Source of the DNA: Picochlorum sp. SENEW3
Taxonomy: Eukaryota
DNA: 64,000 bases
Assembly: GCA_034226945.1 (NCBI GenBank)
Contig: CP120454.1
Span: 1 to 64,000 of the forward strand
Direction: 5' to 3'
Shown here: positions 1-64,000 of the stretch, piece by piece
Layout of the letters: each line of letters opens with the position of its first letter
Position numbering within the stretch: position 1 is the stretch's first letter
Program-made: the position numbers and the translations under genes
The notes under the pieces: generated by a model
What the model saw: the letters and a program-made list of their open reading frames with translations, nothing else
What the model was told of the DNA's origin: nothing
Database searches by the model: none

Positions 1-22
1 CTTCGTTCAGTTACGTATTGCT
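1..22 (+). other. Oxford Nanopore ligation adapter remnant (technical artefact)
   Basis: CTTCGTTCAGTTACGTATTGCT is the 3' part of the ONT ligation adapter top strand AATGTACTTCGTTCAGTTACGTATTGCT. Confidence 0.95.
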
Positions 23-109
23 CCCTATACCCTATACCCCGTGCATACTGTCGTTCTTGGCAGGAGGGTAATGAGGGTAAATAAGCCAATATCAACCACA
101 CGTCCACAC

Positions 110-1620
110 TGCCACGCGACAAATAAACACAATTTCCTAATAATACAAAAAATAAACCATCATAAAAACAAAAAACATCACAAAAATCCAAAATAAATCC
201 AAAAAAAACAACCCCAACAAGACCAAAATACCCTAACCAAAAAAAACACACACCAACCAAAACAACAATATAGACAACATATGAAAGAAGAAGAATTATA
301 ATAAGAAGCACCCTTATATATACAGCAACAAACACTAAAAAAACACGGCACACAACAAGATCTGCTCCTCCTACTACACCAAAAGAAACAGCAGACCAAC
401 AAAGACGACGCAAAGCAATCGAAAGAAAATAGCTCATAATACTCCTCATTGATAATGATAATGATAAGAACATACACAACAACAATCGACACGACCAAGC
501 AACCAACAATAACAGGAACAGGACACAACAGAACCAAACACACAACAAGAGAAGAGAACAACCTGGAGAGAGAGAGGATACACTCACAGACAACATCTGA
601 GAGATTGAGAGAGAGAGGTGTAATAGTAATAGTAGTAGTAGTATAATATATGAAAATAAATAAATAAATAAATAAATAAAAGACATGAAATGAAATGAGA
701 AAGAACGAAAAAAGTATTGTCTTTGTTTCACAACAATAACAACAAGCACTACTAGAGTAACCAACCTCACACCAATGGTTTTGGAGTTTTTCAGTATCTT
801 ATCATGCAAGGCACGCGTACGTACTTATGTACTTGAACGTCGACTTCTATCTGTGAATGACAGGAAATCACGACATCCCCGGTCAGACGTCCCTTAATAC
901 AATAAATCAACAACCATCCAGCATGCACCACCACTACTACTACTACTAAACAACACACAAACAAAGAAGCAAAGCAATCAAAAGAGAAGCAAGTAAATAT
1001 CTCATAATAGTAGTAGTAGTAATGATAATAACATGCACAACAATCCACACGAGCAATAATACCAACCAATAATAACAGAGCAGAACAGAACAAAGCACAC
1101 AAGTCTCATGCTCACAAGAAGAAGAACAACCTGGAGCGACCCTACACAGACAACATGTGAGATTCTCTAGAGAAAGAGTTATAATAATACCTGTGAAATG
1201 AATAAATAAGGAAAAGACATCATGAAACAAGAATGAAATGGAAACAAATCGTCGTCTTCACAACAACAACAACAAGCAAGCTGTGGCAAGCACTAGAGTA
1301 ATGTTGCTTGAATGCTGGAGGAAAGTATGACATTGTCTTACGTAGACTTCATGAGGAGTTGCAATTAGAATAGTAGTAGTAGTAGGATACAACTGTGACG
1401 CTTCTTTGAATGAGGGAGATCTCGTCGTGTTTATTTTGCTGCCAAGAAAGCAGGCTAGTCACAGCTCTCCTCCTCGACAGTGTGTGTGCTCCACATATCC
1501 AGGCTCCCATCAAAATATGTCTTCGATGGAGAGAGCTGTGAATACCAAGAAAAATCACCACATATCCTCGGTCAAACCTCTTGTGTGATGGGAAGGATGA
1601 AAAACATGCCACCAAAAAGC
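110..1620. repeat. A/C-rich low-complexity repeat modules (two degenerate copies) plus conserved cassette core
   Basis: AAC/ACA/TAG microsatellite-rich. Motifs AAGAAGCAAAGCAATC, CACAACAACAACAACAAG, AGACTTCATGAG, AGATCTCGTCGTGTTT and TGTGTGCTCC recur at ~4700-5370, ~8600-9290 and (partly) ~11270-11625. Confidence 0.85.
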
Positions 1621-2329
1621 ATGACGAGTTCCCTCACGAGGAGGCCGCCCACGCAAGCAGCAACTTTGTGTCGGCCCAGATTTTCTCACTCTCTTGCTTC
1701 TTCAGCACACCAAGGGGCGGTCGGATCCGCTGTCCAGGGCCTTGGCGTGCAGAAAACACGGCTCAAAAAAAAAAAGAGTGTGCCCGAGCGGTCTCATGGT
1801 CGTCCTTTTTTATTGTCCTCATTGACGGACGACCACCACGTCCGAGGAGACCGGGGTTCAACTTGGTTCAACTTGGTCCAACTTTTTTATTGTGTTTGTT
1901 TACGGACATTCGCCAGAGCACGACCAGAGACCAGACTCTACGGGTCGCATGCCAACGGTCTGGGGCTTTGTCGGACCGAAGGGTTCAGAGAACGAACAAA
2001 GAAGCATGTGGAGTTGTCCTCACAATACTTCTTGTATCCAAGAAGGAAAAGCCGTGTGTAAGAACCAGCCCGAATACGTCAGTATAAGGTGTCCCTTCCT
2101 TATGATTGTTGTGCATACGCAACATATTGCGGGTAATCTCTCGACTGTTCCAGACCAAGTTGACACCGCCTTCCACAGAGCCATGGCATCGCGTTGGCCC
2201 AGGGGGTGCCACGCACTGCCAAACAAACGGTGCCTCACAGTGGGGTTCATTAATATTGAATGGAATGGATAATTAAAACAGTATTCAGGAGTCCCTCCGT
2301 CGTCAACGCGTCGGTTTCCACGCCAACCG

Positions 2330-2870
2330 GCGTTTGTCGATTCCATTCGCGTCGCGACGGTTGGGACCAGCACAGGCCTGGAGTCGTCCTTCAAGGACAT
2401 GAAGGAGCGTCATTCTTACTTCAAAATTATATATCAGTCGATAGAGCCGACGACTGACCACCACGGAGCACAACAGGGTTCCGACAACAACCGTTCCACG
2501 GGAATGTCATGACAACACTCGCAACGGTGCCAACAAGCCACGACCTCCTTCTCCCCACCCAGGTTTTCCACCCTCTAGTATCTTATATATCTTTCAAGAA
2601 ACTCCTGCGCGCTCTCCAATCAAACTCATACGGGTTGCTTTGCCCAGAGCTTGTTGTGAACATTGGTGGTGAATGCGACGCGAACTACTCCTCCGAATGA
2701 CGGCAAACGAAAGTGCGGAAAGCTCTTCACATTGCTAGTTCTTCTCATCAAGTCCATATGAAATGCCTAAAATCGGCAAGCCACGGGTGAAAGCTCTCAA
2801 CCTTCGTGTCTGAGGCAACTGCTTGTGCTTTGACTCTGGCCCATTGCAAAAACATGCGGTGACCAAGGTT
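2330..2870. repeat. Dispersed repeat block shared with 5770-6290 and 9690-10210
   Basis: Shared long words CGCGTCGCGACGGTTGGGAC, GACTGACCACCACGGAGCACAACAGGGTTCC, CACGGGAATGTCATGACAACACTCGCAACGG and GCCCATTGCAAAAACATGCGGTG. Confidence 0.9.
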
Positions 2871-3448
2871 GGTCATCGCCCCACAACTGCCCGATCTGGC
2901 AGTTCGCACGGTTTCTGTGGATACATGAAAGACTCAACAGCGCCACGGACCCGGCGAAACAGAGCTCAGTCGACCAGCAGCGCGTGATTCCTGACTCGAT
3001 TCGAACATGCGGTGACCAAGGTTGGTCATCGCCCCCCAAATGCCCGATCTGGCAGTTCGCACGGTTTCTGTGGATACATGAAAGACTCAACAGCGCCACG
3101 GACCCGGCGAAACAGAGCTCAGTCGACCAGCAGCGCGTGATTCGTGACTCAATTGGGACATGCGGTGACCAAGGTTGGTCATCGCCCCTCAAATGCCCGA
3201 TCTGGCAGTTCGCACGGTTTCTGTGGATACATGAAAGACTCAACAGCGCCACGGACCCGGCGAAACAGAGCTCAGTCGACCAGCAGCGCGTGATTCGTGA
3301 CTCAATTGGGACATGCGGTGACCAAGGTTGGTCATCGCCCCTCAAATGCCCGATCTGGCAGTTCGCACGGTTTCTGTGGATACATGAAAGACTCAACAGC
3401 GCCACGGACCCGGCGAAACAGAGCTCAGTCGACCAGCAGCGCGTGATT
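2853..3448. repeat. Tandem repeat, 153-bp unit (family A), ~3.9 copies
   Basis: CATGCGGTGACCAAGG starts at 2853, 3006, 3159 and 3312. Confidence 0.95.
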
Positions 3449-3591
3449 TCTAATCCCAATTATCCCTTATCCCTTTTTAGCCAGTCCTGGTGACCGGTCA
3501 GAGGGGTGCCTGGACCGGACGCATTAGTCGACTAATTTCTCGAGGGGAGCCACCGGGCAGAAACCCGGTAGAAGAGAATCTGATTTCAGGG

Positions 3592-4175
3592 ACATGTGCG
3601 AATTGAACACTTTGCGCAGAGCTACAGGCTCGCCATCGCGTGATAGACCCCATCCATCCCCTCCATAGGTATCGTACATGTCTCGAAATGCGGCGAGGAT
3701 GCCAAGAAGGACCTGACAACGCCTGGATGATACTCCCCCTTGAAACATGTGCGAATTGAACACTTTGTGCAGAGCTGCAGGCTCGCCATCACGTGATAGA
3801 CCCCATCCATCCCCTCCATAGGTATCGTACATGTCTCGAAATGCGGCGAGGATGCCAAGAAGGACCTGACAACGCCTGGATGATACTCCCCCTTGAAACA
3901 TGTGCGAATTGAACACTTTGCGCAGAGCTGCAGCCTCGCTATCCCGTGATAGACCCCATCCATCCCCTCCATGGGTATCTTGTATGTCTCGAAATGCGGC
4001 GAGGATGCCGAGGAGGACCTTACAGGACCTCACGGGCGCTGCAGGGCACTCGACTGTGGGACGTGTGCGACTGGAAAAAAACTTTGTGCAGAGCTGCAGC
4101 CTCGCCAGGGCGTGTTGCACCCCGTCCCGCCCCTCCACAGGGATCGCATATATCCCGAAATGCGGCGAGGATGGC
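3592..4175. repeat. Tandem repeat, 153-bp unit (family B), 3 copies plus a degenerate 4th
   Basis: CATGTGCGAATTGAACAC at 3593, 3746 and 3899; diverged copy from ~4062. Confidence 0.92.
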
Positions 4176-4390
4176 GGGGAGGCGAAAAAACGCCCGGCCA
4201 GGCGGCGTTGGGGGCCCCCGACCGCCGAAAATACCCTAAGGAGCTCGCGAGGGCCCATTGCCCTAATCGTCCGCCGCGTCCTCTGAAGTGGATCGAGAGG
4301 CCCGGTCGAAGGGCTGGTCGGACCGGAGAGGCGCGACCGCCTCGCCCAGGGCCCCGCGGCCCGCGTGCGAGATGCGACGGACCCACTCGG

Positions 4391-7300
4391 AATAATAATA
4401 CACACCCATCATTGAAAAAAACTCCCACAACCAGTGATGCAAAACATCAAACAGGTCTGCTGCCACATGTCTGAAGAAGAAGAGGGAGCATCTCGGAACA
4501 ACAAGAATGGCGATCTTCCCATCACCCCTTGACTTGACTGGGACCACCACCAAAAATATACCAACCAAGCCAATACACAAAATAAAAAGGGTGTTGTATA
4601 GTATAGTTTAAAAAAAAGCACTCATCAAAGTGTCGCACACCACGTGAAACAACTACTTCTCCTCTGACACCACAAGATCTGCTACTGCTACTACAATACA
4701 AGAGAACACACCAACAAAGAAGCAAAGCAATCAAAAGTAGAAGAAAGTAAATATCTCACAATAGTCGTCGTCGTAATAATGATAATAACATGCACAACAA
4801 CAATCGACACGAGCAATAATACCACCCAATAAGAACAGAACAGAACAAAGCACACAAGTCTATCCTGCACACAAGCAGAACCAGGAGCTACCCTACACAG
4901 ACAACATATGAGATAGAGAGAGGTATAATAGTAGTAGTATATATAAAAAGAATAAATAGAAGACATGAAACAAGAATAAAATGAAAAGAAATCGTCGTCT
5001 TCACAACAACAACAACAAGCAAGCTGAGACAAGCACCAGAGTAACATTGCAGCAGCTGCAATGCTGGAGCATCTCTCAATATCATCATCATGCGAGGCAC
5101 GCGTACTTACTTACTTACATAGACTTCATGAGTTGCAATTAGGATAGTAATAGTAGTATAGAACTGCGCAGTGTCTTTGAATGGGGAAGATCTCGTCGTG
5201 TTTTTACAGTACAGCAAAGAAAGACTGCTCATCAGCTCTCCTCCTGACTGCTGTGTGCTCCACATATCCAGGCGCTCCCATCAGAAGGGGTCTTCCATCG
5301 GACGAAGGAAACCAACATCGAAAAGAAACTACCACCACCGGTCAAAACTCCGTTGTGATGGGAGATGAAAAAAAGCACGCTGAGTGTGGCCGAGCGGTGA
5401 AAGCGTGTGGTTTTGATGGTCATCCTTTTTTATTGTCCTCATTTACGGACGCACACGCCTGAAAAAGAAAAGGAGGCCGACGCTGTCCATGCTATATGAA
5501 TGCACCATTTGGCACCTTCCATAGTTTCTTTGGATACATAGAAGACTTGGTAGTAGCACCGCAGATGTGACCCTAAACAGAAAACGCACTCAGCCACCTT
5601 CTTGCACACGACGCATCATGTGGCCTCGGCGATCCCACACCCTTGCCACCACTCACCTGCAGTGCATAGCAGTATTGGTTGTTGGTATTGGATGATCGGA
5701 CAAATATAACATTATTAAGGGCTATTTACATCGGCGCCGAGTCGAATGGACCTCACCAACCGACGTTGGTCCACTCCGATCGCGTCGCGACGGTTGGGAC
5801 GAACACGCCGAGAATCGTTCCTTTTTGGGCATAAGGGAGCGTCATTCTTACTTTAAAATTACATATCAGTCGAAAGAGCCGATGACTGACCACCACGGAG
5901 CACAACAGGGTTCCAACAACAACCGTTCCACGGGAATGTCATGACAACACTCGCAACGGTGCCAACAAGCCACGACCTCCTTCTCCCAGGTTTTCCACCC
6001 TCTAGTATCTTATATTGATATATCTTTCTCCCTCCATACATCAAAGTCACACGCGTTGCTTTGCCCTGAGATTGTTGCGAATTCTGTTGTGAACATTGGT
6101 GGTGAATGCGACGCGAAATACTCCTGACGCTGGTGAGCGGAGAAGCTCTTTACACTGCTAGTTCCTTCTCATCAAGTCGATATGAAATGCCTAAAGTCGG
6201 GAGACCACGGGTGAGAGCTTTCAACCTTCGAGTCTGAGGCAACTGCTTGTGCTTTGATTCCTGGCCCATTGCAAAAACATGCGGTGGCCAAGGTGCGTCC
6301 TCGCCATGTAAATGCGCCATCTGGCTCCTTGCATAGGTTTTTCGGATACATGCAAGGCTTACTAGCACCACGGACGCTACGATATAGTGCTCACGTGCCC
6401 ACAATCGTATCCCAAGCGTTGGGAAGTGACTCCCAAACACACCCCTTGCTATCTGGTCGGTCGTCGCGAGTATGGCAAATCCGGGAGAGGGCATTTGAGA
6501 TATTATATATACAAGCCTGCTGAATGCGACAGACCCAGAGGAAGATGTCTCACGCGACCAGAAAAGTGACCCCAAGGGCGTTGCACTGGACTTCCCAACC
6601 ACCCCTCGCTATCTGGTCGGTCGTCGCGAGTATGGCAAATCCGGGAGAGGGCATTTGAGATATTATATATACAAGCCTGCTGAATGCGACAGACCCAGAG
6701 GAAGATGTCTCATGCGGCCAGAAAAGTGACCCCAAGGGTGTTGCAGCTGCCTTCTCAACCACCCCTCGCTATCTGGTCGGTCGTCGCGAGTATGGCAAAT
6801 CTGGGAGAGGGCATTTGAGATATTATATATACAAGCCTGCTGAATGCGACAGACCCAGAGGAAGACCTCCCACGCGGCCAGAAAAGTGACCCCAAGGGTG
6901 TTACAGCTGCCTTCCCAACCACCCCTCGCTATCTGGTCGGTCGTCGCGAGTATGGCAAATCCGGGAGAGGGCATTTGAGATATTATATATACAAGCCTGC
7001 TGAATGCTACAGACCCAGAGGAAGACCTCCCACGCGGCCAGAAAAGTGACCCCAAGGGTGTTGCAGCTGCCTTCCCAACCACCCCTCGCTATCTGGTCGG
7101 TCGTCGCGAGTATGGCAAATCCGGGAGAGGGCATTTGAGATATTATATATACAAGCCTGCTGAATGCGACAGACCCAGAGGAAGACCTCCCACGCGGCCA
7201 GAAAAGTGACCCCAAGGGTGTTGCAGCTGCCTTCCCAACCACCCCTCGCTATCTGGTCGGTCGTCGCGAGTATGGCAAATCTGGGAGAGGGCATTTGAGA

Positions 7301-7887
7301 TATTATATATACAAGCCTGCGGAATGCGACAGACCCAGAGGAAGATGTCTCACGCGACCAGAAGAGTGACCCCAAGGGCGTTGCACTGGTCTTCTCAACC
7401 ACCCCTCGCTATCTGGTCGGTCGTCGCGAGTATGGCAAATCTGGGAGAGGGCATTTGAGATATTATATATACAAGCCTGCTGAATGCGACAGACCCAGAG
7501 GAAGATGTCTCACGCGACCAGAAGAGTGACCCCAAGGGCGTTGCACTGGTCTTCTCAACCACCCCTCGCTATCTGGTCGGTCATCGCGAGTATGGCAAAT
7601 CCGGGAGAGGGCATTTGAGATATTATATATACAAGCCTGCTGAATGCGACAGACCCAGAGGAAGATGTCTCACGCGACCAGAAAAGTGACCCCAAGGGCG
7701 TTGCACTGGTCTTCCCAACCACCCCTCGCTATCTGGTCGGTCGTCGCGAGTATGGCAAATCTGGGAGAGGGCATTTGAGATATTATATATACAAGCCTGA
7801 TGAATGCGACAGACCCCGAGGAAGATGTCTCATGCGGCCAGAAAAGTGACCCCAAGCCAAAAGTTTGAGGTTCTGAACACCCCTTTA
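4391..7887. repeat. Segmental duplication copy 1
   Basis: Near-identical to 8311-11167 at offset 3920/3919. Both copies end CCAAGCCAAAAGTTTGAGGTTCTGAACACCCCTTTAC. Confidence 0.95.
6441..7855. repeat. Tandem repeat, 160-bp unit, ~9 copies
   Basis: ACCCCT(C/T)GCTATCTGGTCGG at 6441, 6601, 6761, 6921, 7081, 7241, 7401, 7561 and 7721. Confidence 0.97.
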
Positions 7888-8310
7888 CACACCAACTAAA
7901 AAAACATCCAAAAACACCACCAAAACAACAAAAATATACAATACAATATCAAGAAGAAGAATAAGTAGTATAATAAGCGCCTACTACTATATATACAACG
8001 ACAACGACAACAACAAAAGACACGGCACACCACAAGCTCTGCTACTACTACTGCTCCTCCTCCTCCTCCTACTACTACTACAACAAGAGAAGACAACAAC
8101 AACAACAGCAACCAACACAAAAGAAGGAAGCAAAACCAAAATCAAAAGATGAAAATCTCATAATAATCATAATGACACAACAACAATCTATACTATGCTA
8201 TGCTATGCATGAATGAAAAGAATCTCTGTCCTTTTTCACAACAACAACAGCAACATCAACAGAAGGACACAATATTAAGTAAGTAAGTAAGTAAGAAGAA
8301 TACCAATAAT

Positions 8311-11167
8311 AATAATAATACACACCCATCATTGAAAAAAACTCCCACAACCAGTGATGCAAAACATCAAACAGGTCTGCTGCCACATGTCTGAAGAAGA
8401 AGAGGGAGCATCTCGGAACAACAAGAATGGCGATCTTCCCATCACCCCTTGACTTGACTGGGACCACCACCAAAAATATACCAACCAAGCCAATACACAA
8501 AATAAAAAGGGTGTTGTATAGTATAGTTTAAAAAAAAGCACTCATCAAAGTGTCGCACACCACGTGAAACAACTACTTCTCCTCTGACACCACAAGATCT
8601 GCTACTGCTACTACAATACAAGAGAACACACCAACAAAGAAGCAAAGCAATCAAAAGTAGAAGAAAGTAAATATCTCATAATAGTCGTCGTCGTAATAAT
8701 GATAATAACATGCACAACAACAATCGACACGAGCAATAATACCACCCAATAAGAACAGAACAGAACAAAGCACACAAGTCTATCCTGCACACAAGCAGAA
8801 CCAGGAGCTACCCTACACAGACAACATATGAGATAGAGAGAGGTATAATAGTAGTAGTATATATAAAAAGAATAAATAGAAGACATGAAACAAGAATAAA
8901 ATGAAAAGAAATCGTCGTCTTCACAACAACAACAACAAGCAAGCTGAGACAAGCACCAGAGTAACATTGCAGCAGCTGCAATGCTGGAGCATCTCTCAAT
9001 ATCATCATCATGCGAGGCACGCGTACTTACTTACTTACATAGACTTCATGAGTTGCAATTAGGATAGTAATAGTAGTATAGAACTGCGCAGTGTCTTTGA
9101 ATGGGGAAGATCTCGTCGTGTTTTTACAGTACAGCAAAGAAAGACTGCTCATCAGCTCTCCTCCTGACTGCTGTGTGCTCCACATATCCAGGCGCTCCCA
9201 TCAGAAGGGGTCTTCCATCGGACGAAGGAAACCAACATCGAAAAGAAACTACCACCACCGGTCAAAACTCCGTTGTGATGGGAGATGAAAAAAAGCACGC
9301 TGAGTGTGGCCGAGCGGTGAAAGCGTGTGGTTTTGATGGTCATCCTTTTTTATTGTCCTCATTTACGGACGCACACGCCTGAAAAAGAAAAGGAGGCCGA
9401 CGCTGTCCATGCTATATGAATGCACCATTTGGCACCTTCCATAGTTTCTTTGGATACATAGAAGACTTGGTAGTAGCACCGCAGATGTGACCCTAAACAG
9501 AAAACGCACTCAGCCACCTTCTTGCACACGACGCATCATGTGGCCTCGGCGATCCCACACCCTTGCCACCACTCACCTGCAGTGCATAGCAGTATTGGTT
9601 GTTGGTATTGGATGATCGGACAAATATAACATTATTAAGGGCTATTTACATCGGCGCCGAGTCGAATGGACCTCACCAACCGACGTTGGTCCACTCCGAT
9701 CGCGTCGCGACGGTTGGGACGAACACGCCGAGAATCGTTCCTTTTTGGGCATAAGGGAGCGTCATTCTTACTTTAAAATTACATATCAGTCGAAAGAGCC
9801 GATGACTGACCACCACGGAGCACAACAGGGTTCCAACAACAACCGTTCCACGGGAATGTCATGACAACACTCGCAACGGTGCCAACAAGCCACGACCTCC
9901 TTCTCCCAGGTTTTCCACCCTCTAGTATCTTATATTGATATATCTTTCTCCCTCCATACATCAAAGTCACACGCGTTGCTTTGCCCTGAGATTGTTGCGA
10001 ATTCTGTTGTGAACATTGGTGGTGAATGCGACGCGAAATACTCCTGACGCTGGTGAGCGGAGAGCTCTTTACACTGCTAGTTCCTTCTCATCAAGTCGAT
10101 ATGAAATGCCTAAAGTCGGGAGACCACGGGTGAGAGCTTTCAACCTTCGAGTCTGAGGCAACTGCTTGTGCTTTGATTCCTGGCCCATTGCAAAAACATG
10201 CGGTGGCCAAGGTGCGTCCTCGCCATGTAAATGCGCCATCTGGCTCCTTGCATAGGTTTTTCGGATACATGCAAGGCTTACTAGCACCACGGACGCTACG
10301 ATATAGTGCTCACGTGCCCACAATCGTATCCCAAGCGTTGGGAAGTGACTCCCAAACACACCCCTTGCTATCTGGTCGGTCGTCGCGAGTATGGCAAATC
10401 CGGGAGAGGGCATTTGAGATATTATATATACAAGCCTGCTGAATGCGACAGACCCAGAGGAAGATGTCTCACGCGACCAGAAAAGTGACCCCAAGGGCGT
10501 TGCACTGGACTTCCCAACCACCCCTCGCTATCTGGTCGGTCGTCGCGAGTATGGCAAATCCGGGAGAGGGCATTTGAGATATTATATATACAAGCCTGCT
10601 GAATGCGACAGACCCAGAGGAAGATGTCTCATGCGGCCAGAAAAGTGACCCCAAGGGTGTTGCAGCTGCCTTCTCAACCACCCCTCGCTATCTGGTCGGT
10701 CGTCGCGAGTATGGCAAATCCGGGAGAGGGCATTTGAGATATTATATATACAAGCCTGCTGAATGCGACAGACCCAGAGGAAGACCTCCCACGCGGCCAG
10801 AAAAGTGACCCCAAGGGTGTTGCAGCTGCCTTCCCAACCACCCCTCGCTATCTGGTCGGTCGTCGCGAGTATGGCAAATCTGGGAGAGGGCATTTGAGAT
10901 ATTATATATACAAGCCTGCGGAATGCGACAGACCCAGAGGAAGATGTCTCACGCGACCAGAAGAGTGACCCCAAGGGCGTTGCACTGGTCTTCTCAACCA
11001 CCCCTCGCTATCTGGTCGGTCGTCGCGAGTATGGCAAATCTGGGAGAGGGCATTTGAGATATTATATATACAAGCCTGCTGAATGCGACAGACCCAGCAA
11101 AACGCCTCTCACGCGACCAGGAGAGTGACCCCAAGCCAAAAGTTTGAGGTTCTGAACACCCCTTTAC
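8311..11167. repeat. Segmental duplication copy 2
   Basis: See copy 1; this copy has fewer 160-bp monomers. Confidence 0.95.
10360..11135. repeat. Tandem repeat, 160-bp unit, ~5 copies
   Basis: Same monomer at 10360, 10520, 10680, 10840 and 11000. Confidence 0.97.
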
Positions 11168-11642
11168 TCCACAAAGAACAACAGCGACAAGAAGACCAGA
11201 GAGAGGTATAATAAGAAGTATATGAAAAGAACAAATTTATAAGAGAAAGGAGAAAAAGAATGAAAGGAAATCGTCTTCTTCACAACAACAACAACAACAA
11301 GAACCAAGCTGTGGCAAGCACTAGAGTACCGTTGCAGCAGTTACAATGCTGAAGCAACTATCAGTATCATCATCATGCATGGAACGCTTACTTAATTACT
11401 TAGACTTCATGAGTTGCAATGAGGATAGGATAGTAGGATATAATTATATATATACAATTGCGACGCTTCTTTGGGGAAGATCTCGTCGTGTTTAAAGACT
11501 GTTCCACAGCTCTCTCTTCCTCCACCTGTGTGTGCTCCGTATCCAGGCTCCCATCAGAAGAGGTGTTTGATGGAGGAGAGAACTACACTGCCGGTCAAAC
11601 GTCCCTTGTGATGGGAGATGAAAAAAGCCACAAAAAGCAGGA

Positions 11643-12840
11643 TTCCGTATTTTCGAGAAATCCTCCTGCCAAGATGCACACTAGCCACCAGTTGTCACCC
11701 AAGCTTCACCCTCCAATCTACCCTTGCTCTCCCCGGATCCGACTCATTTCAAAGATGCACATATATTCAACATACCATTATAAAGCATATATCAAAAATG
11801 CAGAAATGTCTTTTTCCGTATTTTCGAGAAATTCTCCTGCCAAGGTGGACACTGGCCATCAGTGGTCACCCAAGCTTCACCCTCCAATCTACCCATGCTC
11901 TCCCCGGACACGACTCATTCCAAGAATAGATATATATTGTACACACCATGAAGAAGCATATATCAAAAATGCAGAGATGTCTTTTTCCATATTTTCGAGA
12001 AACCCTCCTGCCAAGATGCACACTGGCCACCAGGGGTGACTCAAGCTTCACCCTCCAATCTACCCATGCTGTCCCCGGGTACGACTCATTTCAAGAATAG
12101 ATATATATTATACACACCATGAAGAAGCATATATCAAAAATGCAGGAATGTCTTTTTCCGTATTTTCGAGAAATCCTCCTGCCAAGATGCACACTAGCCA
12201 CCAGTGGTCACCCAAGCTTCACCCTCCAATCTACCCATGCTCTCCCCGGATACGACTCATTCCAAGAATAGATATATATTATATGCATCATTATAAAGCA
12301 TATATCAAAAATGCAGAAATGTCTTTTTCCGTATTTTCGAGAAATTCTCCTGCCAAGGTGGACACTGGCCATCAGTGGTCACCCAAGCTTCACCCTCCAA
12401 TCTACCCATGCTCTCCCCGGACACGACTCATTCCAAGAATAGATATATATTGTACACACCATGAAGAAGCATATATCAAAAATGCAGAGATGTCTTTTTC
12501 CATATTTTCGAGAAACCCTCCTGCCAAGATGCACACTGGCCACCAGGGGTGACTCAAGCTTCACCCTCCAATCTACCCATGCTGTCCCCGGGTACGACTC
12601 ATTTCAAGAATAGATATATATTATACACACCATGAAGAAGCATATATCAAAAATGCAGAAATGTCTTTTTCCATATTTTCGAGAAATTCTCCTGCCAAGA
12701 TGCACACTAGCCACCTGTGGTCGCTCCAGCTTCTCCCTCCAATCTACCCCTGTTCTCCCCGGATCCGACTCTTTTCAAGAATAGACATAGATTATATACA
12801 GCATGAAAAAGCATATATCAAAAATTCAGGAATGTATTTT
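11643..12840. repeat. Tandem repeat, 171-bp unit, 7 copies, with a 513-bp trimeric higher-order structure
   Basis: (G/A)TATTTTCGAGAAA at 11647, 11818, 11989, 12160, 12331, 12502 and 12673. Identical 61-aa antisense ORFs lie 513 bp apart. Confidence 0.95.
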
Positions 12841-13269
12841 TTGAGTTTGGAGAGAAATGCCCACTGAAAGAGTTTCTGTCACCTTGCCACGTCAGCATAT
12901 TTTGACATTCTGCGAGAAATGGCCTTTCTGTGTTGATTTGAGCTCTGAAACCTTTGTAAAGGGATAATAGTGCTATTTATATGCTCTGTGCAAATTTTGG
13001 GGCGCGAAGAATGCCCTGTGGAGGAGAAACTGACCATGGAGGTTGATACCCTACACTGATCCCTATACCCGGGACACTTTGTGGCGCCTTTTTTTTGTGA
13101 CGCTGTTTTCGGCATCTTAACGAAATAGAATATTCCAGATAAGGATATCATTGGATGCATAACAGAAAGATGTATCTTTTAATAATTTAAACGGCGAGAT
13201 CGGAGGTGTTTGAGGCTATCAAAGACCCCGAAAACCGTTTGACAGGTTCAATGATACTGGTATGTATAC

Positions 13270-13564
13270 CCACCAGATGAAGGTTTTCGTCTCAACTGTA
13301 GGGCATCAAGAATCTACCTGTGCCCTTTCTCACGGGATGCAACTTTTTAGCATATTGATACCATCAATATTGCTTCCGTTGGGACTCATTTCCATGGCTG
13401 AGTTTATTGAGTGTGGAATCTGATAGGGAGAAGGAAACTGAGACCTGCTAACAAATGTGGATCTGGGTCTAATTTTTTTGTACCCACCAAGGGTTGACAG
13501 CCAAGCGAGTGTTTCAGGTGAGATAGCCATTGTGACCCCATTCATAGCATCCTTGCTTCGATCC
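13270..13564. repeat. 295-bp direct repeat, left copy
   Basis: CCACCAGATGAAGG...CTTGCTTCGATCC appears identical to 14733-15027. Confidence 0.95.
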
Positions 13565-14079
13565 GATGCGTAGATTAAGGATTTCTGCTGTAACCATAAA
13601 AAAATCGGGATTTTCTTTAAATCGCGGCGGCCACCGCGGAATCTATTCCGAGCAAAAGATCCTCCCGATCGAATATTTGCGTCCGTGGCTGCGAGATTTT
13701 GCATTTCTCGCCGGCGGAGGTGCCGGGAGCGAGGGGCGGTGTCCGCCGATGTGCGCGATTTCCGGAAATGGGCCGAAAATCGCTCCCTCGCCAGGCCCCG
13801 AAATTTCCTCGCTCGGCCCCCGACGAAAAGATATTCCAAAAAAACTGGGCTGGGCTACGGTCCGGGCGGCAACGGGCGTTCCTGCCGGGCGGCCCAGCGC
13901 CGCAAAGGCGAGGTGCCGACACCTCCGAAACCAGCCTTCTTCACCTGTCGCGGCCTTCGGTGGGCCGGCCAATTCGCTCGATCGACCCACTCCCCAGAGT
14001 GCCCCCAACTTATTACGGAAACAGCAGTGCCAAAGAAGATGAAAGAAGATTTAATGAACAAGGACCTCTCAGAATCTCT

Positions 14080-14265
14080 GAGAACATCAGATCAATATTT
14101 CATGGACATTCAACAAACATCTAAGATCATCAGAGAACATGTGATCAACATCTGGGAGCATTTGATGAAGCTCTGGGAACATCCAAGATCATCTGAAAAC
14201 ACCTGACAAAGCTCTAAGAACATCAGAGAGCACCTAAGAGCATTTCATCAACATCTAAAGAGATG
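14080..14265. repeat. Degenerate ~10-11 bp tandem repeat (CATCTGAGAA-like)
   Basis: CAT/CAC/GCT anchors at 14118, 14128, 14138, 14149, 14159, 14180, 14190, 14200, 14211, 14221, 14231, 14241 and 14252. Confidence 0.75.
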
Positions 14266-14732
14266 AGGGAAGATTCGATGCAATTGCTCATGTTCAGAGT
14301 GATCAGTATAATCCTCAAAAAGCAAATGGTTACTGACATGGCACTGATTCTCATGAGGTGCATGAGAGGGTGCTGTCCTGTGAACACTTTGTCAGTCAAC
14401 ACAACTGCCCTGCATTCAGAGCATGTCCTCCGTCCGCCCCGACCAATATATGTCCCGATATTTTACTCATCGACCTCCAAGACCAAAATCAGGCAGCCCG
14501 GATTCTTTGAGCCCGGCGCGTATGATCAAATTCGGGGGAATTGCATTAGACCACAAAGTTATACATGTATTCCTCCAGAACAGATGGCTTTTTTGACTGG
14601 TCCAACTGTTGCAAAAAACAAATATTTTCATGGTATAGATGAAAAAGTCGGTTCATGAGTGCATTTAGCATGCAGAGAATGAATCAACACCGTCCAAAAG
14701 AGTGGCCGGATCTGAATTATTATCAGCAGGGA

Positions 14733-15027
14733 CCACCAGATGAAGGTTTTCGTCTCAACTGTAGGGCATCAAGAATCTACCTGTGCCCTTTCTCACGGGA
14801 TGCAACTTTTTAGCATATTGATACCATCAATATTGCTTCCGTTGGGACTCATTTCCATGGCTGAGTTTATTGAGTGTGGAATCTGATAGGGAGAAGGAAA
14901 CTGAGACCTGCTAACAAATGTGGATCTGGGTCTAATTTTTTTGTACCCACCAAGGGTTGACAGCCAAGCGAGTGTTTCAGGTGAGATAGCCATTGTGACC
15001 CCATTCATAGCATCCTTGCTTCGATCC
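14733..15027. repeat. 295-bp direct repeat, right copy
   Basis: Offset 1463 from the left copy. Confidence 0.95.
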
Positions 15028-16320
15028 TATTGATTGAAGACTCGTGTCTCGTTTGTGCTGGCTCACTTTCAGCACCTCCAGGCGAGAGAAGCCTCCGTCC
15101 TGTGATTTTGACTCCATACCTTCAATTGACCTCTCAGCACACCGATCATATGAGATAAAACAAAAGGATCGAGACAATCACGAATATCTGCCGAAACAAA
15201 AGGAAGGTATAGGTTGGAATGACATACATCCATACAGTGGGAAATAGAAGGCAAGAAGATTCAAGAATCAATCACACAGCGACCAAAGCGCCAAGAAATT
15301 CGCCTCTAAGAAAGAATAGAGCATTATCTAGAAGCGAAGGATACCGGATTGATGCACACCAAGCATTGCAACGAAAGGTATGACTGGAAGTGAGCAACTC
15401 TCAGGCACCCCAAAGGATCTCAGATGTATCACGGATACTGCGACCAAACGCTGATATACGAAGAACACAACACCTATCAAAATGATTCAGGAATCATATA
15501 TAGTATGATGAAAGGAATTAAAGGCGCTTAAGAGCAAGAAAACGGTGATGAGTGCTCCAACACACAGCAAACAAATTGCACGTTTAATTTCCTTGGGAAC
15601 GTTGAATCACATAGACCATATATTTGATCCATCATAATGATATAGTTTTCTGTAACTGCCTCGGGACTAGGGATATGGCATTGCCTTCAATATCGGTGCA
15701 CACTCGAAACTTCTACAGACCTGGCTACAGCTCTCTGTTGCTCAACACATCTGCCACGCATTTAGAGCACCTCTTCCGTCGGCAACGACCAACATATGTC
15801 CTCAAACTGCCCTGTTTCATGTTCAAGTCCACAAGCAAACACCCCGTATGGTTCGAACCATCTGTGTATGTCCAAATTTTTGAAGTATTCGCATCAAACC
15901 ATACGTTCAAACACATGGGCTGCACCATCCCATCTCGCATGAGGCTGGTCGGTCCAGAGACGCCCCAGAACGAATCCTCGAATCTATGTACGAAATTTGA
16001 TTTCAAGACACAGATCCCGATCGGGATCGATGAAAGGCAGGTACTCAAAGACAGCATCGCGGGAATGTTTTGAGTATGTAACTTTCACTGGAAATATGGA
16101 TAATTTGGAAGTGCAACACCTCGACAATTACATGATGTAATACAATCAATCTGTGTGGAGTCCGAGTGCAAAGTCAAATGACCATAATGTTACAGTCACG
16201 ACCAAAAAAAAAAAGTCTTTACGCAAGGAATACAAGACAAGGGCTGCCTTCTATCATGCAGCAATGGCCAAAAAAAGATGCCAAGAGCAATATACTCGCA
16301 ATTGCCTCACAGAACGCCAC

Positions 16321-16656
16321 CTAGTTAGGCCAGCATCTTCCTGCATATGTAGAGCTCTGGCCAGTGTAACGGACCCACTTGTATCCCTTCTTGTGCAAAT
16401 CGCATCTGCCACCCTCAGCGTTGGATTTGTACTCCCAGGCTCTGCACTTGTTCTTCCTCAGGCACCAGTCACGGCAGAAATCCCAATCGAACGGTGAAGT
16501 GGAAGGATCTGATGTTTTGTAGGATTTGCTCATGTACCTGTTTCCTCTCACCGCTCTTCCTTCCTGTCCGCTGCCACATTGCTTGTCACCTTTGACGAAG
16601 GCTGCCAAGAGCAACACAACCACGGCCAATCTCGCAAAGAAAGAAACTTTCATCAT
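16321..16656 (-). CDS. Small secreted PAN/Apple-domain protein
   Basis: Signal peptide MMKVSFFARLAVVVLLLAAFVKG; PAN-like Cys pattern CRDWCLRKNKCRAWEY...RCDLH...AGRC. Confidence 0.7.
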   Translation of the reverse strand: MMKVSFFARLAVVVLLLAAFVKGDKQCGSGQEGRAVRGNRYMSKSYKTSDPSTSPFDWDFCRDWCLRKNKCRAWEYKSNAEGGRCDLHKKGYKWVRYTGQSSTYAGRCWPN

Positions 16657-16963
16657 ACTGTTTGTTAAAATCTGTAAAACCCAATTGATTTGTCTTTGCC
16701 TTGAAACCGCATCGGGAACATGGCTGTAGTAGTAGATTTTGCCTTGCTGACGTCAGCAGAACGGGATGTAGTAGTAGGTTGTTGCCTTGGTCTCGTAGTG
16801 GTACGGTGCAAACCAGTCTTCGACCGGCACAAACTCTTCGATCTTTGGTTGGTCTCTGTCCAGAACAACCAGGACGCTGTTACAGCCATTACGACCAAGA
16901 CATTTACACAAAATACTGATAGATAGATAGATAGATATTAGAAATACATCAATGCCTTTGAAG

Positions 16964-17704
16964 TCAAAAGGCGTCCACCTGCGCTTCTTCCTCCAGGCTC
17001 CTCAGCCACACTTCATTGTGCCTCCCTTTCAGTCTAAATGGTGGATCATATCCCGCGAACAAAAACATCTCTGCGTCATATGACTTACCATCAGCATCCA
17101 AATCCTGTGCAAGCGTATTCACCATGTTGGCCACGCTCATATCGTCCATTCTATATCCACCAGTAGACCTGACAAACAACGTTGCTGCCTTCTTCGTTTG
17201 AATGTGCACATTCGGATCAGTCGGTTTCGGAGGATTATCCTGCAGCATACAAGTGTTGTAAAAGAACATGCGACCACAGTATTGCGCTACCATGAAATGC
17301 CAGCGACCAATCAGTCAATCAACACACACCTGGAATTCCTTTGGCAAGTAAAAGGACACCGTGTAGTTCTGCTTACAGAAAGGCCCGCATGAAGGTGCCG
17401 TTTCTATAGTCACAGGACTCGTCATCGGAATCTTCAGGCCAAGCTCGTTCCCTTCATCAATGTAACGAAACAGTCTCCGGAAACCGATTGGACCTGCCAC
17501 AGCGAACAAGTATGTTTCTATCGTTGTACTCACCCATGAGCCGTGTCTGTATCGTCTTGTCTCATATCTATCATTAGAATCCAATACTGAGAAATAGGGA
17601 CAATCCAAACCATGGCAATACCAGGGTTTCCCTGCCACGCGACTGTCCAAAGAATTCAACATGGCTAGCAGCAACCAGACCCACGTCGCCTTGGACACGC
17701 CCAT
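16964..17704 (-). CDS. SOUL heme-binding family protein, secreted (2 exons: 17704-17330, 17239-16964)
   Basis: YETRRY, GFRRLFRYI, KIPMTSPV and AGYDPPFRLKGRHNEVW motifs; a GT-AG intron joins the two ORFs in frame. Confidence 0.9.
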
Positions 17705-17928
17705 CTTGAAGCAATTCCTTACTCTTCTTATTTCATTAAATACTGCTACAAGTTGGTTACATCATCCATTCGTCTTGAAGAAATAACCGTTGGTTCCTTC
17801 TTTCGAGACAAAAAGAACATGGAAAAAAAAGACAAGAGATTTCATTCAAAAAAAGAGGAGGCATGCCGTACCATCCAAAACCATAGGAATCATGTGTATT
17901 CATAGACCAGGTCGATAGCAATGGGGGC

Positions 17929-18942
17929 ATGATTGCGAGGGGCAGGCTCAGCAGCTACGCTCTAGTCCCCAGCAGGTCTTTGCGCAGCAGGTCCAGGAAG
18001 GGCGTCCCACGGCGCGCAACCTTGTTCTTATGTCTCATAGGAATCATTTTGTTATATTCAGTGAAGAAGACGAGGAAATTATTCATGGATGTGTTGACAG
18101 GAGTCAGATACAGGCTGGATTCGAGTCTGAATGGAAGAACCGAGCCTGGGCCTCGTTGTTCCTTCGACAAAGGTGGTCAGGCTGCTGGGAAGAATGTTTT
18201 ATTGTCTTACATTCGAACAGATGATTACCTGCCCCTGGTGGAGCAGCTGCGCTGCTCGCTGAGAAAGAGCAATCCTCAGTTGGAGATGGCTCTCATGGTG
18301 GTGGACACTCTTTCTCCCAAGACGATCAGCGCATTGGAGGACTTGGGTATCCGATTGATATTTGTGGATGACTTGCAGTTCCCAAACAGATACGAGCCGA
18401 GGTTTAGGTACAATTGGCTGAAGATACGGGCATTTGAGCTGGAAGAGTATGATGGCATTGTGCTGGTGGACAGTGATACGGTGGTCTTGCGGGATATTTC
18501 GGAGATGTTTCGTATTCCTGCGCGTTTCGCAGCTGTATGCGATCAGGGAAATATGGTGCAGCAGGAGAAGTATGTCAGCCAAGAGTTTCAGGGTGGGGTA
18601 TTCTTCCTCAGGCCATGCAGCGCGGTGGCCCATCACATGCAGGAGATTCTGAGGACGCGACCGAAGATGCAGTTTTCCATGGGCAACGCTGAGCAAGAAT
18701 TTTTCACATGGTATTTCAGATACGAAGCTTGGACGCTCCCGTTGGCATACAACACCATGGTGGAGCCCTCCCTGGTGGGTGGTAAGGCCCTTGGGGGTGA
18801 CGAGGTCAAAATTTTGCACTTTACCCGGTACAAGCCCTTCCAGGGTAAACAGCAAGGCGTGCCTGGACATGAATTCCTGTGTACTGCGTCAGAAATACGT
18901 GACATGTATGGCTTTGCTGGTGATTCAAGAATGACTATGTGA
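17929..18942 (+). CDS. Glycosyltransferase family 8 (glycogenin/galactinol synthase-like), type II membrane
   Basis: N-terminal TM; WLKIRAFELEEYDGIVLVDSD (DxD), GGVFFLRP, AEQEFF, LPLAYN, ILHFT..KPF. Confidence 0.88.
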   Translation: MIARGRLSSYALVPSRSLRSRSRKGVPRRATLFLCLIGIILLYSVKKTRKLFMDVLTGVRYRLDSSLNGRTEPGPRCSFDKGGQAAGKNVLLSYIRTDDYLPLVEQLRCSLRKSNPQLEMALMVVDTLSPKTISALEDLGIRLIFVDDLQFPNRYEPRFRYNWLKIRAFELEEYDGIVLVDSDTVVLRDISEMFRIPARFAAVCDQGNMVQQEKYVSQEFQGGVFFLRPCSAVAHHMQEILRTRPKMQFSMGNAEQEFFTWYFRYEAWTLPLAYNTMVEPSLVGGKALGGDEVKILHFTRYKPFQGKQQGVPGHEFLCTASEIRDMYGFAGDSRMTM

Positions 18943-19737
18943 TTTTCCCTAATAAGAATGTCTTATCCATTGTAATATCGTTTCGACAGGAGTGTGCCCC
19001 ATTGTAAGCAATACTGGATGGGATAAGAGTGATTGGGAACATGTCGGGGTCTAATGTCCCAGGCCTGACGTCAGTGGATCGACACCGACAATCTCTCCGA
19101 TTACTGCGTCGCTTCTTCCTATTCCGACCTATATAACAATAGACAAAATCAATAATATTCCAGCGACTTGCCCACGTAGATCGGTGGTCCATATCGCTGT
19201 CATCCTTGTTCCTGTAGAAGCAGGAATACTGTGGCGGGTGCGTGGAGGACTGACGGCGTCTTTCTCGTGAGTTTGCTTATTATTGCTCAATTATTACAAA
19301 CCGTGGGTCGATTGTGCAGGCATTACGTCGACGCGTTTGCCGCCTTCTCAATAATTTTGCCCGCTTCCCGAATAATCTTTTGATGAAGCTCGAAGCCGGT
19401 CCTTGCCGCCAATAAATGAATATTTTGCAGCTTCCAAATAAACTTTATTGAATAAAACGTCTCTTTTTTGCTTGGGTTTTTGAGCAGTGGATTCAAGAGT
19501 ATCGATTTCCCACTGCCAAGTACATCATCATCCCACTGTGGACGCTACCTTTGTGCTCCATATTGCATTATCATTTAAAGAGGCTTTCGATCTTAAGAAG
19601 GAGAGATTCTCGAGATTTGAGGAAATCAAGGTGCGTGATATGCAGGAGTTCTGTCGCTGTGAAACTGTGTGCTGTACTCTCATGCTCCTCCTGGTATTGC
19701 AGAGACTATATATATTGCTCACGAATAAACTGCTACC

Positions 19738-20994
19738 ATGGTGATGGAAAGCATTGTTGTGAAAGAGGAGAAGAAGTTGGTCCGCTCTGACAAGAAAAAA
19801 TGTGGCAGTGTCTCGCAGCAGTCACTGAACTCGAGTGGGAGCAACAACTCGATTCTGCCTGGAACACCCCCGCATGCAGACGAGATTGAAGTTCCTGGGT
19901 CTGAAACAACTGTGCTCGAGTTCCAATCGCAAGAGGGTACACGTCTTTTCATCGGGAATCATGGACCATTGAGAACCGATCGCCCAGGGAATGGAGGAAT
20001 GAGGTTGCATTCTTACGACACCCACGACGAGGCAGTTGCTGACTGCGTTCGGCTTGCCGAGGGAATGACACGAAAGCATAGCATGTACCGCACTGGATTC
20101 AGTGGAGCAAAGATTGTTGTACATGCTGATGATATCGGGAAAGTGGACAAGGGGCAGCTCATGAAGGATGCTGCAGTCGCTTTGGAGTCTTTGCAGGGAT
20201 CCATCTACACAGGGTGTGATATGAACACAACAGATGATGATATGGAGACGCTGTCTCTCCTGTCACCATTTGTTCTCGCTGGTATCGGCTCCCGTGTTGA
20301 TACGAACCATGCTACAGCATCCTCTGTGATTGGCTCCATACTAGGGGCCCTGGAATCAGGAGGAAAGAGAATTGAGGATTGCCGTTTCCTTGTTCAAGGT
20401 TGTGGAAAAGTTGGATCTTTTGTCGCCAAAGAACTTGTGGCCCTGAAAGCAGGACATGTCATTACATGCGACATCAATGCCGAGAGGTCTGAGGTGGAAG
20501 GTTGTGAGAATCTTCTCACCAGGGCACCTGGAGAAAACTCGGATTGGAAGGTGGAACCATGTGACGTATTTGTCCCATGTGCAGGGTCTTTGGTCATTGA
20601 CGAAGCCGTTGCCAAAATTTTGAAGGCAAGTTTCATCATTGGCTCTGCTAATTCTCCATTTGCCTGCCCTAATGCCCGCAACATCACGGACTGTCGCGGA
20701 ATCTTTTTCGTTCCAGAGTCCATCTCCAGTGCTGGTGCAATCCTGGCAGATTCAATCGAATGGGTTGACCAGGACGCATTCAGGTCAACCTGTCCAGATC
20801 TTTGCTATAAATGGGTGCAACATGTCGCCAAGGAAAAGACAATTGAACTTTTTGATCAGGCCAATGGCGAGGCGTCAGCTGTTTCCCTGGTGATTGATGA
20901 GGTGGCCCATGACGAAGATGGACATCCCATGGGATCTACTTTTTCCAGCTGGAGGAACGACTATGAGAACAGTTTCCCATCAGAACAGGAATAA
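19738..20994 (+). CDS. Glu/Leu/Phe/Val dehydrogenase (leucine dehydrogenase-like)
   Basis: GGMRLHSY...DCVRLAEGMTRK, SGAK, VQGCGKVG Rossmann motif, DVFVPCA, IIGSAN; intronless. Confidence 0.88.
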   Translation: MVMESIVVKEEKKLVRSDKKKCGSVSQQSLNSSGSNNSILPGTPPHADEIEVPGSETTVLEFQSQEGTRLFIGNHGPLRTDRPGNGGMRLHSYDTHDEAVADCVRLAEGMTRKHSMYRTGFSGAKIVVHADDIGKVDKGQLMKDAAVALESLQGSIYTGCDMNTTDDDMETLSLLSPFVLAGIGSRVDTNHATASSVIGSILGALESGGKRIEDCRFLVQGCGKVGSFVAKELVALKAGHVITCDINAERSEVEGCENLLTRAPGENSDWKVEPCDVFVPCAGSLVIDEAVAKILKASFIIGSANSPFACPNARNITDCRGIFFVPESISSAGAILADSIEWVDQDAFRSTCPDLCYKWVQHVAKEKTIELFDQANGEASAVSLVIDEVAHDEDGHPMGSTFSSWRNDYENSFPSEQE

Positions 20995-21231
20995 CTTTTT
21001 GTTCAACATGTTGGTATTTCTTTTCAAAAGCAAAAGAGGAATCGAAAGTGATGAACGGAGGAAGGAAAACAAAATGCAAAAGTACAACAACATCCAAGAA
21101 GACATTTTGATAAGATTCGAATCTGCATGCGGCATGTTTGCACCAATTTTTTTCACCATTGTAAAATAAATTTACTCCAAGACGAGATCAATATTCTCTC
21201 AGAGGCTCCGCTGTGCACCGGAGCAGTGGCC

Positions 21232-22214
21232 ATGACAGCAGGGTCCACGCAGGTCCACCAAGCGTTGGCTGGCCTTGCTGCGGGTGCCACTACTGTGGCA
21301 TTCTTACACCCTTTAGATGTAGTCAAGACTCGATTGCAGGTTCAAGATGGCAGCGGGCCCTCTCCTGCGACGAGAGGAATGCTGGACATGGCCAGAACCA
21401 TGTGGGCATCTGGTGGAGTTCGCTCACTGTATGCAGGCACGTGCGACCGGAGTGGATTATATGTCATTTGTGTGTCACATCTGAAATTTACTCGAACGTT
21501 TATGCCTTGACAGGATTGTGGCCTTCCATGGTAGGTGCTGGAACTGCTTGGGGAGCGTACTTTTACCTGTATTCCCTGTCTAAGAGACGCCGATCCAGTG
21601 AAGAACGCCCTCTGTCCGATACAGACAACCTGTTAAGCGCCACAGAAGCCGGTGTAGCCGTGAGCGTGTTGACAAATCCAATCTGGGTTGTGAAAACAAG
21701 GCTGCAACTCCAGGACAAGGGGTCCTCCTATCATAAGGCTGGTGCCTCACCCCTCTACAAAGGCACGTTGGATTGTATCAAGAGAATTATTAGAGATGAG
21801 GGCGTCGCAGGGCTATACAAAGGGCTTCTCCCTTCTATCTTTCTGGTGTCTCACGGTGCTATTCAGCTGACTGTGTATGAGAAACTAAAGCATATTGGGC
21901 CTCCAGCTGGGGAATCCACACCGAAACAAGCCATGATCATTACAGAGGCGGGTATGCGCGGGGCATTCTCGAAAGCTGCAGCGACTATTGTGACGTATCC
22001 CTCGCAGGTGATGAGGGCCAGGCTCCAGCAGCGAATGGACACGAGGGATTTGAAGTACACAAGTTTGGTGAACACCTTCCTGCTCACAATCCGGAGAGAA
22101 GGCATCAAAGGCCTATACAAGGGTCTTGTGCCAAATCTTTTACGTGTCATGCCCCAATCGGGTGTGACTTTTGCAGTGTATGAGGCAGTTCTACAGGCAC
22201 TCGATCACTATTGA
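21232..22214 (+). CDS. Mitochondrial-carrier family folate/FAD transporter (FOLT1/SLC25A32-like); exons 21232-21436, 21514-22214
   Basis: Three carrier repeats: HPLDVVKTRLQ, NPIWVVKTRLQ, YPSQVMRARLQ; VSHGAIQ motif. Confidence 0.88.
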
Positions 22215-22454
22215 TCACAGGCAAACTCAAATAAATTGGCCATGGAGCATCTGGTCATGATGACCAGATTGCATTGCCGCGTATTTATTCATGTACATGC
22301 GTGTATACAAGCAAAATTTCTCTAAAAAAAATCTTTGACTGGCGTGGCAACCGCTCAGACAAGACAAAAAGAACACAGTTTTGTATTACCATGCGTTGAC
22401 GAGGTGGTTGCGTTTGATTGGAAAAATACACAGCAGTGAATGTAATAATAAACA

Positions 22455-23999
22455 ATGGTGTTAGCTGAACTGGGTCAGCGCATCACGGGAGCCCTTGCGA
22501 GTATCTCGAGTGCTCCCGTGATCGACGAAGCAGCCCTTGACGCTTGTTTGAAGGAAATTGCGACTGCCCTGCTACAATCGGACGTGAATGTAAAAATTGT
22601 AGCAAAATTGAGGAATAATGTGAAGAAAAGGGTGAATATGGAGCAAATGGCCGACGGCTTGAACAGACAGCGGGTCATTGAAAAGGTATGCACTGTTGCT
22701 TCCGCTGCGATGGATGCTGTGACGACTACTATGTGAATATTATCTGATATTCAGGCGGTGTTTGACGAGCTGTGTGCCATTCTAGACGCTGGGGGCGATA
22801 GGAAACGTTTGGAGCTGAAAAAGGGCAAGGCCAACGTGGTCATGTTTGTGGGCCTTCAGGGAGCGGGAAAAACGACGACGTGCACCAAGTACGCATACTG
22901 GCACAAAAAGAAAGGGTTCAAGCCAGCAATGGTGTGCGCTGATACGTTCAGGGCTGGTGCATTCGACCAGTTGAAGCAGAATGCCACAAAGGCACAAATT
23001 CCATTCTATGGGTCTTACCAAGAGACCGATCCTTCGATCATCGCCGCCAATGGTGTCGAGCGATTCAAACAAGAGAATAGAGATCTGATCATCGTGGATA
23101 CATCAGGTCGTCACAAGCAAGAGGACTCGCTTTTCGAAGAGATGCGACAAGTGGCTGCAGCGGTCCAGCCAGACCATGTTGTGTTTGTCATGGACGGGTC
23201 GATAGGACAGGCAGCGTACGACCAAGCCAAAGCTTTCCACGATTCTGTTGATGTTGGACAAGTCATTATAACAAAACTGGATGGTCATGCCAAGGGGGGT
23301 GGGGCTCTCTCAGCTGTTGTGGCAACCCACTCGCCAATTTCATTTATTGGGACTGGAGAGCATATGCACGAATTCGAGGATTTTGAAACGCAAAAGTTTG
23401 TGGCTCGTCTGCTTGGTCGAGGAGACTGGGGTGGGTTCATAGATAAAGTGAAGGACGTGCTTCCCGAGGAAGAGCAGCAGGAGGAGCTGCTTGCCAAGAT
23501 CACAAAAGGGGAGTTTACCCTACGAATCATGTATGACCAGTTTGCCAACATCATGCGGATGGGGCCGATGAGTCAAGTCATGTCGATGATTCCTGGGTTC
23601 TCGAACGCCATGATGCCACAGGGAAGCGATAAAGAAGGACAGGCCAGAATGAAGCGATTCATGACAATCATGGACTCGATGACAGACAAAGAGCTGGATA
23701 GCTCGTCAACTAAAATGCTCGCAGAACCATCAAGGTTGGAAAGGTGGGCTAGAGGCAGTGGATGCAGTTTGATAGAAGTGCAAATGCTCATGGAAGAGTA
23801 TAAGCGCCTTGCACAAGTCTTCACAAAAACAATGAAGGGCATGAAACTTCCAAAGAGTCTCAAGGGTGATATGAATCCTCGCAACATGCAGCAGAATATT
23901 TCTCAGATGAGTAAAATGCTTCCGCCGCAGATGCTGAAGATGATGGGGGGGCCAGGAGCCCTGCAGAATATGATGAAGCAGATGGAAGGGAAGTTTTGA
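22455..23999 (+). CDS. SRP54: Signal recognition particle 54 kDa subunit; intron 22686-22754
   Basis: MVLAELG start, [33 protein letters not shown], Met-rich M domain. Confidence 0.97.
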
Positions 24000-24219
24000 T
24001 GTACAATTGTATTGTAAACAATTTAAACGATTGTCATATTTTTGGTACTATCCGTCGCTGTATCTATGCATTTGAAATGAATAGCATCCAATTGCAAGGA
24101 TGCTTCAGGTGTAGGCTTCACGTGCTCTGATATGACGACGAGCAGGGCGCACTGCCAACGTCCTTTTATTTCCCACATTCGTAGGACAGTGAGGCTGACT
24201 TCGAGTTCCTGAAACTCTT

Positions 24220-26124
24220 CTAAAGAAGCGCCGGATTCAAGAACTCTGTCATTAAATCCTGGAAGCCAGCTTCTTTCAATCCCTCCATCAGTGCTTTGGT
24301 CTCCTCAGGATCATCGATGCCCAAAAGTTCCCCAACCAGATTCTGCCCAAAAGGACCATCCAGGCTCAACCCGTTGGAAAAGTCCAGATTAAATCCTCTA
24401 GGTACCCCGGATAAGTCGAAACCTTTTATTGCCTTTGCAAGGCTATTATCAGTGTCATTCAGCAGCTGAGCTAGGTTGTCTTCGGACAATGCTGAGTCGA
24501 GTTGGGCCTTGACCGTCTTTTCCACTGCCGACCCAATCTTTTCCTTAAACCGCTCTGCAGGCTTCTGGAACCCTCTCATGGCGCTATTGATGTTGCCTTT
24601 CAACTGATCTTTTGAATTTTGGATCTTCTCCTTCACAGTAGAGAGATCGGGCAAGTTGAGCTTCCAATTCGATAGCTCATTCATCCTGGCGTCAATTTTG
24701 TTCTGCACCTCGTTAAGCCTTGACTCCACGTTGGCAACAAGTTCTCCCCTTTGTTGCGACCTTGACTCCATCAGATTCTGAGCGTTCTCTGATAGATGAG
24801 ACAGGACATTACTGAGTCCATCCTCGATGTCAGAAAAATCTGGGAGAGGTTTGCCGAGATTGAGCAGCCGCTTCAGTTGGTCGCCAGTCCCCAACCCCAC
24901 CTTCCAATCTGCAATCGATTTTTGCAGCTCAGAGCGGGCATTCTCAACATGATCTTTGGCCTTGGCGAGGTCTCTAGACCAAATGATCTTGTCCTTGTCT
25001 TTGCTTTTCCCAAGGAAGGGGAGCTGGGATAGCAAATTGCTGAGGACCTCAGCTGGACCCCTGAGCCCGTCTGCATTGAAGTTTGGGAATATCGACGAGC
25101 CGATGCCCTCTTTCTGTCCAATCCAAGGGAATCCCATCTCATTTAACTTGGAATCTGCAAATCGTGCAGAGGTGGCGTTTACGGCCTTTTCTAACAGACT
25201 AGAAATGCGTGATACAGGAGAGTTGTCTCCGTCCTTCATTCCCAGATATATCAAGGCTGCTGCAGAAGCCAAGAGCTTTCGCTTCTTGTCCTCACATTCT
25301 GTATCTGTACCGCAATCCTGGTTGATTGTTTGTAAATAAGAGTCCAGGCTGTCCCCAATGTTTATATCTTTCACTTGCCCACCATCAATGATTGTCCATT
25401 GAGAGGGCTGGGTGGCTCCAGAGAATGCCTGCACAGCATCAGAACTCACGCCGGTTGCAAGCTGTGGCATTGAAATACCCTTCGCTTCCACTTTACAGAG
25501 GATGAGGCTCCAATCGAATAATGGGTCTCTTCGAACAGCCTCATCTGCTGCAGTATCTTCCACCTGAAGAGTCCATGTACCAATAGATCCTCCTTTGGCT
25601 GCAATAACGGATGGCTTCCCGGAGGAATTTCGGTAAAACAATGACAGCTTCTGAAAAGGCCGGACAGCACCTCGAATGTCCCCAGAATCTTGGATTCTTT
25701 GACCGCTTATGTCTGTAAACACCACAGACATGTTGTTGCCGACTCCCTGGCCAGCCTCCTTCAAGACAACTCTCTTTATTGTTCTCATCTTGTCGGCAGA
25801 ATTCCTCTGTGCTTCTGCGCTGAGAGTCACTTTCAGATCCTCTACTCTTGGGTGCCACACATTTAAGGGGACAATGACGTCTCCGAGTGGATAGGCGTCC
25901 TCTACACGAAGCGCCTTCTCAACCACCCCAGTAACATCAGAAGGCAACATCTCTGCACCCAATGCATATTCCTTGCATAAATCCTGCAGACATCATGGAG
26001 TAAAAGAAGTCATCACATGACAAGTACTCTAGTGCCCAGTTTGGCAACGTACATTGTCTTCTCCTCGCGTTCGACCAGCAACAGCCAACCACACAATGGC
26101 CACAATGAGCTTTGAGAACGACAT
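24220..26124 (-). CDS. Secreted protein with a proprotein-convertase P-domain-like region and a long helical C-terminal part; exons 26124-26053, 25983-24220
   Basis: Upstream exon MSFSKLIVAIVWLAVAG splices in frame via GT-AG; LNVWHPRVEDLKVTL...GTWTLQVEDTA...DWSLIL resembles the P-domain. Confidence 0.65.
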
Positions 26125-26493
26125 ATATTCCTTTCTAATCCAATAAAAATTGCACTTAATGGGGTTGAACTACAATTCCACCACTGAATGTTGCACAAGA
26201 CGCGAGTCAAACCAATACCCACGTCGCTCGTTTTGGCACTTCCCAAACTTTTTGATACTCGTAGTCGGTACGATTGGCACGCTTCTACTTGCACGTGATT
26301 TTGTGAAATAGTATTTTGATTCCACGGAAATTGCGAATACGTGCCCGCCTTCCATTGAACAAAAGGCAGGGAATGTCGAAGGTTCGTTGACCAGAGACCT
26401 TTGAATCAGTTACAGGGCGGTTCGACAGTCCAAGGGCAGGCCTCTCTAGAGGAGTGAGAAGAGCAGAAGAGGTGCAGCGCTTACAACAACGGA

Positions 26494-29136
26494 TTATCGT
26501 GACTGAAAAAGTATGTCAGACAGCTTTTTTGTTCCTACAGCATTTCTGATACCCTGAAACATGGTCGATTGATCCTCAGGTGCTTGTTGTTCCATGCCAA
26601 TAGAGGCAGCCATTCTTGATTTTCTTGTTGGTTCAATGTCTGGGTCAACAGCATCAACTATGCCTTGAAGGGCGTGCATGGGAGCATTGTGGGCCACTGC
26701 ATATTCCATGACATCTTCTGGCTGGATGGCACCTCTCCTGTCCAGTTTTGACATGAAGTGGGTGACGGCCACCCAATCCTTTGCCCTGCACATGGCATCC
26801 AAACTGATCATCGCAAACTGCCTGTCTGACATTTTGAATTCTTTTGCTATCTTTTTCGCGTCATTTGTCAAACCAAAGAGTATACACTGTCGGACGGTGC
26901 CAGCAACCGAGTGTCCGAGGAAGATATCCCTGCCGCTAGACGCCTCTAGCCCACCTTGGATTTGTTGCAGGCGTTGGGCTGCCACACATGCACTGCTGAG
27001 CAGCTTGCCCTCCTTTTTCGCCTCTTCTACAGACTCTAAATGAGCCTTTGCATGGTTCCACGACGATGTGGATGCCGTGACATTCGTCGACAAGGGACCT
27101 TGTCTCGAATGGAAGAGAGCCAATGTGTCATGGTCTCTCGCTTGGGCAAGGTAATCCAAGTAGAGGGCATGGCCTCGCATCCGCTCAACTTCCTTCAAGT
27201 TTGCTTCTGTACCTTGATATTCTCTTAAAGGTGATTCTAAAAGCATCTTTCGAACTCCCGGACCACCCTGCTTGATGACTTGGAATATCGTGTCTGGGTC
27301 ACCCTCGACACTGGACTTTCTTACAGCATCCTCTAATCCGCCGGTCTGAAGGAGCAACGGAATTTGCCTCTTTACTGCGGTATCCAAATCTATCAACATC
27401 GATGCCAGGTACTTTCTGCCGCGCTGCAAAGCGTGCTTGGCAATGCTCGACCACGGAACCTCTGGATAGGCATTGAGGTTCTCAACCAAGGCATCAAACA
27501 AGTTTTTGTCTGCAACGTTTGCTGGGGTTGCACTAATTTTCCTCTTGCCCCATTTGAACAAAATATTTTGAGGAGTATGTCCCATCGATTCGCAGATGTC
27601 AAGTGCCAAGAGGAAATGGCCAAGGGTGCAGAGCCTCTCTAGAATCCTGGGCAGCCCCAGGGAGCCTAGCTGGACAAGAGTCAAGGGCAGGCCAATATGC
27701 GGCTGCCTGAGAGCATTGAGTATTCTGAGAGACCGTGCCAGTTCTACGACTTTTGTTCCCCTTTTGTATCGAAATTTCGTATCGTGGGATGCAAGTGGAG
27801 CGAACGCCATTCCAAAACAGGCAGCCCTGATGAGAGATTGCTGCCGCGACACGCTCAATTCAAAGCCTGCTGCATTCAAACAGGTCTGAACAGCCTCCTC
27901 CAGATCACCTTGATCCACGATTGCCAATAGCTCAGAAGCCGAGCGTACATCTTCCTTTCCCAAAAGTTCACGGGCATCGTGGAGAAGTGCACCGGGACGA
28001 ACAGACCCTGGCTCCAGCACATCTACAGCATCTTGAGGCACTAACCGGCAAAATTGCACCCCTCCACGACGCAGAAAGACGGCACCGTCCAGTTCCGGGG
28101 TTATAGTAACTACCTCCTCAACAGGTATCCAAGTACACGCGCCATCCACGTCCACAAACAGTGTGGATGACGTGTCTTCCCAATGAGCCACTACAGCATC
28201 GACGCCACACCATGCCAACAATGTTGTTGTGCCCGACGGCGTCTGAAAAGTAGAGTCATCCTCTCCCATTGCTGCCTCTTCCAAAGAAATTTCTACTACT
28301 ATGTTCTCGTTACGAAATATATATATGATATCGTGGCAATTCACCGCTGCAATCATCAACCCGTTGGGACTGGAGGCCACCTGCACAAATGGACCAAGTC
28401 CTGCTGCAAACTTCAGACTCTGGCCCGCATCCACAATCGCCAGGTCTGATCCAACTGCAACAACAATTTCCACCTCCCCACCCAAGGAGGGAATCACATC
28501 GAAGCAATGGACAGTGGCCCCCGGCATGTCTGGGTCTGCCAAGCGAAAAGGCATTCGAGCCTCGAAATCCCCCACACCCCAGAAATGATTCTCTCTCGTC
28601 CGAGCACACACGCCTGTCGAGAACACTTTGACTTCTTCTAGGCCTTCCTGCTCGCAAGCCGTTCCGAGAGAAAATTCGTCGCACGAAGAATGCCCGCTTC
28701 CAACCTCACTGTACACCAATGTCCAACCTCGATCAGTGACAACAACAAGACGCTCATCGCCAGTCCATCCCACGTGCAGTATCCTATTCCGTGTGCTCGA
28801 TAGTCCATGAAGCTCGACATTCTCCACCAGAGTCCCACTCAATGTGCAGACATGAACACGTTCTTCCGACTCTGGTACCCCAAGCTGAAGCACCAACTTT
28901 GACTCGTCCCTGACAAACGCAACCAAGCCCCCATGCCCGCAGCAAAAGGTTCGCATATATTCAAGATCTATAGGTCTTGTCCCATCTGTCACCGTACCCC
29001 AACGAAATCCCTCATTCTGATCAGAAGCCTGCAGCGTCCAGGAGGAGGGACATGGATACAAGGTCTCACAGGACACGTAACGCTTGGAACCCAAAGGCCT
29101 CCAATTCACAAAGGCATCTTCCTCAACCTCGTCCAT
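26494..29136 (-). CDS. VPS16: Vacuolar protein sorting 16 (HOPS/CORVET)
   Basis: 880 aa; WCGVDAV, AVQTCLNAAGFE...QQSLIRAACFG, LRILNALR..IGLPLT, QIPLLL. Confidence 0.92.
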   Translation of the reverse strand: MDEVEEDAFVNWRPLGSKRYVSCETLYPCPSSWTLQASDQNEGFRWGTVTDGTRPIDLEYMRTFCCGHGGLVAFVRDESKLVLQLGVPESEERVHVCTLSGTLVENVELHGLSSTRNRILHVGWTGDERLVVVTDRGWTLVYSEVGSGHSSCDEFSLGTACEQEGLEEVKVFSTGVCARTRENHFWGVGDFEARMPFRLADPDMPGATVHCFDVIPSLGGEVEIVVAVGSDLAIVDAGQSLKFAAGLGPFVQVASSPNGLMIAAVNCHDIIYIFRNENIVVEISLEEAAMGEDDSTFQTPSGTTTLLAWCGVDAVVAHWEDTSSTLFVDVDGACTWIPVEEVVTITPELDGAVFLRRGGVQFCRLVPQDAVDVLEPGSVRPGALLHDARELLGKEDVRSASELLAIVDQGDLEEAVQTCLNAAGFELSVSRQQSLIRAACFGMAFAPLASHDTKFRYKRGTKVVELARSLRILNALRQPHIGLPLTLVQLGSLGLPRILERLCTLGHFLLALDICESMGHTPQNILFKWGKRKISATPANVADKNLFDALVENLNAYPEVPWSSIAKHALQRGRKYLASMLIDLDTAVKRQIPLLLQTGGLEDAVRKSSVEGDPDTIFQVIKQGGPGVRKMLLESPLREYQGTEANLKEVERMRGHALYLDYLAQARDHDTLALFHSRQGPLSTNVTASTSSWNHAKAHLESVEEAKKEGKLLSSACVAAQRLQQIQGGLEASSGRDIFLGHSVAGTVRQCILFGLTNDAKKIAKEFKMSDRQFAMISLDAMCRAKDWVAVTHFMSKLDRRGAIQPEDVMEYAVAHNAPMHALQGIVDAVDPDIEPTRKSRMAASIGMEQQAPEDQSTMFQGIRNAVGTKKLSDILFQSR

Positions 29137-29539
29137 ATTGATAATGATAGTGTGTCTGTAACCTTGTCGTAAGGAGACCTTGTATTCATTATTCCCTTGG
29201 TACCAGGGACTATATTACGAGGTCTTCGATCAAAGATTATCTTTGACCGGACATCGGAAACATACAACGCTGCGCATGTCGAGACTTGAGGTCCACCTGC
29301 ACATCTCCTCGTGCAGACTGGTTTTCATCATTTATTGCTTCGATTATTTCTATTATTATATCAGGTGCGATGAATAGAGTGAATTCTGGGCTCTTCTCGG
29401 AAGGTTCAGCCAAACGGCCTTGTAACTGCCACGAGCGAGATGATTCTCTCGTGTCCGACTTGGGGTTGGATGAACTCCTAAAATGATGCTATGCATTGGT
29501 AATATATCTGGTGTTTACTTCAGTGCAGGCTTTGGGATC

Positions 29540-32500
29540 ATGGCGAACGCCCTTCCAGGGGAAGACGGTTGTGTTGGTGTGACAAACACGTGCGACTGGG
29601 AGGAGTGTAAAGAGAATTTTCAGCCCATCAAAGATGGCAGAAAGCCGGAAGGTTTGAGCAACATTGGAAGCAAGGGTTCAAAAGGAGTGCTCCAACCAAA
29701 AGGGGTCGAGGAGGACAGAAGAAAGTTCATCCAGGCCATCAAGGATTACGAGGGGGAGGACCCATTGGAGACGTGGCTCGAGTACATCAAGTGGACAAAG
29801 GATACCTTTGTCAGTGGGGGGCAGAAATCCGAGTTGTTGCCACTCTTGGAAAGATGCACCAGAGAATTTCATGGGCGAGAGGAATACAGAGATGACATCA
29901 GGTATCTCAGGGTGTGGATCCAATACGTGCGTATTTTGTACTAGTGTGAGGGGTGTATAGATTTGTCTGCTTACCATGGGGTTGTGTGTTGTCTTGCAGG
30001 CTGACTGTCTGCCAGATCCAGCAGATGTCTTCTCTTACCTGGTTGATCACAATATTGGGCAAGGGCACGCCCTTTTCTACATTGCATACGCCACATTTCT
30101 AGAATTGAAAAGAAATTATTCTCTGGCTGACAGCATGTACCAGGCGGGTATCGAGAAGAAAGCCGTCCCTTTGGAAAGGCTGGAACAAAAGTTTTTGGAA
30201 TTCCAGCACAGAATGGTGAGGAGGATCCAGCGCAAGGCTTCAGAGCAGCAGCAGAGGGGGCAGCCGGCTCCTGGTGAGAGGCGGGGTTTGAAAACTCTCC
30301 GAGCCTCTTCTCATAAATCCACTGGTGGAAAACGAAGGAATACAGCCTCAAGCAATGCAGGGTCGAGTGCCATACCTGTATTTGTGGATGAGGAATTTTC
30401 TTCATCCTCTGCCCAAAGACCCGCGCCTACAGGATCTATGGTCCTTCCATCATATCAAGAGTCACAAAAAGAGAATACACTGTCGGCAATGCCATGGGCT
30501 GGACAGACCATCAGGCAGAAAGATGGCAGTGGAAGCACACAGAGGGAGGAGCCTCTTCAAGTCATGGAAGATCCTCACTTTGCAAGATCCAGGGTTGAGG
30601 GGGATTCAAACGCACAAAAAAATGAACACACGCTTCGGCAGCGCCTGGATAAGGATGTTTTGGAGGAGCAGTTGTCGGTCGATCCCTTGAAATTGCTGAA
30701 GAATCCAAGCGAGGCCCAAGAGCACCAGGTTGGAAGCTTTGCTGACAGGGTAACTGGGGATGTTCTCTCTCCATTCGAGCATCAAACCGTTGAGAATGAA
30801 GTAGGAAAGAAGGAGGAGGAAGAAGATGTCACGATAGGCACCAGAGATGCCTACAAAGCCATGAACTGCTTGTTCACTGGGGCTGCGAGGTCCTCCTCCT
30901 TGCACAGGGAGGCTTCTGAACCTCTGGAACTGGAACCTACCATGACGATCAACACCAGAGATGCCCTGGATGCTGTCAACAATATGTTTCAAGATTCATT
31001 CAATGTCTCCGGTGAGGGAAGGCAGGCCATACCTGATGATGTCCAAGGAAGGGATGAGACAATTATCATTTCAAACCCTGAACAGCGCGAGGGTGATGGA
31101 GGATTTGACATTCGTGAAGATACTGTGTTCCTATCCGACGGTAAAACGCTCGGAGACGAGAACGAATCTCAAGAATTTCTTGTGCGAGAGGACACAGTCT
31201 TCACCTCAGGCAATGGAGGGGAGGATGAAAACTTTTCCATTCGTGAAGACACTGTCTTTCTCCGAGGTGATACTTCACAATCAAGAGGTCATGTAGAGCA
31301 GGGGGAGCCAGACGAGACTGTCCAACTTCAGGGGAGCGACTCAGCAGGAGTGCCTTCGGTCAGCCAGCTGTCGGAGAATGATGAGAATGCGGTGCCCGAA
31401 GGACTCGTTCAAATTCCTAATAGAGAGCGGAAACACGATCCTTTACGATCTTTAGATAGAGACGATCTCCTTGCCAATGGCATCGAAGAGCACACTGACG
31501 AGGAGGCTGAAGAAGCTCTGGCCACAGCAATCTCAGCAGAAGAAGAGGGGTTTGTTGTCCTGGAGGATTCCAACCCGCAGCAAAAATTGATTGACCCCTT
31601 CGATGGTACGTTCCAAAAGTCCATGATCGAGTCTCTCGATCCTGCCGTATCAGAATGGCCAGGCGTACACGTGTTAAATGCCGAGCAGGCAGATGAGTAC
31701 AAAAGATTGTTGGACCCAGCAGCTGCTGCAGACACCGTGTGTTGCCCATTAGTGGTTGAGAGCGAGCTGGACGTGACTATTACAGGTAAAATTGGTTCTG
31801 GGTCATATGCCAATGTATACGGCGGAATCGACAATTCAGAAAAGGCGCATGTAGCTCTAAAGCTCCAGTCTCCCCCCTGTCCGTGGGAATGGTTTCTTTG
31901 CAAGGTTCTGGAGGGCCGAGTGGGGCACCACGATGTTTGTAAACTGGTGATTCCCTCCAAAATGCTGTTGTCGGAAGAATTTTCCCTGATCGTCATGCCT
32001 AAAGGAGAACAAGGTACATTACAAGATCTGTTGAACAGGTTTCTGCACGATGGCAAACACGTTGACCAAAGCATTGCTGCCAGCATGTCGCTTTGCCTCT
32101 TTGAGGCTGTGAAGCAATTGCACGACAACAAAATAGTCCATAATGATATCAAACCGGATAATATCATGTTCGCTATTGACAGCGCTGGAGAGCATATGTC
32201 CTTTTCCCTGATAGACATTGGTAGAGGTGTGGATTTACAGCTTCTCCCAGAAAATACCCTGCTATTCGGGGATTCTGAGACAGATTCTTTCAGATGTGTC
32301 GAAATGAGAGAGAGTAAACCATGGCTTTGGCAGGCAGATACGTATGCCATGGCTTGTGTGCTCCACTGCATCATCTTTGGTAAATACATGGAGGTTGAAA
32401 GGGTCATTGATCAGCAGACTGGTGAGACGTTCGTCAGGAGCAGCATGCGATTCCCTCGAGCATACGACGAGCAAGTTTGGGAAAGCATCTTTAGAGACTT

Positions 32501-32642
32501 GTTGAATTGCCAAAGTTTACGTGCAGATGTTCCCCCAGACTGGGATTCCCTCTGTGAGAAGATGTCGTCGATATTGTCAGCAAATGGCAAGGCCCATCAC
32601 AGCGAGATGAAGAGGCTTGCTCGAATGTTCCACCATTCATAG
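29540..32642 (+). CDS. BUB1: Bub1/BubR1 (MadBub) spindle checkpoint kinase; intron 29927-29999
   Basis: WEECKENFQPIKDGR KEN box, TPR domain (DPLETWLEYIKW, DIRYLRVWIQY), kinase HNDIKPDN, FRCVEMRESKPW. Confidence 0.93.
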
Positions 32643-32673
32643 CCAAAAGTAGTTTTGTAAAAGAATAGGTGTC

Positions 32674-33474
32674 ATGATTTTGAGACGAATCGGCAAAATC
32701 GCCGAGTCTCTCTCGGGAAATCTCTCCAAGTTTGCAGAAGCCACTCCAACAGTCCTCCGATGCTCGATCTTCGAAGGGTCGAACGAGCATCTGCAGCAAC
32801 CAAAAATATTTTATAGTGATAGTAGGGGGGAAGAAGATGCGAAAGCCCCGCAGCCTGACGCATCAACCGGTAGCAGCAGCGACTGGACGGCAGCCATGGA
32901 CTCTGGGAACTGGGACCAAGCCTGGGAAATGTTCTCTTCCCAGCTCCATAAGGACGATAGAAGTTTTCCAAAGTTTGAAGAGTTGTTAGCATGGGATCCA
33001 GATGACGAAGAGAAAGAGGTTCGTCGACAGAAAGAGCTGGATTTCCAGGAGAGCGTGGCGAGGTCAAGGGTGAGAAAAGTAAGCGAGCAGGGAATTGCCC
33101 ACGGCGTCGGCAGACGAAAGACCAGCGTCGCTCAAGTCTGGATCAGAGAAGGAATAGGCCATTGCATGGTGAATAGGAAGCCGTTCGATATGTATTTCGC
33201 CGACCTGATGCGTCGAAATGACATCATCACCCCGCTAGTGGTGGCAAATTCTCTGGGAAAGTTTGATGTGATGGCGCTTGTGCAGGGCGGAGGTTCCATG
33301 GGTCAGGCGCAAGCGATGCGTCATGGCATAGCAAGGGCTTTGCAGAATTGGAATCCCGATCTGAGGGGCGTACTTAAGGAATCTGGTCTCTTGTCGAGGG
33401 ATGCCAGGATTGTTGAGAGGAAAAAACCTGGCAAGAAGAAGGCCAGAAAGAGCTTCCAATGGGTAAAGCGATAG
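32674..33474 (+). CDS. MRPS9: Mitochondrial ribosomal protein S9 (uS9m)
   Basis: GRRKTSVA, GGGSMGQAQAMRHGIARAL, RDARIVERKKPGKKKARKSFQWVKR; N-terminal extension. Confidence 0.93.
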   Translation: MILRRIGKIAESLSGNLSKFAEATPTVLRCSIFEGSNEHLQQPKIFYSDSRGEEDAKAPQPDASTGSSSDWTAAMDSGNWDQAWEMFSSQLHKDDRSFPKFEELLAWDPDDEEKEVRRQKELDFQESVARSRVRKVSEQGIAHGVGRRKTSVAQVWIREGIGHCMVNRKPFDMYFADLMRRNDIITPLVVANSLGKFDVMALVQGGGSMGQAQAMRHGIARALQNWNPDLRGVLKESGLLSRDARIVERKKPGKKKARKSFQWVKR

Positions 33475-33588
33475 ATTTATGAACAATATACGTAGTTTCA
33501 AAATGTAATTTTCATTTGAATCCAATTGAGCGCTGCCAGTACATGCTCTGGTGGGCCATGACAATGGCAACTGTAACAAACAACAAAC

Positions 33589-35475
33589 CTATGCTTCTTC
33601 CTCTTCAAAGGGAGCTACACATCCTTCTGAATGGATCAGATCACAGGGGAAAAAGTCCCTAGGCTCTGGGTACAAGAGCTGCTGCTTGCCATCTAGATAA
33701 CGGTTGATCATTTTCCTGGTGGATGGATTGTATCCGTCGGACACATCAATCTTTCTATTTTTTGTTCGTGCCTCTGAGACAGATTGGCGAACTCGGGTTG
33801 CCAACACCTTTCCAAGTTCTACTCCCCACTGATCAAATGCATTGATGCCCCAGATAAAGCCTTGTGCAGCAACGCGAGCTTCATAGAGCGCCAGGAGTTG
33901 ACCAACTGTGAATGGATTGACTCCCGGGAGCAAGAGAGAAGATGATGGTCTATTACCACTGAACGTTTTGTGTGGCACGTAAAATGGTGCTACTCCCTCT
34001 GCCCTCAGCTCGTCTGAACTCTTTCCAGTTGCAAGAGCATCAGCCTGTGCGAAAAAGTTGCACATCAATTCGTCATGATTAGAAACTTGCTCTCCTCGAA
34101 GATAGACACTTTGCTGACTCTTGATGGTGCCAATAAATTCTGCGGGGACCACTCTGCCTTGATGGATCAGCTGATAAAAGGAATGCTGTCCATTTGTACC
34201 GGGCTCACCAAAGTAAATTTCTCCTGCTTTGAAGGACAAGGGATCACCATCCAGAGACACCTGCTTTCCCAATGATTCCATCGCAACCTGCTGCATGTGC
34301 GCTGGGAATTTTGACAGGGCTTGGCAGTATGGCAGTATAGCAACGGAGGATCTTGCCAAGAACGTCGAGTTCCAGATTGAAATCAGTGCCATAATAACCG
34401 GCAGATTGTATTCAAATGGCGCATCCCTGAAGTGAACATCCAAGTCATGTGCCCCTCGCAGAAAGTCGTTCATTTTGTCAAACCCGTACTGCAAGGAAAG
34501 TGGTAGCATTCCTACAGCAGACGTCACTGAGTAGCGGCCTCCAACCCAATCCCAGAAACCAAAGGCATTCTCTGGATCGATTCCAAACTCGCTGACAGCC
34601 TTCAGGTTGGTGGATACGGCAACCATGTGTTTCTTCACTGTCTCTGATGACTTGTATCCACGCTGCGAAAGTTCAGTAGTGAGCCAGGTTCTGACGGTTC
34701 GTGCATTCAACATAGTCTCGGTGGTTGTGAAGGTTTTGGAAATCACCACCACTAATGTCTCCTCAGGATCCAGTTCATGCAGAGCTTTAGCAACATCAAC
34801 AGGATCCACATTTGCCAAGAATCTCAATTTTCTTCCATTTCCTTCTGCTTTACAGCCCTCATCGAATTGAAGAGCAGTGTGGACAAAAGCAGGTCCCAAA
34901 TAGGACCCACCGATGCCAATAGCCACCACATTCTTAATAGGTTTACCACTCACTCCTGTCCATTCACCGGAACGGACCTTGTCCGAGAATTCTTTGATTT
35001 TGTCCAAAACACCCCATACGTCTGGTACCACATCCTTGCCTTCCACAAGAATGCGAGCCTCACGTGGCGCTCTCAAGGCGGTGTGAAGAACAGCTCGATC
35101 CTCTGTTGCATTAATATGATCCCCAGCAAACATGGCATTCATCTTTGTTCTCAGCTTTGATCGCTCTGCTAGATTCAACAATAGTTGCAATGTGCTATCC
35201 GTCATATTTTGACGGCTAAAGTCGAGATAAATCCCATTGTGCTCTCTGATCATTGCATCAGTCCTCTCCTCATCCAGAAGCAAATCTTTCAGGTGCAGTT
35301 GCTGGACTTCTTTGACATGCTCTTGGAGAGCCATCCACTCAGGAGAGTATGCAATGGGAAGCTTCTTACCCATCATGGTGGATGCATTCACACCAGCGTG
35401 TGTGGTCACATCGACAGATGGTACTTTGCTCCATCTGGCAAATGGGACAGCACAGCGTCTTCTGCCCCTGCACAC
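33589..35475 (-). CDS. PGI: Glucose-6-phosphate isomerase (5' end uncertain; possible upstream exon/transit peptide)
   Basis: [63 protein letters not shown]. Confidence 0.96.
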
Positions 35476-36057
35476 GAAAGCTGAAATCAGTCAGATGCCC
35501 ATGCCAGGCCACCACGTATCAATCAAATGTCATTGGTACATCTCTATATCTACAAACTGGACAATGGACCGCCATTGGCGGTCATGTGCCATCAACAGAC
35601 TGAAACCCTATCCTGTCTTCCCCAGGGGAACGCTACGTACCTAGCTGATCGACAATGTGCGGCCCTATGTTCCACAGAAGGGAACTTTTGATGCAATGTT
35701 TTGGACATTATCGATGGCATGATACCGATTCTGTCCTACACAACCCAGTTTCAGTGATGACCGTTCGTGCGTCAGTACCTCCTTTTTAACGGGCCTAACC
35801 TAGTTCTATCAAGCGACGAAAAGGGATGCTGGCAATTCCAGGGATTCGAAATATCTAACAAAATACAGGTTTTAAAATGATCGGTGCTACAGCGATGCAT
35901 CAAGGATCACACAGGCTTTTTTTTTCAGGAATCTTATCTTGGGAACGAATGGATTCCTGCAACTGCTCATGTACATATATATGGCTTGCATGCCACACAG
36001 ATACCCTGGCGACTTCTACCACATGCGTGCTGTTTCCAATGCTTTTTACAATCGCAG

Positions 36058-38578
36058 TTACGAAATGTCGTATTCAACTCTCTGGGAAATATCAAACAAA
36101 TCATCGTTGGACGGAGTATGAGAGACCTTGGCTAGCGTTCTTATTGGTCTAGATTTCTTCTTTGTGGGTCTCTTGGTTCCATCATCGCTTTCCCTTGAGG
36201 CAGAGGTGCTCGCTGTGTTATTTTCTGCCTGAATTCGATGGAGGATTGAAGAGACATGATGCATTGCTTGTGACAAGTCCCCAAGGCTCTTGGGTGTTGG
36301 CTCATTGTCTACCGGGGCCTTGTCCTTCACTTTTCCTACAGATTTCTGATGTATACCAATGCTACCTTCTTCTACACGCAGGCCAGTTTCTACGTCTGGC
36401 CCTTTTGATGGGGCCTCCTTCACTGCCCCCCTGCTGCTACGGATAGTTCCAGCCAGAGAAGGCATTGTAAACTTCTGCTGTTTGCCTTTTGGCACACTAT
36501 GCTGTCGTCCTAATCGTTCTGAGGATGGGCGGTTATTGATAGTATCGTCATTATTTTGGGCGACTCGTTGCCCCAAAGCTTGCTCAAAATCCTTCGATGC
36601 TTGAGAGTAGGGGAGCTTCACCCATGGGTGTTGGGATACATCGATCCTACCCGAGCTAGGCCCGTCTAGAAAACTCTCCCGCTCCTTCCCTGGGAGTGGT
36701 GCAGGCTTGTACATGGCCTCCGGCAAGAGTCTTCCTGAGGCTACCGAGTCCACCAGCCAATCAGCTGTCACAGCACATACTCCCAGGCGTTTAGAATGCC
36801 TGTACTTCTCACCATGCGCCGCAGGAATTAGAAGGTGAGAATCTTTCGCGGACATACAATCGATGCTGACAGCGCCACCAAGGGTCTCGATAGTGTGCTT
36901 TATGGCAGATCTCACAACTTTGTTGTACCCGGAAATTGCCACCCTGTAGGAAAAACCAACAACACAAAAACGTCATGTCACGTCATCTCCATGCAACCAA
37001 AACACAAATACGCACGATATGTTTTCCATTCCAGCCATGGGCAGAGGAAAAGGAAGAGGTTTGAAACACGGGGTGCCCTTTTGGGGTGTCAGTAACCGAC
37101 TAGCTTCTACACAGCATCTCAACCAATACAATGTAAACCTGTTTGTTTCTGGGACGGATACAAAGTCCCCATTCTGAGATTTTAAACGAGTTACTTCTAT
37201 CGCAGTCAAACTTGCAGGGCAAATGGCGAAAGCTTTGCTCTTCTCCGTGGCCACTGCAGATGGGAGGGAGGCATTGAACATCCTTCCACCCTGCTGTCTA
37301 ATAATATTTTCCGCAGTCGTTTCCTCGTTCGTACCTCTAATGGCGCAGAGAGTGAAATAATAGCCTGCAAATACTCCGTCTCTCGATTTTTTCTCACCGC
37401 CACCTGACAAAATGGATTGGCTGTTTGTTTCCCCAATCGACTGCATTGATGCACTGCCTTCCACCTTCTTATCAAACAATGTGTTCAACTTTGCTATATC
37501 CGATACATTCACCAGAAACCTCTCATCGACCGGCATTTCTTCTTGCCTAGAAACGCTTCTATCGAGCCAATCAATCGTAACCACAGGGACATCTTCATGC
37601 TTTTCTAGATACTGAACAACTTCCTTGGATTCAATCTGGTTCAACCTTGAACCCCTAATGATATGGGTGATCAGAGTAGGATGAGGCGAGGTGAACCTCT
37701 TCGCTCCAGACAAACGACACAGTCTCAACACGGTCATGCTCTCCTCCAAAGGGCATCCCACAGCCCACACACCGCAGTGGCCTAGAAAGTCTGTGTTGTC
37801 ATCCGAATGGTTCAAATCGTCCCAGGCCGTCATAGAATTTTCTTTCCCCACCGAAACACCCTCTTCATTCGATATATGCCCCTGTTCCGTAGGTGCTGGT
37901 GGTTTGGCGCCTTCCCTTGTCCTTTTCCTACACACCACAGACACATGTGAGATACTTGCCATGATATTACATTAATGTCATGCACACACACCTGTCATGC
38001 ATCCTAGCCTCTTCCTCATGACTCTTCTCACTGACATCCTGCACAGGATACAATGCACTATCCCGACACCAGCCACCCCGAATACTCTCGGTAAGCCACT
38101 GGGCACTTGCACACGCAATCCCATGCTTTTGGGCAAACACATACTTCTCACTACTCGTTGACGTGGACACCAGGTGCGTGCAGTGTTTCGTCAACGATGC
38201 AGAATGTGTCCCACCACTCTCCTGCACGAGATCCGCAAGCTTTGCCTTGTCCTCAGAGAAGAACCCAGAAAGACAGATTTTGAGCCCATAGCAGGGCCCA
38301 ACAGCATACTGCGAATATGGCACCTTCCTCCCCTCACGCACACTCGTTCTAATCCACTCCGGTGACACCACTGGGGTCATAGGATGCCTCTTCAAAACGC
38401 TGCAGTACTTGGGTGAGCCAACCCGGCGTGTCACAACAACGTGCGGGGGATCGTTCGGAGTGATTGCTGACATGACAATACCCCCGTGCTCACGACATAA
38501 GGATTGGATCTCATTCTTCTCTTTCTCACTAAGAAAAGTGAATAGAACCCGTAGCTCTTGAAAAAGCCCTCCGCTCAT
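36058..38578 (-). CDS. TOPBP1: Multi-BRCT DNA replication checkpoint protein, TopBP1/Rad4-like (3 exons)
   Basis: Several BRCT repeats (VVSPEWI, ICLSGF...CTHLV...EKY, VTIDWL, ISGY...VTADWL). GT-AG introns near 37991-37928 and ~37016-36946 join three ORFs. Confidence 0.8.
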
Positions 38579-38883
38579 ACCTCGTGTCTCCGTCGTTGGG
38601 ATGTCCTGTCAGTCATTGAATTCGAAAACAACCTGCTGCTTCAGTACCGATCAGTTTCATACAACCGAGTAGAAATTGATTCAATCTTCCAGGAGCGACA
38701 ACCACAGTGATTCTGGATACCAGCGACGACTGTTCAAATTGGCCCCAGCATGAATCCCTCAACAACCCACTGTTGAATCTAATTCCTTTCCTTAGTAAGG
38801 AAGCCAATGATCTCACACACAATGGTTTGGTTACTGGAAAATACATACATGGTTCCATGTGAATTCCATTTCCAATTTGGACT

Positions 38884-39963
38884 ATGAATATGAAGGTGGC
38901 TGTGCTCTTCCTTCTCCTCTTGTCTAGTGTTGTCTGTCAACAGACACAGGGTGAGAATGGCCTTTCATCTACTTCTGTCGACGAGGTACGGTTTTATTTG
39001 GTTTTATTGACATGTTTCCATGCTGACGATGGGCTGTTGGTGTAGAAGGAGCATACATGCGATGGACAGTTGGCCGATTCTTTGAAAGACAAGGTTGTCG
39101 CATGCGAGAAGAAGCTAGAAGATGCTCTATCTGTATACGAGAAGGAGAAGGGAATTTTAACAGAGAAGAATACCGCGCTCAAGGGCAGGGTGGGGGAGCT
39201 TGAGAGCAGGGTGAGGGAGCTTGAGAAGGAGGCCAAAGGTCTACAGTCAACACTAGAGAAGGAGGCAAGGAAGGTGAGTTCTCTGGAGAATGATCTTCGA
39301 AAGGAACAGTCTTCTCGTACAAGGTGGTCCAAGGAGAGTGCAGAGAGGCTGGATGAAGCTATGAGAGAGTTGGATGTGTTGAGAAGGGCATGGTTGCCTG
39401 TGTGGATGAGTGCGAGGTTGGGAGGCCTTGAGAGAGTTGGGGAAAGGGCTATGGAGGGGGCAAGACCGCTTATAGATGCTTCAATTACGTTTTTCAAAAC
39501 ACGCGTGGTCCCTGTGGGTAGGCGTGGTGTGATGGTGGGGTGGAGGGTGTGCCAGCAGGGCCTTGCCATGATGCAGGAGAAGGCTGAAAGCGTGTGGGAA
39601 AGAACTGTGCCGGTAAAGTATCGAACGACCATGAGTACGTACGTACGCACGGTAAAGACGGCGTGGAAAAGAGTCCAGCGTGCCGTGTATCCTGTGGTGG
39701 TGCAGTACAGCAGAGGGCTCAAGGCTCAAGTCATCATTGCTGTGGATGAAATCAGCCGCCTCGTCGAAGTATCGGCTCGCAAGTACCCAAAGCATCTTTC
39801 TTGGGCTGGTCAGGGGTCGAGGCCTGTTGCAATAGCAATCTTCATCCTCTGCTTTCCATTCATTGCCTTTGGCATGCCCCTAGCAAGTTCCATGCTGGTG
39901 GGCCAATCATCCCCAAAACCGAAATCATCTGGAAAGAAGAAGAAGAAAAAAGGCAGAGCATGA
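38884..39963 (+). CDS. Signal peptide + coiled coil + C-terminal TM protein with lysine-rich tail (2 exons), function unknown
   Basis: MNMKVAVLFLLLLSSVVCQ exon, GT-AG intron, heptad-rich region, IAIFILCFPFIAFG TM, KKKKKKGRA end. Confidence 0.7.
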
Positions 39964-40045
39964 TGGTGACATCAATAAACAAATTACTCGTGTAATACAT
40001 ATCACCTATCGTTGCTGTCCGTTGTTGAGCAAAGGGGTTGTTGCC

Positions 40046-41282
40046 ATGCCAGCCCTGAAGGGCTACCGGGACTTTCGCAACATACGCCAGGATCAGGGTA
40101 TCCAGGTGTATACATGTATAGAAGATGCGACTGGAAACGAGTGTATTGTAAAAGAATTCGATTTCGACGAAGAGTGCGTGTTGTTGCAGATGTTTCTCAA
40201 TTTTTGTTTTTTTTCTGCCATGTGAGAATTCAAACTGACGTACGGTGTCTTTTCGCAGCACCGTGGACTTGGACTCTTTATCTAAAGAAGTATTATTTCT
40301 CCGGTCATGTCGATCTCCGAATATCATAGAATGTTACGGAGCTCACTTGGATACAGAGAGCTGCACCCTGTATCTTGTACTGGAACCTCTGCTATGTTCT
40401 GTCTCGGATGTGCAAGGGCGGGAGGGACTTTGTGAAGCCTCTGTAGCATACATCATACACGAAGTTCTGTTGGCACTCGTGTATCTGCACTCGGAGCATA
40501 AAGTACACAGGGATGTCAAGGCTTTGAATATCTTCCTTTCTCGCCATGGAAATGTCAAGCTATCAGAATTCGGAGTTGCATCTAGAGTGACCGGAACGTC
40601 TGTGAATCGATGCAAAACGTATGTGGGGACACCATTATGGATGGCCCCAGAAGTGATTCACCAGAACCCAGAGGTTGGTGAACAAGAGAAAGCAAGTGGA
40701 TATGATGAGTCGGCAGATATCTGGTCACTGGGAATAACGGCCATCGAAATCGCTTCTGGACAAGTTCCCAGGGCTCATGTTCCCGCGATGAGACTCCTTT
40801 TTGCGATCGTGGAGGAGCCTCCTCCAGAACTGGACTCATCATTTTCACCAGAATTTCGTGATTTTGTCAGCCTCTGTCTTCAAAAGAATCCCCATGACAG
40901 GCCGTCCGCGATTGATTTGCTGCTCCATCCATTTTTGAAGAATGCAAACATCACCCAAGAGATTCTCGATCGAATCTCCGCGTGTACAGAGCAGGGCGAG
41001 GAGGAGGAGGAGGACGAGGCTATGCCAGAAGATGTTGATACCGCCTCTGCTCCTCACCCACCCAAGGCAGTACTTCGGGATGATGGTGACGAAAAAGAAG
41101 AAGATGATGACAGAAAATCAGAGGATGAAAATGTCTGGACAAAGTTAGTGTCCATCATGGACAAGGACAGGGATGCTGATCTCGTGAACATTCTGACTGA
41201 GAGATCTCTCAAAGGGGATGTCTTGCATTTGGGCACTCTGGGTGAATATTTGATCAAGTCGACCCAGTATGATGAAAAATAA
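40046..41282 (+). CDS. STE20/GCK-like kinase domain protein, probable pseudokinase; intron 40174-40258
   Basis: HRDVKALN, TYVGTPLWMAPEVI, ADIWSLGITAIEIA; DFG is replaced by EFG and there is no GxGxxG loop. Confidence 0.85.
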
Positions 41283-41425
41283 AAAAATTTCTGTAATTGC
41301 AACACCGATTGTCGTTTCATCGTCACACACCGCCTGCAGCTAGTTCGTGTTCGCAACGAAAATTCAAATCCGCTGGTCGATATTTGAGAGTCTCTGTGAC
41401 AAGGGGCGTATGATAATTTGAACAC

Positions 41426-42884
41426 ATGAAGATTCCTGATGAAATCAAATCACTGGCGAAGGAAAGTGCCCCCGCACAAAGGCTGGTCTCTTTGCTCGCG
41501 AGTGCTCCGGAAGAGCAGTTGTTTCAGGACATAGTGCAATGCATCGTGGATATTGTCCGCGAATCACCACGGTCTAAAGCAATAGACCATGGATCGAATG
41601 GCGTGGCTGGTGGTATCAGTGGTGAGGGCAAGGATGGCAGCAGATATGATTTTTCACAGACTGGTAGCTTTGTTGAGCAACTCACATTTCTGCACCCAAG
41701 GTATTGCTGTCATAGGTGCCTGAGACCTTGCCTGCTGGAAATATTTAATTGCATGTTGTTATAATTGCAGGGGAAAGCAGAGGCTCGGCTTTTTGACTGA
41801 CCGTTTGGTGGTTCAGACTTCAAAGCATGATATTGTCATTCTCTCCTCTGATGTGACTGATGTAGTGGTTCGTTCCATCTCTTGATTCATGCGTAGTGAG
41901 TATGGGTACATAGTGATGGTGTGAGTGCATGCGTGCAGATTCTTGATTCGATTCCGAAGGATACCAAGAATAGAGTCTGGATCCTTTTGCAATTCAAAGA
42001 GTACGTTCTCATAGTAGTACGAGGCGTCCTGGCGCATCATGATTACCTATATATATGATAATGCTGTAGCGATGCAAACATTATGAATGGGAAGACACGC
42101 ATGAAAGCGTGTGTAATCCAAGTGCATGCCACCCAAGAGCTTGAGATGAAACATCCTAAAGACAGCAGCAGAACATTGTCAGGGAATGCAGCGGTTGTCC
42201 TTTGCCAAGCAATTGGATGTTGTGGTATATCCCCACAGATATTCCACGGCAGCGCTCCAGAAGTGTTTCAAAGTTGCAACGCAGCATCAGCAGTTGAAGC
42301 GTTTGTGCGAGCTAGACAAGGTCATCTGTTCCCACTAAAAAGCGGCTTGTGCTTCCTGGAATCGGTACGTTGGTAATATATCGGTCATCTTACATACGCG
42401 TGGAAGCTCTTAATATGAACATTTGCTGCAGCCTGCCATCTTTATACATACAAATAAGATTCGTTCAGTGGATTTTGCCAGAGCAGGGGGAGCTTCTTCA
42501 ACATTTGACTTTCAAGTGCATCTAAAGGATGGTGCGATCGAAGAATTTTCAAATATTTCGCGACATGAACTGAACGCTATGCAAGATTGGGTGAGTAAGA
42601 CTGGGCTGTCAGTTGGTTTCCCCAGTGATTCTGAGGAAGAACCATCTCAGCATGTGGCATCAGGGGATGATGGCAGCGATGATGACGACGACGAAGACTT
42701 TGACCCCTACAAGAAAAGTCCCAAGAAGCTAAAAACTACCGGTGAGGATAGTGGTGACGAGGACGGGGGAGATGCGTCTTCCTCCTCCAGCGAAGATGAT
42801 GAGGGGGATGTTGAATTGGTCTCTGAGGAAGGCTTCACAATCGAGCAATTACATGGCATGATGGAGACAGAAAAAAAGGAATGA
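41426..42884 (+). CDS. Rtt106/SSRP1-like double-PH histone chaperone protein with acidic tail (multi-exon)
   Basis: VRARQGHLFPLKSGLCFLES|PAIFI...ASSTFDF...EFSNISRHE; D/E-rich C-terminus; exon boundaries approximate. Confidence 0.72.
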
Positions 42885-42898
42885 TACATTTACATATG

Positions 42899-44656
42899 TC
42901 ATAGGAGATGAAGAGAATTCTCCGACTCTTCGTTTTCTTCTAGTAAAGTGCCCTGAGGGGCCCTGTCAATGCTCTCTTGCCTCAGACCCCATGCAGACAG
43001 CTGTCCTTCTGAGCTCTCTGTCGTAACGCCCCTTCTAAATCGTTCCATGCGTATACTGTGTGATGTGTGATGCGATTTTCGCGTTCGACTTGTCCCAGCG
43101 AAATTCCCAACAGTTGGGTTGTTGTTGCCCAGATATCTAGGAACTTCTTTCTTCTTTGCACCGGCCCAGCGGAATCCGATCACAGCAGCAGCGATTAGTG
43201 TTATCGATTTGAGTATACCTGTTATGACTTGAGCAAATTCACGACTCTTGCCTCCTGCTCGTGTGTGCTGACTTATCTGAAATAGAGGTTGATACAAAAA
43301 TAGCGTGTTCCTGCCAGGAAGCAGCAGCATCAATATGTTTCGTCCTTGTAATTTTCGAAGCTTCCACATACGAATTCGAGCGACTGTGCATAGTGGAGCC
43401 TTGGATGCCGAGGGACCCAGACGTGTCAACACATGTTGGATGGCCTGGGAGACTTTGGATCCTGAAGATTTGAGACTTGTGGACTTTCTCAACATCTCCT
43501 CAGACACCGAGAATGATACATACTTCTCAGATTCCCATATGGTACTGGCATCATGAAATATTCCTTTCGAATGGTTGTACAGCGTGAATGCTCTCTGGCG
43601 CCAAATTGAATGCATTCCTGATATCAAAGAATACCCACCAGAGGATGCGAGGCCCATGCATGTGGGTTGCTGCAGCAAAGCCTCTCCATGTGTCTGGTGA
43701 ACCTCTCTGCATTTACCTTTTGATATCTTGACTCTTGATATGCGGCCAGTGTTTAGAATTACCGTAGCGAATAAATCACCAAGGGACGCATCAAAACTAC
43801 CATGCACGACTGTGGTCTCCAGGTCTTCATCTTTAAAAGTCCCTTCCTGCAAGCATCTTTTCAATATATTTCGCTTTACTTCGCCCTTCTTCCACCTGAT
43901 GTGATGTATAAATCCTTTAGAGTCTATGAAGTGGACCCCCAATCTCCTGCTAGCATGCATGCTTACCACCTCTTTACCAATGAAACTTGAATCATGATCC
44001 ATCTCAAGGCCATGGCTGGGAGGTCCAAGGGAGATATCACTACACATCAGATTTCCTTTACTCAAAACCAATCTCTTATCTGCATCAAAAGCAGCAAATG
44101 TGAAGTCCTTTCTGGGAGCGTTGCTGCCCAGTTTCCCTTGAAACGACTGCATCTCCACAATGCCTGGCATCACACTTTCATTCCACAGCTTTGCCCATCC
44201 TTTTCCCTGCATGGTAACATATTCCAAAGGCATCCCATAGAGGCCAAGGCCAGAAAAGTAGGCCAACACAAGAATATCATATTGGCAATCACGAGATTGC
44301 CTGAAATGCAACAAAGATGCAGCGGTGATAGCACACTCGTGATGGCAATCATGTGGCACATCCGCCTGCAACACAATATCTCCAAGATGTGACATGAGAT
44401 GCAAGATCCCCTGTGAGTCCCCGACTAGCGAGAACCCGGCCAATGGACACTGCACTGACGAAACACAACTTTCCAAGCCCAAAGTCTCCACAAAGGTCAC
44501 ATCCCGCTCGAATTCCAAGACCGCCACCAGCGATGTCATGTCATTAAAAGCATTCCAACTTTTTCGAAACAAATAGCTCGACGCATGACAGCCATTGTTG
44601 CCAGTGAGAGCTAAGAAAGACACAAGCACCACTGCAGCAGAAAAGACACTAGTCAT
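42899..44656 (-). CDS. Uncharacterised type I membrane protein
   Basis: 585-aa ORF with a signal peptide and a TM (ILKSITLIAAAVIGF) followed by basic residues. Confidence 0.65.
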   Translation of the reverse strand: MTSVFSAAVVLVSFLALTGNNGCHASSYLFRKSWNAFNDMTSLVAVLEFERDVTFVETLGLESCVSSVQCPLAGFSLVGDSQGILHLMSHLGDIVLQADVPHDCHHECAITAASLLHFRQSRDCQYDILVLAYFSGLGLYGMPLEYVTMQGKGWAKLWNESVMPGIVEMQSFQGKLGSNAPRKDFTFAAFDADKRLVLSKGNLMCSDISLGPPSHGLEMDHDSSFIGKEVVSMHASRRLGVHFIDSKGFIHHIRWKKGEVKRNILKRCLQEGTFKDEDLETTVVHGSFDASLGDLFATVILNTGRISRVKISKGKCREVHQTHGEALLQQPTCMGLASSGGYSLISGMHSIWRQRAFTLYNHSKGIFHDASTIWESEKYVSFSVSEEMLRKSTSLKSSGSKVSQAIQHVLTRLGPSASKAPLCTVARIRMWKLRKLQGRNILMLLLPGRNTLFLYQPLFQISQHTRAGGKSREFAQVITGILKSITLIAAAVIGFRWAGAKKKEVPRYLGNNNPTVGNFAGTSRTRKSHHTSHSIRMERFRRGVTTESSEGQLSAWGLRQESIDRAPQGTLLEENEESENSLHLL

Positions 44657-44979
44657 CCGTCGATACTACATGGAATGCTTGATTGGTCATCGAATATACA
44701 GAACGATATGCAGAAATACCCGTATCCGAAGGGTTCTAATGGAAGCGTTGGCATGCCATTTTGGGTTGATCCTCGTCATGACTGTCATTGGGTAGTCAGG
44801 CTTTGGAAACATCAAACAGGGTTGTCTCCTGCGAACGAACTGTAAAAATAAGTTTGAAATCTTCTCAAAAGTCAGTATAAAAGACGACGTGGTTGATTGA
44901 GCGACGAGAGAAGAACGGTTCCAGAAGAACGAGGCACAGGGAAAAGTAAACGTGTAAAGGGCACCTGCAAATTCAGACA

Positions 44980-45757
44980 ATGGATGCCATTCAACAGGCA
45001 AAATTAGTTCTTTTAGGTGAAATGGGCTCAGGAAAGACGAGTCTAGTACAGAGATATGTCCGAGGTCACTACTACGAAAATCAGGTAGGTCAATCGTGAG
45101 GTTTTGGGCTCCAGACTGGTTACGATCCTATTCCATTGATTCCATTTATACAAATCAGTTATTTTATTGTGAATTAATGGGGTTGAGGGGTCGCTGCGTG
45201 TCGTGACAAACATCTGGACTGTGTAACTTATTTCATGTTCTTTGCGCTTACTCTTTCTTTCTGGCGTTCAGGAATCCACAATCGGCGCTTCATTCTTCAC
45301 AAAAACAGTTCCAGAAAGTCATATCAAGTTTGAAATCTGGGACACAGCCGGTCAAGAACGATACCACTCTCTTGCGCCCATGTACTATAGAGGGGCCTCT
45401 GCAGCAGTGGTTGTTTTCGATATAACGCATGCCGCGTCATATCAAAGAGCTAAGAAATGGATCGTGGAATTGAGGCAAAATGTGACCAACGCAAACCTCA
45501 TCATCGCATTGGTTGGGAACAAGGCTGATCTGGTAGAGGACAGAACTGTAGAGGAAGGTGAGGCAAAGGACTACGCCAATGAATTGGACTTGCTGTATTT
45601 TGAAACATCGGCCAAAGAAAACGTGAATGTAGAAGAGCTGTTCAACACGATTGCGGAGAAAATCCCAAAACAGACCCAGCCGAGACAGGCCCAGCAGCAG
45701 AATGTCCAACTCCATCAGCAGCCAACAGCCATAGCTCAGCGGAGCTCTTGCTGTTGA
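44980..45757 (+). CDS. RAB5: Rab5/RabF-family small GTPase; intron 45085-45271
   Basis: Exon 1 [55 protein letters not shown]-terminal CC. Confidence 0.9.
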
Positions 45758-45961
45758 TGATATCAATAGTAGGCTTTGATTGCTTTTGTTCCACAGGATG
45801 TACTTTGAACTTTTGTTGTGTAAACTTGCCCTATTCAAAAAAAATGCATTGCCATCAGAACAGTAGTAGTAGTAGGTTCAAACAAATGAAACTATCCGGA
45901 CATCGACGCTGATTCATTCGTGAATAAATAATGAATCATCAAGGGTAGTAACGTACGCGTG

Positions 45962-46834
45962 ATGCTGTCAAACTCGATAGGCAGGCGTTTTGGGTTCACT
46001 TCGTGCCAGGGAGCCACGAATTCGTTCGGTTCGAACCGAAGTTCGAGGCTCTTGTCACGGTCCAGCAAGGGCAGAGAGGATGATACGGACGACTGGAGAA
46101 AGTTTAGGGCAAAACTAGTCTTCTCAGAAGAGGAGCAATCCATGAATGACCTGCCAGGCCCCCAGATGAGCGAACCAAACCTCGCGCGTTTCCTGAGTGA
46201 AGACAGCGAATTCGCCGAGAGCGAGCCTCTGTGGGCGCATGCAGTCCCCGGACCAGAGCAAGGCGGCCTTCTGATTGCGACATCAATGGTTGACGCGGGT
46301 ACAAGCCATTCTCTGCCGGAACACCTGTGGCAGACGGTCATTTTCCTGTTAGAGTGTTCTCCCAATGGTTCTGTGGGGCTCGTCTTGAATCGACCGACCA
46401 TTCTTAGCCTTCAAAAGACAATGCTGCGAGATGAGATGGGAGAATCTAGACTTCGAGCAAGTTTTGCAGAGAACCGCTTGTACTGTGGTGGAGAGCACAA
46501 GCAAGAAATCATTTCAATTCTGCACCGATATGACACATGCGGTGGACAACTGATTTGTCCAGGTGTCTATCTAGGCGGCCACGCAGGAGCTGTTTCCGCA
46601 GTGGAGTCCATGGGCCATGACCCGTTCACATTCAAGTTCTTCTCAGGTTGTGAAATGTGGATGAAGGGAGAGTTGGAGAAAGAGATTGAGGACGGCCTAT
46701 GGCACTGTGCTGCAGCATCCAGCAGTTTGATACTGAAAAATTGCCTCAACTTGCCAGTCCCGCTTTATGTTGAGACATTGAAGCTGATGGGTGGAAAGTA
46801 CGCTGCCGAAGCAGCCCGAGTCTACGAAGAGTAA
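45962..46834 (+). CDS. DUF179/UPF0301 (AlgH/YqgE-like) protein, likely plastid-targeted
   Basis: DWRKFRAKL, WAH..EQGGLLIA, GSVGLVLNRP, LYCGG, FKFFSGCEMWMKGELEKEI..G.W. Confidence 0.88.
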   Translation: MLSNSIGRRFGFTSCQGATNSFGSNRSSRLLSRSSKGREDDTDDWRKFRAKLVFSEEEQSMNDLPGPQMSEPNLARFLSEDSEFAESEPLWAHAVPGPEQGGLLIATSMVDAGTSHSLPEHLWQTVIFLLECSPNGSVGLVLNRPTILSLQKTMLRDEMGESRLRASFAENRLYCGGEHKQEIISILHRYDTCGGQLICPGVYLGGHAGAVSAVESMGHDPFTFKFFSGCEMWMKGELEKEIEDGLWHCAAASSSLILKNCLNLPVPLYVETLKLMGGKYAAEAARVYEE

Positions 46835-46854
46835 ATCTGTCTGGCACATGCCAG

Positions 46855-48420
46855 CAGTGTTTCTGATTGTTGCATATTCCTGAATCAATTTGCCATATTC
46901 AAAATCCGCGCCGTATGCCAATGTTTATTGAATATGCCAGCAAAATATGCCATTTTACCATGGCAGATATGCCATAATAGCTGGGGGGACGAGTCTCCCG
47001 CCGATGAAGAAGTGGGGGTCTTGAGCGAAAGAGCTTCATCACGACAATGGCCCGTTTTCCCAGCATCAAATGCTACTTCTTCAGCCAAGCAAGCAAAAAT
47101 ATCCCAATGTGCAGATATAGGGTGTGAAAATGAGAGGAAAGCCAGGAAGCTGGAAGCAGAGTTGACCAGGCTTCAAGAGAGATACACACCTGCTTCTCAA
47201 AGCGATACTCTGTTGCACCCTGATCCGGAATGCAGAGAAGATGCGTCGAAAGAAAAGAGCAGCAAAAGAAGACGCAATCCGGGGAAAGTCGAGTTGCATT
47301 TTAAGTGGACTGGCTTGATGGATCAAAATGTTTTCTGCCGTCCATGCCCAGTAGGGAATGGACAGCTTGTTGTTGTCAACAAATCTGACAACAGATCATC
47401 TTCATTGAAGCAGCATGAGAAAACGGCATCTCATCACAGATTTGCAAAGATTCATGGTGATTCAAAGTTTTTTCTCGAAACTCAGGTGAAGGTGAGCAGA
47501 TGTACAGGTACACCAGCTGCCAGAGAGCAAAGGAGAAAAGCATATGTATTCACCTTAGTCTTATCCTCTTTGAACCAATATGGATTGATCAATGGATTAA
47601 AAAACTGGATCACTAACATGATGGACTATTTGCCGACAGAAGATATTGGTGTAAGGAGTTATGCACAAACATCCAACCATTCTCTGTGGCTCATGGTAGA
47701 TGCCATGGATTATGTGTTGAGACAAGAGGTGAAAATTGTACTGCGTGAAGCTGAGTTTTTGGCTTTTACTATTGACTCTAGCACAGATAATTCGACGACA
47801 GACTACATGGATGTGAAAGTGCGATTCTGGAAAGATGGAAAGGTCATGTATCTTTTCCTTGCTCTGGTGGTGATGGGAGCAAACACGAAAGCATCAGATC
47901 AGGCGACGACGATGCTTGGTGTCATCAAAGATTTCATGGATATGTAAGAAGGACAGTTAGTGCAGAAAGCTGTATCGATCGGAGCACATGGGTGCGACAC
48001 TACGCAAGGCAAGCACAACGGAGTTCTCGTCAATTTGAAGAGGAAAGCATTTCATTACATGCTCCCAACATCCTGTGCTGCCCATAAAGCTAACCTCGCT
48101 TGTGAAGTAATTGATAAGGTTCCTTCATGTAGTTATCTCTGCACACTGGTTAAAGGTACGCAAAATCATTTCAGCAACTCACCCAAAAGAACAGCAAAAC
48201 TTGCAGAACGCTTTCAAGAAGCTGGTCTCCGGTTTTTGCAAGATGGAAAGGATAATGGATGTCAGGTGGATGCCTGTGTGTCATGCTTTCCATTCGTTTT
48301 GTAGAGGTCTGCCTGCTATTTGGAACTATCTCCATGAAGAGCAACACAAAGAACATGAAGCAAAAGACTTGTTTGGTAAGCTCTCTGATTTTACAACACT
48401 CTGAGAAATTTTCTTGTATT
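46855..48420 (+). mobile_element. Truncated hAT-superfamily DNA transposon (left end plus decayed transposase)
   Basis: CAGTGTTTCT candidate TIR at 46855; clustered TATGCCA/TGCCATA subterminal repeats at 46890-46980; transposase relic follows; no right TIR found. Confidence 0.7.
46928..48404 (+). pseudogene. hAT-like transposase pseudogene (ZNF862/C17orf113-type)
   Basis: Zn finger FCRPC...LKQHEKTASH, catalytic FTIDSSTD, CAAHKANL (CxxH), DVRW. In-frame TAA at 47945-47947 and a frameshift near 48240. Confidence 0.82.
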
Positions 48421-48430
48421 TGCCTCTGCT

Positions 48431-48772
48431 CAACTGTAACTGTCTACAACGTGGCCTCTGCGCAAGTGCGCCCGGGTGAGACTGCTGTGGTGACAATGAT
48501 CTCAGGAGAAGAGTTTGAAATCAACCAAGGAGCGATGTTTCTGGTGAATACGACACCAGCAGCAGCAGGTAGGAGGAGGCGTCAACTGATGCAGACATCG
48601 GAGGAGCAGGCACTGGCACCTGTTCTGGAAGCAGAGGCCGCAGCAAGTGTTGCAGCTTCACAAGCAGGCGATTGTTGATCAGGCAGTACAAAATTCGTTG
48701 GTGCCATTAGAAGTCGGTGCTGTTGCCAGTCTTGTTGCTTCGCAGGTGTTTGGGGTACTTACGTCGCATTAG
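48431..48772 (+). pseudogene. 5'-truncated paralog of the RRRL peptide-precursor family
   Basis: TVTVYNVASAQVRPGETAVVTMISGEEFEINQ..LVNTT...GRRRRQLM matches the gene at 49865-50689. The hydrophobic tail continues in another frame after 48678. Confidence 0.75.
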
Positions 48773-49864
48773 TGCCATGTTGATGTGGCCATTCTGAAGG
48801 AATGTGTTATAACTACGGAGAAGACGGTGGTGGTTTAGATACAGGGTTAGACCCGTGTAAGAATCTGTGGCCTCCACAGTTCTGTACAGAACGTACGTTG
48901 TATCACACTTGCTATGTACCTACTCCACCGCCCCGTATACATACCGTCCCGGTCTCGACATATGGTCACATTAAAATATCAAATTCGACACGAGTTTCGT
49001 AATACACTCGCCTACACCACAAGAAACCCCGCCAGTGAATTCGCCAGTGAAACCGCCCTATCGGATAGTGATTCCAAGGGCGGGTGATTTCGACCTCAAA
49101 ATTTTTTACGCCAACCCCTGTTAGTTTTGGCCTTCTTAGGACAAAATTTACCTTTTATCCACTACAAAGTGGGCAGTCTTTTAACACATCATCGGCTAGC
49201 TCTCGATCGAGTCGACCAAAGTTCAAAAAAAAATTCGAATTTCGAACCCACTCCCAACTAGGCTAGTTGGGTGAGTACTCGCTCTCTGCATCTTTTGTGC
49301 GGCAGCCTGCTTTCTGCTTGTATTGCAGCGTTACAATATTGAATATTTCATCCATTTGAAACATCTGATTTGGCCGTCGCTCGTACCATCCCTTTTAAGG
49401 GTCAAATTTGAGAGGTGCTTTTTGGAGTTGTATCAGACGGAGATTGGTGTAGACGGAGACTGAGTGTGGTGTGATATCAGTTTCCACAATGCAAAGTGAT
49501 AGTACTAGACATTATGAAGCGTAATTGATTGCTTTTTATACGGCGCACTCATTGGCCAACCCCCATCGCACGGCCCTACGTGGGGCCAGGCAAGTACAAA
49601 TCCCTCTGTCACCTTGGCAAATTGACCCAGCCTATTTATGTAAAAAATGAATGAATTACAAGGCCTAAATGTAAACTCTGTGAATATTCTGTACCAATAA
49701 CATTATTGTTGGAACTAGACAAATCTTTGACGCGGAGGACGTGGACCTGCTTTGGGGAGTTAGTTGGTTAGACAACACACATCACGAAGGGGCAAAAAGT
49801 TCGTGTGGCGGTAGACGTTCAGTGGTCGGACGCACTGATTTATATTTGCGTAGTATCTTTCGGA

Positions 49865-50689
49865 TCAATTGGACGTTGGAGTCGCTGTTTTGCTGGGTGG
49901 ACCAGGAGGTGGAGGACTGCTAGGCGTGGTAAGTTTTGATACAAGGGATCCAGCCTGATATCCCACAGTCGCAACACTTACCGCAGTCCCCACAGCGACG
50001 CCGCCTGCGACCGCGACGGCAATGCCCCCTGCCACAAGAGCAGCGCCTGCGAGCTGATATTTCTGTTCATCTGTAAGCATCAGGTGACGCCTCCTCCCTC
50101 CTTCTACTGTAGATGTGGTATTCACAAGAGACAACCCGTCTTGGTTGATTTCAAACTCCTCCCCTGATGTCGTGATCAACACGGCAGTCTCGCCCGGAAG
50201 CACTTGGGCAGACGCCACGTTGTACACAGTCACTGCCGTGTCCCCATCACTGGTGTTGGTCGTCACCGTCAGGTGTTCCACCCCCAACAAATCATCAAGA
50301 CTCGATATCTCATACAACATGCGACCATCTCTCTCCTTCACAACCGATCCAACGGCCAACGGCTGCCCAGTCGACCTGCTCACCATGATCCCATTGTCGT
50401 TGCCAACCACGCTGTCCAATTTCACCACCATGTAGATGGACCCGGCGAATGCGGCCAGGAGCACCACGAGCGCCACAAGGAGCTGCAGGACGATGGATCG
50501 GGTGAGCTTTCGGTCGTCCGCCGCACGCTTCTCGTCCACCAACAACCCAACCACGGCGTCCACCGTCACCTGGCCCTCGCTGCCCGCGGACTCCTGGAGG
50601 CGACGCCCCACGTCACGGGGCATGGTCCTGCACTGCAGTAGGTCATCCAGAGACACCTTGCCACCGTGTGGAAGATCAGTGTTCATCAT
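49865..50689 (-). CDS. Family gene A: type II membrane protein with an RRRHL site and a Gly/Ala-rich hydrophobic tail
   Basis: ORF with ATG ATG at 50689; paralogous along its length to 51104..51844. Confidence 0.8.
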   Translation of the reverse strand: MMNTDLPHGGKVSLDDLLQCRTMPRDVGRRLQESAGSEGQVTVDAVVGLLVDEKRAADDRKLTRSIVLQLLVALVVLLAAFAGSIYMVVKLDSVVGNDNGIMVSRSTGQPLAVGSVVKERDGRMLYEISSLDDLLGVEHLTVTTNTSDGDTAVTVYNVASAQVLPGETAVLITTSGEEFEINQDGLSLVNTTSTVEGGRRRHLMLTDEQKYQLAGAALVAGGIAVAVAGGVAVGTAVSVATVGYQAGSLVSKLTTPSSPPPPGPPSKTATPTSN

Positions 50690-51103
50690 ATTTTGCAGCA
50701 CGACAAATAACCGGGCGTTGGAGAGAAACTGGCAACACCGCGAGATGGGACGTCGAAGAGGAATACGCAGCGATACCTTATTGTTATGCCACGGACGGTG
50801 CACGCCCTAGATAAATGTTTATAAATGTATACCCGAACCGGATTGTTGTCACCGAAGAAGAATTTGGGAGTGCCTGGGTGGTAGACACCCCCATGGTTTG
50901 CAAAAGCAATTGCTTTCTCCAACCCCGCGGCCTGCGGAATCTGCATGCAGATTGGAATCTACAACGTTGGCGTCACAAACAAAACAATTGCCAACAACCC
51001 CTCTCATACTCACTTACATACAATCTCTTTCGCACCGCAAAGCAGAGTCGTGGTGTTTCTGTGAGGGCCAATCGACGAGGGGAGAAGAAGAAGAACACAC
51101 GGC

Positions 51104-51844
51104 ATGAGCAACGTAAAACAGGCGGACGTAGTGAGCCACGTGGCCCTGGCAGACGTGTTGGAGTGCAGGACGCTGCCTCGGTCTGTGGCCGCGAACCTGG
51201 AAAAGGTCGCCGGCCGCGACGGCCAGGTGTCTGTGGACGCCCTGGTGGACATGGTGGTGACGGACCACGAGTCCGGAGGGAACCGCAAGGTTCTGCGCCG
51301 TTCGGTCCTGGGCATTACGATTGCCATGGTGTGCCTGTCTGCGGTGGTGTGCGGGCTTGTGTTTGGCTCGGTCCACCTGACCACCCAGATGCAGGTGCAG
51401 GACGGGGTGCTGTACGCTCGCGACAGCGCTGACACTGTGATGCATTCGGGGACGACGGTGGCTGCGTTCAGTCCTTCGGATCTGCAAAACGCAAGTCTCG
51501 CCCAGCTCCAATCTTTGGACACGCTGATGTACGAAAGCGAGGATGGGACCCTGGGTAAGTACAAGACATCCTCGGTCAGTGTTGCTCCCGATGGAAGCAT
51601 TTCTGTCGTGACCCTGTCTGGGGATGAATTTTTTATCACACCCGACAATATCAGTTCGGTTGACGACGATTCCGAGGTCGGAAGGCGCAGGCTGCAGGTG
51701 GTAGGGACTACTGCTGCCATAGCCCTTGGGGTTGTGTTTGTGGGGGCGTCCGTGTACGGCTATTCTGGAGGGGACGCTGCAGGTCTTGCCAAAGCAGAGG
51801 CCATCGGTCAGGGGGCGGCTTCTGCCGCCGCAGCACTGGGATAA
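51104..51844 (+). CDS. Family gene B1: type II membrane protein with an RRRL site and a hydrophobic tail
   Basis: 246 aa; TM SVLGITIAMVCLSAVVCGLVFGSV; GRRRLQ|VVGTTAAIALGVVFVG. Confidence 0.82.
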   Translation: MSNVKQADVVSHVALADVLECRTLPRSVAANLEKVAGRDGQVSVDALVDMVVTDHESGGNRKVLRRSVLGITIAMVCLSAVVCGLVFGSVHLTTQMQVQDGVLYARDSADTVMHSGTTVAAFSPSDLQNASLAQLQSLDTLMYESEDGTLGKYKTSSVSVAPDGSISVVTLSGDEFFITPDNISSVDDDSEVGRRRLQVVGTTAAIALGVVFVGASVYGYSGGDAAGLAKAEAIGQGAASAAAALG

Positions 51845-53167
51845 TTTTTATATACACAATAAATGCTCAAAGCCGCCATCGTGCCTTCGTCAACTAACGA
51901 GGTATAGGTCTCCAAGCGCGCTTGCCACGAAGCACAACACTCAGATAGTTTCTGGACGGGAAAGTTGCATGGCTATGGGTATGGTCTTTTGTGCATCGCT
52001 CCTCGCAGCGCTGCTGTCTTTAATGTATCGGTCCAAACACCTCTTCATCCGCAAGAGAATCTTCCTGAACAGACCCCAGGGGCCAATTGTGCATAACAGT
52101 GCGTCCGACCACTGTTATGTATGTCTACTGCCGCAAGAACTTTTTGCCTCCTGGTGTTGCCACACCCCAAAGGAGGTGCACGCATCATCATGGTTTTCCC
52201 ACGTCTTTCGCGTCAAAGATTTGTGTAATACAGGATATTTTATCCAGAGTTTGGATCCAGAATATCCATGTAGAACATGGATGTAACACACCAATTCTAT
52301 ATGAGCGAATGTAACGAGACGTGGCTGTTTTTTCTGCATACTAGCAAATAAAGACACGTGATGACATAGTATTTCGATATTTTTGTACCATTTGTGTATA
52401 TTGGTGGCATGCAAAGCATCATGTCGTCACTAAGCACCAACATTCTGTTTGGCATTTTCACTAGCTGCAGCCACTGTGCAGCCACGTGAATCTTCAATAT
52501 CTCGCCAGATTCTATAGGTTCTAAGAAATGCGTAGATTGTACCCTATTGTCTGTGAATACCTTTAATGTGCACATACATAAATGCATGCATGGACCAGTG
52601 ATGTTCACCTAAAAACCCCTGAAATAAAGACCGAAACAATTAAGATTCACCCGTGATTCTGTCAGAATCAAACCCGAGCCGATCAGAGAGTCGTGGACAG
52701 ATTCCGTGTGCCACCTGCCATACCGGCATTGTGCAACGAACGCCCGTGGCCGTCACGCCGTTTCACAGCATGAGAACGTTTAAACCACGGGAACTGTAAA
52801 ATAAAACTTCCCCATCTTGGTGTGGTGATCATGCACGTGTTCATGCAACGTTGTCGTCTGATGAGACAAACGTGGACACATGTTTTACACAGCTTTGATT
52901 CAAAAGCAAAATAAAGATTGTAAACGAAAGAATTTGACGTGACGTGACCCGTGGGTGAGACTGCAGCCATGCGACTTTCCCCAGATTTCCTCCAGATCTG
53001 AGTGTTGTGCTTCGTGGCAAGCTTGCCGAAGGCCTTCGTGAACTAACTAGGTATAGGTCTCCAAGCGCGCTTATAAGCTTAAGCTTAAGCGCGTGCGCAC
53101 GATGGCGGCTTTGAGCATTTATTTGCTAGTACAGTCGGATACTGTGTTCCGACCGTATCTATCAGAA

Positions 53168-53905
53168 TTATCCAGCTGCCGTAGCATTACCTACTATAGC
53201 GCCGATGGTCTCTGCTTTGGCAAGACCTGCAGCGTCCCCTCCAGAATAGCCGTACACGGACGCCCCTACAAACACAACCCCAAGGGCTATGGCAGCAGTA
53301 GTCCCTACCACCTGCAGCCTGCGCCTTCCGACCTCGGAATCGTCGTCAACCGAACTGATATTGTCGGGTGTGATAAAAAATTCATCCCCAGACAGGGTCA
53401 CGACAGAAATGCTTCCATCGGGAGCAACACTGACCGAGGATGTCTTGTACTTGCCCAGGGTCCCATCCTCGCTTTCGTACATCAGCGTGTCCAAAGATTG
53501 GAGCTGGGCGAGACTTGCGTTTTGCAGATCCGAAGGACTGAACGCAGCCACCGTCGTCCCCGAATGCATCACAGTGTCAGCGCTGTCGCGAGCGTACAGC
53601 ACCCCGTCCTGCACCTGCATCTGGGTGGTCAGGTGGACCGAGCCAAACACAAGCCCGCACACCACCGCAGACAGGCACACCATGGCAATCGTAATGCCCA
53701 GGACCGAACGGCGCAGAACCTTGCGGTTCCCTCCGGACTCGTGGTCCGTCACCACCATGTCCACCAGGGCGTCCACAGACACCTGGCCGTCGCGGCCGGC
53801 GACCTTTTCCAGGTTCGCGGCCACAGACCGAGGCAGCGTCCTGCACTCCAACACGTCTGCCAGGGCCACGTGGCTCACTACGTCCGCCTGTTTTACGTTG
53901 CTCAT
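53168..53905 (-). CDS. Family gene B2: inverted near-identical copy of B1
   Basis: Protein identical to B1 except for the last ~13 aa. Confidence 0.82.
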   Translation of the reverse strand: MSNVKQADVVSHVALADVLECRTLPRSVAANLEKVAGRDGQVSVDALVDMVVTDHESGGNRKVLRRSVLGITIAMVCLSAVVCGLVFGSVHLTTQMQVQDGVLYARDSADTVMHSGTTVAAFSPSDLQNASLAQLQSLDTLMYESEDGTLGKYKTSSVSVAPDGSISVVTLSGDEFFITPDNISSVDDDSEVGRRRLQVVGTTAAIALGVVFVGASVYGYSGGDAAGLAKAETIGAIVGNATAAG

Positions 53906-56086
53906 GCCGTGTGTTCTTCTTCTTCTCCCCTCGTCGATTGGCCCTCACAGAAACACCACGACTCTGCTTTGCGGTGCGAAAGAGATTGTATGTAAGTGAG
54001 TATGAGAGGGGTTGTTGGCAATTGTTTTGTTTGTGACGCCAACGTTGTAGATTCCAACCTGCGCAGATTCCGCAGGCCGCGGGGTTGGAGAAAGCTTAAG
54101 CTTAATCTTAAGCTTGCGCCCACACAACCATGGGGCCGTCTGTTACGTCTTAAATCATCTAAACTAGTCCCGAAGTCTCGTGATACCCCTTTGGAGCCGG
54201 TTCCCGACCGGCCAATGGGACTGATGATGATACATGGAAAGGGTATACTGATTGACCATTAATCGAGATACAGGCAAAAATAAGGGACATTAGCCTGCCC
54301 ATGACTGACGTCTGACATTTACATGTCCTCGTGCTCTTCAAAGATCGCGTTCAACGGACGATCTACCCCAGGATCATAATCAGAGAGGAGGTAATCTCCG
54401 GAGATGGATCCATTCTGCAAGTGTGTCCTCCTGGTGGCACGTCTTCTGGCTTTTTGAGTTTCAACAGGAGTATGTTGGATTTGATTCTCTGTCGTCATTG
54501 ACTCTGCACCTCTTCGTATCCGTCGTTCGGTCCTGTAGTTCACGGTAAAGTCTCCATCCTCCTCTCGTTTGGAGATGCACATGTCCAGTCTTACAATATC
54601 AAACACCGTTACGAAAAGGTTACATCTTTTTACATAAACATTCCAAGTATCAAACATGTATTCCAGTCAATGTATCGTCTTTCTATGAAGTGTCATCTGG
54701 TCAACTCAGCACATCATAGTAGCACGTTGACTCTTCTTGTCACCAGGTGGTGTGTCGGTGTTCCACCTGGTCAACCCTTGAGGTCAAGGTCGACTATCGG
54801 GAAAATTCGTCACACATTAATGTGACAATAATATTATTCGGTGCTCAGGTATTTTTAAAATCCTATTACTTGCGTCAACCGTTGAACGAGCATTGTCGTT
54901 CTAGAAAGTATCCATCGAAAATCGTCCAAATCACCGCATTTCCACCTTCCGCCTGTCCTCAGGAGGTGAGTTTTGGACCATTCGACACAGAACGGGCTTC
55001 TTAGTCGAAGTAGGCCCTCGGCGGGATTAGGCAGGCACAGGCCCGGCAGGCGGCGATTTAGGCCACAGTTCTTATTCGGGATATAGGAGTCCCCCTCCAG
55101 TCATCATTGGCGAAAGAGGGAAAAAAAAGAAAGACCTAGACAAACAGATGAAGAGGCAAAATAGATCTACGCTATTGATTCATCTCGAGATACGACTCCA
55201 CCTGTAACCCGCTAATACAGGGAGGAGACCAGTGTCAGAGTAACTCTAGCAGGTAAAAACTGTCATAAGCGACCTTGATCCAGGGTACCATAAAAACACA
55301 AGTTTCCAGCGAGAAGTAGCTATCCAATACAAGACTGAGGTATAAGGCAACCGAAATAGGGGAAGAGAAGCTAGTACAAGAGGGAAAAGAACTGCATTAG
55401 GCACACACTACCTGGCAAGTTCCCAGCGGAATGATGTATGACGAAAGGTCAATCCCCACTGGCAGCCCATGCGTGGGCCATATGGTCCTCTTGGGCCATC
55501 ATTCTTATTCCGCTGGCAGGATGGCGGCTGTGTTCTCAACTTAAAAAAGGATGCCACTGGTGTTCATCTCTCATCCCAATCCTGCTCACTGAGTTCTCTC
55601 CTCATCCATCACAAGGCTCACACACTGTTGATTCTGATGGTAGACTGTTTTCAGTCACACTGGTGGTTTGATTGACTGCACCAAGTCACATAGCTCTGTT
55701 GCTCAACAGCCACTGCAATTAGTGTGGGTTACAGCACCAGCCTGCAGGCTCCCAGCTGGGAGTCCTCCCATCAGGTCCCCCCGTCTAATTTATTATTTAT
55801 TACTAGGGAACCTTCTCTATTATAGTAGGTACCAGGAACCAATTGATTGCAATCGATTGGATCCAATCTTCCTTTCCGGAAGGTATTCCGTAGAGATTAA
55901 TCTCTAAACACTCTCGCATGCCAGACCCACACAAGTTGTGTGTGACACAACTTGATGATCAAATCATGATTGTGCCGGCTGTGCCTCTTGTTGAGCACTG
56001 ATCTGCTTATCATGTACTTTTATTTTTATAATTTTAATCAAATTCAGTGTACTTGTGAGCGTACCGCACGAGCGCGATCAATACTG

Positions 56087-56421
56087 ATGGACGACGCAAC
56101 AGAAGCTCTCAAGGAGTTTGCTAAAAACAGTGCCAGGTACGATTACTTGAAAAATCCGGTACATAAATAGAAATCGCAGATCGGGAACGGATGCAGGGCG
56201 TGGTTGTCTTGACGTGTGCGCCCCCAAACTACTTGACCTGACGTTTCACCGGAATTCTTTGTCGCAGATTAGTGAAGCGATGTGAAAAGCCTGATAAGAA
56301 GGAATTTTTGAAAGTAGCTCGCTTGACAGCCGTTGGATTCCTTGCGGTGGGATTTTTGGGATTCTTTGTCAAACTCATCTTCATCCCAATCAATCAGATC
56401 ATCGTCACGAGCCAATCATAG
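56087..56421 (+). CDS. SEC61G: Protein translocase Sec61 gamma subunit; exons 56087-56136, 56268-56421
   Basis: Spliced product [67 protein letters not shown]. Confidence 0.95.
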
Positions 56422-56491
56422 ATCATCGCATGGTCTTTGGAAATAACACAAATATCTCAACATAATATGTATATGGTAATTGTAAGCGGAA

Positions 56492-57349
56492 TCATTGCTT
56501 TGAGGCCTGGGTTGTTTGGAGCCACACTGTGGCAGAAAGGACATTGGCAAGGCCATGTGCACACGCTGTCCACGCCAAAGATCCGGTGTACAGATATAGA
56601 TATCCATACGCACACCCTATTAGACTAGCCCACGCTGCGAAGGCAAGATTGCGGCCTCCATTGACGTGCAGGGCACCAAAAATGAGCCCTGCAATTGTGA
56701 CACCCCTCCAGTCTGGGTAGATGGCAGGCACAAGCGCCCATCTGAAGAGCGTCTCCTCTGCAAGGGCTGGTACGACTCCTACAGTGATGATATCACCCCA
56801 GTTGTTTCCCAAAGGAAGGAGTACCTGCCGATTTGCAACATCTGTAGCCTCTCGAAAGTCTGGCCACACTTTCAAAAGCAGAAATCTCGTTCCAGTCACA
56901 GCCCCTGCGAGGGAGCACGTGGCCAGGAGCCCAGTACCAGGCCCTACAGTACCCGTTACGATCGTGGATGCACTATGGAATGATTGGAACAGAGGCATAT
57001 CTGCCTGTGCAGCTGGAGCAAAGATGGGTGACACAGCATACAGAACAACCCCGCCCAAACCAATGATGGCTGACGTTGATATACATGCTGAGATGATCTG
57101 ATCCCTCTGGACCTCTCCTCCATCATCACCATCTGGTATTTGATCTGAGGAAGGCTTTGAAACCTTCAACTCCTCCTCCCTCTGGGAACTTCTTCTTCGT
57201 ACCTTTTGGGCACGGCGTGGGACACGTGTTTGTGAACAGACTCCCCCAATTTTTCTGAAACAAGTTTGATCATGAACATAGATCCCCTTCAGAGCCATCA
57301 CGCTGGCTGATGCGTCATCGGCTCTAGACCCACAATAGTAAACTCTCAT
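56492..57349 (-). CDS. CPBP/Abi (type II CAAX protease family) membrane protein, likely plastid
   Basis: AEETLFR, FGALH and HGLAN motifs; start may be the downstream MALKG. Confidence 0.88.
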   Translation of the reverse strand: MRVYYCGSRADDASASVMALKGIYVHDQTCFRKIGGVCSQTRVPRRAQKVRRRSSQREEELKVSKPSSDQIPDGDDGGEVQRDQIISACISTSAIIGLGGVVLYAVSPIFAPAAQADMPLFQSFHSASTIVTGTVGPGTGLLATCSLAGAVTGTRFLLLKVWPDFREATDVANRQVLLPLGNNWGDIITVGVVPALAEETLFRWALVPAIYPDWRGVTIAGLIFGALHVNGGRNLAFAAWASLIGCAYGYLYLYTGSLAWTACAHGLANVLSATVWLQTTQASKQ

Positions 57350-57502
57350 TCGAAGCGCTCACAGCGTCATCTGAAAGATGCCCTCATCTTCTTTATACAG
57401 AAAATTATTGTATTATTAGTACTATAAGAAAATGCCGCTTGTTTGGCAAACGCTTTTCAAGTACGGAATGAATTGGATTGCATTACAAAGATATCATAAA
57501 TT

Positions 57503-58042
57503 TTACACAAGCTCAATGGTTGCCATCTCCGCATTATCACCCCTGCGCTTCTGAATCTCCGTCGTAACTCTGCAATATCCTCCATTCCTCTCTGCGTAAC
57601 GCTCTGGGGCCTGCTCAAACAGACTCTGCACCAAGTCCTTGTCATACACAAATCCAAGAGCCTGGCGCCTGGCATGAAGAGATCCATCCTTTGCCAATGT
57701 AATCATTTTATCTACATGCTTTCTGATCGCCTTGGCTCTAGGCTTTGTTGTAGTGATTTTACCGTGTCTCAGCACCTCTGTCACCAGACCTCGAACCAAT
57801 GCTTTCCTCTGGTCTGCCGGTCTACCCAGGCGGGCCTTCTTCACTCCATGTCGCATGGCGAAAAGAGTGGCGCCATTCTGTGGGCCCTCCATAACTGAGC
57901 ATGAATCATTTGTTTCTACCAGAATCTGAGGCACATTGGTGGTGCGGCGCATGCCAGCAAACTGTGTGTGCTGAACTGGCCTCACAGTCGCCACAGACTG
58001 TGGGACCTTCACCGTCCTGAATGATGTCTTGACAAAGGACAT
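57503..58042 (-). CDS. RPL17: Plastid 50S ribosomal protein L17 (bL17c) with transit peptide
   Basis: [54 protein letters not shown]. Confidence 0.95.
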
Positions 58043-58331
58043 TGTTACTAGATCAAAATATAATGTGATATTGTGGGTCGACAATGGACCTTTGTATCCA
58101 GCAATCCGATGGAATGCATGGCGAGGTTGTAGGCTTGCAGGGTTGCAGGCGTGCGCATACGCGTTCGGTCAAATACATGCACCAACCGAATGTCTATTCG
58201 TGTCGGATGAACACGATCACCTCGCGACGACGAAGAATATGGCCACATTCTTTGATATATTTTATTGATGTAGCAGTATGAACTAGTTTCAGTGTAGCAC
58301 AGAAGGAAAACAAGCGCATCGGGGGGCTGGA

Positions 58332-59165
58332 ATGACATTCTCGACGATTGACGACTTTTATGTGGACGATGGTGTCGTCAAGGATGGTACACCGTCGAGG
58401 ATACGGGATAATGTGTCAAGAGAGGTAGAAGAAGGTTTGCGCCGCTATGGCTGTGCACTCATCGTCAGAGCGTGTCTTCGGCTGGAGCTGCCAACGAGTG
58501 TTGCCTGTACAGCCCAGGTTCTCTTGCATCGTTTCTATTGCAAACACAGTGTAGTCGAGTATGATGTTCGGGTGATGAGCGTGTCTGCGTTCTGGTTGGC
58601 GTGCAAGTTGGAGGAAGTGATTCAGTCTGACAAATCAGGCTGCCTGACGCTGAGGGATGTTTTGGTCATGTTTTACGATGGCATCCGTCGGGAGGAGAAT
58701 GGAGGATTCATGCTGCTTGATATATATGGAGGATTTTATTTGGCGTTTAAAGACGCTGTGGTGAGGGGGGAGAGGGACATGCTGAGGTGCTTTGGGTTTG
58801 TGACACATGTGGAGCATGCACACCCATTCGTTTTGTCGCTAGGAGCTCAGCTCGGACTGGATACAAGCGTACTGCAAACTGCATGTAATATTGTCAACGA
58901 TTCGCTTAGGACGACGTTGTGTGTGCGCGTGAAGGCGCACTGCGTTGCCTGCGCTGCCCTGCTTTTCGCTGCTCGCAGACATGGGCATGGTTTGCCACAT
59001 GGGTGGTGGTATGGCTGCGGTGTTGAATGGAAGACAATTCGCTTGTGCTGTGAAGAACTGATAGATCTGTATGAAAGCCATCGTGATGGGGATGCGTACA
59101 TTTCTGTATCAGATACATTTTTAAAATTTGAAACCAAGGATGCGGGGGTATGTTGTTGTTTGTAG
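58332..59165 (+). CDS. CCNL1: Cyclin L; may splice on to a terminal exon ending ~59416
   Basis: ACTAQVLLHRFY, WLACKLEE, ERDMLRCFGF..HVEHAH, NDSLRTTLCVR. Confidence 0.85.
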   Translation: MTFSTIDDFYVDDGVVKDGTPSRIRDNVSREVEEGLRRYGCALIVRACLRLELPTSVACTAQVLLHRFYCKHSVVEYDVRVMSVSAFWLACKLEEVIQSDKSGCLTLRDVLVMFYDGIRREENGGFMLLDIYGGFYLAFKDAVVRGERDMLRCFGFVTHVEHAHPFVLSLGAQLGLDTSVLQTACNIVNDSLRTTLCVRVKAHCVACAALLFAARRHGHGLPHGWWYGCGVEWKTIRLCCEELIDLYESHRDGDAYISVSDTFLKFETKDAGVCCCL

Positions 59166-59735
59166 TCTTGTGCCTGGATGAAGAAGATTGTGATTCCCCT
59201 ACCGAAACACTGTTTAGTGAGGACATCACGTATTCGTACACTGACAGGCTTTTCTCTGTTTGACGTGTGTACTTTTTGCTGAAGCAAACCATCACCTTTT
59301 TTGCGTCTTCTTTGCAGGTTCTGCTTCAGAGCAAAACACCGCATGATGTCAAAATAAATGATTCTGGACTCGATAAACCAAATGAAAATAAAACAAAAAG
59401 GATGAGACGCCAATAGGAAGGTGCGTAGTGGTCGTCTCTTTTCTCTGTATACACTTGCCCGGTGATACCATGAATATATACGCTATTCTGAACCTCATTA
59501 CATCCTTGTGGATACACTTCTATCTTTGCTGAGGGCAAGTTGTACATTGTATTAATGTGGTATCATGTATATTCATGATGTATGAATTGTTCAGTAACAG
59601 TGTCCCCCTTGGATGTGCAGTATTACATTGTTTTTCTGTATATTCATTCAGCAGTAGCATTCATCAGGGCTGCTCTTTTTTCATGTGCAAAGTTCCCATT
59701 CGTGTAATAATAATGAAACAAATCCCACCTAGGAA

Positions 59736-60635
59736 TCATGACGTGCCAAATCCCCCAATTTGCCCAAAGGTGGTGTACAGCACCTCGCCCTCATCATCCA
59801 GGGATGCAAACAACAAATGCTTCCGTGCTTGGAATGAACCTCGACACGCAGCAGCCAAGCTTGAAGGAACCAATGGTACATCGATCGGCGCTACCCGAAC
59901 GCAAAATTGTGCATGGAACTGTGTGGGATCTCCTGGATATAGCAGGTAGTCTGCACCAAACTTTGATCCTGCAGTAATGCAGTATTTTTTCCTCTTCAAA
60001 TCTCGGAAGATTGCGTACTTCTGTCTATCAATATCGGTACTAGGATATGTCCATTCGACATGTTCCAGAAGGGCCTCATCATCCACATGAACCTCGGATG
60101 GAATGGTGAACTCTGTCCCACGTGCTAGGGCATACTGCCAGCCTTCGCCCTCTTCTTCTTGCGAGTCGCTACTGCTTTCATCAGAAATACTATCATTGCC
60201 AGGATTACTATCACCAGGGACCATACTGGCCCCTTGTCTCATTGAATCTGCATGCCTGTCAGTAGAATACAGCTCAATGACCCCAACATCCTTCAACAAG
60301 TATGTCACTTCCTCTGGACTCAACTGCAGCGGAAGTCCTCTAACAGCATTCTGTTGCTTGAAGGCTTCACAACAAAAAAACCACAGTATTAACACACGTA
60401 TCATCAACACCTATGCAACAAACCCAGAACACACCAGCCAGTCCTCCAACCATGGCCCCAACGATTCCGTACTTTTCCCTCAATACATAAGCATCTGCAT
60501 ACCATAATGGATATTTTGAACCTTAATATCATACGAATCATGATCCATTGTGACAGAATACCAACCATCAGCGCTCCAAACAAATCCCCTCCCTTGCATG
60601 ACATGCACTTTGATACGCCGCTCTGTCCCATCCAT
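59736..60635 (-). CDS. SEN34: tRNA-splicing endonuclease subunit Sen34 (3 exons)
   Basis: Exons MDGTERRIKVHVMQGRGFVWSAD / DAYVLREKYGIVGAMVGGLA / FKQQNAVRGLPLQLSPEEV...GSKFGADYLLYPGDPTQFHA...RK. Confidence 0.9.
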
Positions 60636-60970
60636 CCTGGATCGATACCATAAACATGTATATCGTTCTTATTCATTCACATTTTCTCCATGGATTGCTG
60701 GTGCACGCATCCTTTCCTGGCTTTGCTGTCAGATGTGAAATGCCACTGGCATGGCGCCATGGCCGCTCGGATCATCCATGCGATGGGAGAATGCTCATGT
60801 GTCGGAAAGGCCCTGAGATATCAATGACACGGATGAAATTGGTTGCCTTAATGCCTTATAGCATCATCAGAGTCATATTAAGATAGTAAATTGTTGTCTG
60901 AATCAGTACACAGATGTCTCCGAGTCAGGAATAAGAACAACTGCATGAACGTTGGTTCCGGAACAGCAAC

Positions 60971-61420
60971 ATGATTGTGAAAGACGTCGGGAGTGAAAAT
61001 GACTCATACCATGGATATTCAGTCCATGTGCATGATGAGAATATCGACAGTGAAGAACTGAGGCTTGAGATGGAACAGTTTGGTGTGCTAAAGGATTTCC
61101 ATGTTGAAGCCAGCCGTACCCTACCCTATACAGAATACGCGGTTGTGACATATTTTGATGTGGAGGACGCTGACAGGGCTTGTCGAATGATGCGTGGGAC
61201 TTTACCCAGTCCCAATCAGAGGGGAAGATCGAGATTGGTGGCTGTTCAAAGGAGGGCATGCTCACGTTCCAGGTCAGTTCAGAGACGTGTTCGTTCCAGG
61301 AGAAGATGTTCGTCCGCAAGTCCATCCAGTGCCTGCGATATTGTGTTAGTATCAGAGATACCTAGCACACGATTGACCACCCAGCGATGCAGATCTTGGG
61401 CTTGTGGTCTTCATGAATGA
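60971..61420 (+). CDS. Small protein with a single RRM-like segment and an Arg/Ser-rich tail
   Basis: SVHVHDENIDSEELRLEMEQFG...AVVTYFDVEDADRA resembles an RRM (Mei2-like YxD motif). Confidence 0.45.
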   Translation: MIVKDVGSENDSYHGYSVHVHDENIDSEELRLEMEQFGVLKDFHVEASRTLPYTEYAVVTYFDVEDADRACRMMRGTLPSPNQRGRSRLVAVQRRACSRSRSVQRRVRSRRRCSSASPSSACDIVLVSEIPSTRLTTQRCRSWACGLHE

Positions 61421-61501
61421 GCGTCTTTTGAGAGATTTTTGTCATTTCATATCATTCAATTCCATTTGATGCGATGCATTCGTTTTGATTTCATTCGATT
61501 A

Positions 61502-63655
61502 TTATTTTTTGCCTGTATTTCTTTTTCTCTTCCTCTCCAGATATCTGGCTTTTGCAGCAGCTATGCTGGCTTCATCATTCCTCCTACAGGGCTGTTCTGC
61601 TCCAAAAGCCTGTTCGGAGATACCAGTGCAAATTTTATTTGCACTTTTGGTAGATTGCAAATCCTTTTTCAATACATAATGGTGTGATTTTCCAGCCAAA
61701 CGCTGTATATCGGCGGTCTGAATACGATCCAACACATCTGGCAACCACTTGGAACTCACAGGTGTTACGGTTTTGAGAAACACACTGGATGTTTGAATCA
61801 GGTCGTGATAGATAATCCACTCGGGTAATAACCCATCTTTATCTATAGGAAGTCGTGCAGAACAGGGGTGGATCTGGGTAAGAGTTGAAGTAGCTGTAGC
61901 AAGGGTCCTGAATCCATTATGGCGATGTAGGCGCTTGGCAAGTCTACATGAATACCCTTTACTGAGGGCCTTCCGGACCTTATACTCCATGGGTCTTCTA
62001 TGTGCGGAACTGTGTGTATCCTCTGAGATGGCCAAGTTTCCCACGAGAGACAGTATTTGCTTGCGAACGTCATTTGCCTGCATGATTGCCCTGGGATTGA
62101 TTCCAAAGTCTGTGCACCATTTTGAATCCTTGCCTGAATCCAACCACGCCTGGAAACATCGTAGGTAGAATATATGATCTCCTAGTTCATCTGACATTAA
62201 CATTTCTATCCCATTCGCGATGCGCTCCGAAGCATCCGTGCCAAGACTTTTCAACAATTGCACTCGCTGTTGCGGACCAGTGTTCTTTGCATATAATGTG
62301 CTTTCTTGGCTGATCATGCTGGCCACGGTTACTACTTCATCCAAACAACTCAAGGTTTTCGCTTCGATAACTGACCTCGATAAGAGCGGATCCAGAGGAA
62401 GATGGGCCATTTCACGCCCCACATCTGAGATGTTGCCCGCCTTGTCAATTGCACCAATGATATATAACTCACGCAAGGATTCCTCAACAGCTGCAGCGTC
62501 TGGCTTGTCTATAAAGTCGAATTCGAAAATATTCATGGTCAGTGGAAGTGATTTCAGGTATAATACTGCTTGCATCATGCTGGTTCTCTTGATTTCGGGC
62601 TCTGTAGTGGCCCTCAGATTTTCATAGGTGGCTGATGTATATAAACGATAACACATTCCAGCTTTGGTCCTTCCAGCTCTACCAGCTCTTTGGATCGCTT
62701 GAACACGAGAAATGTGAACTGTGACGAGGCTGTCCACTCCAGTTTTTGGATTGTATTGCTTCTGCTTGCAGATTCCAGAGTCAAGTACATAAGCAATCCC
62801 ATCCACTGTGACCGAGGTCTCTGCGATATTGGTCGCAATAATACAGCGACGAATCCCATTACCAGATTTGAATGCCCGGGATTGCATTTCTGGGGGAAGC
62901 GCTGCATAAAGAGGTATGATGATAAGAGGTGAGCACTCCTGGGAACTCATGGAGGAAATGCAGGTATCGAGCGTCTTGCACACTCTCTCAATCTCTGCCT
63001 GCCCGGGCAAAAATACCAAGATATCCCCATCATATGGCTTTTGATGAATCTGAAGTACAGAGTCCACCACTGCTTGCTCAAAGTCGTCAAAATGATCTTC
63101 CTCGCTATAAACAATTTTAACAGGAAAAGACCGCCCTGGCACATTGATCACAGGGCATCCACCAAAGTAGTTTGAGAATTTCTCCGTCTCCAAGGTTGCT
63201 GAGGTAACGAGTAATCTCAGATTTCTAGTATGGCTCATGAGAGATTTCAACATGCCAAACAAAATGTCAGAGTTCAGGGACCTCTCATGGGCTTCATCCA
63301 GGATGATGCAAGAGTACTTGGACAGAAAAGGGTCTTCGTATAACTCCCTCAGGAGTACCCCATCTGTCATATAACATACCTTTGTTGCATTGGACGTTCT
63401 ATCTTCGAAGCGCACCCTGTATCCGACCAGTGTGCCCACATCACAGTTCAACTCCTGTGCCACCCTCTTTGCAACTTGGACTGCTGCCACTCTTCTCGGC
63501 TGCGTCACGACAATGCTGTCGCTTATCCCATGTTTCAGTATTATTTGTGCTAGCTGAGTCGTTTTGCCGGATCCAGTCTCCCCAACCACGATAGTTGTTC
63601 GATTTGACAGTACAGTTCTAGCGATATCGTCCTCAAACTCCCGAATGGGCAGCAT
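61502..63655 (-). CDS. DEAH-box RNA helicase (Prp22/DHX8/DHX40-like)
   Basis: GETGSGKTT, TQPRRVAA, DEAH, SAT, TNIAETS, QRAGRAGR. Confidence 0.95.
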   Translation of the reverse strand: MLPIREFEDDIARTVLSNRTTIVVGETGSGKTTQLAQIILKHGISDSIVVTQPRRVAAVQVAKRVAQELNCDVGTLVGYRVRFEDRTSNATKVCYMTDGVLLRELYEDPFLSKYSCIILDEAHERSLNSDILFGMLKSLMSHTRNLRLLVTSATLETEKFSNYFGGCPVINVPGRSFPVKIVYSEEDHFDDFEQAVVDSVLQIHQKPYDGDILVFLPGQAEIERVCKTLDTCISSMSSQECSPLIIIPLYAALPPEMQSRAFKSGNGIRRCIIATNIAETSVTVDGIAYVLDSGICKQKQYNPKTGVDSLVTVHISRVQAIQRAGRAGRTKAGMCYRLYTSATYENLRATTEPEIKRTSMMQAVLYLKSLPLTMNIFEFDFIDKPDAAAVEESLRELYIIGAIDKAGNISDVGREMAHLPLDPLLSRSVIEAKTLSCLDEVVTVASMISQESTLYAKNTGPQQRVQLLKSLGTDASERIANGIEMLMSDELGDHIFYLRCFQAWLDSGKDSKWCTDFGINPRAIMQANDVRKQILSLVGNLAISEDTHSSAHRRPMEYKVRKALSKGYSCRLAKRLHRHNGFRTLATATSTLTQIHPCSARLPIDKDGLLPEWIIYHDLIQTSSVFLKTVTPVSSKWLPDVLDRIQTADIQRLAGKSHHYVLKKDLQSTKSANKICTGISEQAFGAEQPCRRNDEASIAAAKARYLERKRKRNTGKK

Positions 63656-63703
63656 TCGGACTTCTCAGGGAATCTGATTATGAACAAAATTACAAGAAAT
63701 AGA

Positions 63704-64000
63704 TTACCCAGTGCGATGCACCGCTGTAGGATCCATAATTGGCCCTGCTTTGTCAATTTGATGGGAGTGGAAAAATAAGAGGGCATATATGAACAGATGC
63801 ATTCCTAAAAGGTATCCAAAGACACCCAGCCTCCACAAGGGAGACTGTCGAATTAAAATGACAGCCTGTAAGGCGATTCTATCCAATAACTTTGCGCTTG
63901 CCTGTACAGCTCCCCCAATGTGGCCTGGGGCATTGGCCAACCTTTCATAACCTGGTCCTAACGCATTCATTGGAACGACATTATCGTAGGAATCCCCACT
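63704..64000 (-). CDS. C-terminal end of a golgin-84-like protein (partial; continues beyond the window)
   Basis: SAKLLDRIAL...RQSPLWRLGVFGYLLGMHLFIYALL, the golgin-84/CASP-type TM with conserved Y and H. Confidence 0.7.
   Translation of the reverse strand, partial: SGDSYDNVVPMNALGPGYERLANAPGHIGGAVQASAKLLDRIALQAVILIRQSPLWRLGVFGYLLGMHLFIYALLFFHSHQIDKAGPIMDPTAVHRTG

Follow-up and report, generated by a model that had tools for sequence, protein, structure and literature searches.

What kind of protein keeps a conserved body and ends, just behind a short basic motif, in a tail that aligns with almost nothing else? The question is raised by three intact genes (A, B1, and B2) and an orphan gene fragment in the first 64,000 nucleotides of Picochlorum sp. 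SENEW3 contig CP120454.1, the stretch analyzed here and called the window. A sequence-only reading had seen in them an algal family of exported, diversifying, membrane-active peptides. Our best reading, which we hold with slightly more belief than doubt, is that they belong to a so far undescribed family of green-algal type II single-pass membrane pro-proteins.

Four family members in a rearranging locus

Gene A (P0001; 49865-50689, minus strand) encodes 274 aa. Gene B1 (P0002; 51104-51844, plus strand; 246 aa) is transcribed divergently from A, and gene B2 (P0003; 53168-53905, minus strand; 245 aa) shares 234 identical residues with B1, the differences being confined to the last ~13 codons. 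The orphan 3' fragment lies on the plus strand, with family similarity from about 48431 to the stop at 48678, and comprises the final ~50 luminal-domain residues, the string AGRRRRQL (RRRRQL codons at 48571-48588, plus strand), a tail of 29 aa (MQTSEEQALAPVLEAEAAASVAASQAGDC), and the stop codon. An hmmsearch over all six frames of the window returned exactly these four elements and no further copies. They sit where the sequence-only reading had placed them, and the strings it quoted (GGRRRHLM for A, VGRRRLQ for the two B genes, AGRRRRQLM for the fragment, and the two tail sequences) are exact. Gene A scored E = 3.9e-124 and B1 and B2 about 1e-90, all three having been part of the profile; the fragment, absent from the profile, scored 4e-25 and matched profile positions 150-228 only, in agreement with the claim that it keeps just the luminal part.

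The picture of a rearranging island was borne out. Two arms of 861 nt, 100% complementary, form an inverted repeat: the left arm (50947-51807) takes in the promoter region of B1 and all but a small part of its coding sequence, and the right arm (53202-54062) holds gene B2. Beyond the right arm lies a strongly diverged patch of ~35 nt in the last codons, after which the 3' UTR aligns again. The orphan fragment is 80% identical to gene A at the DNA level over 48436-48597, in inverted orientation, with the similarity ending just past the LM codons. Some 27 nt upstream of this truncated copy ends a putative transposase remnant (46934-48404, plus strand, in two or three frames). The remnant matched nothing in Pfam at E <= 0.01, but an ESM Atlas comparison (feature score, 0.91; 173 shared features; above-threshold structure matches to PF14291/PF27073) gives a lead, short of proof, to the hAT superfamily (DUF4371 or ZMYM1-FAM200-like).

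A membrane-anchored carrier shared well beyond this alga

The family reaches well beyond this alga, as a profile search at E <= 1e-3 matched 141 cluster representatives, of which 84 still match at <= 1e-10, with Picochlorum, Nannochloris, and a pedinophyte among the named members; the window's own family proteins had no Pfam match. Members share one architecture: a single EF-hand on the cytosolic side, then a transmembrane helix, a β-domain of ~110 residues, a flexible Gly/Ser linker, R-R-x-L, and the tail. The EF-hand-like loop (50555-50590, minus strand, in gene A) reads SAGSEGQVTVDA in A and VAGRDGQVSVDA in B, and is degenerate in the window copies, as had been claimed, against a canonical calcium-binding loop in 60 of 83 aligned relatives. 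Pfam EF-hand models were matched by 34 of 77 relatives at E <= 1e-3, three of these above the curated cutoff. A, B1, and B2 each contain a single, strongly hydrophobic helix (in A, residues ~64-90, with a Kyte-Doolittle 19-mer value of 2.64, encoded at about 50420-50500 on the minus strand, with the luminal β-domain next), within which one Gly is invariant across the family. Lys and Arg are more numerous on the N-terminal side of the helix, and every N-x-S/T sequon of A, B1, and B2 lies on the C-terminal side, the placement expected of an N-in (type II) topology. On these points the earlier view is supported: the genes form one family, whose proteins combine an EF-hand-like region in the cytosol with one membrane-spanning helix and a luminal domain. 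An AlphaFold2 model of the gene A protein, built on a 95-sequence alignment, gave block-mean pLDDT values of 68 to 98 over residues 11-190 and a predicted β-rich luminal domain. Structure searches with the luminal fold gave no informative match, and ESM Atlas clusters resembling the carrier, with diatoms as their commonest source, serve as a lead only.

This layout, type II with a luminal RxxL, matches that of S1P-dependent membrane factors, and the membrane helix has its invariant Gly. The family could conceivably work by regulated intramembrane proteolysis in the manner of ATF6 or bZIP28, the variable tail sensing a signal, S1P cutting the luminal RRxL, and an intramembrane protease then releasing the EF-hand domain into the cytosol in active form; the accessible text of PMC6713707 lists bZIP17/28 among SBT7 substrates. 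However, the cytosolic part has only ~60 residues and a single EF-hand with no other domain, the site is set back ~110 to 125 residues from the membrane instead of adjoining it, and Cys-rich mini-protein tails, or enzymes with pro-domains of their own, would be left unexplained. We consider such signaling highly improbable.

A conserved RRxL motif in a linker predicted to be disordered

The motif is encoded at 50078-50095 (RRRHLM, minus strand) in A, 51683-51694 (RRRL, plus strand) in B1, and 53315-53326 (RRRL, minus strand) in B2. In the aligned site of 101 sequences, Arg is present in 97% and Leu in 99%, the lowest entropy among luminal columns. Of 131 sequences, 110 have a [RK][RK]xL string no more than 70 aa beyond the domain, compared to 4.1% of shuffles, and 11 of the 21 sequences that lack it carry xRRL or xRKL instead. 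The motif is preceded by Gly, Ser, Ala, Thr, or Pro, and the region before it is predicted to be disordered in gene A (pLDDT < 50, residues 198-204). As the best-conserved luminal feature over more than 100 relatives, and marking the exact end of conservation, RRxL fits a processing site. The comparison with kexin and furin needs amending, since the near-invariant Leu points to an RRxL/RxL-type site rather than a plain dibasic one. Plant pro-proteins cut by S1P/SBT6.1 have sites of this type, as does the RXL domain of diatoms. As far as the accessible texts go, SBT6.1 cleaves after RRLR and RRRAL, with RXXL/RXLX as canonical subtilase sites (PMC4983112), and a SKI-1-like SBT7 is present throughout Archaeplastida (PMC6713707). 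It counts against the pro-protein reading that the motif would suit several protease classes equally well, with RRL in 86 of 110 sequences and a PEXEL-like RxLx[EQD] in 53 of 110, and could be a sorting or binding motif instead.

Such a role for RRxL, or that of a hinge, would be expected if the intact type II protein stayed on the cell surface, with the β-domain as a stalk and the variable tail as an exposed tip for adhesion, self/non-self recognition, or evasion, as in variant surface proteins. Display of this kind would account for clustered genes with near-identical carriers and varied tips, for DUF285/BspA-like repeats (25 of 120 among the matches listed, including one that its source annotates as "surface protein"), and for long multi-Cys tail modules with 20 to 34 Cys; cleavage, moreover, is so far deduced from sequence. 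It sits badly with a basic RRxL that is conserved above the preceding domain although it lies in a variable, disordered Gly/Ser linker, a pattern typical of protease sites, and with the many tails of only 15 to 60 residues, which are small for display on a 110-residue stalk. We rate uncleaved display as unlikely, though the most probable of the rival readings. We found neither peptidomic nor proteomic data for these proteins.

Conservation ends at the motif and tails are replaced

The sequence-only reading had noted that the families stop aligning beyond RRR(x)L, and the collapse it expected there was found in both protein and DNA. Among 128 pairs selected for at least 50% identity over the 40 residues preceding the site, anchored identity was 0.54 to 0.99 before the site, 0.24 to 0.48 at +2 to +10, and 0.06 to 0.39 farther on. 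DNA homology of gene A to relatives L002 and L003 and to the orphan fragment ends 1 to 6 nt past the LM codons. With scaffold dS at 0.34 to 0.49 and tails saturated, the tails have been replaced in a cassette-like manner and have not drifted. The same is seen in 33 clusters whose carriers are 96 to 100% identical over 194 aa at total lengths of 221 to 508 aa: the tails are DUF285-type, ubiquitin-like, or other, and RR(x)L is kept in 33 of 33. All such counts come from sequences that share ancestry and are thus non-independent events; many relatives are metagenome-contig gene calls that ignore introns, and the tails of P0055, P0230, and P0242 are clearly read-through or frameshifted, so tail diversity is inflated. 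That tails are unrelated was correct insofar as A does not align with B, and too strong insofar as tails fall into types: the A type recurs in P0008 at 61 to 63% identity, and the fragment tail belongs to the common "TPEEQALA" type.

Those defective tails, some running into introns or the next gene, invite the thought that the functional part stops close to RRxL, with pseudogene remains, 3' sequence under no constraint, or gene-prediction read-through behind it; the truncated copy in the window and the B1/B2 difference, a small patch at the extreme end, would agree. Between A and its 95% orthologue L001, however, the tail carries four synonymous changes and one nonsynonymous, showing purifying selection. 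Of the 56 tails (among 110) with at least four Cys, 48 have an even number, and DUF285 (291 bits) and ubiquitin-like (91.5 bits) domains are intact and recur on diverged carriers. The window reading frames are also intact, and contigs from an oligo-dT RNA library are colinear with A over 49828-50089 and 50346-50723 and, in one case, with B1 over 51270-52000 (including tail and 3' UTR), no intron joints being reported in these metatranscriptome contigs at the A tail or at the B1 tail and 3' UTR, which speaks for expression without an intron; the contigs, at 90 to 99% likeness, must stem from close relatives, and DNA can be present in an RNA library. Functionless tails are accordingly a very improbable explanation.

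Tails resemble secretory cargo

In composition the tails look like secretory cargo. Cys makes up 4.77% of tail residues against 0.54% in carriers, the P0111 tail contains I29 and papain domains, and that of P0060 contains DUF285. The A tail (49865-50077, minus strand) runs from a Gly/Ala/Val-rich hydrophobic stretch into an SSPPPPGPPS-rich end, a motif type typical of extracellular hydroxyproline-rich glycoproteins, and the B1 tail (51695-51844, plus strand) from a 22-aa hydrophobic segment into a Gly/Ala-rich end. Ubiquitin-like tails occur in seven clusters; ubiquitin would be an unexpected cargo for the secretory lumen, and counts against the pro-protein reading.

The small-hydrophobic character noted earlier is real but peculiar to the Picochlorum A/B clade, which supplies 15 of the 17 hydrophobic tails among the 110. 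With hydrophobic tails this rare, half of the set Cys-rich, and others whole domains, pore formation by hydrophobic peptides is not supported as a family trait. In A, B1, and B2 the hydrophobic segment (A 211-243, B 196-218) reaches a Kyte-Doolittle 19-mer value of 2.1, and as a second transmembrane helix it would return the C terminus to the cytosol, making these three two-pass proteins whose tails vary through weak constraint on membrane sequence. The recurrence of the segment in 15 clade members speaks for this. Across the family, however, such a segment is found in 17 of 110 tails, whereas 56 are Cys-rich, so what is conserved is not anchoring by a second helix; the RRR cluster would fall on the noncytosolic side of the second helix, the extracellular-type proline-rich end of A would lie in the cytosol, several relatives carry the stretch at the very C terminus, 35 to 45 residues past the site, and tails are swapped as DNA cassettes instead of diverging in place. 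For A, B1, and B2, two passes seem quite unlikely.

Proposed mechanism

We thus lean, by a modest degree, toward a type II membrane pro-protein that is cut at RRxL to free an interchangeable cargo. We infer topology, cleavage, protease, export, and cargo action alike. The protein would enter the ER via its signal-anchor, its carrier consisting of the cytosolic EF-hand domain (calcium-binding, by prediction, in most relatives), the membrane helix, the luminal β-domain, and a Gly/Ser/Ala linker, and serving as membrane tether, sorting device, or chaperone. A site-1-protease/SBT6.1-like subtilase or other RxL-specific protease may then cut RRxL in the ER or Golgi, sending everything past the motif to the lumen, cell surface, or medium. 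In most relatives this cargo would be a disulfide-rich mini-protein or whole domain; in A, B1, and B2 it would be a 48- to 71-residue peptide with a Gly/Ala/Val-rich, membrane-seeking segment, which may stay in or insert into a membrane. Replacement of tail cassettes just behind the site would supply diversity while gene conversion may hold the carriers alike. The gene cluster looks like a built-in way to make, and probably to cut loose, diverse peptides and domains.

Comparison with known systems

In ITM2B/BRI2 and other BRICHOS type II precursors, basic-site cleavage frees a short, aggregation-prone C-terminal peptide that the luminal BRICHOS domain is thought to chaperone. The algal proteins are likewise type II, and a basic site comes after their luminal domain, but the site needs Leu and is not a furin consensus, the tails are hypervariable, and the suggested BRICHOS likeness found no footing in sequence, where neither BRICHOS nor another Pfam family was detected, or in any notable structural match. 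Bacterial CdiA-CT and Rhs polymorphic toxins join a conserved delivery part, through a demarcating motif, to swapped C-terminal modules in clustered genes, and their truncated orphan copies keep a conserved stretch and a different tail. The algal carrier, short motif, cassette tails, truncated copy, and clustering are similar, yet this family is eukaryotic and its carrier membrane-anchored, Pfam recognized no toxin or immunity domains in or adjoining the tails, and recombination between orphan and full copies would be conjecture here.

Diatom silaffins, cingulins, and silicanin-1 share a motif ending in R-x-L (RRL in Sin1) and loss of a pro-piece in an algal secretory pathway, removal being by an unknown protease in the accessible part of PMC5525289. 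That RXL domain spans ~30 residues after a signal peptide and lacks a transmembrane helix, EF-hand, and β-domain; the likeness to the algal carrier is one of motif. Type-1 (group 2) plant pectin methylesterase precursors, also of the green lineage, follow a similar logic, with a membrane anchor or signal at the N terminus, then a conserved PMEI-like pro-domain, a motif of the RRLL/RKLL type, and the exported catalytic domain, the pro-region being removed in the Golgi, according to the portion of PMC4008260 available. They bear no sequence or Pfam relation to the algal family, in which PMEI and PME domains were not found and which has a hypervariable part after the site instead of one enzyme, together with a β-rich pro-domain and a cytosolic EF-hand. 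RALF23 and GOLVEN1/CLEL, substrates of S1P/SBT6.1, likewise yield a small C-terminal product after a basic RRxL-like site, as far as the accessible text describes them. Their precursors are soluble, with a cleaved signal peptide, and in them the mature peptide is conserved and the pro-region variable; in the algal family it is the reverse.

Candidate pro-proteins and their genomic setting

The simplest reading of the family is a membrane-anchored pro-protein cleaved at an RRxL site, and our assessment tips slightly in favor of it. The signal-anchor would carry a beta domain and the tail (everything after RRxL) into the lumen of the endoplasmic reticulum, the exposed RRxL would be cut, and the tail would then leave the carrier, the conserved body comprising an EF-hand part, a transmembrane (TM) helix, the luminal beta domain and a linker. 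The product released from A, B1 and B2 would be a peptide of 48 to 71 residues with a Gly/Ala/Val-rich segment and many small-xxx-small spacings, which, as the sequence-only reading suggested, could sit in or act on a membrane.

The four family elements claimed by the sequence-only reading are all in place: gene A (49865-50689, minus strand, 274 aa), gene B1 (51104-51844, plus strand, 246 aa), gene B2 (53168-53905, minus strand, 245 aa) and an orphan 3' fragment (48431-48678, plus strand, stop at 48678) that keeps the last part of the luminal domain together with the basic site and a tail. When the whole 64 kb was scanned in six frames with the family profile, these four matched and no fifth copy was found; the fragment, left out of profile building, scored an E value of 4e-25 over profile positions 150-228 only. 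A and B1 are divergently transcribed. B1 and B2 are harbored by a perfect 861-nt inverted repeat (50947-51807 and 53202-54062); past it, their last ~13 codons differ (a patch of ~35 nt) and the 3' UTRs are alignable again beyond. The 1.4-kb spacer between the repeat arms (51808-53201) contains a 41-nt direct repeat (51883-51923 and 53032-53072, 95% identical) and a palindromic, AAGCTT-rich stretch near 53070-53090, and contigs of relatives have a 14-nt insertion at 51882. These features may be scars of inversion or duplication.

The flanking genes are ordinary, encoding an AlgH-like DUF179 protein, an Rce1-like protease, a cyclin/TFIIB-like protein, a tRNA-intron endonuclease and a DEAH helicase. 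Immediately upstream of the fragment lies a series of broken ORFs (46934-48404), for which placement in the ESM Atlas gives a lead to a remnant of a DUF4371/ZMYM1-type hAT transposase; Pfam returned no match for this series, and Rfam returned nothing across 45000-57000. Farther away, five tandem arrays at 2851-12841 (units of 153-171 bp, 2.8-8.9 copies, 89-98% matches) sit in the first ~17 kb of the window, which has few ORFs and an A-over-T skew. With a unit of about nucleosome size, they could be centromeric or other heterochromatic repeats of a small genome.

Distribution of the family

Protein matches at 95-96% to metagenome proteins and at about 80% to Picochlorum sp. SENEW3 identify the window as DNA of a Picochlorum-like green alga. 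Pfam has no model for the family, and the three window proteins (P0001 to P0003) gave two sub-threshold DUF hits alone at E≤1. A word-based search recovered 18 relatives, the named ones being Picochlorum. A profile of these relatives, run against 1.84 billion cluster representatives, matched 141 proteins at E≤1e-3, 84 at E≤1e-10 and 12 at E≤1e-30. Named members come from Picochlorum sp. SENEW3, P. renovo, P. soloecismus, Nannochloris sp. 'desiccata' and Pedinophyceae sp. YPF-701, and all are annotated "hypothetical protein." A lead from the Atlas, not counted as evidence here, is that clusters resembling the carrier may be most frequent in diatoms. The literature searched, including the Picochlorum costavermella genome paper (PMC6141220), gave no description of the family.

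A narrow-alignment search for related loci yielded four short loci. The related locus L001 holds an A-type gene and, pointing away from it, the beginning of a B-type gene, which is the arrangement of the window, and the A-type and B-type proteins of P. renovo have consecutive gene numbers; the A/B pair therefore predates the tails that it now carries. In a distant relative, P0242, the ORF reads through into an AlgH-like (DUF179) gene 41% identical to the window neighbor at 45962-46834. From this single case, the family may long have adjoined the AlgH-like gene.

The carrier: an ancestral EF-hand, a membrane helix and a beta domain

Conservation across 157 proteins aligned to the family profile falls on an N-terminal part whose invariant Gly lies within an EF-hand loop, on a hydrophobic helix that has its own invariant Gly together with A-A-x-x-G, and on a beta-rich domain followed by R(72%)-R(97%)-x-L(99%). 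As the EF-hand criterion we used the 12-residue loop D-x-[DNS]-x-[DNS]-G-x-[ILV]-x-x-x-[ED] between two helices (Pfam PF00036/PF13202). Ligand positions 1, 3 and 12 are missing from the loop of A, SAGSEGQVTVDA, and from that of B, VAGRDGQVSVDA, and no Pfam EF-hand model matched the window copies even at E≤1. By contrast, a canonical loop is present in 60 of 83 relatives, and Pfam EF-hand models match 34 of 77 relatives at E≤1e-3 (three above the curated cut-off). The segment had been described from sequence alone as degenerate and EF-hand-like, which was correct: the degeneracy belongs to the window's clade, and the window proteins thus descend from EF-hand proteins. Judged by their loops, they probably do not bind calcium. 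That most relatives have an EF-hand suggests calcium-responsive trafficking or release, an input probably lost in the window copies.

An AlphaFold2 model of A based on 95 aligned sequences had a mean pLDDT of 71.9, with block means of 68-98 for residues 11-190; a model from a shallow 21-sequence alignment (pLDDT 44.6) was discarded. The 95-sequence model shows two short helices flanking the EF loop, then a long helix (43-94) containing the membrane span; residues 95-191 form a beta domain. pLDDT falls below 50 at residues 198-204, the RRRHL site, and over most of the tail. Basic residues gather N-terminal of the membrane helix and every N-x-S/T sequon, among them NTS and NTT in A and NAS and NIS in B, lies C-terminal to it, a placement that fits a type II orientation with a cytosolic N terminus. 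Foldseek found nothing in the PDB at E≤1e-3 with this model of A. In a wide VIA-align search, the long helix (42-109) matched coiled coils at Z≤5.7, and in a second fold comparison the luminal domain matched VirK protein best (Z 5.3), along with staphostatin (Z 4.0); none of these values rises above noise. Carriers may dimerize, an idea raised by the single EF-hands and by the small-xxx-small motif of the TM helix; a predicted complex of two carrier copies (residues 1-203) scored 0.01, uninformative either way.

A basic-Leu site at a conservation cliff

The site reads RRHL in A, RRRL in B1 and B2, and RRQL in the fragment. Among 131 sequences spanning the end of the beta domain plus at least 25 further residues, [RK][RK]xL, sought within 70 residues, was present in 110, at a median of 15 residues past the conserved Gly, compared to a rate of 4.1% in 26,200 shuffles of the same stretches. 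RRRL (46 sites) and RRLL (38) dominate, followed by RRKL (9), RRSL (5), RKLL (4), RRHL (3), KRRL (2), KRLL (2) and RRQL (1). Eleven of the 21 sequences without the motif have GRRL, GRKL, MRRL or ARKL, and the other 10 have no such motif. G, S, A, T or P fill most of the four positions preceding the site; directly behind it, 53 of 110 sequences have M or L, and Q is the most frequent residue at the second position. RRL occurs inside 86 of the 110 sites, and RxLx[EQD] fits 53.

Conservation had been proposed to collapse right after RRR(x)L, and this was borne out in both comparisons made. In 128 ungapped pairs anchored on the site and chosen to be at least 50% identical over the preceding 40 residues, identity was 0.54-0.99 at positions -40 to -5 (high by pair selection), 1.0 at the two Arg and the Leu and 0.74 at +1, and it then fell to 0.24-0.48 at +2 to +10 and 0.06-0.39 at +11 to +40. 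In gapped global alignments of the relatives P0055, P0056, P0060 and P0061, the last 130 carrier residues are 97-99% identical and the tails 19-42%. A variable tip could also be displayed at the end of the carrier without any cut; we consider this reading unlikely.

Replacement of the tails in DNA

The boundary also shows in nucleotide sequence. By blastn, A aligns with three related loci and the fragment at 82-86% identity up to A nucleotides 874-879, so that DNA homology ends 1-6 nt past the codons for RRRHLM (856-873); with L001, a 95% orthologue of A, it is alignable throughout. Nei-Gojobori estimates for the carrier are dS 0.49 and dN 0.088 between A and related locus L002, and dS 0.34 and dN 0.069 between A and L003, while the tails give dN 0.78 and 0.94, respectively, with dS not computable. 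Neutral drift alone at a carrier dS of 0.34-0.49 would leave the tails alignable, and the tails have therefore been replaced. Between A and L001 (carrier dS 0.142, dN 0.031), the tail has four synonymous changes and one nonsynonymous change. Small as these counts are, they point to constraint rather than decay. Tails without function would sit poorly with the A-L001 changes, and we give that explanation only a very slim chance.

Contigs from three sequencing runs (X1, X2 and X5) depart from the window at 51460-51477, within the luminal domain of B1, and run into a related but different continuation. Differences between strains or paralogues thus include a mosaic break within the luminal domain of B as well as those behind RRxL.

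Transcription and gene structure

Sequencing runs were matched with window 48200-52000, and four were compared in detail. Contigs of X7, an oligo-dT metatranscriptome, are 90-99% alike and colinear with the window over the tail and stop of A (49828-50089), the 5' half of A (50346-50723), and the 3' half, tail and 3' UTR of B1 (51270-52000). In X5, a run guessed to be RNA, contig word depth was 289.9-1335.4 over the 5' part of A and B1, a measure that cannot rank genes. No joints were reported in any of the four runs. Colinear contigs without joints support transcription and argue against an intron in the tails, with the provisos that the contigs come from close relatives and that RNA libraries can contain DNA. 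The absence of a tail intron matters because the coding tail of A contains a perfect splice-donor-like GGTAAGT (49979-49985, minus strand); it shows no sign of use, the RNA-library contigs running through it without a joint. None of the four runs gave an RNA-library contig over 48200-49342, where the fragment lies, which does not imply silence. An oligo-dT RNA-library contig covers the intergenic stretch 49445-49631 between the fragment and A, which has no ORF of note; it could be an untranslated or noncoding transcript, or DNA carry-over.

Diversity of the tails

In 110 sequences with a located site, tails range from 15 to 548 residues (median 75). At least four Cys are present in 56, an even number in 48 of these, and Cys makes up 4.77% of tail residues compared to 0.54% of carrier residues. 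A Kyte-Doolittle 19-mer of at least 1.6 occurs in 17 tails, 36 are neither Cys-rich nor hydrophobic, and one is shorter than 20 residues. The small-hydrophobic character first ascribed to the tails therefore holds as a local trait of the Picochlorum A/B clade, to which 15 of the 17 hydrophobic tails belong, and does not extend family-wide. In the window copies, such a tail might instead serve as a second membrane span; hydrophobicity speaks for this and the make-up of tails elsewhere in the family does not, and we regard it as quite improbable. Three relatives (P0006, P0013 and P0025) have tails ending in a hydrophobic stretch, for which a GPI-anchor signal was considered as a candidate.

Pfam domains were found in the tails of 3 of 77 scanned relatives: DUF285 repeats (P0060), ubiquitin (P0061), and a cathepsin pro-peptide with the start of a papain domain (P0111). 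With the P0056 carrier as query, 128 proteins were found, among them 33 distinct 90%-identity clusters with carriers 96-100% identical to that of P0056 over all 194 residues and total lengths of 221-508 aa. RR(x)L is at the same place in all 33 (GRRRL in 28, GMRRL in 4, GRRLL in 1), and several of the proteins found share a contig. Precomputed Pfam labels among the 120 matches listed of the 128 include DUF285 in 25 and ubiquitin in 7. The organism behind these proteins thus has a large clustered family with homogenized carriers and varied cargo, which is the pattern of the perfect B1/B2 repeat on a larger scale.

Ubiquitin-like tails behind GRRRL occur in P0200, P0061, P0217, P0221, P0235, P0279 and P0287, whose carriers are 85-98% identical to P0056 at 60-100% coverage; the C terminus is RLRGG in P0061 and LDYGSR in P0235 and P0279. 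The ubiquitin-like cargo of these seven clusters is the observation that fits a secretory model least; a luminal location is hard to reconcile with it. P0056-type proteins are intron-blind gene calls on metagenome contigs. The tail of P0055 is visibly frameshifted, and two apparent cargoes were rejected because the ORF runs into a neighboring gene: the fasciclin "tail" of P0230 and the AlgH-like "tail" of P0242. Frameshifts and read-through thus partly inflate the diversity of tails.

Candidate proteases

As to the proposed cut at RRxL, kexin and furin cleave after K/R-R and do not require a following Leu. In the family, RR is always present and the Leu two or three residues later is 99% conserved, and this invariance of the Leu speaks against a plain dibasic kexin site and for another specificity. 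As a sequence pattern, it fits the RxxL/RxLx specificity of site-1 protease, and the window copies have the substrate motif of S1P/SBT6.1 (SBT7), a luminal RxxL or RxLx in an accessible stretch. A kexin-like enzyme may nevertheless be the cutter, and a protease of some other class with RxL specificity is just as possible as site-1 protease. In plants, SBT6.1, with the subtilase motif RxxL/RxLx, is reported to cut GLV1 after RRLR and RRRAL and to process RALF23 (PMC4983112), and RRLL/RKLL is described as marking Golgi removal of the pro-region of type-1 pectin methylesterases (PMC4008260). SKI-1-like subtilases (SBT7) are reported throughout Archaeplastida (PMC6713707), subtilisin-like prohormone convertases are mentioned for Chlamydomonas (PMC6313938), and diatom RXL domains are reported to be removed by an unknown enzyme (PMC5525289). 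ATF6-like signaling would share a luminal site of this kind; it seems highly improbable to us.

Significance and comparison with known systems

Animals, yeast and land plants have been studied extensively for pro-protein processing. Which peptides marine green picoalgae export, and by what route, is to our knowledge almost entirely unexplored. The carrier and site would flag dozens to hundreds of secreted products, otherwise unrecognizable, across Picochlorum, Nannochloris, the pedinophytes and uncultured relatives, and the family yields a simple prediction testable in Picochlorum. The family also offers a clean natural case of modular gene evolution in a compact eukaryotic genome, in which carriers are homogenized to 96-100% identity and the sequence behind a four-residue motif is wholly replaced. 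Should the cargo prove bioactive, the family would be a ready-made source list of algal peptides, and algal biotechnology might gain a secretion tag from it.

Several known systems resemble parts of this arrangement. In type-1 pectin methylesterase precursors, RRLL/RKLL is flanked by PMEI-like PRO and pectinesterase domains, neither of which Pfam detected in P0001-P0003 (E≤1) or in the 77 relatives scanned. In BRICHOS type II precursors (ITM2B, proSP-C), the domain of that name separates the TM helix from the C-terminal peptide; the window proteins had no BRICHOS match in Pfam, nor had the whole A model in Foldseek at E≤1e-3, though a distant fold relation may exist. Diatom RXL-domain proteins begin with a signal peptide and a short (~30 aa) pro-piece ending in RXL, whereas the window family has no signal peptide-like N terminus and instead has a cytosolic part of ~60 aa, a TM helix at ~64-90 and then a ~110-aa domain ahead of the motif.

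The family resembles polymorphic toxin-like systems in joining C-terminal modules of unrelated kinds to a conserved N-terminal part, with a motif marking the boundary. In those systems the C-terminal modules are toxins paired with adjacent immunity genes; Pfam identified no toxin family in the window proteins or in the tails of 77 relatives, and the neighboring ORFs are the putative transposase remnant and housekeeping genes, among which small unannotated immunity genes are possible. We speculate, and hold it doubtful, that the family is a picoalgal counterpart of bacterial polymorphic effector systems, with a membrane-anchored calcium-sensing carrier, interchangeable effectors, RRxL release and cassette renewal. 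The carrier would load C-terminal effectors into the secretory pathway and a single conserved cut at RRxL would free them. Among the effectors would be adhesins, proteases and Cys-rich mini-proteins, joined in Picochlorum by membrane-active peptides of a glycine-zipper-like kind. Swapping cassettes with orphan 3' modules, of which the fragment at 48431-48678 would be an example, would refresh the repertoire, carriers would be kept identical through gene conversion, and the cargo would serve competition, antibacterial or antiviral defense, or self-recognition. Plants already provide the combination of a pro-domain, an RRxL-type site and an exported part; the carrier itself and its EF-hand are new, as are the hypervariability of the cargo and a cassette-like turnover that begins behind a motif of four residues.
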